Virus record (IMG/VR): IMGVR_UViG_3300049215_000771
Span: 310,001 to 374,000 of that record
Strand: one strand, 5' to 3'
Length of the DNA stretch: 64,000 bases
Under the pieces are notes generated by a model, which saw only the letters and a program-made list of their open reading frames with translations, was not told the DNA's origin and made no database searches. Made by a program: the position numbers and the translations under genes. Below, in pieces: positions 1-64,000 of this stretch; within the stretch, counting starts at the first letter, position 1; the number at the start of each line of letters is the position of its first letter.

Positions 1-1
1 C

Positions 2-244
2 ATGAGTAACATCAATGAAGTTTCGCCGCCTGGCTGGGCCGGCACCGTCAAGGCCATGAAGAAACACAAGGACATCGACAATCCTTTCGCCCTTGCGTGG
101 AGCATGAAGAACAAGGGTGACACTGCGCATTATAAGGACAAGAAGAAAGGAAAACCCGAAAAGAAAACCAAATACAAGCATGAAGAAATTGAGAGGAAAA
201 CCTTCAAACAATTCCTCGAAGAAAAGGGCTGGAAGCCTCAGTAA
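2..244 (+). CDS. Lys-rich hypothetical protein (possibly 5'-truncated by window edge) with KTFKQFLEE motif
   Basis: 80-aa ORF at window start; C-terminal KTFKQFLEE resembles the T4 capsid-targeting sequence. Confidence 0.6.
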   Translation: MSNINEVSPPGWAGTVKAMKKHKDIDNPFALAWSMKNKGDTAHYKDKKKGKPEKKTKYKHEEIERKTFKQFLEEKGWKPQ

Positions 245-1287
245 CCAAAAAAATTCGTCCAGTCCGCCCCTGCCTGGTACGGGAACTGGTAGGAAATTGG
301 TTTAGCAAACTTCTTGATGAACCCGTGGACGATAACCGGGCCTTCCTTGACGTACATCTCATTCCAGTCCTTGTAGGGTTTCGGGGGACGTACAACAAAC
401 AACTTGTCCTTGTGCTTGGAAGTCGTCTGCACCAGCGACAAAGCATCACTCATGACCGTAGTTCCTACCTTTCCCGCTTTGTCACGGTCGAGACACAACA
501 CCAACCTGTAGTCCGCCAGCATGATGGCCTGCTTATCATTCATGTTCTTACCACCACACGCAGCAGCGTTCAAGTCAGAAAACGCCAGACTCATGGCGTT
601 GAACTCACCTTCGCACAAATGCACGAGTTCGCCAGCCCTGGGCCACTTGCCTCCCGGCATGTAAATGACATCACCTTTGCCGACCCCTACCTCCTTGGGC
701 GGGCCGAGGTAGCGAATCTTTGCCTGGGGAAAGATATGTCGCCCGTTCCAGTAAATCAACTTCCCGGTCCTGTCGTAATACGGGATGATGATGCGTGACT
801 TGTAGGGGTGTTCCGTGCAGATGTACAAACCCGTTGTCGGAATCTTACGCCCTTCCAGGTACTCTTCCGCCTTCTGCTTCCACCACTTATTCTTCAGTTC
901 GTCGATCAAGTAGGTGCCATAAGGCAGCAACAGATCAGGCGGGGGCGGCTCGACTTCTTCGGGTTGTTGTTTGGCGAAGAACTCTTCCAGGGCCACTTCC
1001 AGGTCACGAACTGTTGGCTCGCCCTTCAAAATGGCGAGAGCGTCTTCACGGTCGCAGTGGTCGATGAGTTGGACGAAGTTGATGAGGCTGCCCTTGCGGT
1101 CAGTCTTGAAGCAGTGGAATACCCCATACTTGCGGCGTTTCTTTCCACCAACAGGTGACAACCATAGATGATGGCCGTCATCGTCCGGCTCGAAGATGCT
1201 GTTGATGCGGATTTCCGTACCTTTCACGATCACGTCGTCGAAGCGTCGTTCTACCCAGCGTCGGAATCGGTCGAAATCTACAGCCAT
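238..1287 (-). CDS. DNA primase (DnaG/TOPRIM)
   Basis: RIIIPYYDRTGKLIYWNGR, TOPRIM CEGEFNAMSL and LCLDRDKAG motifs; start moved to MAVDF (ATG 1287). Confidence 0.88.
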   Translation of the reverse strand: MAVDFDRFRRWVERRFDDVIVKGTEIRINSIFEPDDDGHHLWLSPVGGKKRRKYGVFHCFKTDRKGSLINFVQLIDHCDREDALAILKGEPTVRDLEVALEEFFAKQQPEEVEPPPPDLLLPYGTYLIDELKNKWWKQKAEEYLEGRKIPTTGLYICTEHPYKSRIIIPYYDRTGKLIYWNGRHIFPQAKIRYLGPPKEVGVGKGDVIYMPGGKWPRAGELVHLCEGEFNAMSLAFSDLNAAACGGKNMNDKQAIMLADYRLVLCLDRDKAGKVGTTVMSDALSLVQTTSKHKDKLFVVRPPKPYKDWNEMYVKEGPVIVHGFIKKFAKPISYQFPYQAGADWTNFFGY

Positions 1288-1362
1288 GCTCTGTTCTATA
1301 TATTGGACTGGCTTATCATTGAATATCGGGTTAAAATACCCAACGATATTGGAGACTACACA

Positions 1363-2124
1363 ATGGACATCGAACACATCAGCGTATCACGAAAACAAAC
1401 CTGGGACACCTGCCAGCAACAATATAAATACCGTTACCATTTGAAGATGTACCCGGAAGGCCCACAACCCATCTACCTTTCCTACGGAAAAACCGTCCAC
1501 AAGGTCGCCGAGGAATACGTCCGGGCACAGGGCAAACGCAAAATCGAGGATATTGCCAAGGACGTTCTCTCCGGGCATATTCTACTCGAACATGGCGTTG
1601 CTGCACCACCCCTGGATCGGGAATACAAGAAAAAATTCCCGCAGCACTGCCGGCATATCAAAGAACTGACCGACAAGATCGGCTACGACGGCGAACTGGA
1701 GTACCAGTTCCACTACGACCTGGACCCGCCGCACGGACGCTTCGTCACAGGCTTCATCGACCGTCTCATCGTCCGGGGCGACAAGTATTTCATCCTCGAC
1801 TACAAGACCACCAAGAAAGGCTTCTGGCGCAAGAACTCAAACACCATCAAGAAAGACCTCCAGTTGGCTGCTTACGGTCGGGTTGTACAACGCACATTCA
1901 ATGCGAAGGCTGAAAACATCCGGGCAGCCTTGTTCTATCTGGAAGGAAACGAACTCGTGTCGGTTCGTTTCAACGACGAGATGTTGTTGAAGGCCGAGCA
2001 GGAGTTGTTGCAGGCGCACATCGACATTTCTACAACCAGCCCTGACGACGCCTATGGGCGAGTTGGCGATCACTGCCGCCGTTGTGATTACCGGCAGGTT
2101 TGTCCTTTTTATTCACTGACATGA
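1363..2124 (+). CDS. PD-(D/E)XK RecB/Cas4-like exonuclease
   Basis: SVSR..TWDTC, YGKTVH, GFIDRL, ILDYKT, QLAAY, C-terminal CRRCDYRQVC; GGAGA RBS before ATG 1363. Confidence 0.88.
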   Translation: MDIEHISVSRKQTWDTCQQQYKYRYHLKMYPEGPQPIYLSYGKTVHKVAEEYVRAQGKRKIEDIAKDVLSGHILLEHGVAAPPLDREYKKKFPQHCRHIKELTDKIGYDGELEYQFHYDLDPPHGRFVTGFIDRLIVRGDKYFILDYKTTKKGFWRKNSNTIKKDLQLAAYGRVVQRTFNAKAENIRAALFYLEGNELVSVRFNDEMLLKAEQELLQAHIDISTTSPDDAYGRVGDHCRRCDYRQVCPFYSLT

Positions 2125-2696
2125 TTCGTTGCATAGAAGACTTGAAGCGTCCGCCTCGTGTTGGCACGAAGTACAAAGTGCCATGCGTGTTCGGTAAAAT
2201 CGCCAACATTGGCCCGCATTCCATTCCTCCTGATTGGTGGCCGGTACTTCGTCCGTCCCATCAGGACAGTAAATATGCCCCACGCCATCGCACTGTTTGG
2301 AAGAAAACGGATTGCGGCTACGACGGAGTTGACGAAGTTTACTACGAAGACGATCCAACGACACCCCACCACATGCACGTCGATCCGAGGTTCACCCCGG
2401 AATCAATGTACACACCCTGGGAAATCCACAACCGAAGCTGGCACTCGACCATTGTGGCCGAGTCAGACCTGGAGTGGCGGGTGTTGGTATGTGTCCGCAA
2501 AATGCCGATCCAAAGGCTATTCACTGGTTTTGGCCAACTTTTCATTGAAGATCACAAAGATAAATTCATCAAGTGTGGTCGCTGTCCGCACAAGGGGACT
2601 TTGCTGACATCGTGTCCAAGTGAGCGGGGTGTTGTAACCTGCCCCGCTCACGGACTACGATTCAACAAGAAAACTGGTGCCTGCCTAACAACTTAA
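2100..2696 (-). CDS. Protein with C-terminal Rieske [2Fe-2S]-like domain
   Basis: CPHKG-x13-CPAHGLRFNKKTGAC matches the Rieske CxH...CxxH boxes; N-terminal domain unknown (HHMHVD). Confidence 0.7.
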
Positions 2697-3649
2697 CGCC
2701 CTCCAGGTAGCGGAATGTAGTTTTGTGGAAACTGTTGTGGAGGCCCATTGCGGTTGATGATGGGAAGTTGCCGGGCAGCAGACCCCATGAAGGGCGGTTG
2801 GTTCAGAAGGAACTCATACCCCCGCTGCTGTCGCCAATACTCATGGATGACGTTGATTGGTGTGAAGTAACCAATTCCACTACCATCAATTCTGGATGTT
2901 CCCCAGCAGGTTCCGATGTAGTAGCCATCATCCGTCATCAATCCGCCCCCGGATCGTCCTGGGCGTGGGCTGTTGTACTTCGTAATCAAGTCCTTGCCTT
3001 CCGGCCCGACAATCTCCACGTCATAATGGGCCACTTCCCGCCCGCCATCACATCCACACGAATGCTGATGTGAACCAGGAGGAATCTGGTAACTCAAAGG
3101 GGCAATAGGGTAGTACGTCGGCACCCAATCTGGCTGGAAAGTAATCAAGCCCGTGTCACAGCCGCTCCTGTGACTGTAGAAAATGACCTTGGCCGGGTAC
3201 TCCTTCGTCGAGTCCAGCTTCTTCTCATTCTGATACCAGGTGATGACTTTGCACGTCATGTTTTTTCTTTCTCCTTCTTCGGCGGACATCGCCCCGTTAT
3301 TCCACAAGTGGCCGCAAGTGGCAACATAGGCAATGTTTCTGGAGGAGTCGTAGTAGCAAATCGTACCGGAACCAGAAGCTCCAGTCACGGAGATTTTCAC
3401 GGAGGCGCAAAGCCAGCGCCTGAACTCTTCCCCACGTTGTTCAACAGGTGGCGCTTGGTTGGAAACCAGTTCGCCGTAACCGCCGCCAATAATAGGCATA
3501 TTGTCCAGCGGATCAGTCCCGATGATGTGACGTTCGGAAAGTTGGATAAGTTGGTGGGTTTCTCGCTGTTGGGTGGGTGTTCCTACACTTAGAATCAAAC
3601 CTGTAGCAATAACAAACAGTGCGAGAAGGACTAAGGAAAATCTGCGCAT
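2693..3649 (-). CDS. Membrane-anchored/secreted trypsin-like serine protease (S1)
   Basis: Hydrophobic N-terminus; ATCGH (His), DTGLI (Asp), PGRSGGGL (Ser). Confidence 0.8.
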   Translation of the reverse strand: MRRFSLVLLALFVIATGLILSVGTPTQQRETHQLIQLSERHIIGTDPLDNMPIIGGGYGELVSNQAPPVEQRGEEFRRWLCASVKISVTGASGSGTICYYDSSRNIAYVATCGHLWNNGAMSAEEGERKNMTCKVITWYQNEKKLDSTKEYPAKVIFYSHRSGCDTGLITFQPDWVPTYYPIAPLSYQIPPGSHQHSCGCDGGREVAHYDVEIVGPEGKDLITKYNSPRPGRSGGGLMTDDGYYIGTCWGTSRIDGSGIGYFTPINVIHEYWRQQRGYEFLLNQPPFMGSAARQLPIINRNGPPQQFPQNYIPLPGGR

Positions 3650-3690
3650 TTCACTCCTTTGGGCATGGTCGTCCTGGGAGTATATATTGC

Positions 3691-3999
3691 TCAGAAGGGT
3701 ATCTTGCCCCTACAGATGTCGTAGAGCATCATCCAATCAGAAAGTTTCGCCATCCAGGGATTGCGAAACGCCGCTGGTTTGTTATGCTCAAATATGAAGT
3801 GTCCAGTCCAGGCGAATGGGTACACAATGAAGGGCATGAACACCAACAGTACCAGGAACCACCAGCTTGAAACAACACACAAAGTCAGAACGAGTCCGAG
3901 GTACAATAGAGTGGCAATTTGCCCCAGGACATGCAGACGACGACACCACTTGTTCTGGTGTAAACTCAAATAGTGTTGATAGTAGTCGTTGAATTTCAT
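3691..3999 (-). CDS. DUF962/Mpo1-like membrane protein
   Basis: YLSLHQNKWCRRLHVLG, hydrophobic helix, AWTGHFIFEHNKPA. Confidence 0.8.
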   Translation of the reverse strand: MKFNDYYQHYLSLHQNKWCRRLHVLGQIATLLYLGLVLTLCVVSSWWFLVLLVFMPFIVYPFAWTGHFIFEHNKPAAFRNPWMAKLSDWMMLYDICRGKIPF

Positions 4000-4019
4000 G
4001 ATGGTATATAGGAGGAAAT

Positions 4020-4502
4020 ATGCTCACTCTTGTCGTATCTCACGTCATCGGACTTACCAGGGAGCAACGGTATGATCTTCACGCCGGCAAACCCGTCGAT
4101 GTCGTTGGCGTCAGTGTGCCAGTTTGGTTCGAGAAAGGCAGCACTTCCGAGCCGGCCAACGAAGTGTTTGTCAACTACAAGCTAACGAACAAGAAAGAAT
4201 CATTCCCGATTAAGATGACCAAGTGTGGCTTCGAGATCAACATCCCCCAGGCCAACCCGGAAGCCGAGGCTGAGATCAAACAACTGCCCAAAGACGCCCT
4301 AGAAATTGTAGGGGTAAACACCAATTTTCCAAACTCTACAAACCTGCTCGATCTCAAGGACGGCGGGTCTGAGTTTCTGCAATTCCGTCAATATGCAAAA
4401 ACCAATTTGATTGCAGACGGGCAAGTAACTCGCAAACCTTTGAACATTGTTCATTGCGTCGAGATCAGGCCAATCGAAGATGTGATTCAGACGTTAAGTT
4501 AG
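4020..4502 (+). CDS. Hypothetical protein
   Basis: GGAGG RBS and TATATAG motif upstream. Confidence 0.65.
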   Translation: MLTLVVSHVIGLTREQRYDLHAGKPVDVVGVSVPVWFEKGSTSEPANEVFVNYKLTNKKESFPIKMTKCGFEINIPQANPEAEAEIKQLPKDALEIVGVNTNFPNSTNLLDLKDGGSEFLQFRQYAKTNLIADGQVTRKPLNIVHCVEIRPIEDVIQTLS

Positions 4503-5003
4503 TGGGGCATCTCGAAGCGACAAAGACATGCGCATGTTGATGCTGTCACCTGAGTTGAGTGTGACTTCTTGGGACAAAATAACGCTGGCAAGCAACACGC
4601 CTGAGTTATCGCTGGTTGTTGTCATGAACAAATTATTCACTGGCCCCCATGACCCACCATTCGCCTGGAAGGTAATAATGCTGCCAATGGCCTGGTAGAT
4701 GTTGGTTTCATTGATTGTAACTTGTTGAATGTTCCAGCCAGAACTACTGCTCACTTGTTGTCGCAAGTAACCATTGGCAGTGGGTTCATCAACCAGGCTT
4801 TCCATCGTGTCATCGACGGTGATGGTCCCTCGATTATCGAGGCCCATGAAATAGTTGGCGGGCGGCGTGACCCCACCGAAAAGAACACTCAGGAAATACT
4901 GCTCGGCGAGTGTGTGCAGGGTGTTGTAGAGATTTTTATCCTCCCAAATCACTTTCCCATCTCGAATATGCTGTATCTCAATGACTTTCAGGAGATGCTT
5001 CAT
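4494..5003 (-). CDS. Putative virion structural (tail fibre/baseplate-type beta) protein
   Basis: EPTANGYLRQ...ITFQANGGSWG...VTLNSGDS resembles phage tail-associated domains; T/S/N-rich. Confidence 0.5.
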   Translation of the reverse strand: MKHLLKVIEIQHIRDGKVIWEDKNLYNTLHTLAEQYFLSVLFGGVTPPANYFMGLDNRGTITVDDTMESLVDEPTANGYLRQQVSSSSGWNIQQVTINETNIYQAIGSIITFQANGGSWGPVNNLFMTTTSDNSGVLLASVILSQEVTLNSGDSINMRMSLSLRDAPLT

Positions 5004-5569
5004 TTTGCCCCTATCTTGATCTTGGTTCTGGTGCCTGTTTTCGAGGAAAAGATAAGTTCGGCGGGGCTGAAAGTCTCTCCTTTGAACACTTCTTCGCCGA
5101 CGAACTTATCTGCTTTGCCTTTCTTCACATAAGCGATGGTGACGTGTGGGATGTAGGACGGATAAGCATCGGTAGCCGGCAAGTTGTTGCTCAAAGTCTT
5201 GTGCAGTTTGTGCAACATCTCGCTTTCTACTTCAATCTTCAACACATCAAACTTGTCATTTGACGTGAACAAGGACATCCTCCCAAGCACCACTTCGCCA
5301 GTTCGCTCGTTGTGAAGCACCTTCTCGACCGGGCGATGATCGGAAGAATGCAGCCCATATAACACAGTAATGTGCGGTTCTTCTTCACGACCGAAGGTTG
5401 GGTCGTCCGGGTTTGTGTACAACATGGAATCAGGAACGTGATGGTCGCTCCATTCCAGGATGTTTTGGGCCAATTTATCTGGCAAGTTTACTTGTGTCGA
5501 TGAGTATTGGTATATTACATCATATCCATCAACCAAAAATTGCCTGAATGTTGTCGTCTTCCCCCTCAT
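5000..5569 (-). CDS. 2H phosphoesterase (2'-5' RNA ligase fold; Acb1/T4 gp57B-like)
   Basis: Two HxT motifs: EPHITVLY and YIPHVTIAY. Confidence 0.8.
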   Translation of the reverse strand: MRGKTTTFRQFLVDGYDVIYQYSSTQVNLPDKLAQNILEWSDHHVPDSMLYTNPDDPTFGREEEPHITVLYGLHSSDHRPVEKVLHNERTGEVVLGRMSLFTSNDKFDVLKIEVESEMLHKLHKTLSNNLPATDAYPSYIPHVTIAYVKKGKADKFVGEEVFKGETFSPAELIFSSKTGTRTKIKIGAK

Positions 5570-5885
5570 ATTCGGAGTTCTTTCTTCTTCGCTGGTGAAT
5601 TTCTTCGATTTTCTTTTTCTCCACAGCGATCATCTCGTCGATCAAGTCGATGGTTTGTTTGACAGCGAAGGGGTTGACAACCTGACCATTGATAACCGGC
5701 CAGTTGTTGGTTTGTGCCGGTTGTTTCTGCCATTGTTCACGCCGCTCACGCTTTGTTTCAATCCGCTCCAGTCGTTCGAGAGCCGCCCGGATTTGAGCCT
5801 TGACTTCCGCCAAGGCGAAATCTTCTGGTACGTTTCTATAAGCCTGCGACAACAGGCTTTTTACTTCTTGTGTGTTATGCTTCAT
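5529..5885 (-). CDS. Hypothetical coiled-coil protein
   Basis: Coupled ORF in the minus-strand operon downstream of terminase. Confidence 0.6.
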   Translation of the reverse strand: MKHNTQEVKSLLSQAYRNVPEDFALAEVKAQIRAALERLERIETKRERREQWQKQPAQTNNWPVINGQVVNPFAVKQTIDLIDEMIAVEKKKIEEIHQRRRKNSEYEGEDDNIQAIFG

Positions 5886-6829
5886 TATTCTGCCTTTCTA
5901 AACAGATCGAGCCAACGGATAGGTGCCTCGCTGATCTCGCTCATTAGTTTGTTGTTTTTCAACTTAACCCGCCACACATCCATTCCCGGCGAGTCGGGAG
6001 CCTCCTCCCGCAATACCGACCCAACAGGCAAAGAAGACTCAATGCCCAGGGCGATCTCACGCTTCACCTGCTCAAACCTGTGACGATCTTTGGGATGCGC
6101 CACAACGTACAAGACCTGAAACGCTGATCTTGGTTTCGTTCCCTGGAGAGAACGAACCAACTGCGTGTAATCTTCTTGAACACTCATCGGAAATCCATCT
6201 ACATCCTGAATATCGTACAATTCCAAACCTGTAGGTTTGGTATTGTTGCACATGAAAGTCATGGATGGTGGTTGCCCAACAAGCACCTGGCCCTCATTAG
6301 ATACCCAGGAAGCATCCGGCATGAGAGCCTGGAAAATTACACTACTGCCGTTCCATTTGTGGACCCGGCCAATAGCCCGTTCGATAAGTTCCACCATCTT
6401 CGCTGCATTCTTCTGAGTTTCAGCAAGAATTGACTCTACAACTCGGTTGGCGGTTTCTTTGGAGAATTGAATCTCCTTGCCGTAGAGGTAACTGCGGCAC
6501 TCGAACAAACCATTCTCGATCACCCCGACTATATCGGGGTCTTTTCCTCTCGCCCAGGCAGTGAACTGCTCGTGCGCCCGCCTAATTTTGGCCGGATCAC
6601 GGGCAGCCACAGCCATGAGCATTTCTTCCATTCTCGGATACGTCAGCTTGACCAAATTCGGGCGCAAGTCTAGTATCTCGGCCAAGTGCGTAAGGAAACA
6701 TTCACCCCGCTTGAGTGGATCAAGCAAAGTGTCATAAACATCACGCTCCAGCGACTCCTTGTAGTGATCCAAGGAGAGTTCGACGGCTGGACGCTTCTTA
6801 GATTCCAGATACTTGGCAAACGACGACAT
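5885..6829 (-). CDS. Hypothetical protein (MSSFAKYLES leader)
   Basis: ORF directly after the terminase stop; start at ATG 6829. Confidence 0.65.
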   Translation of the reverse strand: MSSFAKYLESKKRPAVELSLDHYKESLERDVYDTLLDPLKRGECFLTHLAEILDLRPNLVKLTYPRMEEMLMAVAARDPAKIRRAHEQFTAWARGKDPDIVGVIENGLFECRSYLYGKEIQFSKETANRVVESILAETQKNAAKMVELIERAIGRVHKWNGSSVIFQALMPDASWVSNEGQVLVGQPPSMTFMCNNTKPTGLELYDIQDVDGFPMSVQEDYTQLVRSLQGTKPRSAFQVLYVVAHPKDRHRFEQVKREIALGIESSLPVGSVLREEAPDSPGMDVWRVKLKNNKLMSEISEAPIRWLDLFRKAE

Positions 6830-6830
6830 A

Positions 6831-8711
6831 TCACCACCCAAATTCTTTGAGGAGTTTGTCGTATCTACGCTGGACTCCGAACATTACTGCTGGCATGATA
6901 CTATCCTTGCCGGGAGCCAAGATGTCTACGTTTTCCTCATCAGTAAGCAAATCTTCCGGCTTGCCTTCCATCAACTCCCGCTTGATTTCTTCGTACAAGT
7001 CCGTTTTGAATGTGTTTGTCAGTTCCTTGGGGACATCGGCACCCATTGGGATATTGCGAACGAGAGCATCACGCACATACAAAGCCATACACATCGCCAT
7101 GATAGCGTCATCGTGCTGGCCCTTCTGCGCCTCAGCTTTCTTCGTCACCGGGTTGTACTCGAACGTGTGCAACTCAGTTACAAACCGGAAGCTGTTGACA
7201 CGCATCGTGTTGTCAATCAAGCGATTCTGAAGTGCCTGAAGATACAAAGGTCGATTTGTGCTGTTCAGCTTGATGCCAGGTTTTGTAGCTGCTATACCTT
7301 TCGTTCCCTCATAGTGCAAGTTGTCGTAGAACAACGTGTGCTGGAGGTAATTCAACACGGACCCGCCTGGACCCATGTTTTCAACAACCACCAAGGCGTT
7401 GTTGTAGTAGATCGCCACTTCGTTCAGAACTTGAGCAAAAATGTGTGGCGGAATGGTGTTGGAGTAAAATTCGGCAACCTGTTCCAAAGTTGCTGTGTTG
7501 AGAACCTGGAACACGGAATTGTCGTTGTTCTCGCATTGACCTTCGGCCACGTCCACACCGATGATGTACTCCTGGCCGTCTTCTGGTTCCTTCCAAAGCC
7601 AAAGGGCACCCTTGTTGTGTTCATCCTCGATCTGCGACACACGCCCGGCCCGGTTACACCACTTGGAGAACATCTTGCGTGTCGGGTAGTTGTTCATCGT
7701 CTGCTCATGCAGGCGACGGATGACGTTTTCTTTGAAGTAGGTGTCACCAGAACCCAGGAACTCACGCAAAACTTCCTGGAGCAGACCCTTCTCGCCAAGT
7801 TGTTTCTTCTGATCGTCGAACCATTCCTCGTTGTTGTAATCCGGGTGTTCCCAATAGTCCAAGTCAATGACGTGGAACTTGTTACGTTTCTCCTTGCCGT
7901 CGATGTAGGTCTGATGATACCAGTTACCCAAACCGTTGACTGTAGAAACCAAGGTGCAACCACCACCCGTGGACAGTACCGGCCACATAGCCTTCCAGTG
8001 AGTGTCCATGTCAGGAATGAAAGCTGCTTCGTCAACGATCAGGAACGTAACAGACTTACCACGAGCAGCTTCCGGGGAGTAGAACTTCAGAGCGCCGCCT
8101 GTTTGTGTGAATACCTTCAAGTGGTCATTCCATTTGCTGTCCTTTGGTGGCTTCAGCCATTCCGGGAAGTTCTCGATGGCACGGTCGGCCATCATGCCGA
8201 TGTCTGTAGCTTCACGGTCAGTTTTGGACAGTAACATCACTTGCTGATCGGTATCGAACATGCAGCGCCATAGCCCCCACAGGAGGGTTACGGTTGTCAG
8301 ACCACCCTGACGGAACTTGGAAATGATGTTGAAACGAAAATTCTCGTAGTCATTGATGACACGCCGCTGGTATCCATACAATATGAATGGAATGAGGCCA
8401 CGCAGGGGGTGCAAAATCTTTACATACTTGTGGCAAAAATAGGCAAAGCTATTGGTGCATTTGATGATCTCCCGCTGCTGACGAACCTTGTCGTAGCTCT
8501 CGATGCTTGCCATTGGCTCGTCGGGGTCGATCTCAAGTTCGTATTTGTCAAACGTGTAGTACGGGACTAACTTGCCCGTCGCTTTGTCTGTGTAAGTCTC
8601 GTCGTACTCGCCAGCATAGTAGTCCTTGAGTGTTTTGTACTTGCTACGCCAGACTGAATCTGCTTTACTTTTGAAGAACACCTGTGGTGGTGCTTTGATT
8701 TCTTGGTCCAT
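6831..8711 (-). CDS. terL: Terminase large subunit (T4 gp17-like)
   Basis: SKFRQGGLTT (Walker A region), FLIVDEAAF (Walker B), YIIGVDVAEG and HDDAIMA nuclease motifs; AAAGGA RBS before ATG 8711. Confidence 0.95.
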   Translation of the reverse strand: MDQEIKAPPQVFFKSKADSVWRSKYKTLKDYYAGEYDETYTDKATGKLVPYYTFDKYELEIDPDEPMASIESYDKVRQQREIIKCTNSFAYFCHKYVKILHPLRGLIPFILYGYQRRVINDYENFRFNIISKFRQGGLTTVTLLWGLWRCMFDTDQQVMLLSKTDREATDIGMMADRAIENFPEWLKPPKDSKWNDHLKVFTQTGGALKFYSPEAARGKSVTFLIVDEAAFIPDMDTHWKAMWPVLSTGGGCTLVSTVNGLGNWYHQTYIDGKEKRNKFHVIDLDYWEHPDYNNEEWFDDQKKQLGEKGLLQEVLREFLGSGDTYFKENVIRRLHEQTMNNYPTRKMFSKWCNRAGRVSQIEDEHNKGALWLWKEPEDGQEYIIGVDVAEGQCENNDNSVFQVLNTATLEQVAEFYSNTIPPHIFAQVLNEVAIYYNNALVVVENMGPGGSVLNYLQHTLFYDNLHYEGTKGIAATKPGIKLNSTNRPLYLQALQNRLIDNTMRVNSFRFVTELHTFEYNPVTKKAEAQKGQHDDAIMAMCMALYVRDALVRNIPMGADVPKELTNTFKTDLYEEIKRELMEGKPEDLLTDEENVDILAPGKDSIMPAVMFGVQRRYDKLLKEFGW

Positions 8712-8775
8712 ATACCCATCCTTTCTAATTAAGGCCATAATTGGCATGGGTATATAGCCACTTTGGGAGGAAAAC

Positions 8776-9921
8776 ATGCGGAAACTCACACTCCTGGCGT
8801 TGACCCTCGCAATCCTGATCGGCGTGGTGTATGTGGCGAAAAAGCAGCCCGGCCCGCAAAAACACCAACCAATTGTTCAAAACCCCTGGCCTAAGCAGAA
8901 AGAAGAAAAGCCCCCGCAACCACCCCAGCCCAAACCAGAAATTACCTTCGAGCAAGCCATCGGCGAGATTACTGAAGCTGACTTGCTCAAACACATGAAC
9001 TACCTTTGCTCTCAGGAGAATGAAGGTAGGATGTCGGGCAAGGCCGGCAACAAAACCTGCGCTGTCTATGTTGAACAACAATTCACCGCAGCCGGCCTGA
9101 ACGTGATGCGACAGAAGTTTCCGATCTCACGAGCCAACCCCGGCCCCAAGAATGAAAATGGCGATGACTTCTCCGAAAACATCATCGCTTGGATTGACGG
9201 AAACGATCCGGCCCTGAAAAATGAAATAATGGTCGTTGGGGCGCATATGGATCACATTGGCTACGGCCCACAATGGAGTTCAGCACGGGGGCAGGGCTTG
9301 AAGATTCACCCTGGGGCAGACGACAATGCCAGCGGCACCACAGCCCTCATCGAGATTGCTCGTGCCCACGCCAAGTGCAAATCACAGGTGAAGCGAACAA
9401 CCATCTTCATGGCTTTTTCCGGCGAGGAGATGGGATTGGTTGGCAGTCGTTACTACTGTAACAATCCCGTATTTCCGAAGAACGGGCCATCCATGTCCAA
9501 GCATATTTTTATGCTCAATATGGATATGATTGGATATTTGAACAAGGGCAGGCTGATGGCCGATTGGGGCGATGCCGAGAAAGTGACGCCAGACCTGAAA
9601 GGGATCATGAACGACCTGAGCGGCAAGTACACGTTCGCAAGATCAATTACCAGCAGTGGTTCTGGCGGAAGCGACCACGCTAGTTTTGCGGCCAAGAATG
9701 TGCCCGTTTGTATTTTGCATACCGGCCAGCACCCTCAATATCATACGCCGCAAGATACGGTGGACCGTATCAATATGCCTGGCATGACGCAAGTGACCAA
9801 ATACGCAACCGAGTTGGCATGGCGTATTGGGCACGCTCCCCGTTTCGCAAGTTACTACGGTGGGGAGTTGAAGAAGTCCGAGTTCGATCACGACTCGATT
9901 CAATTTGGAGGAACGAAATGA
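8776..9921 (+). CDS. M28 family aminopeptidase, N-terminal membrane anchor + Pro-rich linker
   Basis: GAHMDH, GADDNASG, SGEEMG, NMDMIG, SDHASF, YHTPQD. Confidence 0.92.
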   Translation: MRKLTLLALTLAILIGVVYVAKKQPGPQKHQPIVQNPWPKQKEEKPPQPPQPKPEITFEQAIGEITEADLLKHMNYLCSQENEGRMSGKAGNKTCAVYVEQQFTAAGLNVMRQKFPISRANPGPKNENGDDFSENIIAWIDGNDPALKNEIMVVGAHMDHIGYGPQWSSARGQGLKIHPGADDNASGTTALIEIARAHAKCKSQVKRTTIFMAFSGEEMGLVGSRYYCNNPVFPKNGPSMSKHIFMLNMDMIGYLNKGRLMADWGDAEKVTPDLKGIMNDLSGKYTFARSITSSGSGGSDHASFAAKNVPVCILHTGQHPQYHTPQDTVDRINMPGMTQVTKYATELAWRIGHAPRFASYYGGELKKSEFDHDSIQFGGTK

Positions 9922-10358
9922 CGTTGAATGATATGATCGCCCTGCTCAATGGGGACTTGATGAACGAATGGAAGCATTTGCGCTTCTACCTGGCGAATGC
10001 CAGCCTGATGACTGGCCTGCACGCCCATGAGTACAAGGAGTTTCTGCTGAAGGCTGCTGAGGGGGAAATGGCCCATGTTGTTGCCTTCCAAGACCTGATT
10101 ATTGGACTTGGAGGGATGCCTACAACAGATAGCAACCCTTTCCTGACCACTTCTGACCCGACCGAGGTTGTAAAATTGGCCTTGGCGATGGAAGATGAGG
10201 TAGTGAAGAACTATGTACAACGGCAGGACGACGCCCGGAAGCTGGCGGCGACTGATCCGGTCAATGGGGGCTGGATTGATGTGTTCATGGACGGGCAAAT
10301 CCAAGACAGCAGGGAAGATGCTGACCATTTGCGGCAGATTTTGAAAGGCATCAAGTAA
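9918..10358 (+). CDS. Ferritin-like (bacterioferritin/Dps-type) protein
   Basis: NE..H..Y, EGEMAH, LGGMP, MEDEVV, EDADH diiron pattern; GGAGG RBS before ATG 9918. Confidence 0.8.
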   Translation: MTLNDMIALLNGDLMNEWKHLRFYLANASLMTGLHAHEYKEFLLKAAEGEMAHVVAFQDLIIGLGGMPTTDSNPFLTTSDPTEVVKLALAMEDEVVKNYVQRQDDARKLAATDPVNGGWIDVFMDGQIQDSREDADHLRQILKGIK

Positions 10359-10369
10359 AGGAGGGGTTC

Positions 10370-10912
10370 ATGCCGACCGAGAACGAACGCAAGTACGTTC
10401 TGAACGCCAAGTGCGAACGGGCCGTCGCTGACATGGCGATTCAGAAGTACGAAATCTCACAAGGTTATCTGATCGCCACACGAGGCATCACGGTGCGTGT
10501 GAGAAAGTCAGTTCCCGTATACGCCAACGGCAACAACAAAGGCGGATATTTCTTCACCATGAAAGTGAATACGGGCGGTCGGTGTGTGGAAGTAGAAAAC
10601 AAACTCGATAAGCGGGATTTTGATGACTTGTGGGCCATCTCCCTCAACAAGCTGGAGAAGATTCGCTATGATGTGCGGGCCGGCAAGTACCTGTGGGAGT
10701 GCGACTTCTTCAAGGACTACAAGGCTCAAACGTACATCGCTATTGCTGAGATCGAACTCCCCGAAGGCCAGATGGAACCCGATTCACTGCCTCCCTTCAT
10801 CAAGGACAACCTTCTATATCGAGTTGCATTGACAGACACAAGGTTCTCGAATAAGCTATTAGGTGATGCGAGGTATGCAGCCGATCTGCTTACCGAAATC
10901 ACCAAGAAATGA
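10370..10912 (+). CDS. CYTH domain protein (triphosphate tunnel metalloenzyme)
   Basis: ENERKY (ExExK), ISQGYL, VRVRK, EKIRY, WECDFF, AEIEL. Confidence 0.88.
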   Translation: MPTENERKYVLNAKCERAVADMAIQKYEISQGYLIATRGITVRVRKSVPVYANGNNKGGYFFTMKVNTGGRCVEVENKLDKRDFDDLWAISLNKLEKIRYDVRAGKYLWECDFFKDYKAQTYIAIAEIELPEGQMEPDSLPPFIKDNLLYRVALTDTRFSNKLLGDARYAADLLTEITKK

Positions 10913-10919
10913 GAACCCC

Positions 10920-11222
10920 ATGAAATACAACCTTGTACGAAACATGCCCGTGGCCCGTTTTTGGTACAAAGGGCATCACACCCATCCCGTGCGCCGGACC
11001 ATCCTGGTCATTGAATCGACCCCGCACCTGTTTGTCGGATATGAAGTCCGTGAAGGAAGGATTCTTCGTAAGTTGCAAGATGCTCCAATCAAAAGCTACA
11101 GGAAGGACAAGATCGCCAACACCTACTCGTTGCGCCCGGATGCGCCACTCCGTAGGGAGAACCCCAACGCCAGCACCCTCAAACGAGAGAAGTTGCTTAG
11201 TTTGATCGAAACCGGCTTCTAG
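10920..11222 (+). CDS. Hypothetical protein, WYL/SH3-like
   Basis: FWYKG...VRRTI..IE...VGY...IKSYRKDKI loosely resembles WYL domains. Confidence 0.4.
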   Translation: MKYNLVRNMPVARFWYKGHHTHPVRRTILVIESTPHLFVGYEVREGRILRKLQDAPIKSYRKDKIANTYSLRPDAPLRRENPNASTLKREKLLSLIETGF

Positions 11223-11235
11223 TCTTTCCGCAAGA

Positions 11236-11277
11236 AAACTGCTCGGCTCACTCCTACATAGGTGAGCCGAGCAGTTT
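11236..11277 (+). promoter_or_regulatory. Perfect 16-bp inverted repeat with TACATAG in the loop
   Basis: aaactgctcggctcac-tcctacatag-gtgagccgagcagttt, 6 nt before ATG 11284. Confidence 0.7.
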
Positions 11278-11283
11278 CGTTTA

Positions 11284-12399
11284 ATGAAGGAAAGAAAGAT
11301 GCCGTTTTACCAAAACCCGTTTGATGAAGATTTCCGTGGCAACTGGATTCTGGACGACCGCCAGTTGTCCTTGACGTTCAAATGCCCAGGGAACCGAAAC
11401 CAAACGAACCTAGCTGTTTGTTGGAATTTTGAACCTTACGATCTGTCCACGTTCAACACGCTTACTATCTACTACGCCTTCGACCGGGCAGACCTGGTTC
11501 CAACCCAGCCTGGAGGTTTGTCGGCGGGGAGTGGTATTGCGCAGCGGGCATTTGTAAATTGGGCCTCCTTGCCCATTAACATAGCAGGTGCCAATCCTTC
11601 GGCAACACTGGCCGCTGAAATAGTCGCCATCCTGAATGCCAACACGACATTTTCAGATCATCTGGTTGCCAGCCTGGACAATTTCCAGCGTGGCACCAAC
11701 CAGCCGACCATGCGTGTAGTCATCAAAGGGAAGAAACCAAAACACGCTTTCAAGTTCTATTTTGACAATGGTGGAGCCGAGCAAAAGTTGAAATTCAACA
11801 AATATGCCGGCGTCTCCGACCTTCCTTCATACTTCGACCGCCACACCATCGCCAATCGTTTCCAGTACAACGACAGCGTTGGTCTACTTGTCCGTTTGTC
11901 ACAATCAATTTCAGGTATCAGCGCCGCCAACCCCACGGTGGTCACAACTGTCAACCCCCACGGACTAACCACGGGCGATGTAATTTACGTTGACAATTCT
12001 GATTCTAATCCGGTCATTGACGGGCAACAAACCGTAACAGTTACGGGTGCCAACACTTTCACAGTACCAGTCAATGTATCCACGGCGGGCACACGGGGCG
12101 AGTTCTTGACCACACAAAACTACAACGTGGTCAAAGACTATGGCCTTGACCCATTGTCAATGAAACAAGATTGGGAACAGTTGTCGGGTGGTTCCCAATC
12201 CTTCATGTTCACAAGTCAAACTTTTGACAGTAATAGTCCGCCACGGATGACACAACAGATTCTATACCATGCTGGTTCGGTTGCTGGCGACTTGGCGGTA
12301 AAAACGATCTATGTATACAGCGGAACGAACACCCAGCCGATTCAAATCTTCCAGATTCCGTATCAGTTGCAGACTGCCGACCTGATTACTCCACCGTAA
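11284..12399 (+). CDS. Putative virion structural protein with E1-FCCH-like beta domain
   Basis: ISAANPTVVTTVNPHGLTTGDVIYV...GANTFTV typical of the FCCH-like domain in phage tail proteins. Confidence 0.6.
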   Translation: MKERKMPFYQNPFDEDFRGNWILDDRQLSLTFKCPGNRNQTNLAVCWNFEPYDLSTFNTLTIYYAFDRADLVPTQPGGLSAGSGIAQRAFVNWASLPINIAGANPSATLAAEIVAILNANTTFSDHLVASLDNFQRGTNQPTMRVVIKGKKPKHAFKFYFDNGGAEQKLKFNKYAGVSDLPSYFDRHTIANRFQYNDSVGLLVRLSQSISGISAANPTVVTTVNPHGLTTGDVIYVDNSDSNPVIDGQQTVTVTGANTFTVPVNVSTAGTRGEFLTTQNYNVVKDYGLDPLSMKQDWEQLSGGSQSFMFTSQTFDSNSPPRMTQQILYHAGSVAGDLAVKTIYVYSGTNTQPIQIFQIPYQLQTADLITPP

Positions 12400-12513
12400 A
12401 ATCGTGATGAGTCCAGAAAGCTGCTGATTTGGATAAGTCGTAGAACGAACGTACAACCCGTGTTTCCTTGGGAGGCACGGGTTGTTTTGTATCTTCAATC
12501 ACTTCCACGGAAT

Positions 12514-12546
12514 AAAAAGGGCGGTTGTGAAGTTCCACACCCGCCC
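12514..12546 (-). terminator. Rho-independent terminator (minus strand)
   Basis: Minus strand gggcgggtgtg-gaactt-cacaaccgccc followed by T5. Confidence 0.65.
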
Positions 12547-12587
12547 ATTCGTGCATTAGTTCTTGCCATGTTTCTGGCGGCATTGTT

Positions 12588-13193
12588 TTACATACCGAAG
12601 ATTACATACCCCAAACCAACAACAAGGGCTGCGATGACACCCCACAGGATCAAGTTCATAGTCGGGTTCGGCTGAGTGTTGCCACCAACACGACGACCGA
12701 TTTCATCTGCCAGGCTACCTGGAACCGGCGTTGGCTGAACCGGCTGAACTGGCTGAACCGGGGCCGGCGCAGGCTGGGGTGCTGGCCTTACGTCGTCCTT
12801 CACCGCTTTCATCGCAGCGACAATCGCCTCGATCATTTCTTCCCTGGTAACGTGGCAAGGGTTGTCGTCTGTCTGCTGGTCAGTGCTGAGAGATCGAACC
12901 GATGGTTCTGCAACCAAATGTTCAACCAACTGCATCTGTACTTTCGGCTCGATAGACTCGACTTTTTTCTCAACCACTGCACCAGTTTTGTCGATGGTGT
13001 GGATTTCCCTCTCGTAAACGAAGGGCTTCCTTTTTTCTACAACTCGCTGCGAAAGGCGAAGTGGTCGCTCATCTTCAACGTGAAGTTCTACAACCCGTTC
13101 CGCCTCTCCGTTAGGATTCACATTCTCCGTGACCCGACGCTCGGCCCTGCGGCCATCTTCAAGCGTCCACTTTTCAGATTTGAAGTCGTCCAT
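12588..13193 (-). CDS. Membrane protein with C-terminal TM helix
   Basis: AGGAG RBS; charged N-terminus, Pro/Gln linker, LILWGVIAALVVGLGYVIF. Confidence 0.7.
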   Translation of the reverse strand: MDDFKSEKWTLEDGRRAERRVTENVNPNGEAERVVELHVEDERPLRLSQRVVEKRKPFVYEREIHTIDKTGAVVEKKVESIEPKVQMQLVEHLVAEPSVRSLSTDQQTDDNPCHVTREEMIEAIVAAMKAVKDDVRPAPQPAPAPVQPVQPVQPTPVPGSLADEIGRRVGGNTQPNPTMNLILWGVIAALVVGLGYVIFGM

Positions 13194-13261
13194 AATAGTT
13201 CTCCTTATAGAGACGGTCTAGGAGTATGTATCCAGCAGCAATGGAAATCTGAAGGAGACTA

Positions 13262-13549
13262 TTAGCACTTTGGCCGTACCTTGACCTCTCGGATGTCCAC
13301 GCCGGGACCACCCAATATCTTCTCGGCGATTTCTGTCGCTTCTGCCCTCGCTTCTTCAATGGTTGTAGCTTGAATAACAGGAAGGTTCTTGTACTCGATT
13401 CCAAGTCCCCTGTCATAACGAACGATTGCAACGAACTCGCCAATAACCGGCTTCTTCGTCTTGGCATCCTGCAAAGCACGATAGACGATCTCGACAGCCT
13501 CCTCGAAGCTGTGCCCTTTGGCGATGAGTTCCTGAAGTAGATTTTCCAT
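13262..13549 (-). CDS. Hypothetical protein
   Basis: ORF starting MENLL (ATG 13549). Confidence 0.55.
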   Translation of the reverse strand: MENLLQELIAKGHSFEEAVEIVYRALQDAKTKKPVIGEFVAIVRYDRGLGIEYKNLPVIQATTIEEARAEATEIAEKILGGPGVDIREVKVRPKC

Positions 13550-13596
13550 AGGATGGACCCTTTGTATATAGGAGCAATATCTTGATTTTACCCTGG

Positions 13597-14148
13597 CTAG
13601 ATGCCCCACTTCAACCGCATCTCCTGTAGAAATTCGGCCTGCTCCCTTCGGGCCTCACGGTTGACAACTTTCGCTTGTGCCTTCCTGTTTGTTCTTTCCT
13701 TCTTCTTGCAAGACTCAAACAAGTTCTCAACAACCTTCTCCCACTCGTGACCAGGAACGTACCCATCGAGTTCGTTGGCAAGTTCCCTGTAGACCAGGTG
13801 TCCCTGCCAATAAGTCTTCAAGTCCCTCGTTTCTTCGTTCCAGCTAATCTCCAAATGAATCCCCCGGCGCAGCCCATCAAAATGCCAACCAATAAGATGG
13901 GTTACTTCTTCCTCATCGAAATAAGGAATAGCATCTTCATCAGGAATTTCATCGAAATCAGGAAGAAAATTCTGCTCGAAGTTAGCAGAACCTTGACGCA
14001 CCATTGGCTCTCCGAAGGTTTTAGCAATGCGTGCCAGTTTTCCTTCACCGCCCATATAGCCATTCTTCATGGCCTCAATCGTGCGATGTTCTCGAATTGT
14101 TTGTTCTTTCCGAAGGAACAAAGCGGGATGTTCTTTTCGTTGATTCAT
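13597..14148 (-). CDS. Hypothetical protein
   Basis: 183-aa ORF preceded by TATATAG. Confidence 0.65.
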   Translation of the reverse strand: MNQRKEHPALFLRKEQTIREHRTIEAMKNGYMGGEGKLARIAKTFGEPMVRQGSANFEQNFLPDFDEIPDEDAIPYFDEEEVTHLIGWHFDGLRRGIHLEISWNEETRDLKTYWQGHLVYRELANELDGYVPGHEWEKVVENLFESCKKKERTNRKAQAKVVNREARREQAEFLQEMRLKWGI

Positions 14149-14186
14149 ACACTATATACCCACGTCTTCCACAATAAAGGAGTGTT

Positions 14187-15881
14187 ATGCCTATCCCAGC
14201 CAACAGATCGAAGATTGTTATCGGCAAAAACCTGCCGGTCCCTCGCCCACCCCGTCCAATCAATCAAGGTCCAGTACATTACTTCTATGACGATCCATCC
14301 ACCCCCGATCTCGTAGACGACGTGCCAATTGGTCCAACCCCACTGCCCGTCGCTATTCAGGGCTATATGGGCGGTGGACAACCAGTGGGATCGCTGTCGT
14401 GGCAAGCATCTACCAGCGCTGTTACCATCGGCAATGCCATGAGGTACATTACATCTCGTTGTAGCAGAAGGGCGATTGTCCGTTGGGCTGCAACCAACAC
14501 CTTGATGATTTTGGTCCGTGCTGGTGAGGATTTGAATGCTTACTACGACCGCCAGGCACTCAGGTTCTTCTACATCAAAGACCCTGTAACCAACCAGATT
14601 GTTTTTGCCTGCGATGCCGCCAGCGTAGTCGCCCACGAGTTGGGTCACGCTGTATTGGATATTCTACGCCCTGACTTCTGGAATACGCAGTCCCTTGAGA
14701 TTTTTGCTTTCCACGAAGCGTTCGGTGATTGCCACGCCCTGTTGGAGATTATGCAGCATGACAAGGTTCTCCAGTACGCATTGAACGAGACAGGCAACAA
14801 CCTGCTCCAAAGCAACGTCATCAGCCGACTCGCCAAGCAGATGGGAGCATGTGCCTATCATATCGCTCCTCCGTCCGCAGGATATAACCCCAACTACCTG
14901 AGAAACGCCGTCAACGACTTCAAGTACGTTCTGCCGGAAACTCTCCAGGAAGATACGCCAGATACAGTGTTGAGCAAGGAACCCCACAACTTCAGCCGTA
15001 TTTGGACTGGAGCATGGTGGGAGATCGTGGCAAAAATTCACCAGAAACTCATGGGCAGCATGGACCCACTGTCGGCTTTGCGCCAGGCTCGTGACACAGC
15101 CTGTGACTTGCTGGTAAATGCCGTGATCGACGTGCCCAATACACCACGCTTATACGACGCCTTGGCACGCCAGATGCTTGTGGTCGATGGACAGAATGGA
15201 GGCGCTTACAAAGACATACTCACCGAGGTATTCAACAACAGGAATATCCTCCTGAACAGGGTCACAGCGATGAGCGCAGTCGAGCAAGACACCATTGCCG
15301 CCATGCCAAACGCAAACGTCGTTCTGCACCCGATGGGCAAAAGCGTGTACCTCAGAAACAACAAAAAACTAAAAATGATGGATCACACCGTTTCTGCTCT
15401 TGCCAATGGGCGGCAGAATCCGTTGTATGGAGTTCATGTGGAAGTTCCGATGGAGAGTGCCTACCATTTCAATCATCAAGGTGTTATGGTAGACAGCCAT
15501 GAGGCTGATGAGGGGGAAGCCATCGAGTCAGCCCGGCACTGCCTGGACTTCCTGCACAATCACCGGATGGTCAGTCCTGATCCCAAAACGGCGTTCGAGA
15601 TCAAGGACAACAACCTGGTGCGCACTCACGCTTGCGGTGCTTGGTGTCCGAAGTGTAACAGAAACAATGCTTGCATTCCGGGTTCACCGGAATATCAGAA
15701 AGGATACAAGGCCAACAACAACGCCGGTTGCGGGTGCAAAGGGTGCGGTAACATCCCGGTGTGCGATTGTGATGGACCACCACCAGGACCAAGGCAAAAA
15801 CTAGGTTGCTTCACTACGGTTAAAACGGGTGGTGCAGCCAGATATAGCCACGGGCAGAACGCTTCAAGGAAAGTTTGCTAA
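14187..15881 (+). CDS. Gluzincin metallopeptidase (M36/M4-like) with Cys-rich C-terminus
   Basis: NAYYD, VAHELGH (HExxH), HEAFGD, EPHNFS; AAGGAG RBS. Confidence 0.85.
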   Translation: MPIPANRSKIVIGKNLPVPRPPRPINQGPVHYFYDDPSTPDLVDDVPIGPTPLPVAIQGYMGGGQPVGSLSWQASTSAVTIGNAMRYITSRCSRRAIVRWAATNTLMILVRAGEDLNAYYDRQALRFFYIKDPVTNQIVFACDAASVVAHELGHAVLDILRPDFWNTQSLEIFAFHEAFGDCHALLEIMQHDKVLQYALNETGNNLLQSNVISRLAKQMGACAYHIAPPSAGYNPNYLRNAVNDFKYVLPETLQEDTPDTVLSKEPHNFSRIWTGAWWEIVAKIHQKLMGSMDPLSALRQARDTACDLLVNAVIDVPNTPRLYDALARQMLVVDGQNGGAYKDILTEVFNNRNILLNRVTAMSAVEQDTIAAMPNANVVLHPMGKSVYLRNNKKLKMMDHTVSALANGRQNPLYGVHVEVPMESAYHFNHQGVMVDSHEADEGEAIESARHCLDFLHNHRMVSPDPKTAFEIKDNNLVRTHACGAWCPKCNRNNACIPGSPEYQKGYKANNNAGCGCKGCGNIPVCDCDGPPPGPRQKLGCFTTVKTGGAARYSHGQNASRKVC

Positions 15882-16327
15882 CGATTAAGCAATTTGAGGC
15901 GTTGTCCCTTGATTGGTCGCCCCCTATCAAACTCAACCGTGTCAACGTAATTGTCCGTGGTCCGGTAGACGAGTTCTGCAAAGTCCTTGTCGCCCATGAA
16001 ATTAACACGGATGTTTACTTTGGTGATATGGGGGCGAATTGTCAAAACATGAATCTTGAAACGATCCTTGTCCCCGGCAATAATGTAGAACCCGTCTTTT
16101 ACCGGCTCGTCCTTGGTGATGGGAAGGTTGAGTTCTTTTAAGGCAGACTTGACGGAGCGGTGCATTGTAGGCATTTCTTCGTCATAGTATTTATGAGCCT
16201 CACCTTCCTTCCACATGATGACGCCGGTTACAATAGGACTGGCGAGGTTAAAAGGGCTGATCGGCGAGCAGCCCTGTGCGGCCAAAACCGCAAATAAAAG
16301 AGCAAAAAAGAGCGTGAATTTTTTCAT
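15878..16327 (-). CDS. DUF3568-like lipoprotein
   Basis: Signal peptide with lipobox AQG-C; ...KVNIRVNFMGD; GGAGG RBS; start ATG 16327. Confidence 0.7.
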   Translation of the reverse strand: MKKFTLFFALLFAVLAAQGCSPISPFNLASPIVTGVIMWKEGEAHKYYDEEMPTMHRSVKSALKELNLPITKDEPVKDGFYIIAGDKDRFKIHVLTIRPHITKVNIRVNFMGDKDFAELVYRTTDNYVDTVEFDRGRPIKGQRLKLLNR

Positions 16328-16378
16328 GACCTTCCTCCTCTCTATGTATCGCTGTGGACCCGAAAAAGGAGAACCATC

Positions 16379-16705
16379 ATGAGCCGTTACGACGAATGGG
16401 GCAGCACGGCCCGCAAACAGTACGACGACGATGAAGAAAACCAGGACATCATGGATGTCGATGACGAAGACATCGACGAAGATGACCTGGACGACGAAGA
16501 CGATCTCGACGATGACGACGATCTCGACGATGACGACTTCGACGACGATGACGACGAAGATTGGGACGACGATGACGACGACCTCGACGATGACGACTTC
16601 GACGACGATGACGATGACGAAGACGACTTCGACGATGACGATGACGACGATGACTTCGACGACGATGATGACGATGAGGATTTCGACGACGAGGACGAGG
16701 ACTAA
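16379..16705 (+). CDS. Extremely acidic poly-Asp protein
   Basis: AAGGAG RBS; C-terminal ~90 aa almost all D/E with periodic L/F/W. Confidence 0.7.
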   Translation: MSRYDEWGSTARKQYDDDEENQDIMDVDDEDIDEDDLDDEDDLDDDDDLDDDDFDDDDDEDWDDDDDDLDDDDFDDDDDDEDDFDDDDDDDDFDDDDDDEDFDDEDED

Positions 16706-17386
16706 GTGCATCTGGCTATCGAGTATCTTGCAAGGAAAAAGCTGTTCCGTGAGTGGTTCAACATCCCTTGCTCGCTGTTTGTGCAAGAAAGGGGAACGCA
16801 AAACAAGATCGCAGTAACAATCAACGAGGAGTTCAAACCTTCGGAGTTGTACTGCGTCAAGCACTGGCATATTTGCAAGTGTAAGCGCTCCCAGGCACTT
16901 CCGTCTTTCACCGAGTTTAGAGTCCCCAAATCTGAAGTGTTTACGCATCAGGCGGTGGTCCTATCAGGTCATCGCCTGATGCCTTACCACGCCTGCCCGA
17001 TCCCATTTCAAGAAAATGGCACACATCACCCGATGTCGGAAGAAATCTACACCTTCTTCTATGACAACTATTTAGACACTTTCAAGCACCGAGAGGCGAA
17101 GGTGAACTGGCTTTGGACCGAGTTCATCATGACCTATCTCCCTCAATTGTGCAGTCGTTCTCTCTATATACCGTTGTACAAATCTGATGCGGAAATCGCC
17201 TCAGACCAGCGTAGCATGGTGGCGACTGTGTACTCCGAAGTATGGCAGTGCTGGATCAAGTGGTGCAAATACATGCTCTACCTTGATGGCGTCCCCGGCG
17301 AACTGGTCTTCCTGGGCGAGTACCAACAAGGAGGTTTATGGACCGAAATAGCGCCTCAGTTGTCATTGTCTCGCTTCTTACACTGA
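16706..17386 (+). CDS. Hypothetical protein
   Basis: 226-aa ORF, GTG start abutting the previous stop. Confidence 0.6.
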   Translation: MHLAIEYLARKKLFREWFNIPCSLFVQERGTQNKIAVTINEEFKPSELYCVKHWHICKCKRSQALPSFTEFRVPKSEVFTHQAVVLSGHRLMPYHACPIPFQENGTHHPMSEEIYTFFYDNYLDTFKHREAKVNWLWTEFIMTYLPQLCSRSLYIPLYKSDAEIASDQRSMVATVYSEVWQCWIKWCKYMLYLDGVPGELVFLGEYQQGGLWTEIAPQLSLSRFLH

Positions 17387-18108
17387 TCCTTGCCTTTCTG
17401 CCCTCCAAGCAGGCCGCTCAGGTTCCAGTTGTTGAAAACAACCAGCCACCTGTTCGCATGGACCGGCTGTACCCCGACCCGGAACAACCTCATGTTCCTA
17501 ACCCCGTCGCTGCCTACGAAGGTACGCCGGACGACGAAGAAGAACTGAAAAATTGCCAAGTCCCCATCCCCATGAAGGATCGGGTATTCAACCGCACCGG
17601 CATTCAATGTGTTTGGTGTTCCATTGAATGCCTGGGGCGTTGGGCCGAAGAAAAAAAACTTGTCGGCCCGCCTTGCATGACTGACTGGCCGGATTGCAAA
17701 AGCTACTCCGGGCCGGGCAGCGCCGGCAGCAAATTACGAGAGATCAAAGTCCGCTTCGAGCAAGTTACCGACAAGACCAAAGGGCGAGAACTGATTCGCA
17801 GGTGTGTCGTCCAGGAACGCCGTGGCGTATTGTTCTCCGTTCCTGGACATGCTATGAACCTCGTACACTACGACGAACAAAACAAAATCGTCAAGTATAT
17901 CAATAACTCCGACAAAACGCTGAAGGTTCGGACCTGGACGATGGATGAGTTCGAGAAACGCTGGGAAGGTTGGGTGCTGGCGATCTACGCCGACAATGAC
18001 ATCATCCCCTTCAAGTTTACCCCGCCCGCTTGCTTGATCCCCATTGTGGACCGCATGGGCAACGGCGTTTTTGATCCCAAGCAGTACATCTTGATTCCTG
18101 GCAGGTAA
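17338..18108 (+). CDS. Secreted papain-like (C39-like) cysteine peptidase
   Basis: Signal peptide; GIQCVW (Q-C), PGHAMN (His), YINNSD; GGAGG RBS. Confidence 0.6.
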   Translation: MDRNSASVVIVSLLTLILAFLPSKQAAQVPVVENNQPPVRMDRLYPDPEQPHVPNPVAAYEGTPDDEEELKNCQVPIPMKDRVFNRTGIQCVWCSIECLGRWAEEKKLVGPPCMTDWPDCKSYSGPGSAGSKLREIKVRFEQVTDKTKGRELIRRCVVQERRGVLFSVPGHAMNLVHYDEQNKIVKYINNSDKTLKVRTWTMDEFEKRWEGWVLAIYADNDIIPFKFTPPACLIPIVDRMGNGVFDPKQYILIPGR

Positions 18109-18255
18109 CGGATATGATAAAACATCGTGAGCAACAGAGTTCCTGTGAATAATCACAGGCAAACGCTTTCTCACAACATCTAGCGAGCAAAAGAGTTCCT
18201 ACGAGCAATCGCAGGCAAATCCTTTCTCGCTAGATTTTTCATTGGGAGTACCTTC

Positions 18256-18999
18256 ATGGACACAATCGTAACATTTTCTGGCGCTGGATTGTCGAACGAA
18301 TCCGGCATCCCCACGTTCCGAGATTCCAATGGCTTGTGGCACAACCACAAAGTCGAGGACGTTGCCGACCACAAAGCCTGGGAACGACCCGATAATCGTC
18401 AACTCATGCTGGACTTCTACGCCGAGAGGTTCAACAACATTCACTCAGTCCAACCCAATGCCGCCCACTATGCCCTGGCGAAGTTGGAACAGAAATACAA
18501 AGTAATCAACATCACACAGAACATTGATGATCTGTTGGAGAGGGCTGGTTGTACGAATGTCTGGCACCTGCATGGCAGCATCAACTCTCGTAAATGTGAG
18601 TGGCACAAGTCGATCACCAATTTGGATGGCGACATCAACTTCAAATGCGACTATCAAACTGTTCACACGGAGCCGGTCAAGCTGGGTGATTTGTGCCCCA
18701 AATGTGGTGGGCAGTTGCGCCCGGATGTTGTTTGGTTCGGCGAAGCCGTTGACATGAAGTACAAAGAACTGGATGAACTGGCTGCAATCGCCAAGGTTTT
18801 CATCGGCATCGGCACTAGCGCTCAGGTACAACCGGCTGCGGGGTTGTTGTTCACTTTCAGGGTCGCCGAGAAGAAGTATTTCATCGACCTGAAGCCGCCG
18901 TTGAGATTACACAGCTTCACCAGGTTGGAAGGCAAAGCCGGCGACCACATGCCGCCGCTGGCGGAAGAGTTACTTCTTCTTGCTGAAAATAGGACGTGA
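18256..18999 (+). CDS. cobB: Sirtuin (NAD-dependent deacylase, CobB-like)
   Basis: GAGLSNESGIPTFRD, TQNIDDL, HLHGS, CPKCGGQLRPDVVWFGE, GTSAQV. Confidence 0.93.
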   Translation: MDTIVTFSGAGLSNESGIPTFRDSNGLWHNHKVEDVADHKAWERPDNRQLMLDFYAERFNNIHSVQPNAAHYALAKLEQKYKVINITQNIDDLLERAGCTNVWHLHGSINSRKCEWHKSITNLDGDINFKCDYQTVHTEPVKLGDLCPKCGGQLRPDVVWFGEAVDMKYKELDELAAIAKVFIGIGTSAQVQPAAGLLFTFRVAEKKYFIDLKPPLRLHSFTRLEGKAGDHMPPLAEELLLLAENRT

Positions 19000-19185
19000 C
19001 TTCTCCCTGCCCCCGTTCTTCCTAGTCGGGGGCAGTTCTTTTGGATTGATCCCATCCATTGCGGGATGCGGGTGATTCTTCAACACCTGCTCTATCCCGT
19101 CACCTTCGTCATCGACTTGAGACGGACTCACTGGCCCGACAAGTCCACCTGACTCCCTCAGTCTCCACTCACGGTATGAAATCAT
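18970..19185 (-). CDS. Small protein with MISYREWRLRES leader
   Basis: GGAGG RBS before ATG 19185. Confidence 0.55.
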   Translation of the reverse strand: MISYREWRLRESGGLVGPVSPSQVDDEGDGIEQVLKNHPHPAMDGINPKELPPTRKNGGREKSRPIFSKKK

Positions 19186-19235
19186 AAAGCCTCCAGGGTA
19201 TATAATCCTGCACGTTTCAATTGCAACGGAGGCGT

Positions 19236-20309
19236 ATGAACCAACGGACTGACCCAAGGGGATGGCTTATCGCTGGACTGGCAGCCATAATCCTCCTGGT
19301 CGGCGGCTACAAGCTGGAGAAGAAATATCACCCGGCTCGGCCCGAAATGCCGACTCCAAGGACGGAGATAATCCCTCCTCCCCCGCCTCAGCCGGAACCT
19401 CCAAAAACGCCGGCCACTCCCAACATTTCAACAGCGATCCCGGCGTTTGCCCAATACCCAGGCATCGTAACCCAGCTTCAGAAATGGAACCAGGAAGCGC
19501 CGGACCTGACCGAAGTAGGCACCTACGGCAAGTCCCGTCAGGGCAAAGACTTAACCTACATTCGTGTAACCAACAAATTCGACAGTAGCCCCAAACCTGT
19601 CGTGTTGATCCACGGCTGCATCCACGGCAATGAGCCGCACGCCACAACAACCGTCATGGCCCTCATCGGGACCATGCTGGCAAACTATGGCAAAGATCAG
19701 GAGGTCACGACCCTCATCAACACACGGGACATCTACTTCGTACCTGTCATGTGCGTTGATAGTTATCCAAACTCCCGACACATTGACGGCGTGGACCCGA
19801 ACCGTGATTACCCGTGTCCGAAATACCCGAACAAAACTTCAACACCATGCGTGAAGGCCATGCAGGACTTCTTCACGAAGATCAAACCCAAGGCGGTGAT
19901 GAGTTGCCATACGTTCGGACGAGTGTTCTTGTGCCCGTGGGGAGATCAGATGCAGACCTGTCCGAATTGGAGCGACTACCAGCGCATCATCGGCAAGATT
20001 TCTACAATGTGCCAGTACCGCATCGACCGGGCTTGCAATATGTACGGCCAGCCAATTCATGGCGGCGAACTTGACTGGTACTACCGTCGTGGAGCCTTCT
20101 CGGTCGTCATGGAAATCGGCACACACCAACACCCGCCGTCCATGCAAGAAATCCAGTCGGAGTTCCAAAGAACCTACAAGGGTTTGCTGTGCTTCATCCA
20201 GGAAGCCCCAACCGTCAACATCCAGCCCGTGTCATTTATAGAAGACCAATGGCTGCGAACGGAGAAAATGATAGTACCGATTAAATGCCACGTCAGCATG
20301 ACGAACTAA
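19236..20309 (+). CDS. M14 zinc carboxypeptidase, membrane anchor + Pro-rich linker
   Basis: IHGNE (HxxE), DPNRDY, SCHTFG, GGELDW, MEIG; GGAGG RBS; TATAAT at 19201. Confidence 0.9.
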   Translation: MNQRTDPRGWLIAGLAAIILLVGGYKLEKKYHPARPEMPTPRTEIIPPPPPQPEPPKTPATPNISTAIPAFAQYPGIVTQLQKWNQEAPDLTEVGTYGKSRQGKDLTYIRVTNKFDSSPKPVVLIHGCIHGNEPHATTTVMALIGTMLANYGKDQEVTTLINTRDIYFVPVMCVDSYPNSRHIDGVDPNRDYPCPKYPNKTSTPCVKAMQDFFTKIKPKAVMSCHTFGRVFLCPWGDQMQTCPNWSDYQRIIGKISTMCQYRIDRACNMYGQPIHGGELDWYYRRGAFSVVMEIGTHQHPPSMQEIQSEFQRTYKGLLCFIQEAPTVNIQPVSFIEDQWLRTEKMIVPIKCHVSMTN

Positions 20310-20861
20310 TTCGAGGGGGACCAGATTCGTGCTGGCCCCCTTCTTCATTGGCATCATTTCCAACGGCTGCTTCAAGCCCAAATACCTTTCCACCAGCGGC
20401 AGCCCTCGTCCTGTCTCAATGTCCTCCCACGTCAACAATACCGCCCCTGGAGTTCGCTTCGCCATTTCACACATCCGACGCAGCCTGTAGCAGTAGTAGT
20501 TACAAGCCGCCTGGGGCTTGTAGATGCGCACCAGTTCATTTAAGGTTTGCTCAGGCGGACGTATGACATAGATGAACTTGCAGTGCTTGTAGGCGTCCTT
20601 TGTCTGTAGCCAGAAATTGTACAACAACTCGTCCATGTAAATTGCCGCCTGGTTGTCCAGCTTGTGACGTTGCTGGGTCAAGGCCAAGATGGTGGGCATG
20701 TCGTAGTAGGGAAAACCCGACCGGAAACCCTGTACTCGTGGGTTCTGGTCCAGGATGTGATACAACACGTCCGAACCAGACTTCAAATGACTCGTAAGGA
20801 ATAGAACTTTTTTCATGTCGTCTGGAAGGAAAAAATCAACATCTCCCATATCTACCTGCAA
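20232..20861 (-). CDS. Sulfotransferase-family protein
   Basis: HLKSGSDVLYHILDQNP (5'-PSB-like loop) and YVIRPP; start could be ATG 20816. Confidence 0.6.
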   Translation of the reverse strand: MQVDMGDVDFFLPDDMKKVLFLTSHLKSGSDVLYHILDQNPRVQGFRSGFPYYDMPTILALTQQRHKLDNQAAIYMDELLYNFWLQTKDAYKHCKFIYVIRPPEQTLNELVRIYKPQAACNYYCYRLRRMCEMAKRTPGAVLLTWEDIETGRGLPLVERYLGLKQPLEMMPMKKGASTNLVPLELVRHADVAFNRYYHFLRSQPLVFYK

Positions 20862-20902
20862 GTGTCTTCGGACACCTGCTTAATTAGAAAGGGAGAATAA
20901 CA

Positions 20903-23470
20903 ATGCCTATTTGGAGTGACTTCTTCAAGTTGTTCACTTATGCCGGCGAGAAAGACCCGCTGGCTAAGAAGAAGGATACACGAAACCTACAAGGTGCCGG
21001 TATCGGTCAACCTGACGTGTATCCAACGCTTGGCGGTGAAGGCCAGGCGGGTGGTGCTGGTGGGGGCCAGGGTCAAGCCCAGCTTCGCCAGTCCTATGAC
21101 ATGATCGACACCACGACTTTGACAAACCGCTCCATGCGGTACAAAGAGTACGAGCGTCTTCGCAACGTCCCGGAAATCGAAATGACCATGACGGTACTGG
21201 CCGATGAAGCCTGTGTAGCAGGCAGTACCCCGATTGCCACACCATTCGGTTTCCAAACCATCGAATCATTGGCTGCCAAGTACAAACCGGAAGAACGCTT
21301 CCTTTGTTACTGCTGGGACAGCCACACTCAAGATTACACGTTAGGCTGGGCCTATCACCCACGCCTAGTCAAAAGAGCGCCAACCGTCACAGTTATACTG
21401 GACGACGGCCACACTTTCACTGTGACCCACGACCACCGCATCATGCGGAAGAATGGTGCCTGGGTTCAGGCTGGCGAGATAGTACGAGGCGATGAATTGA
21501 AGCCTTTCTACCGCCTGCCCGCCAGTTACCGACACACCAAGCAAAAAGCCAAACAATTCCCACGCATCTTCTCCACCAACAAAGGCTGGATCACTGAACG
21601 CCAGTTGTTGGAAGAATGGAAAACCGGCAAGGAAGACCCAAAGCTGGAGAAGGTCAATCGGGCGATGCGCATGATCTGCGGCGGCTTGAACGTCCGTCAG
21701 ATTGCCAGATTGATGGAATATGACTGGCAAACCATTGAGAATTGGCTTCGGGCCGAGGGCTTCTCCCATCGAGAAGTCAAGATTCTATCGAAGCATCGTG
21801 AGTCTCGCCGGGTAGTCGGCGTTCACGAAAGCCCTGAGATGGACGTTTACGATATGTCCGTCGAAGAACACAAGTGTTTTGCCACAGATTGTGTCATCAT
21901 GCACAACTGCCAGAAAGATGAAGAAGGCAACGTATTCAAGGTAATTTGCAGCAGTGCCGCCGCCAAGAAAGAAGTTGAGTTCCTGTTGCGTCATCGGAAC
22001 ATGCTCAACCTGAATCGTTTGTCATGGACCTGGTTCAAGAACTTGTGCATCATGGGCGATTTCTTTGTAGAAACCGTCATCAACCCGGACAGCCCCAAGG
22101 AAGGCATCTACAAGGCCGTGCCACTCCCACCGGAGAGCATGTACCGGATCGAAACAACCAAGGGCAAGCTGATTGAGTTCCAGCAGTCTAAGGAAGGCCC
22201 GGACTACCAGGCTATCGTGCGTGCGCCGATGGTTTCTCAGGCGGGCGAGGCCGAATTGAACCAAAGCATGGCAATTCGCTTTGCCAACAACCAGATCGTA
22301 CACTTCAGGATTGGTGACGACCGCAAAACTTTCTACCCATACGGACAATCCCTCATCGAGCCGGCTCGTAGCCCCGCCCATCAACTGAGGTTGATGGAAG
22401 ATGCTATGGTCGTGTATCGACTTACCCGTGCCCCTGAACGTAGGGTGTTCTATGTGGACGTTGGACAGTTACCTCCGTTCAAGGCTGAAGCCTTCATTGA
22501 AAGGTTGAAGGATCAGTTCAGGAAGCGTAAGATAGCACAGAATAGGGGAGTTCCTGGGGCCAACCAAGTTGAAGAAAGGTGGCAGCCACCCGCCCAGGAC
22601 GAAGATTACTGGTTGCCTATTAGACCGCAAAGCCAGACAAGGATTGAAACGCTTCCGGGTGCGCAGAACCTTGGAGAGATCGACGATGCGATTTACTTCA
22701 GGAACAAGTTGTTTACGGCATTGAACTTCCCAAAAAATTACTTCGCCAACGAAGACCCTGGTGCGACTAGAATTACATTGTCGGCTCAGGATGTGAAGTT
22801 TGCCCGTATGGTGGAGAGGCTTCAAAGCCACTTCGAGGACGGACTGTTGGAATTGGCCGAGAGGCATCTTCAGTTGCGTGGCTACCCGGAGGAAGCCTAC
22901 GAGGATTTGAAGATCAAGATGACCCCACCTTCCGACTGGAGGGAGTTGTCCAGGGCTGAAGTCGTCAACGGACGTTATGGCAATGCGACCACACTCAAGT
23001 CTGGTCAGTTGATGGCTGATTGGGACATCATGGTGAAGATTCTCAAGTTCACGGAAGACGAAGCTGAGGAGATGTTGAGCCGCTTGAAGATTCAGAAGTT
23101 GGAAGACCTGAAGCTACAGGTACTCGCTCAGAACCCACAGTTGTTGGGTATCGGTATTCCTGGACAAGACCCGCAACCCGGACAGGAACTTGGTTCCGAG
23201 CCGGGCGGTCCAAGTCCGAATCCGTCGCCCGATGGCGGCGGTCAGCAGCCGCCTCCCGATCAGGGGGCACCGCCTGCTGCTCCTGGCGGGGACCAACCGC
23301 CTCCAGGTGGCGATCAAGGACCGGCTCCCGCTGGCGCATCGCCTGCTGAGGGAAGTCCGCTACCGGAAGTCGAGCCTGAAGATGTCAAGAAGTTCGATCT
23401 TGAGATTCAGGACTACGAGACAGAGCAGGACGAGGAAGACATCGACCACAGCATAGGTGAAGACAAGTGA
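20903..23470 (+). CDS. gp20: Portal protein (T4 gp20-like), intein-containing, Pro/Gly-rich C-terminal extension
   Basis: RYKEYERL, YGQSLIEPAR, EDAMVVYRLTRAPERRVFYVDVG, EDYWLP, IETLPGAQNL. Confidence 0.93.
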   Translation: MPIWSDFFKLFTYAGEKDPLAKKKDTRNLQGAGIGQPDVYPTLGGEGQAGGAGGGQGQAQLRQSYDMIDTTTLTNRSMRYKEYERLRNVPEIEMTMTVLADEACVAGSTPIATPFGFQTIESLAAKYKPEERFLCYCWDSHTQDYTLGWAYHPRLVKRAPTVTVILDDGHTFTVTHDHRIMRKNGAWVQAGEIVRGDELKPFYRLPASYRHTKQKAKQFPRIFSTNKGWITERQLLEEWKTGKEDPKLEKVNRAMRMICGGLNVRQIARLMEYDWQTIENWLRAEGFSHREVKILSKHRESRRVVGVHESPEMDVYDMSVEEHKCFATDCVIMHNCQKDEEGNVFKVICSSAAAKKEVEFLLRHRNMLNLNRLSWTWFKNLCIMGDFFVETVINPDSPKEGIYKAVPLPPESMYRIETTKGKLIEFQQSKEGPDYQAIVRAPMVSQAGEAELNQSMAIRFANNQIVHFRIGDDRKTFYPYGQSLIEPARSPAHQLRLMEDAMVVYRLTRAPERRVFYVDVGQLPPFKAEAFIERLKDQFRKRKIAQNRGVPGANQVEERWQPPAQDEDYWLPIRPQSQTRIETLPGAQNLGEIDDAIYFRNKLFTALNFPKNYFANEDPGATRITLSAQDVKFARMVERLQSHFEDGLLELAERHLQLRGYPEEAYEDLKIKMTPPSDWRELSRAEVVNGRYGNATTLKSGQLMADWDIMVKILKFTEDEAEEMLSRLKIQKLEDLKLQVLAQNPQLLGIGIPGQDPQPGQELGSEPGGPSPNPSPDGGGQQPPPDQGAPPAAPGGDQPPPGGDQGPAPAGASPAEGSPLPEVEPEDVKKFDLEIQDYETEQDEEDIDHSIGEDK
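21212..21907 (+). mobile_element. Intein (232 aa) in portal, with internal HTH and no recognisable endonuclease
   Basis: A|CVAGST block A; VTHDHRIM block B; VYDMSV block F; IMHN|C terminus. Confidence 0.88.
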
Positions 23471-23487
23471 TTCTAGGCACTTACAAC

Positions 23488-23727
23488 ATGCCGAAATTTG
23501 CAATCAACAACCGGCGAGAAATTGAGAGTTCAACTCTCGCCGGTTGTTTCTACTGTTTGGCTACTTTCAAACCTGAAGAAGTCAAGGATTACACAGATGG
23601 GGACAAGACTTGTATTTGTCCCCGCTGTGGTATTGATGCCGTTGTTGGCAATCTTGGCCTTGAGGAAGAAGTAACCGAGGAGAAATTGCGCAAAGCGCAA
23701 TTCTACTGGTTCAAGAAGAAAGATTAA
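23488..23727 (+). CDS. Small zinc-binding protein
   Basis: GCFYC...CPRCGIDAV. Confidence 0.7.
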   Translation: MPKFAINNRREIESSTLAGCFYCLATFKPEEVKDYTDGDKTCICPRCGIDAVVGNLGLEEEVTEEKLRKAQFYWFKKKD

Positions 23728-24653
23728 ACATCATCTTCTTTCCGGCTGTGGAAGTAGCCTTTGATGGCATCGTGCATTCCTTTCTTGCGACTGGCCCATT
23801 CGTACACGTTGCCATACAAAACAATGTCGTTCATGGGGTCATAATCGTACTCCAGAACGATGTCATGTCGATCCATGTACGCCCGGTTCTTGAGGCTGCC
23901 GTGCCACAAATGCCAGATGTCAATGGGCAGGTAGTCCAATCGAGGCTCCAACTCCTTCAACTTTCTGGCGTAAGCCATCATGTGATCTTTCATAGCGGGC
24001 GTGAACTTCTTCGCAAATCCATGAATGTCCCAGGAGTTGAAGTAGCAGTCCACCAGGAAGGTGTCGCCGCTACCAATGATGTTTTTATCATAGATGCCGT
24101 TAAGGGGCGTGTCGAAGAAGAAGTCCCTACGGGCTGCCCAGGCAAAACCTGGGGCCGAGAAGGGTAGCTGATGAGCCATCCTCCTTTGTAGCCAATTGCG
24201 GTGAATCATCTTTTGCCAGACGACTCCCTGAATCATCATCAGCTTGTCTTTACCGTTGAAATGGGTATGCCCTTTCGGAAGGTAAATCACTTTCTTGAAA
24301 AGCTGGATGATGTCGTTTTTCTTTAGTTTTTCAACAGCTATTTTCGCCCAATCTTTGTTGGTGAAAATGATGTCGCAGTCAAGCCAGGCAAAGTATTTGC
24401 ATTCTGGCGGTAGTTTGGAAACAGCGTAATTGATGAGCCGTTCTTTTTGCCACATGATGCTGTTCGATCTCAAGTGGAAAACGGTCTTACTTTCTGGAAT
24501 TTGGAACTTGTCATTATTGAACGCACATTCAACAGTGATAAGTTTTACGCCTTGAAGACGTAGATTTTCAGCGAAAACGTGGTAGTTGTTCAGCAAAGAA
24601 TCAAACTTCGCCGGATTGAAGAACGTAGTGACGGCACAAAACTCATTAGTCAT
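23724..24653 (-). CDS. GT-A-fold glycosyltransferase-like protein
   Basis: WQKERLIN, AWLDCD (DxD), PGFAWAARR, HLWHG; paralog of 38252-39232. Confidence 0.6.
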   Translation of the reverse strand: MTNEFCAVTTFFNPAKFDSLLNNYHVFAENLRLQGVKLITVECAFNNDKFQIPESKTVFHLRSNSIMWQKERLINYAVSKLPPECKYFAWLDCDIIFTNKDWAKIAVEKLKKNDIIQLFKKVIYLPKGHTHFNGKDKLMMIQGVVWQKMIHRNWLQRRMAHQLPFSAPGFAWAARRDFFFDTPLNGIYDKNIIGSGDTFLVDCYFNSWDIHGFAKKFTPAMKDHMMAYARKLKELEPRLDYLPIDIWHLWHGSLKNRAYMDRHDIVLEYDYDPMNDIVLYGNVYEWASRKKGMHDAIKGYFHSRKEDDV

Positions 24654-24738
24654 AGCTCCCTCTCTGTGACAAAGCTGGTAGGCTTCGATATATAGCCACA
24701 GAGTCAAGCCATTTCAATTTAGAACTTCACCGGATTCA

Positions 24739-25083
24739 TCAAGTGTTAGGCATTTCTCCGTGCGCCGAGTCCGCACTGTTCGGAACTACCACGTCACCAT
24801 CACCATGATCGAACCCATGACCGAAGGACGCTCCCATGCGTGGCTTCTTCTTGCTGGGCTTCGGGTGGGCGTTCTTGTGATTCATCTTGTCCAGTTCGAT
24901 CTGAATGTCCGGGTCTTGTTTGGCAAGACGTTGTAGAAACGAGACTACTTCGGAGTGATATTTCTCGGCGGCGTGCTGAAGCGCCTTCATGATACCACTT
25001 TCTTCCCCATCCTTGTCGTCGGCCTGATCGACATCCAGAAAGCTATTTTCCTTCAAACCTACGAACTGACTGAATGTTTTCAT
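24739..25083 (-). CDS. Small protein with MKTFSQF leader
   Basis: GAGGG RBS, TACATAG upstream. Confidence 0.65.
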   Translation of the reverse strand: MKTFSQFVGLKENSFLDVDQADDKDGEESGIMKALQHAAEKYHSEVVSFLQRLAKQDPDIQIELDKMNHKNAHPKPSKKKPRMGASFGHGFDHGDGDVVVPNSADSAHGEMPNT

Positions 25084-25257
25084 AATCCCTCGCTGTTTTT
25101 GCATCTCACTGCATACCTATGTAGTGAGGGACACTGAATTTGAAGGCCCAACCCCGAAGAATTAAAGGGGTCGTTAATATATACCTCTATATGCGGGGGC
25201 ATCCGAGTTGTTGGAATGATTCGGAGAACAACACACAGCACTAGGGAGTCGCAAACT

Positions 25258-27207
25258 ATGAAAAGAAAACTCATCAGCTTCGATGTCTTCAAGAAGATCG
25301 AGGAAGGCTCAATTTCCACCGCCCAGCACGAGTTGGCCGGTGCGGAAGAAGTGTTGTCCAAGACCTTGGGCGTCGATGAACTGAGGCTGCACTGCTTTGG
25401 AGAATCGGATGTAACTTACCAGAGCTTGGACGGCAGCTTCGTTCATGCAAATTACAAGATCAACAAGAACCAGCTTGTACTTGAGAACATCGAGTCGTTG
25501 GTCATTGAGGAAGAAACCGAGAAGAAGAAAGCTCGTGACGTACTCACCAGCATGGTGGAATCCCTGCTGGACAACAACGAAGCTAAGGCATCCGAACAAT
25601 TCGAGAATTACCTTTCTTTGCCCGTCGTTCGCCGGGATTTGATCGTTTCTGAAGCCTTTGATGTTTCAGTATCCAAACCATCTGGCAAACATTCTTCCCT
25701 GTACGGCAAGAAACAAGATCGTGGCCTAGTTGCCAAGCGTATCCGTGAGATGAAGAAGACCAAGAAGAAGCTAACTGCTGCTCCAAGTCTTCGTGCATCC
25801 GTCGCCAAGAAACGTGCCAACGCCGCCAAGAAGCTCGGCGGGGCCAACAATCCACGGTGGCGCACTTACGCCCGCAAGGTGAAGCCGACAACCATGAAGG
25901 AATGGTCGGTGATGTGCGAACACATCATGGACTACCTGGATTACAAAGAATTCGGCCCAACCATCAAGGAATCCCTCGTTCAGAACGATGAGAAGGGTAA
26001 TGTCGTAGCGGTCGCCATGCCGACTATCCAGAAGCGTAACGAAGGCAAGATTTTGTCCTTCAACTGGAAGACTTTGGATCACGAAGTAAAAACCCAGCGA
26101 GCCAAGATCAAGCGGCTTGCCGAGGACACGAACTTCTGCAAGGCGATGGCCGATCTGAAGCGTTACAACAACATTTCCGACAATACAGCACTTGAAGAAA
26201 CGCTGGAGAAGATTGTCTCCATGTGGCCTGATGTTTTGTATCTGACTCAGACCGAGTTGGCAGAACAGATCGGCGCTGCTTTGGAAACTGCGGCTGTCAA
26301 GAATTACGACGACCAGACCTGTGAGTTCATGGCGGAAGGCATCTTGAGGATGGCTCACCACGCCTACACGGATCGGGTTCGCAAGATTTCCAGCATGGCT
26401 GGCGTTTCCCCGGAAGCAACTACCGAAAGCACTGAGGAGAAGGACGCTTACGCCAACTTCGCCAAGGTGTGTGCCGACTTCTACCCACAGTTGGACGAGT
26501 CGGATCAGGCCGAGTTGAGGGTTTTTGCTGATCTCTACAAGGCTTTGCACGAAGTCTTCCGCATTGCATCTGAAACTGGCGATGAAGCTACTCGTAGTGA
26601 GGTTGCCAGCTACTTGAACAATTGCGAAGCGATCTTGAACCGTGAAAGCCAGCCAGATTTGAGTCTGGCCGAAACAATTGCCAATTATTTGTACGACCTG
26701 GCGGAAGCCAATGTGGAAGGGGCCAAGGACACTTGGGACGTTTCCAACAGTGACGTTCACACCACGGTCAGCGGCGATCACCCACGCATGTCTTGGGCTG
26801 CGAAGGTAACAAATGCTGTTCCTTCCAACTTCCCAGGCGATTGGGGCGGCAAGGCTCCAGTTTCGGACGGCAAGAGCTACCGCAATGGCCTCGAAGACGA
26901 AATGAGGAGCCGTTCGTGGAGCCAGTACGCCAGCGGTGAAACTTACCCGGATTTGAAGAACCCATATGTTCCGAAGTCTCCGTGGGATGTTGGCAATTAC
27001 AAGATGAAGGGTGAGGAAAGCGCTGCAACCGCTGGAACAAGCGATTGGAGCCGTTGGCAGTCGAAAGATACCTGGCCAAACCTCCAGAATCCATACGTTC
27101 CTGACTCGCCTTGGGATAAGAGCAAGTACAAGGCCACCATCGACAAGGGCAACCTGGTTGTGGACAAGGGCGAGACGAAGCAGGGCAGCGTAAAAAACCA
27201 CTTCTAA
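25258..27207 (+). CDS. Putative prohead core/internal head protein with C-terminal PxLxNPYVP repeats
   Basis: Position between portal and protease (T4 gp67/68 locus); helical and charged; GGGAG RBS. Confidence 0.6.
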   Translation: MKRKLISFDVFKKIEEGSISTAQHELAGAEEVLSKTLGVDELRLHCFGESDVTYQSLDGSFVHANYKINKNQLVLENIESLVIEEETEKKKARDVLTSMVESLLDNNEAKASEQFENYLSLPVVRRDLIVSEAFDVSVSKPSGKHSSLYGKKQDRGLVAKRIREMKKTKKKLTAAPSLRASVAKKRANAAKKLGGANNPRWRTYARKVKPTTMKEWSVMCEHIMDYLDYKEFGPTIKESLVQNDEKGNVVAVAMPTIQKRNEGKILSFNWKTLDHEVKTQRAKIKRLAEDTNFCKAMADLKRYNNISDNTALEETLEKIVSMWPDVLYLTQTELAEQIGAALETAAVKNYDDQTCEFMAEGILRMAHHAYTDRVRKISSMAGVSPEATTESTEEKDAYANFAKVCADFYPQLDESDQAELRVFADLYKALHEVFRIASETGDEATRSEVASYLNNCEAILNRESQPDLSLAETIANYLYDLAEANVEGAKDTWDVSNSDVHTTVSGDHPRMSWAAKVTNAVPSNFPGDWGGKAPVSDGKSYRNGLEDEMRSRSWSQYASGETYPDLKNPYVPKSPWDVGNYKMKGEESAATAGTSDWSRWQSKDTWPNLQNPYVPDSPWDKSKYKATIDKGNLVVDKGETKQGSVKNHF

Positions 27208-27219
27208 TTAGGAGCCGAG

Positions 27220-27906
27220 ATGAACAAAGAAGAGTTGCAACTACTCATTGAATGTTGCTCAGTTCCCGGCTGCTACATGGAAATGAATCTGCACGAGTCA
27301 TCTGACAGGAAGTCGGGATTGACTAGGTTCAGGGGAAAATTTCAGGAAGCCGAGGCTGTCAACAAAAACAAACGGATGTACCCACACGCCGTCCTTGACG
27401 AAAACGTGAAGAAATTACAAGAAGTGGTTTCTGCGAAAGGTCTGGTAGGCGAGTTGGACCACCCAACGGACAGCATCATCCATTTTGAGAAGGCGTCCCA
27501 CGTCGTCACTAGATTGTGGTGGGAAGGCAACAACTTGATGGGTGAAGGCGAGATACTACCTACGCCATGTGGTGAGATTCTAAACGCTCTCATTAAAAGC
27601 GGCGTGCGAGTCGGTATCAGCAGTAGGGGAGTCGGCAGTGGAAAAGTTGATGAGAATGGAATTCTCGTCATCAGTGATAGCTACAAGCTAATCACTTTCG
27701 ACGCCGTGGCCGATCCTAGCACCTTCAACGCTTTTCAGGCGAAGATAGGTGGAAAGAGCGAAACTTACATTCCCACTCAAAATACCAGAAGTGCTGCGAA
27801 AAACGAAAGTAGCAGCATACATAAGGTAAATAAGGACGCACTAATTGCTTGTTTGGGTGGGATCATCACTAAGGAAACTAGCACAATCAAAGCGAGGTTA
27901 GGCTAA
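27220..27906 (+). CDS. gp21: Prohead protease (T4 gp21-like)
   Basis: NKNKRMYP, GELDHP, SHVV, TPCG, GISSRGVGS, FDAVADPS. Confidence 0.95.
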   Translation: MNKEELQLLIECCSVPGCYMEMNLHESSDRKSGLTRFRGKFQEAEAVNKNKRMYPHAVLDENVKKLQEVVSAKGLVGELDHPTDSIIHFEKASHVVTRLWWEGNNLMGEGEILPTPCGEILNALIKSGVRVGISSRGVGSGKVDENGILVISDSYKLITFDAVADPSTFNAFQAKIGGKSETYIPTQNTRSAAKNESSSIHKVNKDALIACLGGIITKETSTIKARLG

Positions 27907-28805
27907 TGGACAAGATTGTAGAAGCACTGAAGAAGCTACTGCCTGATTCCGAGGTTAGCGAAGTTGCCGGTGCGGTGAAGGATATGTTGGAGGCAGCGAA
28001 GGCTGAACTCGAAGCTGAGTACAACGCAAAGTTGGAAGAAGCCTACACCGAGCTATCCACCGAACTTGCAACAGCCGAGAAGACCGCCGAAGCAGGCTAT
28101 CAGGAAGCGTACTCCATTATTGGAGAGTTGCGCAATCGCCTGGAGCTTCAGGGTGAGGAATACAAGCACGCACTGGAAGAAGGCTACGAAGAAGCCTACC
28201 AGATGCTCAAGGGTGAACGTGACAAGAACAACACCCTCGAAGTCGAAATGTACGAGGAGTACGACCGCAAGCTGGCCGAGATGAAGGAATACATTGTCGA
28301 TAAGGTCGATCAGTTCCTTCGGTTCAAGGGCGGCGAGATTTATGAGCAGGCCAAGCGAGACATTTTGAATGACCCACGCATGGCTGAACACAAGGTCGCA
28401 CTCGACAGAATTGTGGACATCACTTCTCAGTATCTTTCTGATGAAGATTTCAACGGCGCTACTTCTTCTAAGCTAGACGAAGCAATGAAGGCTGTTGAAG
28501 AAATGAAGGGACAACTCCGAATTATGGAGGCCCGGAACATCAGACTTTCAACAGAGAATACTAAGTTGAATGAGACTGTCCGCCAGGCTCAGGAATTGAT
28601 TACTGAGTCCCGTAGGACTGCTTCTTCCGAGAAGAAGGAAGCCGTCATTACAGAACAGAAAGAAAGAGCGCAGAAAGCAAAGAACGTAACGGGGAGCGGA
28701 CATACCGTCGATAAGACGGATGGGGTGGTTATTGCGGAATATGCCAACCCCGATCACGAGATGAACGATTTGCTCGTTCTCTCTGGAGTTAAGAAGACCC
28801 AATAA
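27906..28805 (+). CDS. gp22: Prohead scaffold protein (T4 gp22-like)
   Basis: Acidic coiled coil between protease and capsid genes. Confidence 0.85.
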   Translation: MDKIVEALKKLLPDSEVSEVAGAVKDMLEAAKAELEAEYNAKLEEAYTELSTELATAEKTAEAGYQEAYSIIGELRNRLELQGEEYKHALEEGYEEAYQMLKGERDKNNTLEVEMYEEYDRKLAEMKEYIVDKVDQFLRFKGGEIYEQAKRDILNDPRMAEHKVALDRIVDITSQYLSDEDFNGATSSKLDEAMKAVEEMKGQLRIMEARNIRLSTENTKLNETVRQAQELITESRRTASSEKKEAVITEQKERAQKAKNVTGSGHTVDKTDGVVIAEYANPDHEMNDLLVLSGVKKTQ

Positions 28806-28842
28806 CGGGCCAACCTACAGATAGGAAACAAAAAGGAAATAG

Positions 28843-30279
28843 ATGAACGCAAATTCCAAATTCCTGAACGAAGCTAGAGAGTTGGAAGGTCGTTGGGGCA
28901 AGACTGGCCTCTTGGAAGGCATTGAAGATCGCTACATCCGATCCGCCACCGCCGTTCTGCTTGAAAACCAGCGCCTCATGAACGAAGTTTCGACCGACAC
29001 TGGCGACATCGCTCAGTTCAAGCGTATCAGCATCCCGTTGGTACGTCGTATTTACCCGCAGCTAATTGCTAACAAGATTGTATCTGTTCAGCCATTGCTC
29101 GGCCCAACAGGTTTGGTGTACTACCTGCGCTTCCGGTACTCGTCCAACAAGGGCGCTACTCGTGGAGCGGACAACAACGGCGGCTTCCCGGCTGACGATG
29201 TGAACACCCTCATGCAGTTGGCTGATGGTACTGCCAACTTGGACATTTTCTACACGCACCAGTTCGTGCAGAACGAGTCCACCAGCACCGACAACGGTGG
29301 CAACGTCACTTCGGCGTACAGCCCGTTGGAACACACCCCGATCCTGGCCGGCACCATCACGGGCACGATCTATGACGGCTCCCTCGCAGTGCAGACCTTC
29401 GTGGTTTCCTCGACCGGAACCTTCACCTTCTCCAACATCGGTAGCCCAGCTACCTACGTCACCGCTGGTTCTTTGAACCTGACGACTGGCGAGTTGGTGT
29501 TGACTTGGAACTCGGCCCCAGGCCCGAACCACGCTGTACTTTCCTACGAGTACAACATGGAATGTCAACAAGATTTGCCGGAAATCAACTTGGTCATTGA
29601 GTCGGAAGAAATTGCCGCCAAGACCCGCAAGTTGAAGGCTGTATGGTCCTACGAAGCGCAGCAGGACTTGCGCTCGCAGCACAACCTCGACGCCGAGGCT
29701 GAGTTGACGGCTGTATTGGCCCAGGAAATCAACCTCGAAATCGACCGTGAAGTGTTGACGGACCTCCGTAACAACAGCGGTACGGTAGCGGCATGGGATT
29801 TCAACACGGCATTGGGCGAAACCATCAAGGAGAAGTATGAGTCGCTGTATGTGAAGGTTGTTGAAATCAGCAACGTCATCCACAGGAAGACTCTTCGTGG
29901 TGGTGCAAACTGGATGGTAACTTCCCCTGAAGTTGCTTCCATCTTCGAGACGGCAACCGCTGGTTTCGCACCGGCTCCATCTGAGACGTTCACTTCGTCG
30001 CTGGGTATCCAGTACGTCGGAACCGTCAACAACAGGTGGCGGTTGTACAAAGACCCGTTGTTCCCATCGAACCAGATTCTCATGGGGTACAAGGGTGATT
30101 CTTACATGGATTCGGGTTACTTCTATTGCCCCTACGTCCCGCTCACGCAGACGCCTGTGGTTTTGGACCCTGAGTCCTTCTGTCCGAGGAAGGGTATCCT
30201 TACACGTTACGGGAAGAAACTGTTGCGTGAAGGGGCCAAGTTCTACGCCAGGATGTCCATCGCCAACTTCGTCATCTAA
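28843..30279 (+). CDS. gp23: Major capsid protein (T4 gp23-like)
   Basis: LLENQ, IPLVRR, VQPLLGPTGLVYYLR, RKLKAVWS.E..QDL, LDAEAEL, YCPYVPL, GILTRYG. Confidence 0.97.
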   Translation: MNANSKFLNEARELEGRWGKTGLLEGIEDRYIRSATAVLLENQRLMNEVSTDTGDIAQFKRISIPLVRRIYPQLIANKIVSVQPLLGPTGLVYYLRFRYSSNKGATRGADNNGGFPADDVNTLMQLADGTANLDIFYTHQFVQNESTSTDNGGNVTSAYSPLEHTPILAGTITGTIYDGSLAVQTFVVSSTGTFTFSNIGSPATYVTAGSLNLTTGELVLTWNSAPGPNHAVLSYEYNMECQQDLPEINLVIESEEIAAKTRKLKAVWSYEAQQDLRSQHNLDAEAELTAVLAQEINLEIDREVLTDLRNNSGTVAAWDFNTALGETIKEKYESLYVKVVEISNVIHRKTLRGGANWMVTSPEVASIFETATAGFAPAPSETFTSSLGIQYVGTVNNRWRLYKDPLFPSNQILMGYKGDSYMDSGYFYCPYVPLTQTPVVLDPESFCPRKGILTRYGKKLLREGAKFYARMSIANFVI

Positions 30280-30307
30280 ACATGACAAGTTGATGGCAGC
30301 TTGAAAC
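30249..30307 (+). repeat. Direct repeat copy 1 (last codons of MCP + 3' UTR)
   Basis: caggatgtccatcgccaacttcgtcatctaaacatgacaagttgatggcagcttgaaac. Confidence 0.95.
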
Positions 30308-30345
30308 AAAGCCCTGGAGATTTTTCTCCAGGGCTTTTTCTTTTC
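30308..30345 (+). terminator. Terminator after MCP
   Basis: aaagccctggaga-tttt-tctccagggcttt + T tract. Confidence 0.85.
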
Positions 30346-30433
30346 CTTCTCCTGCATCAACCTGCGTCCGCTCCCTGGACCGGAAAACCTCTCGAAAGCC
30401 TGGAAATACGATGCGGGAAAGTTCCAAGAGTGG

Positions 30434-31237
30434 TTAAAAGACCTCATCTAACGTAGAATACCAGATTTTTTCATCAACCTCACAGATTGGATTCTGATGC
30501 AGATAATCTGGATACTTGGCGCATGGGGGCAAATCTCTGCTGCGAGCGAAAGCAAAATCGGTAATGCAGCCGGTCCTCAAGTAAAGACTCACTGCGAAAA
30601 TGTCCTGAGAATCAAATCTACAACTACTTGTAGAATGATGTTTGGATTTGGTGTGGATTAGTCGGGCGTATTTGGTGTTTGTTCCCCATAATGACTTGAT
30701 CTCGACTTTCTTTTTTGTGTCATTTTTGGATACAGCGAAATCGAAATTGTAGTATCTTCCAATGTGTTTTGCACAATCTCCTGGCATCTTTTTAACCTTG
30801 AAATTGTTACAACGACAATACCGAACAAATTCGTGTTCGACAAGGCCGCTCAAAAAGGAACCGCTTGTTCCATAACGATCTATTTCCAGCAAATCGCCAA
30901 CCTGGAGATGAGTGAGAGCCTGCGACAAATCATCTTTCTTGTTACTGCCTACATATATTTCTCCTTCCGCTAGATTGTTGGAGACAGCAATTATTCGCCC
31001 TTTTGCCAATTCCTTCCACTGCATTGTTTCAACAAAATTGCTACGAACAAATTTGCCGGTCTGTCCTGGAACCAACAATTCGTCATCTGTAGCATCTAAA
31101 ACAAACGAAGCTGTCCATTGCGTTCCATTCTTGCGAAGCGTCTTATCAATTCGCAAGATCGGAATGTAAGCAGGAAGTAGTACAGATTTCAAAGAATCTT
31201 GCGTCAGTCCCTTGTATTTTGCTTGTAACAGACCCAT
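30434..31237 (-). CDS. Putative PD-(D/E)XK restriction-like endonuclease (AT-rich cargo)
   Basis: VEHEF...NFDF...VEIKS catalytic-like pattern; ORF from ATG 31237 lies wholly between the repeats. Confidence 0.55.
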   Translation of the reverse strand: MGLLQAKYKGLTQDSLKSVLLPAYIPILRIDKTLRKNGTQWTASFVLDATDDELLVPGQTGKFVRSNFVETMQWKELAKGRIIAVSNNLAEGEIYVGSNKKDDLSQALTHLQVGDLLEIDRYGTSGSFLSGLVEHEFVRYCRCNNFKVKKMPGDCAKHIGRYYNFDFAVSKNDTKKKVEIKSLWGTNTKYARLIHTKSKHHSTSSCRFDSQDIFAVSLYLRTGCITDFAFARSRDLPPCAKYPDYLHQNPICEVDEKIWYSTLDEVF

Positions 31238-31260
31238 GCTTAATGATATGTCAATAAGCA

Positions 31261-31320
31261 CAGGATGTCCATCGCCAACTTCGTCATCTAAAACATGACA
31301 AGTTGATGGCAGCTTGAAAC
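31261..31320 (+). repeat. Direct repeat copy 2
   Basis: Identical to 30249-30307 except one extra A. Confidence 0.95.
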
Positions 31321-31323
31321 GAC

Positions 31324-31358
31324 AAAGGCCAGGCATTTCTGCCTGGCCTTTTTCTTTT
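31324..31358 (+). terminator. Terminator after repeat copy 2
   Basis: aaaggccaggca-tttc-tgcctggccttt + T tract. Confidence 0.8.
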
Positions 31359-31381
31359 GTGTCAAGTGCATACAATTCGAT

Positions 31382-32044
31382 ATGACTACATCACTACAAA
31401 TCTGTGGCTCTTGCAACGAGGCCAAACCACCAGAAGAATTCTACCCACCTACTTCCCATGAAAAACGCTGTCGCTCTTGCGCCAAATTAGAACAACACGC
31501 CAGGGTGAAAGCGGCCCACGCAGCAGGAATGACTCGCCGCCAGTGGGTCAGAAATGTTTCTGCCGAGGCTCGGAGCGAGGCTCTAGCCTTCTGGCGATCT
31601 ACACTCCTTCAAATTCAAACAAACACTCCGAAGGAGCAACCAAAAAAGAAAGCGCCCAAAGCTACATTCGATCATCTTGCTCTGCAAACCAGAGAACACA
31701 GCCGGTCGATGAAGAAAAAGATCAAGGAAGAACGGGCGAAACTGAACAACAAGCAAATAGACATCAAGGAAGGATTCATCTACGCAATCGTCAACCCGAA
31801 CATGAGTGAAGTTAGCCTGGGCATGACGCTTTCCTATGAAGATAGACTGAAAACCTATCAGCGCTACGATCCACACAAACGATTCTCTGTGGCGTATGCA
31901 AGGTTTGTCAAAAACAGGAGCAAGGCCGAGGCCAGGCTACATGCCGCCTTCAAAAAAGCCAGACTCTACGATGACGCAGAATGGTTCGCCATCACTGTAG
32001 AAGAAGCCATCAAAGTGATGGATGAAATAGCTGAAACAAGTTGA
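31382..32044 (+). CDS. GIY-YIG/T5orf172-like putative homing endonuclease with N-terminal Zn finger
   Basis: CGSC...CRSC; GFIYAI...SLGMT...RL...AEARLH...EWF. Confidence 0.75.
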   Translation: MTTSLQICGSCNEAKPPEEFYPPTSHEKRCRSCAKLEQHARVKAAHAAGMTRRQWVRNVSAEARSEALAFWRSTLLQIQTNTPKEQPKKKAPKATFDHLALQTREHSRSMKKKIKEERAKLNNKQIDIKEGFIYAIVNPNMSEVSLGMTLSYEDRLKTYQRYDPHKRFSVAYARFVKNRSKAEARLHAAFKKARLYDDAEWFAITVEEAIKVMDEIAETS

Positions 32045-32055
32045 TACATATCTGC

Positions 32056-32229
32056 ATGAAGAAAAAGAAGAAAGGCGATCTAAAAACAGTGTTCGATGAC
32101 GAAGGCGAGCCTGTCGTCGTCGCAATGCCGAAAGGCAATTCACAGAAGAAAGAAAGCATCGAATCAAAAGTGAAAACATTCAAGGGGTGGCTGTTGGACA
32201 ACCACCCCTTGGATGAAGCTCTTACTTGA
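32056..32229 (+). CDS. Small Lys-rich protein with KTFKGWLLD motif
   Basis: Short ORF carrying the recurring motif. Confidence 0.45.
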   Translation: MKKKKKGDLKTVFDDEGEPVVVAMPKGNSQKKESIESKVKTFKGWLLDNHPLDEALT

Positions 32230-32674
32230 CGATGTATTTCGTGCCTTCAACGATCAGCCAGGAGATGGTCCTGTGATCGACCTGACGGACTCGGCCACGC
32301 AGATCGCCCGTTTCAGGAACGATGTCCAATTCCTCAACCATCGAGCGGCCCAGGAGTGGTTCCGCCTTGATGAGTCGCCCACGCAAAGTGCGCTGGCTTT
32401 TGTCGGACTTCTCGAACGAGACAGTGAATGGACGGTTGTGAGATGTGACAAGGATTTCAGCCGCCTTGGTTTTGGAAACTTTTTCTTCCTTGTCGTATTG
32501 GTCAGCCGAGAAAGCCCGTTCAACCAGTTCCTTGCCCGTGACCTTCATGCCCTTGCCGGGTTGGTCAACGTCATCTCCCCAAAACTCATGAGAGATTGGG
32601 TTGGAACCTTTCACCTTGATATAGTGCATAACGGCCATGATGTCGCCGTCTTTGATCTTGTTTGCGTCTGCCAT
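32222..32674 (-). CDS. Hypothetical SH3/WYL-like beta-barrel protein
   Basis: FTVSFEKSDKSQRTLRG...RQVDHRTI. Confidence 0.55.
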   Translation of the reverse strand: MADANKIKDGDIMAVMHYIKVKGSNPISHEFWGDDVDQPGKGMKVTGKELVERAFSADQYDKEEKVSKTKAAEILVTSHNRPFTVSFEKSDKSQRTLRGRLIKAEPLLGRSMVEELDIVPETGDLRGRVRQVDHRTISWLIVEGTKYIVK

Positions 32675-32736
32675 AAGTCACCTGAAGGTTAAATGTTGTA
32701 GTTCTACAATAATATCGACACATCGTCGCTATTCCT

Positions 32737-33066
32737 TTAGCTCACTTGCCGTCCCAGGTCATGAGGAGCGATGCTGGTCTTCGACCCGTTCGGCAACCTT
32801 ACCAACACCTTTCCATCCCTTTCTTCCAAGACCTGAACCAAGATGGTATGCGTTGGATGCCACGCCTCGCCTTGTTGTTCGTAGTGGGCAATACGCTGCT
32901 TGTCAGCCAAGATTTCTTTCTTGGTCTTGTTCGCTTCCCGCTTTGTGCAGCAGAAGATAACATCGAGCAAACGTGGTTTTTCACCTTGTAAATACTCTTC
33001 CGGTAAATCCCAAACCATTACGTCGAAACCTGCCGGTTGATGGATTCTCACTTGAAGGTCGATCAT
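32737..33066 (-). CDS. Hypothetical protein
   Basis: ATGA coupling with the upstream gene. Confidence 0.55.
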   Translation of the reverse strand: MIDLQVRIHQPAGFDVMVWDLPEEYLQGEKPRLLDVIFCCTKREANKTKKEILADKQRIAHYEQQGEAWHPTHTILVQVLEERDGKVLVRLPNGSKTSIAPHDLGRQVS

Positions 33067-33566
33067 TTGCCATATCCCTTGACGTAATCCTTCGGCTCGA
33101 CCCAATTGATGTCGCCAAACCCACCGATGTACTGGATTTGTGCGGCCTCCATCCTGTAGAAGTTGAAGTCCTCAAAGTCGATGTATTGTTCGGTGTTCGG
33201 ATTGGCCTTCAGATAAATGTCCCGCAGCTTCTTGCGGTCCTTGGCGTCCGTCACCTTCGCCAATTTGCCGGCAAACGTGATCCTGGCGCTGTTCGATACA
33301 TCTTCCTTGTCGATCTTCATCACCATCAGGCTGCATTTTGGATTCTTCTTGAGATTCTTGGTGTGCTGGGCCATGTCGCTGATGAACAAGAACGGCACCC
33401 CTTTGTCATCCAGAGCATAAACAACCAAGGTGCCAAATGGCGTACCTTTGAAGTCAGATGACAAAGTTGCGACTTTCTCGTTCTTCACCAGGTTGTACAT
33501 GGCGTCGTATTCCTTCTCGTCTGAGTGTGCAACGCACAAAGCAGTCAATAACATGAGTTGAAGCAT
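33063..33566 (-). CDS. Pyridoxamine 5'-phosphate oxidase-like FMN/heme-binding split barrel (HugZ/CREG-like), putative signal peptide
   Basis: ATLS...PFGTLV, ISDMAQHTKNL..NPKCSL, DFNFYR...IGGFG. Confidence 0.82.
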   Translation of the reverse strand: MLQLMLLTALCVAHSDEKEYDAMYNLVKNEKVATLSSDFKGTPFGTLVVYALDDKGVPFLFISDMAQHTKNLKKNPKCSLMVMKIDKEDVSNSARITFAGKLAKVTDAKDRKKLRDIYLKANPNTEQYIDFEDFNFYRMEAAQIQYIGGFGDINWVEPKDYVKGYGK

Positions 33567-33567
33567 T

Positions 33568-34098
33568 TTATTTCTTCTTTCTCCTGCGGCCTGGCGGCAA
33601 AAATGTTGTTTCGGACAAGTAGCGATCTTCCTCGATACAAGGGTCGCAAACGAACTTGTCCGTGCCGCTCCAATGACCTTCGCCCGCAGGTATTTCGTAC
33701 TTGCATAATATGCAGTACGTTGGGTCATGATGTGGAAAAATAACATGAAAGGGATGATGGATCAAGGCGAAAATATCGGGAACTGAGAAGTTGGAAGCCT
33801 GTGTTCGATCCGCCTCCACCCTGACGTGTAGGTTCTTGTCCCTGTCCGTCCACCAGGCCACGCCCAGCCTTGATGTTTGTCCCGTGGCGTAGCCGCCGTC
33901 CGCCTTGTCGGGAGCGCCGCCGTTCCATTGCAGCACGCCTTCTGGTTTCTGCCATATGGGTTCCAGCGTGTAGTTGTCCGGCATCTTGACCTTCCTTGAC
34001 CTCACTTGTTGTTGTACACCCTCAAGAAGTTCTTTGATGGCCAATCGAACCTTCTGAAGTGTGGGATTCGTGAGAACGAGCCAGTGCATGTTGCCCAT
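33568..34098 (-). CDS. Hypothetical protein with C-terminal CxxC...CxxC
   Basis: CILC...CDPC. Confidence 0.55.
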   Translation of the reverse strand: MGNMHWLVLTNPTLQKVRLAIKELLEGVQQQVRSRKVKMPDNYTLEPIWQKPEGVLQWNGGAPDKADGGYATGQTSRLGVAWWTDRDKNLHVRVEADRTQASNFSVPDIFALIHHPFHVIFPHHDPTYCILCKYEIPAGEGHWSGTDKFVCDPCIEEDRYLSETTFLPPGRRRKKK

Positions 34099-34226
34099 GC
34101 ACTATAGTAGTCCAGGTGTTTCAAACAACCAATTGTGAAGACTGGATGAGGCGCTTGACAAAAACTAATTCGTGGCGAAGAATTGGGTAGAAGAAGAAAA
34201 AAAATGTCCCTAGCAAAAGAGGAACT

Positions 34227-34844
34227 ATGGACGCAAAATGGTTGGAAATCCAGGCTGTGGACCTGGCGACGGTGAAGGAAAAATTCAAATGGCGGAAAGG
34301 TTGGTGGTGGTGCCTGTGGCACGACGCCGACAAGATCGAACAGGAGTATCGACAATTCCTGTATCTGATCGCAACAAACCCTGGGGAAATGGTGGTCCCC
34401 TGGACGCAAGACATGGACGACTTCTGGCACGAACACATCCTCGACACATCTAAGTATCAAGCAGACTGCAACACAATTCACGGCTCCTTCATTCATCACA
34501 ATCCGCACGTCCCGAAGGGGTCGGAAACGCACGACAAGGCATTCACCAAGACCAAAACTCTCTACAAAAACGCCTTCAAGGACAAAGCCGAGAAGAAACG
34601 TGACACCGGCAGCGCAGGCTGCGGTGGAGCGGGCTGTACGACCTTCATGCCCATCGTGTTCTGTGCAACCCACACTAGCTGTAGCTCTCACGGACATGAC
34701 GGCGGGCACCACGGAGGCGATACGGGTCATAGCTGCGGTCACGGAGGCGATGCGGGTCATGGCTGTGGTCACGGGTGCGGTGGCCACGGATGCGGTGGAG
34801 GAGGTTGTGGTGGAGGCGGCTGCGGGGGTGGATGTAGCAGCTAA
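34227..34844 (+). CDS. DUF1399-like glycine-rich-domain protein with His/Cys/Gly tail
   Basis: EYRQFL, VP...DDFWHEHIL, FIHHNP; HGGD.GH.CG repeats; GAGG RBS. Confidence 0.78.
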   Translation: MDAKWLEIQAVDLATVKEKFKWRKGWWWCLWHDADKIEQEYRQFLYLIATNPGEMVVPWTQDMDDFWHEHILDTSKYQADCNTIHGSFIHHNPHVPKGSETHDKAFTKTKTLYKNAFKDKAEKKRDTGSAGCGGAGCTTFMPIVFCATHTSCSSHGHDGGHHGGDTGHSCGHGGDAGHGCGHGCGGHGCGGGGCGGGGCGGGCSS

Positions 34845-34904
34845 GTAGGAATTTCATTACCCTCCTTACTCTGTTAGGTGACATCCCAACAAGTAAGGAG
34901 GGTA

Positions 34905-35423
34905 ATGAAATTCGATCTGTACAAGAAAAAGTACCGCTGGAAGTTCTCAGCGGACTTCCCTGGGGCAACTCTGGCCGAGCAATTCGTCAAAATCGACGAG
35001 CGCCCGACCCTTCACATCGTTGAAAAAGAAAACAGCGACGGCAGTTTCCGCATTGAGAAACAGTCCTGGGCACCACTCGTCACGACGTTCTACGATCCAG
35101 GCACAACTGGACCCCAGGAACTCAAATGCGATTTGACGGGGCTATACACACTTCTGGCCGGGTTCTACGACTTCGGCGCATGTCTTTTCAAAACGGACGA
35201 CCCTTCCGAAAAGCTGGAAGAAATCAAAGACAGGCTCGGAACTGGTAAAATCACCATGTACGACGGCGAGACGCCCATTGAAATTTGGGAACTCCGTGGC
35301 TTGTGGCCGCACTCCGTCAACTTCGGCGATTTGTGCTATTCCAGCAGCGACGAGACGGAAATCGAGATTACCTGGCGATTCAAGGAGTGCAGCTACCACA
35401 ATCTGCTAACCCCAGCTAAATAG
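34905..35423 (+). CDS. Tail tube protein paralog (T4 gp19-like)
   Basis: KKYRW, RP, W.PL..TFYD, E.WELRGLWP.SVNFGDLCYSS. Confidence 0.75.
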   Translation: MKFDLYKKKYRWKFSADFPGATLAEQFVKIDERPTLHIVEKENSDGSFRIEKQSWAPLVTTFYDPGTTGPQELKCDLTGLYTLLAGFYDFGACLFKTDDPSEKLEEIKDRLGTGKITMYDGETPIEIWELRGLWPHSVNFGDLCYSSSDETEIEITWRFKECSYHNLLTPAK

Positions 35424-35427
35424 GGGT

Positions 35428-36462
35428 ATGAGAATCGCATCATTCACCATGTTCGGCCAATACCCACATGGGATTGACCTTCATGTTCGCAACCTGAAGT
35501 GGGCGCTCACAAAAGACGACCATGTTTACATTGTCACGCTTCCGAAAATCATCGAGGATTTCAAACTGGAAAGTGGTGGCAACGTCACTTACATTCCGTT
35601 CCATCATATTGATGAAGGCGACTTCATCAATTTTTGGGCCGGGTTTCCGGGCATCATCAAGAACCTGAACATCAAACCGCAATGGTTTCAGTTCATGGAA
35701 GGCGACATCTGGTTCCACAAGAAGCCAGGGTTCGTGCCGAGAAACCCGAAGGAAATAGCCAACTACCTGCCGCTGCAAACCCACTACCATGCGGTCATGG
35801 CAGGCAACAAGCTGTTGCAGCCAAGGGTATGGGAAGGCGGCACGCTCGTTCATGGAGATGTCGTTCGTCGGGCCATCGACAACGACATCTCTTTTTCTTT
35901 CGTCAAGGAGTTCTTCTGCGAGTTCGATCCCGACTATTGGGAAGACCTGATGGGCGGTAGGATCAGCCTGCGCTATTTCAAGGCTCCAGACACATTCGAC
36001 GAGTTCAACCTCTACTGTGCCCTAATCGAAAAAAGCAAGATTTGCCACTTCGACCGGGCCGTTCATCTTCGAGGCCCGGAGAGTTTACACCGAAAATTTC
36101 CCCATCTCTACAACACTTGTACTGACGAACAATTGGTAGAACCATCGAAGGTTTTGCCCTACCTGTGTGTGTATGGCGCAATCGCACCGTACTACATTGA
36201 TGGTCACTGGAAAGGCATGATCCAGTGGCACAAAATGAAGCCTGAGTTTCAGAAGGAATTCGTGCGTTTACTGCCGACTGCGAGCGAATGGATGAAGCCA
36301 GAAGAATATGTGCGCCTGGTGGAGATCACAGAAGCGATCAGAAATAAGGATCACCCTTTGTCCAATCCAGCCCCAGCATCTCCTTCACTTTGGGTAAGAC
36401 CCTCCAAAGTTCGTAATCGTCGTATTCGTGGACGGTGGGCACCCAATCGCAAACATCTATGA
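35428..36462 (+). CDS. Hypothetical protein, possibly glycosyltransferase-like
   Basis: 344-aa ORF; aromatic-rich, EGDIWF in a DxD-like position. Confidence 0.45.
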   Translation: MRIASFTMFGQYPHGIDLHVRNLKWALTKDDHVYIVTLPKIIEDFKLESGGNVTYIPFHHIDEGDFINFWAGFPGIIKNLNIKPQWFQFMEGDIWFHKKPGFVPRNPKEIANYLPLQTHYHAVMAGNKLLQPRVWEGGTLVHGDVVRRAIDNDISFSFVKEFFCEFDPDYWEDLMGGRISLRYFKAPDTFDEFNLYCALIEKSKICHFDRAVHLRGPESLHRKFPHLYNTCTDEQLVEPSKVLPYLCVYGAIAPYYIDGHWKGMIQWHKMKPEFQKEFVRLLPTASEWMKPEEYVRLVEITEAIRNKDHPLSNPAPASPSLWVRPSKVRNRRIRGRWAPNRKHL

Positions 36463-37012
36463 AATGCTTTTCGGCTTTCTTGATGACTTCCTTGGCGACG
36501 GCTTTGGGGTCTTTCTCCTCAGCGCCGATGCCAAGGATTCGCATTTTGTTGGTGATTTCAACACTGTGAACATCTAGGTTGTCGATCAGCAACCACTTCC
36601 TGCCAGCCAGGTGATACTTCTCAGCAAGTTCGCCTGGCTTTGTTTCTTTGGCGCTGTGCATTCCCTTGACGTATTTCGACCAGCCCAACACTTCAACGAC
36701 TTTCTCAACGTAGTCGATGCGGCTGTGGCTCAAGATGATGAAATCGGCGAACTTGGAAATGGCTTTGACGAGGTTGGTCGCTCCGGGTCGTGGAAACAAG
36801 TACATATCCTGATCTTCGGCATGGATCAGGCGCACATCCGGGTAGGGCTTCTTGTTTGGAACGATCATTTTGGCAAATTCTTTGTTCTGTGGATGGTCCT
36901 TCAGCCAGCCAATTTCCATATTGTGAACGAGGGTTTCGTCCAGATCGGAGAACACGGCGGGGCGTCCACTTTCATTTTGTTCAAGCCAAAGGCCAAATTG
37001 CATGAGGTTCAT
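36338..37012 (-). CDS. HAD-superfamily NIF/FCP1-like phosphatase
   Basis: SDLDETL (DxDxT), RPGA..L, LLIDN. Confidence 0.8.
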   Translation of the reverse strand: MNLMQFGLWLEQNESGRPAVFSDLDETLVHNMEIGWLKDHPQNKEFAKMIVPNKKPYPDVRLIHAEDQDMYLFPRPGATNLVKAISKFADFIILSHSRIDYVEKVVEVLGWSKYVKGMHSAKETKPGELAEKYHLAGRKWLLIDNLDVHSVEITNKMRILGIGAEEKDPKAVAKEVIKKAEKHFIDVCDWVPTVHEYDDYELWRVLPKVKEMLGLDWTKGDPYF

Positions 37013-37047
37013 CGCAAGGTATTTATCGCTGCACCGTATATATTTGC

Positions 37048-37809
37048 ATGGTGAGTCTCGATGGTTTCACAGAGTATGTCTTCAACGAGAGCGTTGAAGT
37101 AATTGATGCAAAGAAGCAAGTCCGTGATATTCTCAAGCAAAAGCGGGCCACAAACAGGAAAGGTCTTCTTATTTGTTTCGAGGGTATCGACGGAGTAGGC
37201 AAAACTACGCAGGTTGACAAATTGATGGATTACCTGGACGGTAAGGGATACGAAGTCATCCACACCAAATGGAACTCTTCCCCCTTGCTCAAAAAACCCA
37301 TCAAGAAAGCCAAAGAAAAACATATGCTCACGCCGATCTTGTACTCGCTGCTGCACGCTGCCGACATGGTGGTGAGGTACGAGAACGAGATCGTGCCGGC
37401 CTTGAACGCCAACAAGATCGTAGTTTCCGATAGATATATCTATACATCTATGGCTCGTGACTCGGCGAGGGGCGTTGACACGGGCATCTTAGAGAAAATA
37501 TACGCCGATATTCGCCAGCCGGATATTTTGTTCCATTGCGTATTGCCCATCCATCGAGCCTTCCATCGCCTCGTCAAAGAAAAAGACCTGACCTACTACG
37601 GCGTCGGCATGGATTTGAACCTTGCGGACAACATGGAAGACAGCTACATTAAATACGAGAACCTGGTAGACAAGGCTTACCGGCGCATCCTGCCGAAAGT
37701 CACCAGCTACGTCAAACTCGACATGGGCAAAAGCATTGAAGAAATTGCCCTGGAAGTCGAGCGTGTTGTCAAAGAAAAAACAGGCATCGGCAAGTACAAG
37801 AAGGATTGA
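37048..37809 (+). CDS. tmk: Thymidylate kinase
   Basis: FEGIDGVGKTTQ, SDRYIYTS.A, PDILF. Confidence 0.9.
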   Translation: MVSLDGFTEYVFNESVEVIDAKKQVRDILKQKRATNRKGLLICFEGIDGVGKTTQVDKLMDYLDGKGYEVIHTKWNSSPLLKKPIKKAKEKHMLTPILYSLLHAADMVVRYENEIVPALNANKIVVSDRYIYTSMARDSARGVDTGILEKIYADIRQPDILFHCVLPIHRAFHRLVKEKDLTYYGVGMDLNLADNMEDSYIKYENLVDKAYRRILPKVTSYVKLDMGKSIEEIALEVERVVKEKTGIGKYKKD

Positions 37810-37812
37810 AAT

Positions 37813-38118
37813 ATGACTGTGTACGTCGATCCACTTAGAGAGGTTGATCCCAGGCCCGGCTGGAAGTGGAATACAGCCTGCCACCTGATTGCAGACTCAC
37901 TTGACGAGTTACATGCCTTTGCTGCCCGCCTGGGCTTGCGGAGGGCATGGTTCCAACCACATCGCATATTTGACCACTACGATCTTCACTTGCGGAAGCG
38001 AAAACTGGCTGTTAAGCTGGGAGCAGTGGAGGTTGATATGACTTGGCTCAAAAATCGCATCAGGGCCAAACAAAATGAGCGAGCCAAAGTTTCAGGTAGG
38101 TCAACAGTTGATTGTTAG
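37813..38118 (+). CDS. DUF4031 family protein
   Basis: MTVYVD, CHLIADS.DELHAFAARLGLRRAWFQ, HYDL. Confidence 0.85.
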   Translation: MTVYVDPLREVDPRPGWKWNTACHLIADSLDELHAFAARLGLRRAWFQPHRIFDHYDLHLRKRKLAVKLGAVEVDMTWLKNRIRAKQNERAKVSGRSTVDC

Positions 38119-38362
38119 ACACGGCAGCGGAAGTTTTCTGCACGTTGTCGTTAAGAAGGTCATCAAATCTGCGAAAAAATACTGGTACGAGTTTGTAGAA
38201 ACAGAAGAACAGTTTCCGATGTTTTTGTCGGAAACTGTTCTGTTGAAGATTTTACATCCTGTTCTCGGTCAGGTCGTGGTCGATACTATCCTCATTCCGG
38301 CTGCGGAAGTAGGCACGAAGATCATCTCTCAACTTGATATTATGATCGGTCAAAGCCCATAG
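38075..38362 (+). CDS. Hypothetical KOW/SH3-like protein
   Basis: PKFQVGQ.L.V; 3' end overlaps the convergent gene. Confidence 0.45.
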   Translation: MSEPKFQVGQQLIVRHGSGSFLHVVVKKVIKSAKKYWYEFVETEEQFPMFLSETVLLKILHPVLGQVVVDTILIPAAEVGTKIISQLDIMIGQSP

Positions 38363-39232
38363 ACCCTGCCAATCTTTCTTGAGATCGAGCAGTGGGTGGT
38401 ACTTGTTGTCAATAAGAATCTGCCATCGTTCCTTGTACTTTCTGTCACGTTTCTTTCCATGCCAGTGATGTAACACAGTCCCAGGCATATATCCCACATT
38501 CCTGTGGATATGGGTTTCGGCCCGCTCCTGCCATCGCATCAACTCTCCCATGTACGCCGGGTCCAGCTTGTCGCCGGGCAACGATTGTTCGATCTTGCCG
38601 ATCAATCCGAAAGCCATATGACGGTCGGCAGCGCCCAAGATGGCAATGTCGATCAAACCGCCCAGGTGGTCGATGGCTTCACGACGGGCTGCCCAGGCAA
38701 AACCAGGGTGCCAATTGGAGTAACACTTCGTCGGTGGAAAACCGTGCAAATAGCTGTAGACAAAACCACGGTGACGCTGGAAGGTTTCGTGATTGGGGCA
38801 CAAGTCTTGCGCCGTCGAGAACATCTGGATAACATGGTAATGCTGAAGCTGGTTCAGTGTTTCACGCACCCAATCATGGCGGGCGAAAGAAATATCGGCG
38901 TCAATCCAGGCGACGTACTCCCAATCGGAAGGCAAGCGAGAAATAGCGACGTTAATCATGTTTTCTTTGTGCCAGATTTCCGAACGGGTGCGCAGTTGGA
39001 TGTGCCGAGGGTTATTGGCTTCAGTTACAGCGAACGGGCGATGCCCGAAAGCCACTTCGACAGTGTAGAGTTCTGCGCCGGCATCACTACACATCTTGGC
39101 GAAGTCTTCGTACAACTTGTAGCGAGTACGATAACGACAAGGGTTTGTAATAGGCGCAATCACATACAACTTAGCATTGTCCGGGTGCAACCTATTGGAC
39201 AGCGGGTGAGTAACGTGCATCGAATGGCTCAT
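38252..39232 (-). CDS. GT-A-fold glycosyltransferase-like protein (paralog of 23724-24653)
   Basis: WHKENMIN, AWIDAD, PGFAWAARR, HHWHG; AAGGAG RBS before ATG 39232. Confidence 0.65.
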   Translation of the reverse strand: MSHSMHVTHPLSNRLHPDNAKLYVIAPITNPCRYRTRYKLYEDFAKMCSDAGAELYTVEVAFGHRPFAVTEANNPRHIQLRTRSEIWHKENMINVAISRLPSDWEYVAWIDADISFARHDWVRETLNQLQHYHVIQMFSTAQDLCPNHETFQRHRGFVYSYLHGFPPTKCYSNWHPGFAWAARREAIDHLGGLIDIAILGAADRHMAFGLIGKIEQSLPGDKLDPAYMGELMRWQERAETHIHRNVGYMPGTVLHHWHGKKRDRKYKERWQILIDNKYHPLLDLKKDWQGLWALTDHNIKLRDDLRAYFRSRNEDSIDHDLTENRM

Positions 39233-39333
39233 GGGAGACAACTCCTTTTGTTGTAGAATTCAACCTATCTAGTCTTTCCGTTCCCCTTTCTTTTTAGACC
39301 TTTGTACCTGCCGTCCATTGAAAGGAGAATGCG

Positions 39334-39915
39334 ATGGTAATAACCGACAAGTTTGAAATTGATGGGAAGGAAGTTACAGGTCATTTCAGCCTGGAATATC
39401 TGCAAGATGCAGAAATCCAAATGCGGCTTTTGGGAAAATTCCGCACCACCGAGATCACGGATGAGGAAATCGCCATCTGGAAGGCTATATCCTTCGGCAT
39501 TGACCGCACACCGAGCGGCGAATTGGATCAATCACCCGAAGCTGTAACCTGGCGTGAGCTATTGGGATGCGACGGGCCGGGGTTCCGTTGCCCCATTTTG
39601 ACCGGCGAGATCACCCAGCAAGAGATCAACGAGTGGGGCGTCGAGTACGAAAAACTGAAAAAGATAGATTTCGAGGCCGTGAAAAAGAAGTATAATGTAA
39701 AGTTCGAGTCCGACCACGAGCCGCCGTACCCGGAGTACGATACTTCCACGCCTGGAGATTGCTGGCCTCCGTTTCAGCCTACTGCGCCGATTCAATGGCC
39801 TGCCGAGTCAACGATTTTCCCGTGGGTGGAAGACACAAGGCCGAAGGCAAACAACATCCTGGACTCGTTCCTGAACTTTTTCTCGAATCCAGATACCTAT
39901 GGACCTCGTAGTTGA
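39334..39915 (+). CDS. Hypothetical protein
   Basis: AAGGAG RBS, 193 aa. Confidence 0.6.
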   Translation: MVITDKFEIDGKEVTGHFSLEYLQDAEIQMRLLGKFRTTEITDEEIAIWKAISFGIDRTPSGELDQSPEAVTWRELLGCDGPGFRCPILTGEITQQEINEWGVEYEKLKKIDFEAVKKKYNVKFESDHEPPYPEYDTSTPGDCWPPFQPTAPIQWPAESTIFPWVEDTRPKANNILDSFLNFFSNPDTYGPRS

Positions 39916-40774
39916 AACCGACGTAGGACATGACCCCGATGACCTGTTTGCTCTCTGTTACCTCGTTGCTGCTGGGGTCAATGTCCGAACCATCCTGATC
40001 TCTCCTGGTGATCCCGACCAAATCGCCATAGCCCGGTACTTCTGTGATCGGGTTGGGTTGAAAATACCAATCGGGGTCGCCCAGGAGGGCAGGATGAAAC
40101 TCTCTTCCGGCTCGATTCACCATGAACTGCTCAAGCGAGCCAACCTGCCACTGGAAGCCAAGGCTGATGGCCTGGGAGTAGACATTCTCCAAGATGTGTT
40201 CAAGAACTATCCAGACTCCGAACTTTTCATCATTGGTCCCGTGACCAGCATCGGCACTTACCTTGGCAAAACTGGTCGCAAGGTGAAGCGGGCAACGATG
40301 CAGGGCGGATTTCTCTCCTATCGCTACCACGCCCCGATGAAACGAGAGCCGAAGTTTGAGGACAAAACCTGGATGCCGACCTTCAACCTCAACGGGGATC
40401 GCAAGGCTGGCGTGAAATTTCTGGAGGCCGACATCGAAGAACGTCGGATGGTCGGCAAAAACGTCTGCCACACGGTTGTTTTTAACCAGGAACGATACGA
40501 ACAAATCGAGGTACAACGAACGAACGTCAACGGTGCCGCCGCCATGCTGTTCGACTACGCTGCTGGTTTGTATCTTGACAAACATGAAGGCAAGAAATTC
40601 CACGATCCGACTGCCGCCTGTCTCCACCTGCACCCGGAGATCGGGACATGGGTAAGGGGTAGAACAGTGAAGATGGAATCGGGCTGGGGAACTGAACTCG
40701 ATCCCGATGGAGATTACATCTGCGCCGACGTGGATCACGACAAATTGTGGCGATACATTCTGAACCAGAAATAG
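39899..40774 (+). CDS. Inosine/uridine-preferring nucleoside hydrolase family
   Basis: ETDVGHDPDD, GPVTSI, MQGG, FN...D, FHDP. Confidence 0.85.
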   Translation: MDLVVETDVGHDPDDLFALCYLVAAGVNVRTILISPGDPDQIAIARYFCDRVGLKIPIGVAQEGRMKLSSGSIHHELLKRANLPLEAKADGLGVDILQDVFKNYPDSELFIIGPVTSIGTYLGKTGRKVKRATMQGGFLSYRYHAPMKREPKFEDKTWMPTFNLNGDRKAGVKFLEADIEERRMVGKNVCHTVVFNQERYEQIEVQRTNVNGAAAMLFDYAAGLYLDKHEGKKFHDPTAACLHLHPEIGTWVRGRTVKMESGWGTELDPDGDYICADVDHDKLWRYILNQK

Positions 40775-40840
40775 TAGATACCACCATGACAAACTTCAGG
40801 AGTGGCTTCCGTTAGGTTCCCCAACCTAACAGGAGGCCAC

Positions 40841-41020
40841 ATGAGCCACAGACGAATCAGACTCCCACGAGTCGCCCAGGAGAAACGAAACAACCAAGAA
40901 GGCTGGAATCGAGCCAGCCGCAGCCCCATCCATCTTCCTGACCATTGGTCTGAGGAACAGTGGGTTCGGGATCAGCGAAGCTGGAAGAAGTTTCGCAAGA
41001 CACAATACAAGCCGAAATGA
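40841..41020 (+). CDS. Small basic protein
   Basis: AGGAGG RBS; ...RSWKKFRKTQYK; small hairpin 40811-40830 just upstream. Confidence 0.6.
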   Translation: MSHRRIRLPRVAQEKRNNQEGWNRASRSPIHLPDHWSEEQWVRDQRSWKKFRKTQYKPK

Positions 41021-41022
41021 TG

Positions 41023-41060
41023 AACCGAGCCGCACTAGATAGGTGCGGCTCGGTTTTTTT
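41023..41060 (+). terminator. Terminator hairpin whose loop is TAGATAG
   Basis: aaccgagccgcac-tagatag-gtgcggctcggtt + T run. Confidence 0.85.
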
Positions 41061-41096
41061 GTTGATCGAACTTACAATTCATCAGGAGGAAACATC

Positions 41097-41372
41097 ATGT
41101 CATACGAATCAATGGCTAATTTCTTGGTCCACAAGATAAAGCGTGTAAGTGTGTCGGAAAGCGCTGACCCGAACAAGTGGCCGACAAACAACTCGTGGGG
41201 CAACACACCGAGCGGCGGCTGGCCCCGGTTGGACAATCCCTACGTCCCCAAGCAGAACAACAACTCAAGCTGGAAGGCTTCGGACACGGGGATCGTGACC
41301 GAGGAAGAAATGCAGAAGAAGCAGGCCACAAAGAAGTACAGGAGCATTGACGACCCGTGGGAAGAATCATGA
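41097..41372 (+). CDS. Mini-protein: core-protein repeat fragment + YRSIDDPWE tail
   Basis: AGGAGG RBS; SW...SG.WPRLDNPYVPK matches the repeat in 25258-27207. Confidence 0.75.
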   Translation: MSYESMANFLVHKIKRVSVSESADPNKWPTNNSWGNTPSGGWPRLDNPYVPKQNNNSSWKASDTGIVTEEEMQKKQATKKYRSIDDPWEES

Positions 41373-41617
41373 AAAACCCGCTCGGTCGGCCCAATCAAAT
41401 CTTGATGGCCTACCGTGGCGATTCGATGATGGACGCAGGCTATTTTTACGCACCCTACATCCCCCTTCAGTCTACACCAGTGGTAGGAATTCCGCCGCCC
41501 GCTGTTCCATCGGTTCCATCGCCAGAAGAAGAAAACGACACGGTGATCCCGGAGTGGGCAAGGAAAACAGTCTACCGTTCCATCGACGATCCCTGGGAAA
41601 CTTCCACTCCTGACTGA
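41369..41617 (+). CDS. Mini-protein: MCP C-terminal fragment + YRSIDDPWE tail
   Basis: ATGA coupling; 26/38 aa identical to MCP residues 403-440. Confidence 0.8.
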   Translation: MKNPLGRPNQILMAYRGDSMMDAGYFYAPYIPLQSTPVVGIPPPAVPSVPSPEEENDTVIPEWARKTVYRSIDDPWETSTPD

Positions 41618-41700
41618 AAATTTCCCTTGACGCAACTCCTATGCCGACAAGCAGTTCTTCCACCGACATCTCGTCTGGTTGTACAATCCGAGAAAACTAC

Positions 41701-41730
41701 TTGACAACTGGCCTTGACCCGTAGTAGTAT
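41701..41730 (+). promoter_or_regulatory. Sigma70-like early promoter
   Basis: TTGACA-N18-TAGTAT upstream of 41805. Confidence 0.55.
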
Positions 41731-41804
41731 AGCTCTCAGACAAGACGCAGCCGACTGTCGGCGGCGGCAACAAACGAGTTGATCCTTATTGTGAAGGGGA
41801 AACG

Positions 41805-42500
41805 ATGAGCGACAAGAACAAGGGTGGGAAGCCGGCAGCGGACGTTCAGCCCGTGGCGGCGCAACAGGTGAATCAGACGGCTCAGGTCGAGGAGGAGGCG
41901 GTCCCGGACGAACGTGACCAGGCCGAACTCGCAGCGGCACGGGAGGCGGACGCTCAGGCGCAGGCACAACCGGCCCAGCCGGAACCGGAGCCGGAAGCCC
42001 CGGAAGCCCCGGAAGCCCCGGAAGTTCTGGCGATTCGTCAGGCGTTCGCCGCCTTCGAGGATCGCATCACGGCCTACGAACGGGAGAACGAACAGAAGCG
42101 TGCCGAGATCGAGGCGAACGAGGAAAAGATCAACGAGCTTCGCTCGACGCTCCGCACCAAGTTCGGTGGCTTGTTCGGTCAGTCGGCATCACCAGTCCGT
42201 TCGGCCCCGACCAAGAAGCAGGCCAGCAACGGCAGCGCCAAGAAGTCGGTCAGCAAGCCCGCCGCCAGCAACGGCAACGGCAGCCGCACCCGGACGAACT
42301 ACGGCGACGGCAACAGCACGGGCGACCTGATCGCCGCCTGTCTGAAGAAGGCGAAGAAGCCGGTCAACTCCGAGCAGTTGACGGCGTACCTGAAGCAGCA
42401 CGGCAACACCACCAACCCGTCCGTGGAACTGTCCCGGATGGTCGCCAAGGGACTCGTGGTCCGGCCCAGCCGGGGCTTCTACGAGTGGGCGGGCGAGTAA
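41805..42500 (+). CDS. Putative nucleoid-associated/DNA-binding protein (disordered - coiled coil - winged HTH)
   Basis: C-terminal DLI...LKKAKKP.N...L...L...NPSVELSRMV.KGLVVR..RGFY. Confidence 0.65.
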   Translation: MSDKNKGGKPAADVQPVAAQQVNQTAQVEEEAVPDERDQAELAAAREADAQAQAQPAQPEPEPEAPEAPEAPEVLAIRQAFAAFEDRITAYERENEQKRAEIEANEEKINELRSTLRTKFGGLFGQSASPVRSAPTKKQASNGSAKKSVSKPAASNGNGSRTRTNYGDGNSTGDLIAACLKKAKKPVNSEQLTAYLKQHGNTTNPSVELSRMVAKGLVVRPSRGFYEWAGE

Positions 42501-42531
42501 ATCCATCGCCGGGCAGACGTGGCTAGATGGT

Positions 42532-42565
42532 GAACACAGCCGGGAGTAAAATCCCGGCTGTGTTC
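42532..42565. terminator. 14-bp stem hairpin after 41805 gene
   Basis: gaacacagccggga-gtaaaa-tcccggctgtgttc; no U tract. Confidence 0.55.
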
Positions 42566-42579
42566 GTCTACATACCTAC

Positions 42580-42822
42580 ATGAAGACATTTCTCGAATGG
42601 CTGAAATTACGAGAAGAAGGCGGCTTGTTCGGCAACCCAGGCACACCCTATCCCGATGGCTTGACGCCCACCACTTCTAAGAAACTTGGCCCCAACAAAG
42701 GCAAACTCGACAATTCCGGCATGAGCGGCGGTCCTGGTCGCAAAAGTGCTGGTGGAATGCCTGCGGCTGGTGGTGCGCCCATTCCTCCCGCTGGTGGAAA
42801 TACCCCTGCACCACCTAAATAG
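42580..42822 (+). CDS. Small Gly/Pro-rich protein with MKTFLEWLKLREE leader
   Basis: Leader motif. Confidence 0.7.
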   Translation: MKTFLEWLKLREEGGLFGNPGTPYPDGLTPTTSKKLGPNKGKLDNSGMSGGPGRKSAGGMPAAGGAPIPPAGGNTPAPPK

Positions 42823-42826
42823 GGGT

Positions 42827-43429
42827 ATGATTAGTTTCAGGACATGGCTTGAAGAACATGATGATTTTGAGGCAGAAGCCGGACCCCACATCAAAGTGCT
42901 GCTGCCGAGCGTTAAACAAAGCAGCAACTACGACTGCGGTGCTGCTGCGCTTCGTGCCATAGCGGAATACTTCAAAGTCGGCCCTGAGAAGGAAGCCGAC
43001 TTCATCAAGGCTTGTAAAACCACCAAGAAGGACGGCACCGACCCGGATGGCATCATCAGGGCGGCTCATGCCTTCGGCCTCAACACCAGGGCCAAGGCGG
43101 GGATGTCCATTGAGGAATTGAAATCCTTCCTAGACATGGGCAGGCCCATCATGTGTCTGATTCAAGCCTACGGCGAGCCAGACGAGTACCACAAGCCACA
43201 AAGCGGGCACTACGTCAATGCCATCGGTTACGACGGCAATCACATCTATTTTGAAGACCCGTCAATGAAAGGCAACCGTGGGATGTTGCCTTTCAAGGAA
43301 TTCAAGAAACGCTGGCATGACAAAGGCGAGGGAGGCAAAAGCTACACCCGCTGGGGCGTCGTCATCTGGAAGCAGTCCGACGAAGGAACTGATCGAGAAT
43401 ACGTTCCCCAGGCGAAGAAGATTCCATGA
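42827..43429 (+). CDS. C39-like cysteine peptidase with MISFRTWLEE leader
   Basis: VKQ...DCGAAAL, GRPI, GHYV..IGYD...Y..DP. Confidence 0.85.
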   Translation: MISFRTWLEEHDDFEAEAGPHIKVLLPSVKQSSNYDCGAAALRAIAEYFKVGPEKEADFIKACKTTKKDGTDPDGIIRAAHAFGLNTRAKAGMSIEELKSFLDMGRPIMCLIQAYGEPDEYHKPQSGHYVNAIGYDGNHIYFEDPSMKGNRGMLPFKEFKKRWHDKGEGGKSYTRWGVVIWKQSDEGTDREYVPQAKKIP

Positions 43430-44063
43430 CCGGGCACTTGATGATCCACTCATCCGGCATCTTCCATTCTTCCTTCGTTGCCATGATGCCTTCCCATTGT
43501 GGCTCGTAGCCCGGAACGCCAGGGCAGTGGCTTTTGTACTCAACCTTTGAGTAGCGCATTGTCAACTCTATCGTTACTTCTTCCGAGGACGTGTAGTCTA
43601 GCTCGCCAAAGTTGATTGCCGTAATCGAGCAGTTGCTCATCTTCCACTCCTCCATGACATTGCCACACCCATCGTACAACTTCAGAATGGAATCACATGG
43701 ATTGGTTGCTTGCGAGAGAAGGTCTTTCGGAAATGGCGACTGAGGGTTGTTGTACTGCCAGGCCAAAAACTCCCACAAATCTTTCGTGTTCTGGTCATTG
43801 GTACTGATGCCATAATAAGTGATGGTCATTTCTTCCCAATTGGTTTTACCAGGAACCCACATTTTGTTGTTGAGAAAATCTATCTCAGTTTCTTCGACAC
43901 TAAGATTGGGCCGTGCGGCTACCTTCACGAATTGAGGTTGAACGATAGTTGCGCAGGTCGATGGGTCTAGTAGCTCCAGTGTCCAGCGAAACTTTCTCTT
44001 TATGAGGATGTTGGAATTTCCCAACACCCCTAGTTGTCCGATTCCCATTTGGCTTACACTCAT
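43362..44063 (-). CDS. Tail tube protein paralog (T4 gp19-like) with C-terminal extension
   Basis: KRKFRW, AARP, GKTNWEEMTITYY, LKLYDGCG.VMEEW, INFGELDYTS...IELTMRY. Confidence 0.8.
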   Translation of the reverse strand: MSVSQMGIGQLGVLGNSNILIKRKFRWTLELLDPSTCATIVQPQFVKVAARPNLSVEETEIDFLNNKMWVPGKTNWEEMTITYYGISTNDQNTKDLWEFLAWQYNNPQSPFPKDLLSQATNPCDSILKLYDGCGNVMEEWKMSNCSITAINFGELDYTSSEEVTIELTMRYSKVEYKSHCPGVPGYEPQWEGIMATKEEWKMPDEWIIKCPVMESSSPGERILDQFLRRTASR

Positions 44064-44145
44064 TGATCTCCTTGTTCCATTATATGCCTGAAATTACAGG
44101 CGTTCGGGATAAATAGTTATGTTCGTTATTGTTACGGAGGAAGGT

Positions 44146-44568
44146 ATGAACAACAGCAACAACACCATCGGCATCATCGTTGTCGGTCTTATCGCATTCC
44201 TCGCCATTGTCGTAACTGGCAAATGGCTGTTGGATAGGCATCACGACCATTACCATGAGCCACGAGCGGAGATGGCAGCACCACCTGCGACTCCTGCGAC
44301 ACCACAACAACCAGGCGTAATTGTTGTGCCTGGGGCACCTGGGCCATACCCCTACTACGTTCCAGCCTGGCACAACAACCAACATTTTTGGGCTGGCTAT
44401 AATGACGGCTGGAATGCAATCGGTCGTCGTCTAGCAACGCCGGAATATCTGAAAGGATATGAGATCGGCGAACACGACAGGAGATTGGGTCGTCACTACT
44501 ACTACGACCACTACTACCCGCCAGGGTTCAGCCTACGTTTGCCAGGTTTCCACCTGAACATTCGTTAA
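44146..44568 (+). CDS. Membrane-anchored Tyr/His/Pro-rich protein
   Basis: GGAGG RBS; N-terminal TM helix. Confidence 0.65.
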   Translation: MNNSNNTIGIIVVGLIAFLAIVVTGKWLLDRHHDHYHEPRAEMAAPPATPATPQQPGVIVVPGAPGPYPYYVPAWHNNQHFWAGYNDGWNAIGRRLATPEYLKGYEIGEHDRRLGRHYYYDHYYPPGFSLRLPGFHLNIR

Positions 44569-44575
44569 ATGAGTC

Positions 44576-44603
44576 AAAAGCCCACAGAAATGTGGGCTTT
44601 TTT
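44576..44603. terminator. Bidirectional terminator
   Basis: aaaagcccaca-gaaa-tgtgggctttt between convergent genes. Confidence 0.85.
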
Positions 44604-44605
44604 CA

Positions 44606-45307
44606 TTACGTCGTCAAATCAGTGTAGATTGACACATCGTCGAAGTGATGAAGGACAACTTCTCCATTTTTCACAACCAGATAAGTGCAAGGACGTTCCG
44701 TCCAGCACCCACTGTTGTAGTAACTGATTTTGCCTGGGTCTTCCAATTCCAGATGCGTATGCCCGCAACACACAATATCGCAATCTTTCTTGCAGGCATA
44801 TTCCTTTGCTTTCATCTGTACAATTTCTGAGCAGCGCAAGAAGGTTTTGCTGTATTTTTTGGCGTGCTTGGCCCAATAGATGTGGATTTTCTGCATCAAG
44901 TAGTAAATCCAATCACCGACCCATGTAATGATGGGATGGTCGGTGAGGAACTTGTCAAAACGATCACCGTGCAGAACAAGCACACGTTTTGTAGCTGTTT
45001 GGAATATGTATTCCTCAGCCACGTCAACGCCGATGAGATGAGAAATGATCTCGGCAGGCCCGTCGTGGTTGCCGTTGAGCCAAATGGTGTGGACGTGATC
45101 CGAGATGGAACGGAGTTTCGACAACACCTTCCAGTGTAGTTTGTGCAGGCGTCGGAAGTCCCACGAATCGAAGACATCCCCATTCAAAATCAAGTGACGA
45201 GTTTGAATCTCACCACTATTGATCTGATCGAGAAAGTCTACAATTAACTTGGCCTGGCAAACGTAACTTCCCAGGTGCAAGTCTGAGAGGATTACGGCAT
45301 CATTCAT
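44606..45307 (-). CDS. Calcineurin-like metallophosphoesterase (LpxH/UDP-2,3-diacylglucosamine hydrolase-like)
   Basis: SDLHLG, GDVFD, GNHD, HGD, GHTH, NSGCW. Confidence 0.88.
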   Translation of the reverse strand: MNDAVILSDLHLGSYVCQAKLIVDFLDQINSGEIQTRHLILNGDVFDSWDFRRLHKLHWKVLSKLRSISDHVHTIWLNGNHDGPAEIISHLIGVDVAEEYIFQTATKRVLVLHGDRFDKFLTDHPIITWVGDWIYYLMQKIHIYWAKHAKKYSKTFLRCSEIVQMKAKEYACKKDCDIVCCGHTHLELEDPGKISYYNSGCWTERPCTYLVVKNGEVVLHHFDDVSIYTDLTT

Positions 45308-45342
45308 TACCGTATGGTACTGGATAGCGGGAGAAAAATGCA

Positions 45343-45753
45343 GTGGTAAAATCAAAACTTCACAAAACAATCATGCTTGATCCACATATCACAGAATTGA
45401 ACAAGAAAACCGAGGAAGAAGGCGGCATCAACGTATCGAAGCTGAAGCCCGGAACGAGAGTCATCGTCAAGACCAAGAACAGCATCTATGAAATGACGGT
45501 CATCAACGGAAACAGGATATGGCTGAAAGGGGGCAAGTATTTCCCCGAATTCGTCGAACGCTATTTCTTGGGGTCCACCTGGGGCGGCTCGTGTCTCAAA
45601 TTGCATTGGGTCGGCTACGACATGCGAATGGAATTCACAAACTCACACAACGGAGTTGTCGAAACCATTCGCACCAGTCGTGTCGAAGCCGCCACAATTT
45701 GCGGTGAAGGTTGGTCCTATGACCTCGATTGGCCTAGTCGTACCGATCCATGA
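45343..45753 (+). CDS. Hypothetical protein
   Basis: 136-aa ORF. Confidence 0.55.
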   Translation: MVKSKLHKTIMLDPHITELNKKTEEEGGINVSKLKPGTRVIVKTKNSIYEMTVINGNRIWLKGGKYFPEFVERYFLGSTWGGSCLKLHWVGYDMRMEFTNSHNGVVETIRTSRVEAATICGEGWSYDLDWPSRTDP

Positions 45754-46306
45754 TGAACTTCGGCATACGATGAACAATCGTGTGCAAGAACTCATACGCT
45801 CCACGGTTGCTGAACACGATTTCATGCCGACCCCGACAAAGATGCGCAGCACAATCGCAATCCAACGAGTTGAAGTATTCGCAGATAATCTTTGTTCCTT
45901 CCTCGCCGAACTTGTGCGTCCGTAGATAAGCCTTTCGCTTGCTTTTGCGTCCGGCATCCACGAACCAAATCATCCAGGCCACGTCATTGAGAATTTCCAA
46001 CGTCTCAGGCGTGATGATCTTCTTACCATCTTTGTAGAAACTTTCATACAATTCGTTGAATACAGGGTAAGCTATCGAGTAGCACCTGAAGGTGTTCTTG
46101 TCCCGTTTGATGACGTTTTCATCCATCTTGAAGAATTCATGCAGCCCAGCCGTTTTGTACAACAGCCAGTCGTAATCCCGATCACGCATCGCAAGATAGC
46201 AATTTTTTCCTCGTTCTGGTTTGATGATCGACGAACCGCCCAAAATCGTTCCGTACAACACCTGCTTCTGGTTGTTTTTCAACTCTGGTCCCAATTGATA
46301 TGTCAT
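45734..46306 (-). CDS. Free-standing LAGLIDADG homing endonuclease
   Basis: QVLYGTILGGSSI and IWFVDAG motifs; GGAGG RBS. Confidence 0.8.
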   Translation of the reverse strand: MTYQLGPELKNNQKQVLYGTILGGSSIIKPERGKNCYLAMRDRDYDWLLYKTAGLHEFFKMDENVIKRDKNTFRCYSIAYPVFNELYESFYKDGKKIITPETLEILNDVAWMIWFVDAGRKSKRKAYLRTHKFGEEGTKIICEYFNSLDCDCAAHLCRGRHEIVFSNRGAYEFLHTIVHRMPKFIMDRYD

Positions 46307-46430
46307 ATTCTCCTCCTGCTTGTATATAAGCGTTTCGCAACATTTTTTCCGATTACTATGTGAGAAAAAACGGGTGGTGCATACCTACATGAGAACATCG
46401 TAGTTCATTTGAACAAGGAGATAAAACAAC

Positions 46431-46805
46431 ATGGGTGCAACAAGCGTCACTGGTGTTTCTGGTCCAGGTACAGTTGCAGGAAAGCAACGTGGCTCAGAAC
46501 ACATGAGTCTGTCGGTCAAGAAACTTATCGGCCCGCACATCGTTGCGGCTGGTACTGTTACTTTGAGCGGCACGACTGGTGTAGTTGAAATCCCGGCCCC
46601 TGGTATGCCAGGCGAAGCCTACGACGGCAACTACAACCCGGACTCTGTGTCCAACTACTCCGTCATTCTGACTTCCTCGACCGCCACTGCGCCGTATGTC
46701 TCGGTTGCCTTGGCTGCGGTTGCTTTGACCAACACATGGAATTTCACCATCACTGCTGGAAACAACGCAACGGTATCTTGGCTCGTCGTGAAGAACGGCC
46801 TGTAA
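46431..46805 (+). CDS. Putative virion structural protein (T/S/G/A-rich)
   Basis: AAGGAG RBS; beta-rich, low-charge composition. Confidence 0.55.
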   Translation: MGATSVTGVSGPGTVAGKQRGSEHMSLSVKKLIGPHIVAAGTVTLSGTTGVVEIPAPGMPGEAYDGNYNPDSVSNYSVILTSSTATAPYVSVALAAVALTNTWNFTITAGNNATVSWLVVKNGL

Positions 46806-46817
46806 TCGAATTACATG

Positions 46818-46848
46818 AAAAAACCCGTCACTAGGAAGTGACGGGTTT
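46818..46848. terminator. Terminator between convergent genes
   Basis: aaacccgtcact-agga-agtgacgggttt. Confidence 0.75.
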
Positions 46849-46909
46849 AGCGAGCCAGACGCTCTAAAATCTGGAAACAGAAAGGGTTTGACTCATCCTT
46901 TTAGCCTTT

Positions 46910-47350
46910 CTAATTAAGCAGAGGTAGCTCGACAGTTGTGTGGCTGTCGAGCTTCCTTTGTTTACGGAGACTGTAGATTTCTCTAATCGTCTTCGCAAGC
47001 ATCAGTTTTTCGCCAAATGTATATATGCTGTTGAACGTAATGTTACAAGGCCAACAGCAAGGTACGCAATTTTCTTTGCTGTAGAACGGCTCGTTGTCCT
47101 TCCTGTCCAAACCGCTACCAGTCTCGTTGAGCGGCCCCAAACAGTAGAAACAAACATTCTCCTGGATGATTTGGGCGTACTCCTCCAGCGTTAAGTCGAA
47201 CGTAAACTTCCGGCTCGCCGCAGATGCTTTTGCGGACCTGTATCGACCCGACACAGACCTGGCTTTTTTTCTGAGTCGCTTCTTGTTCTCTTCTTTATGG
47301 GCCTGGAAGTAATCCTTCAGGTACTTGGTTCTGGCTGTTTTATTCCTCAT
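46910..47350 (-). CDS. HNH endonuclease
   Basis: CFYC...GLDRKDN...Y...NCVPCC..CN. Confidence 0.85.
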   Translation of the reverse strand: MRNKTARTKYLKDYFQAHKEENKKRLRKKARSVSGRYRSAKASAASRKFTFDLTLEEYAQIIQENVCFYCLGPLNETGSGLDRKDNEPFYSKENCVPCCWPCNITFNSIYTFGEKLMLAKTIREIYSLRKQRKLDSHTTVELPLLN

Positions 47351-47865
47351 TAGTGAATAGCCAGTTTGCGAAGTGACGAAGCACTGCCGGACTTGTTATC
47401 CATGCTGATGCCGCCATTCTTGACACGTTCCTTGTCACGTTTCTTCTGGTTTTCAATCTCGGCAGTGGTGCGTTTACGACGCACCAACGGCTGGAAAACG
47501 TAAACACCTGGCGGAACTTTTGCCTGGCGGACTGCGTTGTTCGCCCTTGCCCATTTTCCGCCAGCATCGTCGAACTCCTTGGCAATGCTTTTCATTTCGC
47601 CATTTTCATCCATGTACTTCGGCGTGCTGTACGCATAGACGTGCCGGCCCTTGACGATGAAAGTCATCCTCCAGCCAACTCGAATTTCATCGTAGTTGTA
47701 GTCGGCATCCTGAAACGCTTGCGACAAAGCACATTTTTTGGCATCATCGCAAACGGCATGTCGCAGATGAGTGTCGCCAAGGTATACAGACTTCGGCAAC
47801 ATTTTGGGATCATTATCCCCAAAATGGATTTGTTTTCCAGGGAACATCAGATCGTATTTGCTCAT
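47350..47865 (-). CDS. Hypothetical protein
   Basis: AGGAG RBS; coupled to the HNH gene. Confidence 0.65.
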   Translation of the reverse strand: MSKYDLMFPGKQIHFGDNDPKMLPKSVYLGDTHLRHAVCDDAKKCALSQAFQDADYNYDEIRVGWRMTFIVKGRHVYAYSTPKYMDENGEMKSIAKEFDDAGGKWARANNAVRQAKVPPGVYVFQPLVRRKRTTAEIENQKKRDKERVKNGGISMDNKSGSASSLRKLAIH

Positions 47866-47952
47866 TTTGTTCTCCTTTCAAGAGTATTGAGCAGTAAGGT
47901 TTCCCTTACCTTGATAATATATGAGGTAAGGGAAGCCTTATCAAGATCAGAT

Positions 47953-48513
47953 TTACTCACTTCCGGGGCTGTGGAACTTGATGTTTTTGTCAGCCCATTC
48001 GATTGCCATGTGAAGACCACGAGCGAGCAAGCCAACAAGTTGGGTGGGGTTGCCACTTCCCTCGATGGCGATGTTATCTCGTTCATTGTCTTCGATCCAA
48101 ACCAAAGCGAAGCACAAGTTATCTCGTTTCTTGAGTTCGCCGGCCATCTGGCGGATTGTAGTGAGTGACAGATCGGGCAAACCAAGTTCTTTCTGCTTGG
48201 CTTTCGCCAAAGTTCCTGTTTCCTGGATGGTAACGAACATCTTGGTCAGCACTTGGCAGCAACGAATACGAGACTCCTCATCCCCCTCTATAACAAGGTG
48301 GTAAGTCACGATTTCGGGGTTATTTTGGTCAGGGAAAGTCAGCAACTTGCAGCCATGTGTTTCAGTTATTTCAGTCACGAAGGAAGAAATAGCGGAAACA
48401 ATAGCTTGTCCATTGCATCGAAATGTAACATAGGTATCATTGTCGGAATCGGTTACGGTCAATCCTTGGAACCGTCCGATGGTTTCCAACAGAATGTCAA
48501 AATCCTTCATCAT
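47953..48513 (-). CDS. Hypothetical protein
   Basis: GGAGG RBS before MMKDF; ATGA coupling. Confidence 0.6.
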   Translation of the reverse strand: MMKDFDILLETIGRFQGLTVTDSDNDTYVTFRCNGQAIVSAISSFVTEITETHGCKLLTFPDQNNPEIVTYHLVIEGDEESRIRCCQVLTKMFVTIQETGTLAKAKQKELGLPDLSLTTIRQMAGELKKRDNLCFALVWIEDNERDNIAIEGSGNPTQLVGLLARGLHMAIEWADKNIKFHSPGSE

Positions 48514-49046
48514 CCCTCCAATAGACCGGCGTGGTCGAGCGATTGTACCAATTTGATTAGGTGCTTGCACATTCCCGGCATTTCCAGCGGGTTTGCCGGT
48601 GGTCCTCCCGCAGCTTCGTACCTTCTTCGCTTGCTTCCGTACAGCGACCGATCCAGGTGGTCATAGTAATTGAATCTCCACCTGAAATCAGCGCAGTCAC
48701 ATCTCAACAGTACGTCGTTTTCTGCATAGCTCAATCGTTCAAGCACATAATGCAATCCATCACTGGCTACAATCTCGACCCAATCCTGATGCTCCTTCTC
48801 AGGATGGTAGCGGACTTGTTTGAACAATACCATCGGCTGGTACACTTTCCCTGACTCACCACTCTCAGCAGTGCCCTTGATGAACAAAGTTTTCACGCCA
48901 ACGAACGGAGTCCAAGATAGCTCCACAATCTTCACAGGGTCTATGGCATGTTGCCTTTTTGTTGTGCGAGGAAACGCTGCCACCGTACTCTGGTAAAGAT
49001 CATTGAGAGAGGATTCGTCCAAGTGCATCCAGTCGATGAACCGCAT
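48510..49046 (-). CDS. SWIM zinc-finger protein with MRFIDW leader
   Basis: RCDCADF...CKHL. Confidence 0.7.
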   Translation of the reverse strand: MRFIDWMHLDESSLNDLYQSTVAAFPRTTKRQHAIDPVKIVELSWTPFVGVKTLFIKGTAESGESGKVYQPMVLFKQVRYHPEKEHQDWVEIVASDGLHYVLERLSYAENDVLLRCDCADFRWRFNYYDHLDRSLYGSKRRRYEAAGGPPANPLEMPGMCKHLIKLVQSLDHAGLLEG

Positions 49047-49089
49047 GAAGATATGTATCCCAGGTAACTACAATACTGGTAGGAGGAGT

Positions 49090-49401
49090 ATGAGCGAAAT
49101 TATCCAGTTTCCCGGACAACCGCAAGAATCCAAGCGCCCGGAAGGGAAGAAGAAGTTTGAAGTGAAGATGCGCAAGGCCAAGGGCGGCGGCATTGAGAAA
49201 GCCATCTTCATTGACGACGAACAACTTGATTGGGAGATCGACATGAACTCCTACATCGAGGCCATGAAGATGGGACCAATGTACCGTCGTGCCGTTCAGA
49301 AAGACATCGAGAAACATTTCATCGAAAGCCTCTCGGATTTCCTGGGCCGCAAGGTTACAATGGAAGAAATCAAAACAGCGATCAAAACAGGTTGGATTTG
49401 A
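49090..49401 (+). CDS. Hypothetical protein
   Basis: AGGAGG RBS. Confidence 0.65.
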   Translation: MSEIIQFPGQPQESKRPEGKKKFEVKMRKAKGGGIEKAIFIDDEQLDWEIDMNSYIEAMKMGPMYRRAVQKDIEKHFIESLSDFLGRKVTMEEIKTAIKTGWI

Positions 49402-49404
49402 TAT

Positions 49405-50670
49405 ATGATGAACCCAAACGAAGTCCACGAGGTAATGCGTGAGTATACCATCGGGGATGGAGAGCATATTGTAATCGACAGGGACCGTAGCTTGGGTTCA
49501 TACATGGCTGATGCTCGCACGGGTCGTCGCTACTTAGACTGCGCTTCGCAATTCGCCAGTCAGCCCCTTGGTTGGAACCATCACAAACTCAACGATAAAT
49601 GGAACTACCTGGGCCGGGCCGCAGTTCACAAATACGCCAACTCGGACTTCTACAGCACCGACCTCGCCGAGTTCGTTTTGGAATTCGCCAACATTACTCC
49701 CGACTTCAAATACCACTTCTTCATCGAAGGCGGCACCCTTGGCGTAGAGAATGCCCTCAAAGCAGCCTTCGACTGGAAAGCGCAAAAGCTGGGATTGTCG
49801 GAAGAACAAGCCAACGACCTGGATGTGATTCACTTCAAGCAAGCCTTCCACGGACGCAGTGGCTACACGCTCTCCCTTACCAACACCACGCCCAACAAAA
49901 CAGCGCTATTTCCGAAGTTCAAATGGACCAGGGTACTCAACCCAAAGATTCACTTCCCGATGGTAATTGAAGATGTGTTGGCTGCCGAGAAGGAAAGCAT
50001 CTATCAGATACTCACAGGCATAACTCGCAACTGCAAGAAAACAGCAGCTATTGTTGTCGAAAGCATCCAGGCCGAGGGCGGCGACAACCACTTCCGCCCG
50101 GAGTTCTTCAGGGAACTGCGCAAGATCGCCGATGCCCATGATGTCATGCTCATCATGGACGAAGTACAAACAGGGCTGGGACTCACGGGACAATTCTGGT
50201 GCTACCAGCATTACGGCATGGTGCCCGATATGATTTGCTTCGGGAAGAAAACGCAGGTGTGCGGTTTTTGTTCTACGGAGCGAATCGACGAAGTTGAAAA
50301 CAACGTGTTCCACGTTTCCAGTCGAATCAACTCGACATGGGGCGGCAACATCGTTGACATGGTTCGGGCTAAATACATCATCGACATCATCCTTGAAGAT
50401 GGTCTGACTGCTAATGCAGCAAACGTAGGAAGATTGTTCCTCAATAAACTTCAGAATATCCCAAGGATTACCAATGTGCGAGGGCGGGGCTTGTTCCTCG
50501 CCTTCGACTTGGAATCAGATGCAAGTCGCAACGACGTGCTGCATCTGATGAGCGATAAAATGATAGCGATGAAATGTGGGGAGCGCTCCATACGACTACG
50601 GCCCCACCTGACGTTCTCGGATGAGGACGCTGATGAGGCCGTGAAAATCATTACCGAAGCTGTAGTTTAG
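49405..50670 (+). CDS. lat: L-lysine 6-transaminase (class III PLP aminotransferase)
   Basis: FHGRSGYTLSLTNT, QAEGGDNHFR, DEVQTG, FGKKTQVCG, SRINSTWGGN. Confidence 0.92.
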   Translation: MMNPNEVHEVMREYTIGDGEHIVIDRDRSLGSYMADARTGRRYLDCASQFASQPLGWNHHKLNDKWNYLGRAAVHKYANSDFYSTDLAEFVLEFANITPDFKYHFFIEGGTLGVENALKAAFDWKAQKLGLSEEQANDLDVIHFKQAFHGRSGYTLSLTNTTPNKTALFPKFKWTRVLNPKIHFPMVIEDVLAAEKESIYQILTGITRNCKKTAAIVVESIQAEGGDNHFRPEFFRELRKIADAHDVMLIMDEVQTGLGLTGQFWCYQHYGMVPDMICFGKKTQVCGFCSTERIDEVENNVFHVSSRINSTWGGNIVDMVRAKYIIDIILEDGLTANAANVGRLFLNKLQNIPRITNVRGRGLFLAFDLESDASRNDVLHLMSDKMIAMKCGERSIRLRPHLTFSDEDADEAVKIITEAVV

Positions 50671-52493
50671 GCCCAAGTCCTGGGTCGCTTGTCTTTCCTG
50701 TAGGGCTTCAAAATCGACTCAAAGAAATCTTTGTCGCCACGATAAATTGTGTGATCCCTGCTGGTGTTCATATCGTTGCGATGTTGCTGCGCAAGGATGG
50801 CGGCAATCTTTTCGTGCTTTTGTTGATCGTTCAGGTTTTGATCCCTGTGAATCTTGGTGATCTCTGCCTTGGCGTCATCACTGATGCTCTTGTCCTGGAT
50901 GCCGCCGTTATCTATCGCCCAACGTAGTTTTCCGACATCTTCGGGACTCCAATCATTTGTAGTATCTGGTGCCGGTTGCGTACCGCCATTGGTTGTCGCA
51001 CCCGTCGAACCTGGGGCGGCGGGCGGCAATTTCCAAATACCACGCTGCCGCCAATCATCGAGTTTCTTTTCCATGTCATCAACCGAATTGATGCTGGAAG
51101 CCCATTGAGCAAGTTTATTTTTGGGAGCGTTATCCCAAATAATTCGAGCCAATTCTTTGCTATATTGCTGCGGATTGCCCCCATGTTTTTGCGCTAACTG
51201 AACTACAAAATCATTCAGTTTTTTCCCTTCTGGAGTTTCAAGATTCTTCATCTTGGCTTCGTCCTCCTCCGTACTGAGTTGCTGCGCAATAGCATGTCCA
51301 GGAGTGGATTGTGATTGCGCCCCAGGAGTGGATTGTGATTGCGCTGATGTATCTGGCCCGCCGATTGCTTTCATGATGGACTGAACATGCTTCATGAAGT
51401 CGGGGCCAAAATGTTGCAATTGCTGCTGATTATGCAGCAAAGCGGTCAACGCTTGGATGGCCTGGTTCTTGGCGTCTGTTTGAATTCCTTGTGCGGCCCT
51501 ATTCCAACCAGCACCGAATCCGCCCTGGCCGAATATGTTGCTGACACCACCCCACAATTTCTTACCCCAATCCCATTCGCTGATAACATCCTGGAACTCA
51601 TCAGGAGTAAGATACCGACCCTGCTTGATGTACCAATTGGCAAATGCCGCTGGATCGTGGCCGGTTTCGGCGAGCCTGTTACAAAGACGACGAATCTTCT
51701 GCTCAATCAACACATGCTGCAAGAACGGATTTTCTTGTGGGTTGTAATGCGATTTCTGAACCTGTGGTGCTGCTTGTGGTGCTTGTGGTGGTGCTTGTGG
51801 TGCTTGTGGTACTTGTTGTGGTGCTTGTGGTGGTGCTTGTGGTGGTGCTTGTGGTGCCGCTTGTGGCGGATTCTGCAACATGCCAATTACTGCATGAAGT
51901 GATCCGACAAAGGCTTGATTGTTTTTCAAATCATCGGGCAATTTCCCCGAAAGATTCTGCAACGCTTGCATGGCGTTACTGATTACACCTTGAATGGCCT
52001 GGTTCTGTTGTGGAGCCTGTCCAGCGGCACCTTGTTGCCCACCAGCTTGCCCGCCTCCCGCTTGCCCAGCGGGTTGACCAGAAGCATCTTGTCCTCCACC
52101 AAGGCCGAGGCCCGCTTTAGCGCCGCCCAACAAATGCCCACCTGCTGTGCCCAATGCACCACGAATAGCCCCACCACCAAGAGCCATAGCAGCACCGGGA
52201 ACAGCAGCAAGATGGCCGGCACCCGTCCCAACAGCCTGTCCTAACTGAGCAAAATTATCGTAGTTGACGTTTTTCTTCCACCAGTCGAGGACACGATTTT
52301 CGACCAGTAGCAATTCTTGCTGAAGCCATTGTTTGGATTGTTCGGGTGCATCTTCCTTGTAGAGAATGCCTTCCGTGGCAAACCACTCGACGAATTTGCG
52401 AGGGTTTACGCCACGGGAGGCCATCAAGGTGAAGGCTGTTTCAGCTAGATTATTCAGCCGTCGAGAGCCGATGTGTTGGGCAAAAGACCGCAT
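50667..52493 (-). CDS. Large Gln/Gly/Ala/Pro-rich protein, putative internal virion protein
   Basis: MRSFAQH leader; duplicated domain; low-complexity repeats. Confidence 0.65.
   Translation of the reverse strand: MRSFAQHIGSRRLNNLAETAFTLMASRGVNPRKFVEWFATEGILYKEDAPEQSKQWLQQELLLVENRVLDWWKKNVNYDNFAQLGQAVGTGAGHLAAVPGAAMALGGGAIRGALGTAGGHLLGGAKAGLGLGGGQDASGQPAGQAGGGQAGGQQGAAGQAPQQNQAIQGVISNAMQALQNLSGKLPDDLKNNQAFVGSLHAVIGMLQNPPQAAPQAPPQAPPQAPQQVPQAPQAPPQAPQAAPQVQKSHYNPQENPFLQHVLIEQKIRRLCNRLAETGHDPAAFANWYIKQGRYLTPDEFQDVISEWDWGKKLWGGVSNIFGQGGFGAGWNRAAQGIQTDAKNQAIQALTALLHNQQQLQHFGPDFMKHVQSIMKAIGGPDTSAQSQSTPGAQSQSTPGHAIAQQLSTEEDEAKMKNLETPEGKKLNDFVVQLAQKHGGNPQQYSKELARIIWDNAPKNKLAQWASSINSVDDMEKKLDDWRQRGIWKLPPAAPGSTGATTNGGTQPAPDTTNDWSPEDVGKLRWAIDNGGIQDKSISDDAKAEITKIHRDQNLNDQQKHEKIAAILAQQHRNDMNTSRDHTIYRGDKDFFESILKPYRKDKRPRTWA
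51298..51344. repeat. 24-bp tandem repeat (AQSQSTPG x2)
   Basis: ccaggagtggattgtgattgcgc twice. Confidence 0.85.
51763..51866. repeat. Coding low-complexity repeat (PQA/PPQA)n
   Basis: (g)gtgcttgtg array. Confidence 0.85.
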
Positions 52494-53283
52494 TCTGTTC
52501 TCCTACTGGTTCGTAATACTTCAGGCGTAGCGTAGCGAACGCCATAACCGGCATTTTTTCCTTTCGGTTATATACGAACCCCAATGCGTTATTTAGCCCG
52601 TCGTCCCAGGTTTTGAACCAAGACATCGGAACGTAGTAAGAACGACTAAAAATCGGTGGAGCAAATGGCGCAGGCGGGACACGGTATCTAACAGCAACGC
52701 CGATGACCTCGTTGTGTTTGTTGAAAAGCGGCCCTCCTGAATCTCCAGGAAGAATACAACAAGAAGTACGAATGAGTCCCTTGTTCATTGCCGGCGTTCT
52801 GGTGTATACTCCTGTGATCTTTCCATCATCAAAACAAGGGTCATCGGCCATAGCAAAACCAACTCTTTTCACAGGTTCGCCAAACTTCAATTGGTAACTG
52901 AACAAAGCAAGTTTCGCTACCTCCAGCCTATCTTTGCTTTCAAACAAAACAACAGCTAAATCTTTTTCTTGGCTGTGGGCGTAAACCGTGGCCGGGTAGC
53001 GAGTGAAACCCATCAATTTGCCATTTTTGTCATAGCTCATGACGTACACAGAAAATTCACTACTTTCAGCGGTGATGTGTTGACAAGTGATAGCGACGTT
53101 ACGATATTTTTCTCCGACAAGTTCAGACCTAACAACGAAGGCAGTGCCGTGTCCTCCTTCATTATCTACCAGCTTAACAACTGGCTTGAGGGTTTGCCTC
53201 AGTAGTTTTTCGGGAGCATCGCCACTAAATACTGGTGAAGTTGAGAGCAATAGCAAGAAGCTGCAAGCAAGATATTTCAACAT
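52450..53283 (-). CDS. Secreted trypsin-like serine protease (S1)
   Basis: Signal peptide; GTAFVV, TCQH, DLAVV, PGDSGGPL. Confidence 0.85.
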   Translation of the reverse strand: MLKYLACSFLLLLSTSPVFSGDAPEKLLRQTLKPVVKLVDNEGGHGTAFVVRSELVGEKYRNVAITCQHITAESSEFSVYVMSYDKNGKLMGFTRYPATVYAHSQEKDLAVVLFESKDRLEVAKLALFSYQLKFGEPVKRVGFAMADDPCFDDGKITGVYTRTPAMNKGLIRTSCCILPGDSGGPLFNKHNEVIGVAVRYRVPPAPFAPPIFSRSYYVPMSWFKTWDDGLNNALGFVYNRKEKMPVMAFATLRLKYYEPVGEQNAVFCPTHRLSTAE

Positions 53284-53306
53284 TGGTTTTCCAAGTTAAG
53301 GAGGAC

Positions 53307-53582
53307 ATGATGGAAAGGAACCATCTTTACGTCCTGATTTTGATTTTGGGCACGGCCCTGGGCGTAACCTACGTCAGCAAGACGAAGGGCGGAATCGACA
53401 AGATTTTCACCCCGTCAGCGCCGGCAAGGGATAGTTGGATGCGTGACGATCCAGGTTGGGATAGGATGCCACAACCGGCTCCTACTCCACCGGCTCCAGT
53501 TCCGCCAACGAATCCCACACCGCCGCCGACACCACCGACGCCGCCCCCGCAACAGCCACAACCAAGGCAATCACCTGGCTGA
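53307..53582 (+). CDS. Small membrane-anchored Pro-rich protein
   Basis: AAGGAGG RBS; TM helix + Pro tract. Confidence 0.6.
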   Translation: MMERNHLYVLILILGTALGVTYVSKTKGGIDKIFTPSAPARDSWMRDDPGWDRMPQPAPTPPAPVPPTNPTPPPTPPTPPPQQPQPRQSPG

Positions 53583-53668
53583 AGGGTTTGATCCATATTC
53601 GCAGTTGCGAATTCGACACCAAATCCTATATGATACTATAGTGAAGATCAACCACGAGGGTCAATATC

Positions 53669-54934
53669 ATGGGGATGTTAGAAGAAGCAAAAAAGCAGCT
53701 TGATGCTGCGGCCCAATATGCAGAAATCGACCCTGAAAGTTGGGAAAGACTTCAATATCCGCAAAAAACCCTAAATGTCGTAATCCCAATGCGACATGAT
53801 GACGGAACGCTGAAGATGTATAAAGCGTACCGTTGCCAATACGACACAACGCTCGGCCCGGCGAAGGGAGGTATTCGTTACCATCCCAACGTCTGTCGGG
53901 ATCACTGCGAGGCGTTGGCGTTCTGGATGACATTCAAATGCGCTGCCTTGAAGCTCCCCTTCGGGGGAGCCAAAGGCGGCATTTGTGTTGACGCCACGAA
54001 ACTTTCACATCGAGAGTTGGAGCGTCTGAGCAAATCATACATCATTGCCTTCGCCGACTTCATCGGTCCCGACGAAGACATCCCTGCTCCTGATCTATAC
54101 ACAGATGAAAGGATCATGGGCTGGATGTACCAACAATATCGCCAGATCAAAGGCGGGCACCCGAAAGACATCGTAACCGGCAAACCAACGGCTTTGGGTG
54201 GAATCGAGGGGCGAAATTCGGCGACAGGTTACGGCGGGTACTACTGCCTGGAAACGATATTGAACTCAAATATGGGTCCGCCCAATATCCCTCCCAATCT
54301 CGACGATATTCGAGTTGCCATCCAGGGCTTCGGCAAAGTGGGATATTGGTTTGCCGAGAAATGTTTCCGACAAGGGTTGAAAGTCGTCGCCCTCAGCAAT
54401 GAGTTCGGCGGCTGCTACTGCGAACACGGCATCAATGTCGCCGCCGCTCGCAAATGCCTGGATGAGAGTGGAGGCAAGGAGTGGGGGCAGGGAGACAAGC
54501 TAACCAACGATGAACTCCTTCAAATGAACGTGGATTTGTTGGTTCCTGCCGCCATTGAGAATGTGTTGACCAAAGATAATGCTGGCAAGGTGCAAGCAAA
54601 GATGATTTTGGAATTGGCGAACGGCCCTACTACAAATGAGGCCGACGCCATTTTGAATGACAAAGGGGTATTTGTCATTCCCGACATCCTGGCGAACGCC
54701 GGGGGAGTCGTTGTTTCTTACTTCGAGTGGCTTCAGAACAGGACGGCTCGCAACTGGACTTTGGAGCAGGTAGATGATGACTTGAAGAAGATGATGGACT
54801 ATGCCACAGAAAAAACTCTGGCCTACAAAGTGAAGCACAAAATCTCGGCCAGAACAGCGGCATATGTACTGGCCTTGAGGCGAATCAATGCGGCCAACGC
54901 CTGTCTTGGGAACAAAGGTTATTTTCAGCGTTGA
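53669..54934 (+). CDS. gdhA: Glu/Leu/Phe/Val dehydrogenase (glutamate dehydrogenase)
   Basis: GPAKGGIRYHP, GGAKGG, DIPAPD, QGFGKVG, ANGPTT, PDILANAGGVVVSYFEW. Confidence 0.95.
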   Translation: MGMLEEAKKQLDAAAQYAEIDPESWERLQYPQKTLNVVIPMRHDDGTLKMYKAYRCQYDTTLGPAKGGIRYHPNVCRDHCEALAFWMTFKCAALKLPFGGAKGGICVDATKLSHRELERLSKSYIIAFADFIGPDEDIPAPDLYTDERIMGWMYQQYRQIKGGHPKDIVTGKPTALGGIEGRNSATGYGGYYCLETILNSNMGPPNIPPNLDDIRVAIQGFGKVGYWFAEKCFRQGLKVVALSNEFGGCYCEHGINVAAARKCLDESGGKEWGQGDKLTNDELLQMNVDLLVPAAIENVLTKDNAGKVQAKMILELANGPTTNEADAILNDKGVFVIPDILANAGGVVVSYFEWLQNRTARNWTLEQVDDDLKKMMDYATEKTLAYKVKHKISARTAAYVLALRRINAANACLGNKGYFQR

Positions 54935-55545
54935 ACAGCATATGGGCTAAACTGGTTCTCATCGCCTTGTTGTGTGGGTGTGGATACCTCATTCTCACCA
55001 ACCTGCCAAAAACCGTCGTGGAATCTTCCAAAACGGCAGAGTTTGTCATGAATTGTCCTTTCAAGACCATTCAGAAAGGTCTGAAGCAAGGGAAGTTTGA
55101 AAAAGAAACCCTGCGCATCAATGGAGCGGTCATCTTGGAGAAGAAATGGATTGACCAACAATTTCACATCGAGAGGATTCTACACAAGGACAGGTATTGG
55201 GAGTTCCGGGGCCAACTCCTTGCCAAAGTTCAAGTAGACAATCCGAAAGCAGGCAAGCTGACTGTTGATTTGGTAGAAGAAATCGAGTTCGCCATCGACC
55301 ATATCACCATCAAAACCACGCTGGCGAAACCCCTGGAAATTGGCTTGACGGACATGAAAGAAACAATATCCATTGTGCCGCAAGGCGACAATCAAACCAG
55401 GGTGAAGCTAACAACTTACCTGAAACTACACAGGTGGATTCCCAAGTCCTGGAAGTCATTCGCCCAGGAACAAATGGACGGGGCGGCGAATGAGGCCATT
55501 GAAAACATGACGACGGCGATCAATTCCCTTGGCGGTAGACAGTGA
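54931..55545 (+). CDS. Membrane-anchored protein, possible START/SRPBCC fold
   Basis: N-terminal TM; beta-sheet + long C-terminal helix pattern. Confidence 0.45.
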   Translation: MNSIWAKLVLIALLCGCGYLILTNLPKTVVESSKTAEFVMNCPFKTIQKGLKQGKFEKETLRINGAVILEKKWIDQQFHIERILHKDRYWEFRGQLLAKVQVDNPKAGKLTVDLVEEIEFAIDHITIKTTLAKPLEIGLTDMKETISIVPQGDNQTRVKLTTYLKLHRWIPKSWKSFAQEQMDGAANEAIENMTTAINSLGGRQ

Positions 55546-55873
55546 CGGTAATGCTGAAGTGCGAAATCTCCCCCGTTGGGGTCTGGTAGTCGATACAAAC
55601 AACGCCGGACATCGGGTCGAAGCTGGTAATTGTCCACTGATTTCTTGAATTCACCAGCCAACTGCGTGGATTTGCTCGTTCTATACGCTGCCACACTCCA
55701 TTATTCACATTCGCCGTGATTACGTTCTGCGCAACGCCAGTGATGTTGACTAACTGTTGTGTTCCCACCAGAACTACGAATTGCGGGTCGATATTCGACG
55801 GCAATAAGGCAAGAAGCGTTGCCTGGGACATCGGCGACTGGACGCTACAGGCTTGTCGTTGGAAAGTTGACAT
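55520..55873 (-). CDS. Hypothetical protein
   Basis: ATG 55873 preceded by TATATAC. Confidence 0.5.
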   Translation of the reverse strand: MSTFQRQACSVQSPMSQATLLALLPSNIDPQFVVLVGTQQLVNITGVAQNVITANVNNGVWQRIERANPRSWLVNSRNQWTITSFDPMSGVVCIDYQTPTGEISHFSITVTVYRQGN

Positions 55874-55894
55874 ACAAGTATATAGGTGAACCAT

Positions 55895-56101
55895 ATGGAC
55901 AACGCTCCTGAGAACTGTTATTTTTGGATAGACAACACCGTGCCGGAAGAGCAACGGATGATGAACGTCATGTGCGTAGAGTGCCACGACAAAAATCACC
56001 CCGACCTCGAAGCCTGGTTTTGGGAAGGGATAAAAGGCTACGGCCCCTACGACTTCATTTGCGACAAGTGCGGCAAAGTAATACACAAGGCTAATAGGTG
56101 A
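55895..56101 (+). CDS. Small zinc-binding protein
   Basis: CVEC...CDKC; TATATAG upstream. Confidence 0.6.
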   Translation: MDNAPENCYFWIDNTVPEEQRMMNVMCVECHDKNHPDLEAWFWEGIKGYGPYDFICDKCGKVIHKANR

Positions 56102-56195
56102 TTATTTCTCGCCTCTGGTGAGCGTGTCGCATAAATACCAAATGGGAGCCGTTCCCTGAAAGAAAACCGAGCGAAACGAGAACAGAGGCGGAAAA

Positions 56196-56999
56196 ATGAG
56201 CAGAATTAGACCAGCTTTCAAGTGTCATGGTGGGAAATACTACCTGTCCGAGTGGATTATCTCACATTTCCCTGAGAACTACAAAGACTACACCTACATC
56301 GAGCCTTACTGCGGTGGGGCCAATATCCTCATCAACAAGGAAAAATCGCCCCTTGAGGCCATTTCCGACACCGATCTCACTGTCATTCAAATCTTTCGGG
56401 CTTTGCGAGACGAGCCGAAGGAATTTGCACGCCGTTTGAACCTGATGAAATACTGTCAGGAAACCTTCGACCGGGCGGTAAAACGTCAAAATGGACCGTT
56501 TGACGATTATCTCGATCAAGCGATCAACGAATATGTCTTGCGGCGCATGTCCCGTGGTGGCTTGCGAAAGGCTTTTGCCTGGAGCAACCGGCTACGAGGA
56601 GGGCAGCCCGGAGATGTAAATGCGTGGAAAACGGCTTTGGCCCAGCTTCCGATCCTGGCCGAGCGTATGAAGGAAGTTTACATTTTCAACAAGCCTGCAC
56701 TGGAGGTTATCAAAACCTTCAACACGAAAAACGTGCTGGTCTATGCTGATCCACCGTACCTACATGACACCCGGCACAGCAAGAATGTTTACGCCAACGA
56801 GATGACCATCGACGATCATATCGAACTGTCCAGGGTTCTCAACACCTTCGCCGGGAAAGTTGTTCTCAGCGGCTACCCATCTCCGTTGTACACCAGGCTT
56901 TATCAGAACTGGAATTGCGAGAAGAAGAAGGTCGCCAACCACTCGTCTCAAGCCAGGGCGAAGGAAGTCAAGACTGAGATGATCTGGAAGAACTTCTGA
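56196..56999 (+). CDS. dam: D12-class N6-adenine DNA methyltransferase (Dam-like)
   Basis: GGK..L, YIEPYCGG, SD, YADPPY, SGY. Confidence 0.92.
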   Translation: MSRIRPAFKCHGGKYYLSEWIISHFPENYKDYTYIEPYCGGANILINKEKSPLEAISDTDLTVIQIFRALRDEPKEFARRLNLMKYCQETFDRAVKRQNGPFDDYLDQAINEYVLRRMSRGGLRKAFAWSNRLRGGQPGDVNAWKTALAQLPILAERMKEVYIFNKPALEVIKTFNTKNVLVYADPPYLHDTRHSKNVYANEMTIDDHIELSRVLNTFAGKVVLSGYPSPLYTRLYQNWNCEKKKVANHSSQARAKEVKTEMIWKNF

Positions 57000-57030
57000 C
57001 AGAAATCCATTCCTAAAGACTACATAGTTC

Positions 57031-57258
57031 ATGCGACTATCCTTCAAGGATTGGCTTCATGAGGCAGATTCTTTCTCGAATACACCAGATGGTGCGGGAG
57101 AGATATGGGATAACAATTCCAACGCCGACCGTGGCTTCGGGCGCTCAGGTGCGAAAAGCAAAAACGTGAGCAAAGGAGTCACACCGGAACGAGCGGATTT
57201 CGACCCGGACGAGCTATACCTTGGCAAACAGCAGAAGAAGGGCTGCAAAAAGAAGTAA
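57031..57258 (+). CDS. Small protein with MRLSFKDWLHE leader
   Basis: TACATAG 3 nt upstream. Confidence 0.7.
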   Translation: MRLSFKDWLHEADSFSNTPDGAGEIWDNNSNADRGFGRSGAKSKNVSKGVTPERADFDPDELYLGKQQKKGCKKK

Positions 57259-57275
57259 GCAGCATAAGGAGATAA

Positions 57276-58160
57276 ATGTCTATTCAACCCAATTACCCAC
57301 TGTTCGACCCGGCATTCAACGCCAGTGTTACGGGTGAAAGCTACGAGAACCCGACGAACACGGTCTACACTCCTCCGGTGCTAGGTACTGGCAACCCCGA
57401 TCCTGTGTATGACCCTGCGTTCGCCGAATATGTAGAAGGAACTCCGTATGAGGACGCTCCCAATGGTCCCGCCATTGTTCCTTACTACAGCCCGGACTAC
57501 AACCAGAAGAAAACAGGTAACGCCTACCAGACGCAGGGTACGGTTTACAATCAGCCGCCAGCCCAGCCTTCGGCACAGCCAACTGGCGTGTACGGACCAG
57601 CGTTTTTCAGTGCCAACTTGCATCAGTCCTACCAGGCAGCAGGCCAGCAGTATAACACTGTAACTGGTCAGTCTACGGGCGACCCGGACCCGGTGTATGG
57701 CCCGGCATTCGCTGCGGCTGCTACGCAGCAGTCGTACCAGCCGGATGGTCAGGTAAACGACAGCCAGGTTGTCAGCCCGGTCATTACCTTCCAGGTCAAT
57801 CTGCTCAATCCGTTGCTTCCAGGTGGAGATTTGCCGCCTAACAGGACCAGCTTGGATGGAAACGAAATTGTTTCGGAAGCGAACAACCAATTGGCTACAA
57901 GGACCGTTTGGTTCCCGGATATGGTCGTCAACAGCGACGGCAGCACTGGTGGTTCACCGGCTGTTGAAGGTATTGGTGGAATTTTCGCCGGACAAAATGG
58001 CAACGGGCAAAACGGCGCAAGCTACAACCACCCGCAGGGCTACCTGCATCACGGTTCGCTATTCACTGTCAAGGGGCAAAGGGCTATGTACTTGAAGAAC
58101 CTCTTCGTGTCGAATCCGCCAGCACCGGCTGATTTACTCATCGTTGTTTCTCAGTCGTAA
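57276..58160 (+). CDS. Putative structural protein with PVY[DG]PAF repeats
   Basis: AAGGAG RBS; PLFDPAF, DPVYDPAF, GVYGPAF, DPVYGPAF. Confidence 0.65.
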   Translation: MSIQPNYPLFDPAFNASVTGESYENPTNTVYTPPVLGTGNPDPVYDPAFAEYVEGTPYEDAPNGPAIVPYYSPDYNQKKTGNAYQTQGTVYNQPPAQPSAQPTGVYGPAFFSANLHQSYQAAGQQYNTVTGQSTGDPDPVYGPAFAAAATQQSYQPDGQVNDSQVVSPVITFQVNLLNPLLPGGDLPPNRTSLDGNEIVSEANNQLATRTVWFPDMVVNSDGSTGGSPAVEGIGGIFAGQNGNGQNGASYNHPQGYLHHGSLFTVKGQRAMYLKNLFVSNPPAPADLLIVVSQS

Positions 58161-58181
58161 CCTCTAGCCAAAGGTGGTGGA

Positions 58182-58544
58182 ATGGCCGTGTCGTTTCAAA
58201 AACTATGGGAAAGCATGGAGTCCGCCCGCAAGGGCGGACACCACCTTGATGACAAGGCGATGGAAGCCATTCGCAACGGTATCAACGTCCGGGAGGATTT
58301 TTGGGAAGACTTTATGTTAGTCATCAACAACTCCGGGGCGATGTCGGTATTGCTCGATGTGCCGGTCACTAAAATCGGCGCTTGGCATCAAAGGGTGAAA
58401 GAAGCACTGGACAAGGTGAAAGCCGCTGACACGGTGCCGGACCCGAAAGACAAAAGCAACCTGATGAAAACAGGAATGCCGAAAGAAGATGACGAAACCG
58501 ATCCGAAGGTTACTGTCCTCAATCAAATGGGTGGAGAAGAATGA
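58182..58544 (+). CDS. Hypothetical protein (MAVSFQKLWE leader)
   Basis: Operon position. Confidence 0.65.
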   Translation: MAVSFQKLWESMESARKGGHHLDDKAMEAIRNGINVREDFWEDFMLVINNSGAMSVLLDVPVTKIGAWHQRVKEALDKVKAADTVPDPKDKSNLMKTGMPKEDDETDPKVTVLNQMGGEE

Positions 58545-58915
58545 AATCGCTATGTGAATGGCGTCTCGCCAACTCCGACCCGGATTGGGAGAAAGTAAAA
58601 AGTACATGGGGTGGTGGAAAGAAGACTCTCGATCCGAATCTCGTCAACAAGATGAGAGTCAAGATCGAAGGAATCAAGGAATGGTTTGTGCGTGAACTTG
58701 GAGAGCCAAAAATCACCAGCTTCCGTGACGTTCCGCCCAACATGCGTGATTCCTTGGCTCAAGCTATCGTGGCGGCAACGATGAAAGTCTTCTACACAGA
58801 AGGTGGGGATGTGCCGGGCATGGCAACCATCGACCAGACAAAAAGTCAACAACCAAATGTTCCAGCCCCGCAACCACAAAATCAAACAAGCGCACCAGCG
58901 GGATGGAAGGGATAA
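58541..58915 (+). CDS. Hypothetical protein (MKSLCEWRL leader)
   Basis: ATGA coupling. Confidence 0.65.
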   Translation: MKSLCEWRLANSDPDWEKVKSTWGGGKKTLDPNLVNKMRVKIEGIKEWFVRELGEPKITSFRDVPPNMRDSLAQAIVAATMKVFYTEGGDVPGMATIDQTKSQQPNVPAPQPQNQTSAPAGWKG

Positions 58916-59295
58916 TGATGAGAAAGTTTCACGAATGGGTTAATCTGCGTCTTCGAGAAGATGGTACTGTTCCAGGCACTCCACAGATGAGTCCTGGCGG
59001 AAATACACCAATGCCTTTGGGACACGCTCACGGCGATCCAAATCCTGGTTCTGGAGGCGCTGGGGCTGCGGGTGGGCCTCCACAAAACAACCAGGGCCAA
59101 AGTGGTAGCGAAGACGAATCCGTACTTACTGGCAATTTGGAACGCCACTTCAATATGCTCATGACCGATCTTAGCAAACTCAACAGAATGAACAAGGCGA
59201 AAGCCGGCGAGATTTTGAATCACATCATGCAGGCCATGTCGCAACTCGGCGTACAAAAAAACGTCGCAACTAACGCCGTTAAACAAAACTTCTAA
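58915..59295 (+). CDS. Hypothetical Gly/Pro-rich protein (MMRKFHEWV leader)
   Basis: TAATG coupling. Confidence 0.65.
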   Translation: MMRKFHEWVNLRLREDGTVPGTPQMSPGGNTPMPLGHAHGDPNPGSGGAGAAGGPPQNNQGQSGSEDESVLTGNLERHFNMLMTDLSKLNRMNKAKAGEILNHIMQAMSQLGVQKNVATNAVKQNF

Positions 59296-59310
59296 CCGTT
59301 CATACAACAA

Positions 59311-59360
59311 ATACCGCCCGTGCATTCTCTACCTATTATGATGCACGGGCGTATTTTTTT
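59311..59360 (+). terminator. Terminator
   Basis: gcccgtgcat-15 nt-atgcacgggc followed by T run. Confidence 0.7.
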
Positions 59361-59369
59361 GGAGCAAGC

Positions 59370-61391
59370 ATGGCAGAAGAAGAAAGAATTGTAAACCGCA
59401 ATACCAGGCAATCCTACCATGACAAAATCAAGGCAGCGTTGGCAAAAAAACCAACTTCCGCTATGATAAACAATCGTGCGATGCCAGTGCAAGAACTGAA
59501 CAAGATAATTACCAACCAAACACCGACCGTCGAGCCGGTGCAACCAGTTCAGCGTCGAGTCATAAGAAATGTAAGAAAGAAAAGGGCTATGGAACGCCGT
59601 CCGGCAACAGCCATAATGCCCTACACAGAAGCGAAAAGTGATCCGGCCCCTATGCCAGAAGCCTATCTCTACAGTGTGCCAGAATGGTTCACACCAAAAA
59701 CGAAACCGAAAATTTCGGTAATCATTCCGTTGTTCAAAAGCAACGCTGTAGTGACCGATCAAATCAAAACGTGGATTCATGAGAAAGACATTGACGTAGA
59801 AATCATCTATGTCGATGACAACTGCCCCACCAACTCCAAAGCCACTGTACTGAAGGCGTGGGAAGATCGTGGCGAGAAGAAACCAGTAGGTAAAATCGTA
59901 GCAAACCGTGAGAATGTGGGCTACGGACGAGCGTGCAACGTCGGGGCACTTCATGCTAGTGGCGATTATCTTATCTTCCTCAACTCAGATACCAAAGTTA
60001 CTGAGGGGTGGATCAAACCTATGCTCGATTTGTTCGACAACCCCAAAGTAGGGATCGTCGGCAACTTGCATCTGAAGGAAGGTGGGCCGCACCACAACAC
60101 TGTGGACAGTGCTGGTTCTGCCTGGAACTGGTCAAGCATGTATTTTGAACACATCGGGCGGCATCATTACAAAGGCGCTCACCTATCCCAACCCTTCGCT
60201 TATCCAAACCTACCAGAAGACCTGCGTGGCGTCAGCGAACGTGAGATGGTAACTGGTTGTTGCTTCATGACTCCCGCCAAAGTGTTCAATGAAGTAGATG
60301 GTTTCGATCCGAGGTATCGAATCGGGTATTGGGAAGATTCGGACTTGTGCATGAAAGTCCGAGAATTAGGTTACAAGATTTTGTTTCAACCAAGGAGCAT
60401 CATATGGCACAAGTTGTCACACTCTGGAGCGGCGGGCCACGCTCACTACCGAGAAAACACAGACTTCTTCCGCAATCGTTGGTACAACAGCGGGAGAGTG
60501 GACAAACTCCTGTTCACGCCAAGGCCAGGCGGTCCTCCCGTGGTCAAAAACATCCTGGTCAAACGAATTGCGGCCAACGGAGATGTGCTGATGGCAACAT
60601 CAATCCTTCCGGCCCTCAAGAAGAAATGGCCTAAAGCAACGATTACTTTCTGGACGGGATGTGAACAAATTTTGTTTGGGCACCCAATGATCGACAAGAT
60701 CGTATCGTTCAATCCCAAGCAACAGTTCGATTACGTCGTCAACCTCGATCTTGCTTACGAGTATCACCCAACCTGGTCCATTCTCAAAAGCTATGCTTTC
60801 GAGGCCGGTGTTCCAGTTGAAGATTGCAAAGCGTACATGGCTACTAAACCATTGCGTTGGCAACTTCCCAAACCCTACATCGTAATGCACGCCAAGCGAG
60901 AAGAAGGATTTGGTTGGGCTGGGCGCAACTGGAAGGGAGATCGCTTCACTGACATCGCCGACCGGCTGCGGAAAGAAGGACACAACATTGTCCTAGTCGG
61001 CGGGCCTGGAGATTGGCAGTTGCCCCACGACCTAGACCTGCGTGGCCGGACAAATCCACAAGAACTTGCAGCAATCATGAAGGATGCCAGCTTCTTTGTC
61101 GGGATGGATTCCATGCCAATGCACATGGCACAAATTTTTGGCGTCCCTGGCGTCGTATTCTTTGGGAGCATATTGCCAAAATACAGGCTAACAGGAAGTA
61201 GGCTTCACCCGATCAATGCAACGCACCTGGACTGTCTTGGGTGTCACCACAAATCCAAACCACCCTCGATAGGAACGAGTTCATGCGCCAGGGGCGATTT
61301 CGCTTGTGAATATGACATCACTGTTGATATGTTCTGGAACAAAATCAAGGAAGTAATGAACGGTAAGAAAACATGGCTACCAGTGGTATGA
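59370..61391 (+). CDS. Fused GT2 + GT9 (heptosyltransferase-like) glycosyltransferase
   Basis: ISVIIP, VDD, N.GY..ACN, FLNSD, EDSDLC (GT2); GDVLMAT..L.ALK, GMDS.PMH.A...GVP.V..FG (GT9). Confidence 0.9.
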   Translation: MAEEERIVNRNTRQSYHDKIKAALAKKPTSAMINNRAMPVQELNKIITNQTPTVEPVQPVQRRVIRNVRKKRAMERRPATAIMPYTEAKSDPAPMPEAYLYSVPEWFTPKTKPKISVIIPLFKSNAVVTDQIKTWIHEKDIDVEIIYVDDNCPTNSKATVLKAWEDRGEKKPVGKIVANRENVGYGRACNVGALHASGDYLIFLNSDTKVTEGWIKPMLDLFDNPKVGIVGNLHLKEGGPHHNTVDSAGSAWNWSSMYFEHIGRHHYKGAHLSQPFAYPNLPEDLRGVSEREMVTGCCFMTPAKVFNEVDGFDPRYRIGYWEDSDLCMKVRELGYKILFQPRSIIWHKLSHSGAAGHAHYRENTDFFRNRWYNSGRVDKLLFTPRPGGPPVVKNILVKRIAANGDVLMATSILPALKKKWPKATITFWTGCEQILFGHPMIDKIVSFNPKQQFDYVVNLDLAYEYHPTWSILKSYAFEAGVPVEDCKAYMATKPLRWQLPKPYIVMHAKREEGFGWAGRNWKGDRFTDIADRLRKEGHNIVLVGGPGDWQLPHDLDLRGRTNPQELAAIMKDASFFVGMDSMPMHMAQIFGVPGVVFFGSILPKYRLTGSRLHPINATHLDCLGCHHKSKPPSIGTSSCARGDFACEYDITVDMFWNKIKEVMNGKKTWLPVV

Positions 61392-61635
61392 TTGTTGCCG
61401 CCGTGACTCCACCACGATGCGGTCAAGTCGGACAATCTCCGTTCCGCTGATGGAGCAGGCATTCACCCCTTCTGGCTCTCAGCACCTACAAACGAAGAAG
61501 CGTTCTTGAAGCACGGCGACAACAATCAAAGCGTTTCAAGAACGCATGGCAAGTTGTTGGGTTTTCATGTGAACTCCTGATTTCAGCCCACCCACCCTAT
61601 ATACGAGTGTCCGATTCAACACAAGGAGGAGAATC

Positions 61636-61887
61636 ATGACGAACTTTTGGAACTGGTTGATGGGCGTTCTTGGACTGGCACCAACAGTGCTGGCCGATGT
61701 CAAGCCAATCGTTGACGACGGCGAGGCTATTGTTGTCGCTCTGGAGAAAGTCATCAGCGACATTAAGACAAGGAACTTCACGTCTGTCGTCGCCGACACG
61801 CAGGCTCTCGCAACCGATGTTCAGACTTTCGCAACCGAAGTTCAGGCTGTAATCACTCAGATTCAGTCTAGCAACACCACCAAGTAA
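61636..61887 (+). CDS. Small amphipathic-helical protein
   Basis: AGGAGG RBS. Confidence 0.6.
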   Translation: MTNFWNWLMGVLGLAPTVLADVKPIVDDGEAIVVALEKVISDIKTRNFTSVVADTQALATDVQTFATEVQAVITQIQSSNTTK

Positions 61888-61898
61888 ATAGCTGCCTT

Positions 61899-62351
61899 AT
61901 GGCTGCAACGAAACGTAAATTAACAGCGTTAGACATTAACGCCATACTGAAGAAACTGGACGATTACCTTGTTTCGCTACAGAAACAGTGGGACGCCCAA
62001 CCACATTCTCCATCTAGTTGGTGGAGACTGAACAGGGTGCGCTTCTCGCAAGGCGTCCAGTTCCTCATCGAATGCTTGGACAAGTTGGTTTTGTTCGTAG
62101 AGGACTTGATCCCGGCTGGTACGGATAAAAAAGCCGCCGTTATCTCGCTCCTGGACAAGTTGTTCGATTACGTTGTTACACCATGTTTACCGATCTGGCT
62201 GAAACCATTCGCCCCGATCATCAAAGACATCGTGATTAACTTCGTGATCTCCAGCATTATCGACTTGATTGTGTCCAAGTACAACAAAGGCATTTGGAAA
62301 AAGGATGTGACATATGCCAAGACGAAGACCTACTACCTCCCACGCAGATAA
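61899..62351 (+). CDS. Hypothetical helical protein (weak holin-like features)
   Basis: GTDKKAAVISLL, hydrophobic C-terminal helix; TAAATAG upstream. Confidence 0.55.
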   Translation: MAATKRKLTALDINAILKKLDDYLVSLQKQWDAQPHSPSSWWRLNRVRFSQGVQFLIECLDKLVLFVEDLIPAGTDKKAAVISLLDKLFDYVVTPCLPIWLKPFAPIIKDIVINFVISSIIDLIVSKYNKGIWKKDVTYAKTKTYYLPRR

Positions 62352-63285
62352 GTTTCATTGCAAACTCCTGCCGTATGTACGGGAAGACCTACTTACGATG
62401 CAGGATGTGCAAAAACAAGTTGGCTGGGAAATTACAGCTTTCAACTTGCCATTGGCCTGGAACTACTCGCAAGGCGAGGGCGTCAAAGTCGCCGTCATCG
62501 ACAGTGGTGCCGACCTAGACCACCATGACCTTGTAGAAAACCTGCTGCCCGGCAAAAACTTTGTCGATCCAACCAAGACCCCGGAGGACGACTGCGGCCA
62601 CGGTACGCACGTCACAGGCATCATCTGCGCTAAAAACACCGAGATGGGTATGGTGGGTGTTGCCCCGAAATGCAAAGTCATTCCGGTGAAGGCTTTGAAC
62701 AACAAGGGAGTCGGGGATTTGCGAAACGTCGCTGAGGCTATTCGCTGGTCAGCAGATCAGGGTGTAGACTTCATCACGATGTCGCTTGGCTCCCCCGCAC
62801 CACTTCAACAAGTACGCAAGGCTTTGCAGTATGCGGTATCGAAAGGTGTTGTGATTTTCTGTGCAGCCGGCAACGCTGGCACGACACGGGAGATTTTCTA
62901 CCCTGCGGCTTACCCGGAAGCAATTGGCGTAGGAGCAATTGACGAAAAATTCGAGCGTGCAAACTTCAGTTGCACAGGCAATGACCTGGACTTCCTGGCC
63001 CCTGGCGTCCGCATCCTGAGTACGGTCCCCGACAACTGGTACGCCGTGATGTCTGGTACAAGCCAGGCGAACCCGTTCCTGGTGGGCGTGGCAGCCCTGC
63101 TACTGTCCTACAAGCGGGCACGCAACCTGGACTTGAAGCTGGACACGAATGATGATTACTGCAATGCTTTGAAACAGTACACGATCCCGTTGGCCGATCC
63201 GCAATTTGCCGGCAACAGATTCTTCCAGGGCTTTGGAATCATTGATCCACGGAAGATGGAGGAGTGGGCGGCGGCGCACCAGTAA
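62314..63285 (+). CDS. S8 subtilase, intracellular serine protease (ISP) type
   Basis: VAVIDSG, GHGTHVTG, AAGN, SGTSQA.P; N-terminal LLPY; no signal peptide or prodomain. Confidence 0.92.
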   Translation: MPRRRPTTSHADKFHCKLLPYVREDLLTMQDVQKQVGWEITAFNLPLAWNYSQGEGVKVAVIDSGADLDHHDLVENLLPGKNFVDPTKTPEDDCGHGTHVTGIICAKNTEMGMVGVAPKCKVIPVKALNNKGVGDLRNVAEAIRWSADQGVDFITMSLGSPAPLQQVRKALQYAVSKGVVIFCAAGNAGTTREIFYPAAYPEAIGVGAIDEKFERANFSCTGNDLDFLAPGVRILSTVPDNWYAVMSGTSQANPFLVGVAALLLSYKRARNLDLKLDTNDDYCNALKQYTIPLADPQFAGNRFFQGFGIIDPRKMEEWAAAHQ

Positions 63286-63907
63286 GCTGGGCTTGAAGCG
63301 ATTCAATCTGCTTCTTCAGTGCCCCTGCTGCCTCGTAGTTTTCAATCTCAATGGCTTTCGCCATTTTCAGCCTGTAAGATTTGATGCGTTCCTCAATGGA
63401 AGCGTTCTGATCCACAGGCTGTTCTGTTTTTGGAACAGGCTTGTTGACTTTGGGCGACTTGCCGACATGCTGCGTGGCCCCTGCGTGGGAATGCTTGGCA
63501 ACTATCTTCAACTCCTCGCTGAAGTGTTCCCAGCACGTTGCGCAGCCAACCTTGCCATTCTCGGCAAGTTTTCTGACAGTCATGCCACATGATGGGCATG
63601 GCGGTTTGCCAGCGTTTCTAAGTTGAGATTTTGGTTGTTGGGGTTGTTGCATCGTTTTAGCCAACATAGCGCCAAGTAATGCGGTCAAGAAACTAGACAA
63701 TAAAGTGGGAGCAGGCGGCGCAGGAGGCGGCTGTGGGACCGCCTCCTGTTTTACCTGTTTCGTTGTTTCTGGAGCCATATCCATATATTTGGCAGAACAA
63801 TCCTTGCACAAATGCAACTCCACGAACGACCCATCTGGCTTCAGTTCTGTGATATGAGTCGTCCTGCGTTTTGGACAGGGCTGACCAGAAAACGGGCAGA
63901 GGTCCAT
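63239..63907 (-). CDS. mcsA: McsA-like protein (CxxC zinc motifs + UVR domain)
   Basis: HLCKDC, CPSCG...GKVGCATCWEHF, H.G...H.GK.P, AIEIENYEAAG.LK. Confidence 0.85.
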   Translation of the reverse strand: MDLCPFSGQPCPKRRTTHITELKPDGSFVELHLCKDCSAKYMDMAPETTKQVKQEAVPQPPPAPPAPTLLSSFLTALLGAMLAKTMQQPQQPKSQLRNAGKPPCPSCGMTVRKLAENGKVGCATCWEHFSEELKIVAKHSHAGATQHVGKSPKVNKPVPKTEQPVDQNASIEERIKSYRLKMAKAIEIENYEAAGALKKQIESLQAQLTGAPPPTPPSSVDQ

Positions 63908-64000
63908 TATTTTTTCCTTTCGATGAGATTGTTCTCATCGTTGAAATCACGGACTTCTTTCAAGTATAGCTCACGTTCCTTCTCAGGAATCTCATCCTTG
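63907..64000 (-). CDS. Partial CDS (3' end) coupled to mcsA-like gene
   Basis: Open frame ...KEVRDFNDENNLIERKK* with TAATG overlap. Confidence 0.5.
   Translation of the reverse strand, partial: KDEIPEKERELYLKEVRDFNDENNLIERKK

What the first reader, a model, noticed from the sequence alone, without database searches (positions are those of the whole stretch)
49405..54934. Lysine 6-transaminase plus glutamate dehydrogenase: a possible coupled amino-acid catabolic pair
Seen: near full-length lat and gdhA about 3 kb apart, with an S1 protease between them. Established: Lat transfers the lysine epsilon-amino group to 2-oxoglutarate giving glutamate, and GDH regenerates 2-oxoglutarate with NAD(P)H and ammonium; in mycobacteria Lat is linked to persistence. 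Inference: with the exported peptidases this forms a protein-to-amino-acid-to-N/redox pipeline that may keep starved hosts productive.
Basis: partly seen in the sequence, partly recalled or inferred. Interest (0 to 1): 0.65.

Follow-up and report, generated by a model that had tools for sequence, protein, structure and literature searches.

The report
Huge-phage lysine transaminase and glutamate dehydrogenase
A giant bacteriophage from a moss metagenome carries intact genes for a lysine-type aminotransferase and a glutamate dehydrogenase. Related huge phages have kept the two genes side by side, which suggests, but does not prove, a virus-encoded way to move amino-acid nitrogen into the glutamate pool.

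Summary
Window 49405-50670 (+) encodes a full-length LAT-family class-III aminotransferase. Window 53669-54934 (+) encodes a full-length glutamate dehydrogenase. A 608-aa low-complexity ORF and a signal-peptide-bearing trypsin-like (S1) protease lie between them on the minus strand.

The window sits deep inside a T4-like huge phage: a record of at least 533 kb whose exact proteins also occur on a 673-kb contig from a moss metagenome.

Both enzymes keep every catalytic and substrate-binding residue checked. Each falls in a phage-only clade, 47-53% (Lat) and at most 47% (GDH) identical to the nearest sampled cellular homologues, so no donor can be named. The two genes are co-inherited (distance matrices r = 0.88).

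In 54 loci anchored on a backbone gene, 15 had both genes, 7 had Lat only, 32 had neither and none had GDH only. None of 80 cellular Lat loci had a GDH nearby.

The two genes are separate insertions on either side of the protease, not one operon. The protease persists in relatives that lack both enzymes. GDH direction and cofactor are unknown. The phylogeny-corrected co-occurrence test is underpowered.

Verdict: a real, conserved and apparently undescribed phage auxiliary metabolic pair. Coupling through glutamate/2-oxoglutarate is plausible but unproven. The "protease pipeline" idea is not supported.

The parts
48510..49046 (-). Backbone gene orf178. It has a conserved C-x-C...C-x-H pattern that looks like a SWIM zinc finger (read by eye; no family scan matched). 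It was used as the anchor for unbiased sampling of the neighbourhood.
   Evidence: Alignment A2 has 61% mean column identity, with invariant R115 C116 C118 D120 F121 ... C160 K161 H162. No Pfam or NCBIfam hit. Present in 80 IMG/VR loci whether or not they carry Lat or GDH.
49090..49401 (+). Backbone gene orf132. The likely true start is the ATG at 49090, giving 103 aa. It ends 4 nt before the Lat start.
   Evidence: tblastn finds homologues next to orf178 in loci with and without Lat. No Pfam hit. A 103-aa gene is called at the same place in L057.
49405..50670 (+). LAT-family class-III (PLP) aminotransferase, 421 aa; most likely L-lysine 6-transaminase.
   Evidence: PF00202, 274 bits. TIGR03251, 507 bits (cut-off 520.8). 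PDB 2CIN, 9e-109. K281, D252, Q255, E224, R151, R397, T311, S310 and N309 correspond to Mtb K300, D271, Q274, E243, R170, R422, T330, S329 and N328. dN/dS is 0.053 against L057.
50670..50686 (+). Terminator-like hairpin directly after the Lat stop codon.
   Evidence: Consensus scan only; terminator-like sites are not enriched over shuffles.
50667..52493 (-). 608-aa Gly/Ala/Gln/Pro-rich low-complexity ORF, convergent with Lat. Weakly conserved and present in only some relatives.
   Evidence: No Pfam, NCBIfam or PHROG hit. Sequence. Short tblastn matches of 26-44% identity in relatives.
52450..53283 (-). Secreted trypsin-like (S1, Trypsin_2) serine protease, 277 aa. It is a backbone gene, not specific to the pair.
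   Evidence: PF13365, 1e-20. N-terminus MLKYLACSFLLLLSTSPVFSG. The TCQHI, KDLAVV and GDSGGP motifs are present. It is also found in relatives that lack Lat and GDH.
53307..53582 (+). Small ORF with an AAGGAGG ribosome-binding site, one hydrophobic helix and a proline-rich tail.
   Evidence: Sequence read. tblastn homologues of 39% identity in L012 and L033.
53605..53642 (+). Two overlapping sigma-70-like promoter matches just upstream of GDH.
   Evidence: Consensus scan; promoter-like sites are not enriched over shuffles.
53669..54934 (+). Glutamate dehydrogenase, 421 aa, of the ~420-aa hexameric type.
   Evidence: PF02812 plus PF00208. PDB 1GTM, 9e-106. K66, K90, K102, D142 and S350 are conserved in 19/19 phage and 34/34 cellular GDHs. 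Asn244 and Lys223 are clade-specific.
56196..56999 (+). Dam-type N6-adenine DNA methyltransferase, the downstream backbone anchor of the syntenic block.
   Evidence: PF02086, 2.7e-20. Syntenic in relatives.

Best explanation
Lat and GDH are two accessory (auxiliary metabolic) genes of a lineage of T4-like huge phages. They sit in two neighbouring insertion sites, one on each side of a backbone protease gene.

Shown:
- Both are intact, catalytically competent by sequence, and under purifying selection.
- Each is monophyletic among phages, and the two are co-inherited.
- In the backbone-anchored sample, GDH at this locus occurs only where Lat is, or was, present.

Inferred mechanism:
- The enzymes are linked through their shared substrate pair. 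Lat transfers the epsilon-amino group of L-lysine to 2-oxoglutarate, giving glutamate plus 2-aminoadipate semialdehyde, which cyclises to piperideine-6-carboxylate (P6C).
- GDH interconverts glutamate with 2-oxoglutarate, ammonium and NAD(P)H.
- Together they would open the otherwise poorly accessible lysine side-chain nitrogen to the cell's central nitrogen donors (glutamate and ammonium, then glutamine) and buffer 2-oxoglutarate. This would matter while a phage of more than 0.5 Mb makes very nitrogen-costly progeny in a nitrogen-poor habitat.

Open: whether GDH runs oxidatively (recycling 2-oxoglutarate and yielding NAD(P)H plus ammonium) or reductively (adding a second route into glutamate). 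The phage encodes no enzyme for the P6C product.
For: Phage context:
- TerL, gp20 portal and gp23 capsid genes lie in the same window. The window is at 310-374 kb of a 533-kb virus record.

Enzyme identity and active sites.

Synteny:
- Lat...GDH...Dam is found in contigs of 20 kb to 693 kb, at 46-63% Lat and 63-79% GDH identity, while the genes between them vary (ORF608, trypsin, thioredoxin, Fe-S_biosyn).

Phylogeny:
- 42 phage Lats form one clade (SH-aLRT 100) against the 80 nearest cellular Lats.
- 19 phage GDHs form one clade on a long stem (SH-aLRT 100) against 34 cellular GDHs.
- No GDH above 47% identity was found in 40 plus 121 sampled genomes.

Co-inheritance and selection:
- Lat and GDH distance matrices correlate at r = 0.88, Mantel p about 0.0005.
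- Lat dN/dS is 0.053.

Co-occurrence:
- Anchored sample of 54 loci: both 15, Lat only 7, GDH only 0, neither 32.
- 0 of 80 cellular Lat loci have a GDH within 8 kb.

Expression:
- Exact-match contigs on Lat and on GDH occur in the same moss/plant metatranscriptome libraries.
Against: - The two genes are not one operon. Minus-strand genes separate them, and terminator- and promoter-like signals lie between them.
- The whole region is collinear: Dam and the glycosyltransferase are equally syntenic. Adjacency alone therefore does not show selection for linkage.
- Lat exists without GDH in at least 7 loci and in LR756511.1. GDH exists without Lat in a 97%-complete 430-kb phage and in L169.
- The phylogeny-corrected pair test has only 2-3 independent contrasts and cannot reach significance.
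- The own genome has no aldehyde dehydrogenase, P5C/P6C reductase, glutamine synthetase or asparagine synthase to extend a pathway.
- The RNA-library contigs could be DNA carry-over.
- Lat scores 14 bits under the curated LAT cut-off.
- No biochemical data exist.
Confidence: 0.5

Rival explanations
1. The two are independent auxiliary genes that are neighbours only because this part of the genome is collinear across the lineage and tolerates insertions. GDH acts alone on the host glutamate/2-oxoglutarate/ammonium node, for nitrogen assimilation or for manipulating 2-oxoglutarate signalling. Lat works with host enzymes.
For: - The insertion sites are separate, on either side of the protease. 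The transcription units are separate.
- GDH-Dam adjacency is just as conserved, with no obvious functional link.
- Each gene occurs alone in some phages.
- Phage nitrogen-assimilation AMGs acting singly (glutamine synthetase, asparagine synthase) are described.
Against: - In the anchored sample, GDH at this locus was never found without Lat or a Lat remnant: 15 against 0.
- The intervening genes turn over while both enzymes stay.
- The two reactions share both co-substrates, which is a stoichiometric fit.
Confidence: 0.27
2. A Roc-like arginine/ornithine catabolic module. The aminotransferase acts on ornithine (RocD-like) and GDH plays the RocG role, so that arginine nitrogen is converted to glutamate and ammonium.
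For: - In marine T4-like phages the same phage Lat clade sits in a block of glyoxalase, aldehyde dehydrogenase, arginine-dihydrolase-like gene (NF052232, 208 bits), Lat and NDP-sugar dehydrogenase. This reads as Arg -> Orn -> semialdehyde -> Glu.
- B. subtilis RocG and GudB are among the closest solved GDHs.
- R151, E224 and R397 are generic to omega-aminotransferases. This point rests on established knowledge, not on a test here.
Against: - The LAT model scores 507 bits against 146 bits for ornithine aminotransferase TIGR01885.
- All 16 Mtb LAT active-site and pocket positions are occupied as in cellular LATs. No column separates the phage clade from the cellular clade.
- The own genome has no arginase, arginine-dihydrolase-like gene or aldehyde dehydrogenase.
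Confidence: 0.13
3. A biosynthetic use. GDH supplies glutamate as the amino donor, and the aminotransferase aminates an aldehyde or keto precursor of a phage-specific product, such as a modified surface sugar, polyamine or DNA modification. The nearby glycosyltransferases and methyltransferases would belong to the same pathway.
For: - A GT2/GT9 fusion at 59370-61391 and Dam lie downstream.
- Relatives carry further glycosyl- and methyltransferases nearby.
- The GDH cofactor-site changes are compatible with an NADPH-dependent, glutamate-forming enzyme.
Against: - The aminotransferase is not of the sugar-aminotransferase (DegT) type. It keeps the lysine/2-oxoglutarate recognition set.
- The glycosyltransferase block is present in relatives without Lat or GDH.
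Confidence: 0.06
4. The genes are host DNA, either the flank of a provirus or a chimeric assembly, and not phage genes.
For: IMG/VR labels the record 'provirus'. The record is shorter (533 kb) than the 673-kb contig that carries the identical proteins.
Against: - The genes lie 177 kb or more from either end of the record.
- Capsid, portal and terminase genes are 20-40 kb away, and phage-only ORFs flank the pair.
- The same block occurs in dozens of independent phage contigs.
- Both proteins fall in phage-only clades.
- GC content shows no break across the region.
Confidence: 0.02

Closest known systems
L-lysine 6-transaminase (Lat; M. tuberculosis Rv3290c, PDB 2CIN/2CJD; TIGR03251)
   Same: Full-length alignment (E = 9e-109) with the same fold class. 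The PLP lysine, the Asp that binds N1, the Glu switch, both arginines and the Thr/Ser/Asn contributed by the partner subunit are all conserved.
   Different: It scores 507 bits against the 520.8 trusted cut-off. It belongs to a phage-only clade outside the 80 nearest cellular LATs (47-53% identity). In cells, Lat is sometimes paired with an aldehyde dehydrogenase (12 of 80 loci) and never with GDH. This phage has no aldehyde dehydrogenase.
Hexameric ~420-aa glutamate dehydrogenases (P. furiosus 1GTM, T. maritima 2TMG, B. subtilis RocG 3K92)
   Same: Both ELFV domains are present. The catalytic Lys, the Lys/Lys/Ser that recognise glutamate, and the Asp are conserved.
   Different: At most 47% identity to any sampled cellular GDH, with a long stem branch. 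Asp->Asn at the end of the second Rossmann strand and Asn->Lys in the GxGxxG loop are clade-specific. It scores below the lineage-specific NCBIfam equivalog cut-offs.
Phage auxiliary metabolic genes for nitrogen assimilation (e.g. phage-borne glutamine synthetase and asparagine synthase in rumen phages, PMC13196213)
   Same: Host-like central nitrogen-metabolism enzymes carried inside phage genomes and proposed to support nucleotide and protein synthesis during infection.
   Different: The enzymes differ. Here it is a two-gene set that is old, phage-specific and conserved across a lineage of 300-700-kb phages. I found no paper describing Lat, or Lat plus GDH, in phages.
B. subtilis Roc pathway (RocF arginase, RocD ornithine aminotransferase, RocA P5C dehydrogenase, RocG GDH)
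   Same: The same logic of an omega-aminotransferase followed by a GDH. The marine phage sister cluster adds an arginine-dihydrolase-like gene and an aldehyde dehydrogenase.
   Different: By sequence the aminotransferase is a LAT, not an ornithine aminotransferase. No arginase, arginine dihydrolase or aldehyde dehydrogenase was found in this phage.
Uncultured huge phage LR756511.1 (595 kb; accession series of Al-Shayeb et al. 2020, Nature 578:425)
   Same: The only clearly phage record in the GenBank phage collection with this Lat (57% identity), preceded by the same orf132 homologue. Most other hits were weak matches (about 30% identity or less) to other transaminases.
   Different: No GDH anywhere in the record at E <= 1e-5. 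The protease and Dam are rearranged about 8 kb away.

Membership tests
L-lysine 6-transaminase (TIGR03251 / EC 2.6.1.36) | Full-length class-III (fold-type I) aminotransferase domain | tested here: met
   PF00202, 274 bits, model positions 7-403 of 403.
L-lysine 6-transaminase (TIGR03251 / EC 2.6.1.36) | Score at or above the curated equivalog cut-off (520.8 bits) | tested here: not met
   507.0 bits, 14 bits short. The next-best family scores 217 bits. The marine phage relative scores 471 bits.
L-lysine 6-transaminase (TIGR03251 / EC 2.6.1.36) | PLP Schiff-base Lys (Mtb K300), Asp271, Gln274, and Thr330/Ser329/Asn328 from the partner subunit | tested here: met
   K281, D252, Q255, T311, S310 and N309. 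Conserved in 41-42 of 42 phage Lats, except N309 (37 of 42).
L-lysine 6-transaminase (TIGR03251 / EC 2.6.1.36) | Glu243 switch with Arg422, and Arg170 binding the substrate carboxylate | tested here: met
   E224, R397 and R151. These residues are shared with other omega-aminotransferases, so they do not prove lysine specificity.
L-lysine 6-transaminase (TIGR03251 / EC 2.6.1.36) | Placement inside the clade of cellular LATs | tested here: inconclusive
   The phage sequences form a clade separated from the 80 nearest cellular LATs by a branch with SH-aLRT 100. The tree is unrooted, so they may be a sister group or a fast-evolving member.
L-lysine 6-transaminase (TIGR03251 / EC 2.6.1.36) | Catalyses lysine epsilon-transamination to 2-oxoglutarate | not testable with these tools
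   Needs an enzyme assay.
Glutamate dehydrogenase (ELFV family, EC 1.4.1.2-4) | N-terminal dimerisation domain plus C-terminal NAD(P)-binding domain | tested here: met
   PF02812, 174 bits, plus PF00208, 217 bits.
Glutamate dehydrogenase (ELFV family, EC 1.4.1.2-4) | Catalytic Lys (bovine K126) and Asp (C. symbiosum D165) | tested here: met
   K102 in GGAKGG and D142 in PAPD, conserved in 19/19 phage and 34/34 cellular sequences. The residue correspondence comes from motif knowledge.
Glutamate dehydrogenase (ELFV family, EC 1.4.1.2-4) | Glutamate-specific side-chain recognition (Lys in GPxKGG, Ser in VSYFEW) rather than the hydrophobic residues of Leu/Phe/Val dehydrogenases | tested here: met
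   K66 and S350 are invariant.
Glutamate dehydrogenase (ELFV family, EC 1.4.1.2-4) | NCBIfam equivalog cut-offs (GdhA_Arch 750 bits, GdhB_Halo 620 bits, PRK09414 536 bits) | tested here: not met
   427, 428 and 238 bits. These models are lineage-specific, so this shows only that the phage GDH is not one of those orthologue groups.
Glutamate dehydrogenase (ELFV family, EC 1.4.1.2-4) | Coenzyme specificity and physiological direction | tested here: inconclusive
   Asn244 replaces the Asp/Glu found in 34/34 cellular sequences. Lys223 replaces Asn in GFGNVG. This suggests NADP(H) by general Rossmann-fold rules, but GDHs have known exceptions.
Phage auxiliary metabolic gene | Host-type metabolic gene inside a bona fide phage genome, flanked by phage genes on both sides | tested here: met
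   TerL, portal and gp23 lie in the window. ORFans, Dam and a homing endonuclease flank the pair. The locus is 177 kb or more from the record ends.
Phage auxiliary metabolic gene | Conserved in related phages and under purifying selection | tested here: met
Phage auxiliary metabolic gene | Expressed during infection | tested here: inconclusive
   Exact short contigs occur in four metatranscriptome libraries. They are unstranded contigs, and DNA carry-over is not excluded.
Single operon / mobile two-gene cassette | Adjacent, same strand, no intervening opposite-strand genes, gained and lost together | tested here: not met
   Two minus-strand genes and one small plus-strand ORF lie between them. 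The insertion sites are separate. Lat-only loci exist.
Roc-type arginine/ornithine catabolism | Arginase or arginine dihydrolase, ornithine aminotransferase, and P5C dehydrogenase present | tested here: not met
   No PF00491, PF19420 or PF00171 in the 533-kb record. The ornithine aminotransferase model scores 146 bits against a 378-bit cut-off. The record may lack about 140 kb of the original contig.
S1 (Trypsin_2 / HtrA-core) serine protease | His/Asp/Ser triad motifs and an export signal | tested here: met
   PF13365, 75 bits. The TCQHI, KDLAVV and GDSGGP motifs and the N-terminal MLKYLACSFLLLLSTSPVFSG were read from the sequence. No signal-peptide predictor was available.

The most novel reading that the evidence does not exclude
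An ancient, phage-specific 'basic amino acid nitrogen salvage' toolkit. A LAT-family transaminase lineage has lived in T4-like phages long enough to lose any traceable donor. It has been wired into two different partnerships: with a cofactor-shifted (possibly NADP-type) GDH in 300-700-kb megaphages of soils, mosses and lakes, and with an arginine-dihydrolase-like enzyme plus an aldehyde dehydrogenase in marine T4-like phages. In both cases, nitrogen locked in lysine or arginine side chains would be converted into glutamate and ammonium for virion production in nitrogen-poor habitats.
Probability: 0.3. Interest if true: 0.65.

Novelty: new variant of a known kind. Interest (0 to 1): 0.5.

Why it matters
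Phage auxiliary metabolic genes are known for photosynthesis, carbon, phosphorus and sulphur metabolism and some nitrogen-assimilation steps. A conserved transaminase-plus-dehydrogenase pair at the glutamate/2-oxoglutarate node has not, as far as I could find, been described.

If the pair is functional, the largest known phages reprogramme the host's central nitrogen hub. They would tap lysine nitrogen, which ordinary transaminases cannot reach.

This gives a concrete, testable handle on three questions:
- how megaphages pay the nitrogen cost of genomes above 0.5 Mb;
- how virus-driven nitrogen flux works in nitrogen-limited systems such as moss and peat;
- how metabolic genes persist and re-partner inside phage lineages.

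If the two genes turn out to be unlinked, this remains an ordinary annotation of two AMGs.

Tried and rejected
- **Host contamination or provirus flank.** Rejected on position, flanking genes, recurrence in phage contigs, and the trees.
- **Recent capture from an identifiable donor.** Rejected for the genomes sampled. The best cellular Lat is 53% identical and spread over many phyla. The best cellular GDH is 47% identical among 40 Lat-bearing genomes and 121 Bacteroidota. GDH sampling of other phyla was limited.
- **Changed Lat substrate pocket.** No active-site or clade-discriminating column was found.
- **A longer phage-encoded pathway.** No aldehyde dehydrogenase, P5C reductase, glutamine synthetase, asparagine synthase, arginase, DDAH-like gene or second class-III transaminase in the 533-kb record. 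There is one class-I glutamine amidotransferase ORF elsewhere.
- **Single operon.** Rejected.
- **Protease as part of the module.** Rejected as unsupported, because the protease persists without the pair.
- **Phylogenetically corrected co-occurrence test.** Run, but underpowered: 2-3 contrasts, none in the opposite direction.
- **dN/dS for GDH and for distant Lat pairs.** dS was saturated, so there is no estimate.
- **Cluster names and accessions for taxonomy.** None were returned.
- **Literature.** No report of the pair in phages.
- **Promoter and terminator scans.** Not enriched over shuffles, so they are only weak support.
- **Not used.** The large representative protein search, structure prediction and complex prediction, because sequence matches to solved structures left neither enzyme open and no physical binding is claimed.

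Full report
**1. What is there**

ORF 49405-50670:
- It matches Aminotran_3 over its whole length, 274 bits.
- In NCBIfam it matches the L-lysine 6-transaminase equivalog TIGR03251 at 507 bits. That is 14 bits under the curated cut-off and far above the next family, eukaryotic GABA transaminase at 217 bits.
- Its best solved relative is M. tuberculosis Lat (2CIN), E = 9e-109 over residues 3-419.

ORF 53669-54934:
- It carries both ELFV dehydrogenase domains.
- It aligns end to end with the Pyrococcus, Thermotoga and Bacillus glutamate dehydrogenases, around E = 1e-105.

Between them, on the minus strand, lie two genes:
- a 608-codon Gly/Ala/Gln/Pro-rich ORF with no family;
- a 277-codon Trypsin_2 protease.

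A small plus-strand ORF (53307-53582) follows, with a strong AAGGAGG ribosome-binding site, one hydrophobic helix and a Pro-rich tail.

**2. Context**

The window is positions 310,001-374,000 of a 532,729-bp IMG/VR virus record.
- The window itself holds a T4-type large terminase, a gp20 portal and a gp23 major capsid protein.
- The flanks of the pair are ORFans, a LAGLIDADG endonuclease, a Dam methylase and a GT2/GT9 glycosyltransferase.
- GC content shows no break across the region.
- The record has 56 tRNA genes and starts inside a tRNA array.
- The identical Lat and GDH proteins are on record on a 673,178-bp contig. The 'provirus' label therefore probably reflects trimming of a megaphage contig.
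- The DNA comes from moss metagenomes.

The genes are phage genes, not host flank.

**3. Are the enzymes what they seem?**

For Lat, I mapped the residues that a review of the Mtb structures lists for the PLP site and the lysine/2-oxoglutarate site through the HMMER alignment:

| Mtb LAT | Window Lat |
|---|---|
| K300 | K281 |
| D271 | D252 |
| Q274 | Q255 |
| E243 (the 'switch') | E224 |
| R170 | R151 |
| R422 | R397 |
| T330 / S329 / N328 | T311 / S310 / N309 |
| F167 / H168 | F148 / H149 |
| E238 | E219 |

- Across 42 phage and 80 cellular LAT-family sequences these positions have the same occupants. No alignment column separates phage from cellular proteins.
- Window Lat against its 92%-identical relative gives dN/dS = 0.053.
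- Lysine is therefore the best-supported substrate. The recognition residues are, however, shared with other omega-aminotransferases, and the score is marginally sub-threshold, so specificity is inferred and not shown.

For GDH:
- The three lysines (K66 in GPAKGG, K90, and the catalytic K102 in GGAKGG), D142, and S350 in VSYFEW are invariant in 19 phage and 34 cellular sequences. K66 and S350 distinguish glutamate dehydrogenases from Leu/Phe/Val dehydrogenases.
- Two clade-specific changes sit in the dinucleotide fold. The acidic residue at the end of the second strand (Asp or Glu in 34/34 cellular sequences) is Asn244 in 18/19 phage enzymes. GFGNVG has become GFGKVG in 16/19.
- By general Rossmann-fold rules this points toward NADP(H). 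GDHs are known to break those rules, so I treat it only as a hint.

**4. Relatives and co-occurrence**

*Public phage collection.* Of 53 records with a Lat match, only LR756511.1 (595 kb, uncultured phage) is clearly a phage relative, at 57% identity. Most other matches are weak (about 30% identity or less), and many look like bacterial contigs filed as phage. LR756511.1 has no GDH.

*Large protein collection.* Both proteins have more than 100 close clusters. Many sit on the same contigs.

*Contigs with the block.* Fetching contigs showed a recurring block: orf178(-) orf132(+) Lat(+) [ORF608-like(-)] [Trypsin_2(-)] [thioredoxin / Fe-S_biosyn(+)] GDH(+) ... Dam ... GT2/GT9.
- It occurs in records of 20 kb to 693 kb.
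- It persists down to 46% Lat and 63% GDH identity.

*Unbiased sample.* I aligned the backbone gene orf178, which has a SWIM-zinc-finger-like Cys/His pattern (A2), and fetched 80 IMG/VR loci with it. Among 54 distinct loci with at least 7 kb on the relevant side:

| Content | Loci |
|---|---|
| Lat and GDH | 15 (in one, Lat is only a 173-aa fragment) |
| Lat only | 7 |
| GDH only | 0 |
| Neither | 32 |

- Among the neither-loci, those within the syntenic lineage usually still read orf178 - orf132 - [protease] - Dam. The most distant orf178 homologues show no synteny.
- Lat and GDH are therefore separate insertions on either side of the protease, and the protease does not depend on them.

*Whole-record checks.* Two phages (98% complete) have neither gene. 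One 430-kb phage (97% complete) has GDH elsewhere and no Lat. Another GDH sits alone in a different phage context.

*Cellular genomes.* The 80 closest Lat loci never had a GDH within 8 kb. Twelve had an aldehyde dehydrogenase next door.

*Phylogeny-aware test.* The independent-pairs test found only 2-3 usable contrasts, none in the opposite direction, and cannot reach significance.

**5. Phylogeny**

- All 42 phage Lats form one clade (SH-aLRT 100) apart from the 80 nearest cellular Lats. Those cellular sequences come from Acidobacteriota, Gemmatimonadota, Bacteroidota, Ignavibacteriota, Planctomycetota, Thermoplasmatota and others, at 47-53% identity.
- All 19 phage GDHs form one clade on a long stem. 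No GDH above 47% identity was found in 40 Lat-bearing genomes or in 121 sampled Bacteroidota.
- The internal topologies resemble each other. Pairwise distances correlate at r = 0.88 (Mantel p about 0.0005), and each correlates with the backbone gene at r = 0.75.

Both genes are therefore old residents of this phage lineage, inherited together. The patchy distribution is better read as repeated loss. The Lat fragment in L179 and the loss of the catalytic-lysine column in L036 fit that reading. No donor taxon can be named. The trees are unrooted, and GDH sampling outside a few phyla was limited.

**6. A second phage context for the same Lat clade**

Nineteen distinct Lat sequences from marine T4-like phage contigs (rIIB nearby) nest within the phage Lat clade (SH-aLRT 98). 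There the gene sits in a block of glyoxalase, aldehyde dehydrogenase, arginine-dihydrolase-like gene (NF052232, 208 bits), Lat and NDP-sugar dehydrogenase.

This cluster reads as a harvest of nitrogen from basic amino acids. It has two consequences:
- It supports a nitrogen-salvage role for the phage Lat lineage.
- It raises the rival that the enzyme acts on ornithine (Arg -> Orn -> glutamate semialdehyde -> Glu, the Roc logic, with RocG being a GDH).

The window phage itself has no arginase, arginine-dihydrolase-like gene or aldehyde dehydrogenase.

**7. Transcription**

- Lat and GDH are on the same strand but separated by convergent and divergent genes. A terminator-like hairpin follows Lat, and promoter-like hexamers precede GDH. 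Such sites are not enriched over shuffles.
- Four moss/plant metatranscriptome libraries contain short, exact contigs on orf132/Lat, ORF608, the protease, the small ORF and GDH. Two libraries hold both Lat and GDH pieces.
- These contigs are unstranded and DNA carry-over is not excluded. Expression is therefore possible but not shown.

**8. Mechanism**

*Shown:* two intact, conserved, co-inherited enzymes whose textbook reactions share both co-substrates.

*Inferred:*
- Lat moves lysine's epsilon-nitrogen onto 2-oxoglutarate. The reaction is pulled by cyclisation of the semialdehyde to P6C.
- GDH then takes one of two roles. It may oxidise the glutamate, giving net lysine + NAD(P)+ -> P6C + ammonium + NAD(P)H. 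Host glutamine synthetase could use that ammonium, and the reductant could serve deoxynucleotide synthesis. Alternatively it may fix ammonium into further glutamate with NADPH.

Either way the pair channels nitrogen to the donors needed for nucleotides and protein, in a phage of more than 0.5 Mb from a nitrogen-poor habitat.

The fate of P6C is left to the host. No phage gene for it was found in the 533 kb held, though about 140 kb of the original contig is not in the record.

I put about 0.5 on functional coupling of this kind, 0.27 on independent roles, 0.13 on ornithine/arginine catabolism, and the remainder on biosynthetic use or artefact.

**9. Comparison and novelty**

- Each protein is an ordinary member-like relative of a well-known family. 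Lat fails the curated cut-off by 14 bits. GDH fails only lineage-specific equivalogs.
- Phage nitrogen-assimilation AMGs are known.
- I found no description of Lat, or of Lat plus GDH, in phages, including in the huge-phage papers checked.

I rate it a new variant of a known kind, of moderate interest. The protease pipeline, co-expression and starvation-rescue parts are not supported by anything I could test.

Noticed in passing
whole genome G000 (tRNAs at 145-121540 and 472882-497080 of the record; outside the window): The record has 56 tRNA genes, including three with anticodon CTA and one with TCA (suppressor-like). No Lys, His or Cys tRNA was called. The record begins inside a tRNA array, and the identical proteins sit on a 673,178-bp contig, so the IMG/VR 'provirus' is probably a trimmed megaphage contig. 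All window genes read open under table 11, and no other code was applied.
   Followed up: partly
L055:4449-9354, L056, L006-L022 and other marine IMG/VR contigs: Marine T4-like phages carry the same phage Lat lineage in a block of glyoxalase, aldehyde dehydrogenase, arginine-dihydrolase-like gene, Lat and NDP-sugar dehydrogenase. This may be an arginine/ornithine (or lysine) to glutamate nitrogen-harvest cluster.
   Followed up: partly
window 20903-23470 (+): The gp20-type portal gene is 855 codons long. It has an Intein_splicing match (33.7 bits, just under the 35.8 cut-off) in residues 157-335, ahead of the portal domain, so it may contain an intein.
   Followed up: no
window 45734-46306 (-): A LAGLIDADG_2 homing endonuclease. 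Relatives carry similar endonucleases beside short gp23-like fragments a few kb upstream of Lat.
   Followed up: no
L057 (ENA contig of 933,350 bp), Lat at 10001-11236: The closest Lat (92% identity), with the same orf205/orf178/orf132 neighbours, lies 1.6 kb from the end of a 933-kb contig. That contig is either a very large phage genome or a concatemeric assembly.
   Followed up: no
window 53669-54934, residues 223 and 244: Two substitutions are specific to the phage GDH clade. Asp/Glu -> Asn244 occurs in 18/19 phage and 0/34 cellular sequences. Asn -> Lys223 in the GxGxxG loop occurs in 16/19 phage and 0/34 cellular sequences. Both suggest a shift in coenzyme preference.
   Followed up: partly
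L036 / L211 (Lat) and L179:8943-9461: One Lat-only relative has FGDKVQ in place of FGKKTQ, so the catalytic-lysine column holds Asp. Another keeps only a 173-aa Lat fragment beside an intact GDH. Both are signs of decay or loss in some lineages.
   Followed up: partly
window 50667-52493 (-), around 51764-51857: ORF608 has PQAPPQAPQ-type repeats. RNA-library contigs show a 3-nt deletion at 51785 and many loose ends there, which points to strain variation or cross-matching of low-complexity sequence.
   Followed up: no
window 8776-9921 (+); relatives L002, L170, L259, L260: An M28 peptidase with an N-terminal hydrophobic segment lies next to the terminase. Relatives carry S8 and M14 peptidases downstream of the glycosyltransferase. 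This lineage encodes several probably exported peptidases.
   Followed up: no
L004, L170, L259, L260 (between Lat and GDH): A DsbH-type thioredoxin directly upstream of GDH, and HesB/IscA-like Fe-S_biosyn genes after Lat, recur in relatives. Both are absent from the window.
   Followed up: no
G000:C1:436586-437269 (-), outside the window: A 555-codon ORF with a class-I glutamine amidotransferase domain. It may be a CTP-synthase-like nucleotide-synthesis enzyme that consumes glutamine nitrogen.
   Followed up: no

What the first reader, a model, noticed from the sequence alone, without database searches (positions are those of the whole stretch)
62314..63907. Phage McsA-like adaptor convergent with an ISP-type subtilase
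Seen: McsA architecture (CxxC motifs, H.GK.P, C-terminal UVR coiled coil). The S8 protease lacks a signal peptide and prodomain and carries KLLPY, resembling the LIPY/F autoinhibitory motif of Bacillus intracellular subtilisins. Established: McsA activates the arginine kinase McsB, which marks proteins for ClpCP. No mcsB lies downstream in the window. Inference: the phage may redirect or jam host McsB/ClpC proteolysis and add its own cytoplasmic protease.
Basis: partly seen in the sequence, partly recalled or inferred. Interest (0 to 1): 0.7.

Follow-up and report, generated by a model that had tools for sequence, protein, structure and literature searches.

The report
Huge-phage McsA homologue beside intracellular subtilisin
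A 533-kb phage from a moss metagenome carries a true homologue of McsA, the bacterial activator of the protein-arginine kinase McsB, but no kinase of its own. Next to it lies a very conserved intracellular-type subtilisin, so the phage probably interferes with its host's protein-degradation tagging, although the host is not known.

Summary
Both genes are real. The ORF at 63239-63907 (-) is a true McsA homologue, not a generic UVR hit: it has two zinc domains, the H-V-G-K-S-P loop and a C-terminal coiled coil. It matches solved McsA chains, including the 59-residue fragment that binds McsB.

The ORF at 62314-63285 (+) is an S8 protease of the intracellular-subtilisin (ISP) type. It has no signal peptide or prodomain, an intact triad, and an LLPY motif that fits the ISP pattern.

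The 532,729-bp phage genome has no McsB, ClpC N-domain or CtsR. It does encode ClpX and a ClpP-like protein.

Both genes mark a large clade of huge phages. The McsB-binding loop H-x-G-K-x-P is kept in 144 of 148 divergent viral representatives. A model docks the phage protein on a bacterial McsB at the known interface (0.82, best control 0.04).

Caveats:
- The host is unknown.
- A minority of lineages have lost the McsB-binding domain.
- The two genes occur apart, so a functional pairing is not shown.
- The conserved McsA tail is only an antisense by-product of the overlap with S8.

Most likely this is an orphan viral McsA acting on a host McsB-type kinase, next to an independent, self-inhibited cytoplasmic protease.

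The parts
63239..63907 (-). McsA-like gene, 222 aa (Z1 - Pro-rich linker - Z2 - L3 loop - coiled coil)
   Evidence: NF053706 at 82.8 bits. PDB McsA chains 8wtb_B and 8gqd_E. The start at M1 is supported by the conserved N-terminus MDxCP in homologues, although one gene caller started at V29.
63797..63898 (-). First zinc domain Z1 (C4-x6-C11 ... C34-x2-C37), viral type with a six-residue first spacer
   Evidence: C4, C34 and C37 are invariant in 22 sequences. The C-x6-C spacing is found in 123 of the 150 best cluster representatives. Bacterial McsA has C-x2-C.
63452..63598 (-). Second zinc domain Z2 plus L3 loop (C104..C125, H147-V-G-K-S-P152). This is the part that binds and activates McsB in B. 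subtilis.
   Evidence: It matches the 59-residue McsA fragment 8gqd_E at E 3.5e-9. Contact residues were mapped from PMC11046695. H-x-G-K-x-P is kept in 144 of 148 representatives. It forms the modelled interface, residues 106-154.
63287..63394 (-). C-terminal UVR-type coiled coil (residues 172-207)
   Evidence: Pfam UVR at 20.8-24 bits. E189, E192, A194 and L204 are conserved.
63239..63285 (.). 47-nt overlap of the two 3' ends. The McsA-like tail PPTPPSSVDQ is the antisense reading of the S8 C-terminus IIDPRKMEEW.
   Evidence: Read directly from the sequence. The S8 C-terminus is conserved even where there is no overlap, and the tail is absent where the McsA-like gene stops earlier.
62314..63285 (+). 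ISP-type S8 serine protease, 323 aa. LLPY at residues 18-21 (62365-62376); triad D63, H96, S250; oxyanion N187.
   Evidence: Pfam at E 7.6e-48. Full-length alignment to intracellular subtilisins. L18, P20, D63, H96, N187 and S250 are invariant in 16 homologues. In the fold search, the ISP precursor 2x8j gives the longest alignments (324-330 columns) and the highest TM-score normalised to the query (0.73-0.75).
61899..62351 (+). p150, a conserved viral protein of unknown function. Its 3' end overlaps the S8 start by 38 nt, so it is probably co-transcribed with S8.
   Evidence: 44-80% identical homologues sit upstream of S8 in related loci. It belongs to a virus-only family. RNA contigs cover it.
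61636..61887 (+). p83, a small protein with a hydrophobic N-terminus; first gene of the p83-p150-S8 string
   Evidence: ORF list. It is the best covered part of the region in moss metatranscriptome contigs.
63907..64000 (-). 3' end of p209, a coiled-coil protein that runs off the window. Its stop overlaps the McsA-like start (TAATG). Further upstream lie p273 and the HTH protein p101.
   Evidence: The order p101-p273-(p209)-McsA-like is conserved in related loci and in LR756511.1.

Best explanation
The minus-strand gene encodes an orphan viral McsA. The protein keeps the second zinc domain and the L3 loop, which in Bacillus McsA bind and switch on the protein-arginine kinase McsB. The phage has no kinase, so the protein most likely binds the host's McsB-type kinase during infection. 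It would then change which proteins are phosphorylated on arginine and so handed to ClpC-ClpP.

Because all three McsA modules are kept (Z1, Z2-L3, coiled coil), activation or re-targeting is somewhat more likely than simple blockade.

The plus-strand gene is a separate, much more conserved cytoplasmic subtilisin of the intracellular (ISP) type. It is made inactive with its LLPY propeptide lying over the active site and becomes active after N-terminal processing.

Shown: homology, domain content, absence of the kinase in the phage, conservation, synteny.
Inferred: binding to a host kinase, direction of the effect, and propeptide inhibition of the protease.
For: - Homology to McsA over Z1, Z2, L3 and the coiled coil.
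- Of 17 B. subtilis McsA residues that contact McsB (PMC11046695), nine are identical or conservative in the phage protein (numbering): C107, K119, G121, W126, H141, T145, H147, K150, K153.
- L3 is a loop whose only described role is McsB binding. It reads H-x-G-K-x-P in 144 of 148 divergent viral representatives.
- Docking on the McsB of the nearest named bacterial relative scored 0.82, against 0.04 for the best of 3 controls. That mark was reached by 51 of 78 solved complexes and 2 of 108 mismatched pairs. The runs agree in at least 66% of contacts and the partner's pLDDT is at least 61. The interface is phage residues 106-154 on McsB 34-43, 145-171 and 224-233, which are the three loops of the crystal interface.
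- No McsB, Clp_N or CtsR in the 532,729-bp genome, and no McsB in LR756511.1.
- The gene next to it is not a hidden kinase: p273 folds as a phage tail-like beta protein.
- The nearest cellular homologue lies in an mcsA-mcsB-clpC operon.
- ISP features of the protease (PMC6220982).
- Precedent for a phage protein that modulates ClpCP: SPO1 gp53 (PMC6873191).
Against: - The host is unknown.
- McsB is rare: it was found in 1 of 14 control genomes.
- The only host hint is a related contig binned with a Chloracidobacterium MAG. It points to a phylum where 81 sampled genomes have no McsB and no McsA of their own.
- Five loci of two related lineages (L025, L030-L032, L034) keep only Z1 plus the coiled coil and have lost Z2-L3. 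At least there, the function does not need McsB activation.
- The docking pass may reflect memory of solved McsA-McsB complexes. It shows likeness, not binding.
- The score against the curated McsA model is well below its cut-off.
- No RNA contig covers the gene in four moss metatranscriptomes.
Confidence: 0.5

Rival explanations
1. The McsA-like protein works without McsB. Its constant parts, Z1 and the UVR-type coiled coil, dock on another partner. That partner could be the UVR-containing middle domain of a host ClpC-type unfoldase, the phage's own ClpX, or the tail-like and coiled-coil proteins encoded just upstream. The protein would then act as an assembly or targeting factor.
For: - Z1 and the coiled coil are the only parts kept in every form, including the 96-107-residue forms without Z2-L3.
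- The gene is translationally coupled to p209 and always follows p273, even where S8 is not adjacent.
- UVR-domain proteins are enriched among ClpC1 interactors in chloroplasts, which have no McsB (PMC8889267).
- The phage encodes ClpX and a ClpP-like protein.
- McsB was not found in the one candidate host phylum.
Against: This reading does not explain the near-universal conservation of the L3 loop H-x-G-K-x-P and the Z2 contact residues, whose known role is McsB binding.
Confidence: 0.25
2. The McsA-like protein and the S8 protease are a functional pair. The zinc-finger protein would regulate the neighbouring protease or deliver substrates to it. Alternatively, the overlapping convergent transcripts would regulate each other by antisense pairing.
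For: - The convergent arrangement, with 3' overlaps of 4 to 98 nt, recurs in about 30 related loci. It persists even where the McsA-like protein is only about 30-40% identical.
- No terminator-like site lies between the genes.
Against: - The whole block of about 15 genes is syntenic, so adjacency carries little weight.
- 54 of 80 IMG/VR loci with an S8 homologue have no detectable McsA-like ORF within 5 kb.
- LR756511.1 has the McsA-like gene but no S8 homologue, and locus L107 has no annotated S8.
- Other genes can be inserted between the two.
- S8 is 57-90% identical where the McsA-like protein is 30-70%, so they evolve at very different rates.
- No complex prediction was run for this pair.
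Confidence: 0.1
3. The McsA-like gene is a decaying passenger taken from a bacterium and has no current function.
For: Domain losses, length variation (96-282 aa) and fast divergence. A split gene in one locus.
Against: - The frame is open in every locus examined except the split one.
- All zinc ligands are invariant and motif conservation is strong across more than 140 representatives clustered at 50% identity.
- The position in the genome is conserved.
Confidence: 0.05

Closest known systems
McsA (protein-arginine kinase activator) of Bacillus subtilis and Staphylococcus aureus; PDB 8WTB/8WTC and 8GQD
   Same: Same order of modules: Z1, Z2, L3 loop with H-x-G-K-x-P, then a UVR-type coiled coil. 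All eight zinc ligands are present. Nine of the 17 residues that contact McsB are identical or conservative. The modelled interface is the same.
   Different: - Encoded by a phage, with no mcsB, clpC or ctsR beside it or anywhere in the genome.
- The first cysteine pair is spaced by six residues, not two.
- A longer proline-rich linker joins Z1 and Z2.
- A C-terminal extension is overprinted on the neighbouring gene.
- The score against the curated McsA model is 82.8 bits against a cut-off of 210.
- Some relatives lack Z2-L3.
Intracellular subtilisin proteases (ISP) of Bacillus clausii, B. subtilis IspA and Planococcus; PDB 2X8J, 2WV7, 2XRM, 7Y6M, 7XR8
   Same: S8 triad, no signal peptide, no classical prodomain, a short N-terminal propeptide carrying an [LVI]-[IFLV]-P-[YFH] motif, and a C-terminal extension. 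Among solved structures, only these align over nearly the whole length.
   Different: - About 33-35% identity only.
- 17 residues precede the motif instead of about 5, and a conserved Cys sits two residues before it.
- GTSQA replaces GTSMA in this copy.
- It is a phage core gene, kept at a mean column identity of 73%, and in some relatives it is interrupted by an intein.
- Dimerisation and propeptide inhibition were not tested.
SPO1 gp53, a phage-encoded adaptor-like protein that modulates ClpCP of B. subtilis (PMC6873191)
   Same: A phage protein proposed to redirect the host's ClpC-dependent proteolysis.
   Different: The reports on gp53 describe it as acting on the ClpCP protease as an adaptor-like protein. 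The protein here is a homologue of the kinase activator and would act one step upstream.
UVR-domain ClpC interactors of chloroplasts (ClpF, UVR2-4, EXE1/2; PMC8889267)
   Same: Proteins with a UvrB/C-type coiled coil, some scored as McsA-like by domain searches, that associate with a ClpC unfoldase in a system lacking McsB.
   Different: They have different accompanying domains. No Z2-L3 module is reported for them, and they are not viral.

Membership tests
McsA (protein-arginine kinase activator) | Two four-cysteine zinc domains (Z1, Z2) | tested here: met
   C4, C11, C34, C37 and C104, C107, C122, C125. Seven of the eight ligand columns are invariant in the 22-sequence alignment. The second Z1 ligand (C11) is present in every sequence but is not scored invariant, because the bacterial C-x2-C spacing places it in a different column from the viral C-x6-C.
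McsA (protein-arginine kinase activator) | Z2-L3 segment that binds the McsB kinase domain, with H-x-G-K-x-P | tested here: met
   Matches the 59-residue McsB-bound fragment 8gqd_E at E 3.5e-9. Nine of 17 contact residues are kept. The motif is kept in 144 of 148 viral representatives.
McsA (protein-arginine kinase activator) | C-terminal UVR-type coiled coil | tested here: met
   Pfam UVR on residues 172-207, 20.8 bits in hmmscan and 24 bits in the genome search. This is borderline but aligns with the coiled coil of 8wtb_B.
McsA (protein-arginine kinase activator) | Score above the curated equivalog cut-off of NCBIfam NF053706 | tested here: not met
   82.8 bits against a cut-off of 210; only model positions 51-175 are matched. 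It is therefore a homologue, not an equivalog.
McsA (protein-arginine kinase activator) | Encoded with mcsB (and usually clpC, ctsR) | tested here: not met
   No PF00217, PF02861 or PF05848 match in the 532,729-bp genome. The bacterial relative P0016 does sit in an mcsA-mcsB-clpC operon.
McsA (protein-arginine kinase activator) | Binds and activates McsB | tested here: inconclusive
   The docking model passes (0.82 against a best control of 0.04; 51 of 78 solved complexes and 2 of 108 mismatched pairs reach the mark). It may rest on memory of solved complexes, and it used a non-host kinase.
Intracellular subtilisin protease (ISP) | S8 catalytic triad and oxyanion Asn | tested here: met
   D63, H96, S250 and N187 are invariant in 16 homologues. 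Pfam at E 7.6e-48.
Intracellular subtilisin protease (ISP) | No signal peptide and no classical prodomain | tested here: met
   The longest hydrophobic run in the first 50 residues is 3. Only 62 residues precede the catalytic Asp.
Intracellular subtilisin protease (ISP) | N-terminal propeptide with the LIPY/F motif [LVI]-[IFLV]-P-[YFH] | tested here: met
   LLPY at residues 18-21 aligns with LIPY of 7y6m. L18 and P20 are invariant; the variants are LLPF, LLPH and LFPF. The pattern is from PMC6220982.
Intracellular subtilisin protease (ISP) | Propeptide lies over the active site and inhibits; dimer through the C-terminal arm | not testable with these tools
   The model has low confidence for residues 1-9 and 20-43, so the position of the propeptide cannot be read.

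The most novel reading that the evidence does not exclude
A whole clade of 0.4-0.7-Mb phages carries an orphan McsA and uses it to take over the host's phosphoarginine tagging system. This would be the first viral manipulation of that degradation signal. The stranger variant is that the hosts have no McsB at all. In that case the strictly conserved Z2-L3 surface would bind a different, unknown partner, giving a new function for the McsA fold.
Probability: 0.4. Interest if true: 0.75.

Novelty: new variant of a known kind. Interest (0 to 1): 0.6.

Why it matters
Phosphoarginine is the bacterial counterpart of a ubiquitin-like degradation mark, and no virus is known to interfere with it. Full-text searches for McsA and McsB together with phage found only the SPO1 gp53 work on ClpCP, and no report of a phage McsA.

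The viral McsA family is large and shows a strictly conserved kinase-binding loop while no kinase was found in the two complete genomes searched. That gives a directly testable prediction: the hosts have McsB, and the phage protein changes its activity or its targets. It could also serve as a host-range marker for a clade of huge phages whose hosts are unknown.

The neighbouring ISP-type protease is one of the most conserved genes of that clade and carries an intein in some members, so it is probably important for the infection cycle. Its substrates are unknown.

Tried and rejected
- **Conserved C-terminal tail.** I first took PPTPPSSxxQ of the viral McsA-like proteins for a docking motif. I rejected this: it is the antisense reading of the conserved S8 C-terminus within the 3' overlap, and it is missing where the gene stops earlier.
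- **A hidden kinase upstream.** p273 is always next to the McsA-like gene and could have been a divergent McsB. Its confident model (pLDDT 93) resembles phage tail proteins and FliD-like beta domains instead. A profile search of the PDB gave nothing.
- **Host identification** failed by four routes:
  - names of homologues;
  - glutamate dehydrogenase as a supposed host-derived gene, which turned out to be a clade-core phage gene;
  - a literature search;
  - a genome-collection scan, which gave only a binning hint to a Chloracidobacterium MAG.
- **Firmicute 'phage' hits.** The Staphylococcus and Listeria phage records cover only the Z2-to-coiled-coil half of the query, and I did not examine them further. 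One faecal 'Bacteriophage sp.' scaffold carries a plain mcsA-mcsB-clpC operon, so it is probably bacterial DNA. I did not count any of these as phage McsA.
- **S8 model.** It was of medium quality (pLDDT 71), and the N-terminal propeptide could not be placed.
- **Not modelled.** No complex prediction was run for the McsA-like protein with S8, ClpC or ClpX, because the single job went to McsB.
Full report
**What is there.** The window is bases 310001-374000 of a 532,729-bp IMG/VR virus record. The record is labelled provirus and 100% complete, and the same proteins are recorded on a 673,178-bp contig. At the given coordinates there are two convergent ORFs. One is 62314..63285 (+), 323 aa. The other is 63239..63907 (-), 222 aa. 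Their 3' ends overlap by 47 nt.

**The McsA-like protein.**
- The curated NCBIfam McsA model matches residues 75-209 at 82.8 bits. This is a clear match but far below the equivalog cut-off of 210.
- Pfam sees only a borderline UVR motif.
- Among solved structures, the only significant matches are McsA chains. B. subtilis McsA (8wtb_B) matches at E 6.7e-11, with a weak second stretch over the first zinc domain. The 59-residue S. aureus fragment solved on McsB (8gqd_E) matches residues 104-154 at E 3.5e-9.
- A 22-sequence alignment shows invariant zinc ligands and an invariant H147, G149 and K150.
- One correction to the observation: the first cysteine pair is C-x6-C, not CxxC.

**What the conserved part does in the model organism.** The crystal structure of B. 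subtilis McsA with the McsB kinase domain shows that Z2 and the following L3 loop bind McsB. Z2-L3 alone activates the kinase, while Z1 and the coiled coil reshape the oligomer (PMC11046695).
- Using the alignment, phage numbering is B. subtilis numbering plus 23. On that mapping, nine of 17 listed contact residues are identical or conservative: C107, K119, G121, W126, H141, T145, H147, K150 and K153.
- A docking job used the McsB that sits next to the nearest named bacterial homologue, an Omnitrophica MAG with an mcsA-mcsB-clpC operon.
- It gave a score of 0.82, against 0.04 for the best of three controls. That mark was reached by 51 of 78 solved complexes and 2 of 108 mismatched pairs.
- The runs agree in at least 66% of contacts, and the partner's pLDDT is at least 61.
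- The interface is phage residues 106-154 on McsB 34-43, 145-171 and 224-233. These are the three loops of the crystal interface.
- As the tool warns, this may be memory of solved complexes. It shows that the surface is McsB-like, not that this copy binds.

**No kinase in the phage.** Six-frame searches of the whole genome find no ATP:guanido-phosphotransferase, no Clp N-domain and no CtsR.
- They do find a ClpX with its zinc-binding domain, a ClpP-like protein and a single S8 protease.
- The gene that always precedes the McsA-like gene, p273, could have been a hidden kinase. Its confident model (pLDDT 93) resembles phage tail proteins instead.

**The protease.**
- Pfam Peptidase_S8 matches at E 7.6e-48.
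- Only intracellular subtilisins align from residue 14-17, through KLLPY, to about residue 303. Secreted subtilisins and thermitase start at residue 35-53.
- In the fold search, the B. clausii ISP precursor gives the longest alignment and the highest TM-score normalised to the query.
- LLPY fits the published motif [LVI]-[IFLV]-P-[YFH], whose mutation relieves inhibition in a Planococcus ISP (PMC6220982).
- In 16 homologues L18, P20, D63, H96, N187 and S250 are invariant, and the mean column identity is 73%.
- There is no hydrophobic N-terminus.
The inhibitory position of the propeptide could not be checked, because the model is poor there.

**Distribution and linkage.**
- The protease family is very large. 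More than 120 clusters are at least 62% identical, on contigs of up to 602,679 bp.
- The McsA-like family is also large. A profile search found 6,381 proteins. Of the best 150 representatives at 50% clustering, 123 carry the viral C-x6-C Z1.
- Three divergent members that I looked up sit in the same syntenic block.
- That block reads: GT2/GT9 glycosyltransferase, p150, S8, then on the other strand McsA-like, (p209), p273 and the HTH protein p101, then a COOH-NH2 ligase, a hydrolase and Prim-Pol.
- The convergent, overlapping arrangement recurs in about 30 loci.
- But the two genes are separable:
  - 54 of 80 IMG/VR loci with a more distant S8 have no McsA-like ORF within 5 kb.
  - The 595-kb phage LR756511.1 has the McsA-like gene with p209, p273 and p101, but no S8 homologue and no McsB.
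  - Another gene can sit between the two.
- S8 is 57-90% identical where the McsA-like protein is 30-70%.
- On its own strand, the McsA-like start overlaps the stop of p209 (TAATG).
- I therefore treat the pairing as conserved synteny, with a functional link possible but unsupported.

**A trap.** The viral McsA-like proteins share a C-terminal tail, PPTPPSSxxQ, that bacterial McsA lacks. It lies exactly in the overlap and is the antisense reading of the S8 C-terminus IIDPRKMEEW. That C-terminus is conserved whether or not the genes overlap. The tail is an overprinted extension and is not independent evidence of function.

**Evidence that cuts against the kinase idea.**
- Five loci of two related lineages encode 96-107-residue forms with Z1 and the coiled coil only. 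No Z2-L3 is found anywhere nearby, and p273 is enlarged there.
- The host is unknown.
- A related contig was binned into a Chloracidobacterium MAG. That MAG and 80 further sampled genomes of its phylum show no McsB. They show no McsA either, other than the phage contig itself.
- McsB was found in only 1 of the 14 control genomes.

**The argument on the other side.** L3 is a loop with no known role except binding McsB, yet it reads H-x-G-K-x-P in 144 of 148 viral representatives that are at most 50% identical to each other. That is hard to explain unless an McsB-like surface is still the partner in most lineages.

**Environment and expression.** The DNA is held by moss metagenome runs. Moss metatranscriptome contigs identical to the window cover 61628-62343 (p83, p150 and the first 30 nt of S8). 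They do not cover the body of S8 or the McsA-like gene. These are low-depth assembled contigs, so the gap proves nothing. It does show that the phage was present, and probably active, in those samples.

**Verdict.**
- The most likely reading, at about one in two, is an orphan viral McsA that engages a host McsB-type arginine kinase. Beside it lies an independent, self-inhibited cytoplasmic subtilisin that is a core gene of a large huge-phage clade.
- The main rival is an McsB-independent role of Z1 and the coiled coil, with ClpC, ClpX or the upstream operon products as partners.
- I found no report of a phage McsA in the searchable literature. The nearest precedent is SPO1 gp53 acting on ClpCP.
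- The finding is a new variant of a known kind. It is of moderate to good interest, and identifying the host is the decisive missing fact.

Noticed in passing
L008:8527-10770 (-) and L020:5883-8141 (-): In two related phages the S8 gene is interrupted by an intein of about 400 residues with homing-endonuclease domains. It is inserted one residue after the catalytic His (GHG|C...SN|THV). Inteins usually sit in conserved sites of important genes.
   Followed up: partly
window 63239-63285: Overprinting: the last 15 codons of the McsA-like gene are the antisense of the last 15 codons of S8. This produces an apparently conserved proline-rich tail.
   Followed up: yes
G000:C1:82884-84230 (+) and about 249745-250347 (-), outside the window: The phage encodes a full ClpX with its N-terminal zinc-binding domain (448 aa) and a ClpP-like protein of 200 aa. 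It may therefore have an unfoldase-protease pair of its own, or the ClpP-like protein may be a head-maturation protease.
   Followed up: partly
window 52450-53283 (-): A trypsin-like serine peptidase (Pfam Trypsin_2, E 1e-20). This is a third protease gene in the phage, and it is also present near the block in a relative (L107).
   Followed up: no
window 53669-54934 (+) and 49405-50670 (+): A glutamate dehydrogenase and a class-III aminotransferase. The dehydrogenase is not a recent host pick-up. It is a core gene of the clade, with more than 100 clusters at 64-88% identity on contigs of up to 693 kb.
   Followed up: partly
window 59370-61391 (+): A 673-aa fusion of a family-2 glycosyltransferase with a family-9 (heptosyltransferase-like) domain. 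It is conserved upstream of S8 throughout the clade, amid epimerase, deacetylase and methyltransferase genes.
   Followed up: no
L006:4558-5379 (-), i.e. genome 374558-375379, just past the window's end: p273 always lies directly upstream of the McsA-like gene. Its high-confidence model resembles phage tail and minor-tail proteins. In the lineages whose McsA-like protein lost Z2-L3, the p273 homologue is enlarged to 459-587 aa.
   Followed up: partly
window 57276-58160 (+): A 294-aa low-complexity protein with repeated P-V-Y-(D/G)-P-A-F-type motifs and no family match.
   Followed up: no
window 61628-62343: Moss metatranscriptome contigs identical to the window cover p83 and p150 but nothing further downstream. 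p83 has a hydrophobic N-terminus and a weak match to a head-fibre family.
   Followed up: partly
L015 (MT835711.1, 'Bacteriophage sp.' from human faeces): This record, filed as phage, carries a canonical mcsA-mcsB-clpC operon and is probably bacterial DNA. Short Staphylococcus and Listeria 'phage' records that match the C-terminal half of the query (Z2 to coiled coil) may be the same kind of thing.
   Followed up: partly
whole record G000: IMG/VR labels the 532,729-bp record a provirus, yet the same genes are recorded on a 673,178-bp contig. I could not examine whether the trimmed 140 kb is host DNA or a false host call on a gene-rich huge phage. If it is host DNA, it would identify the host.
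   Followed up: no
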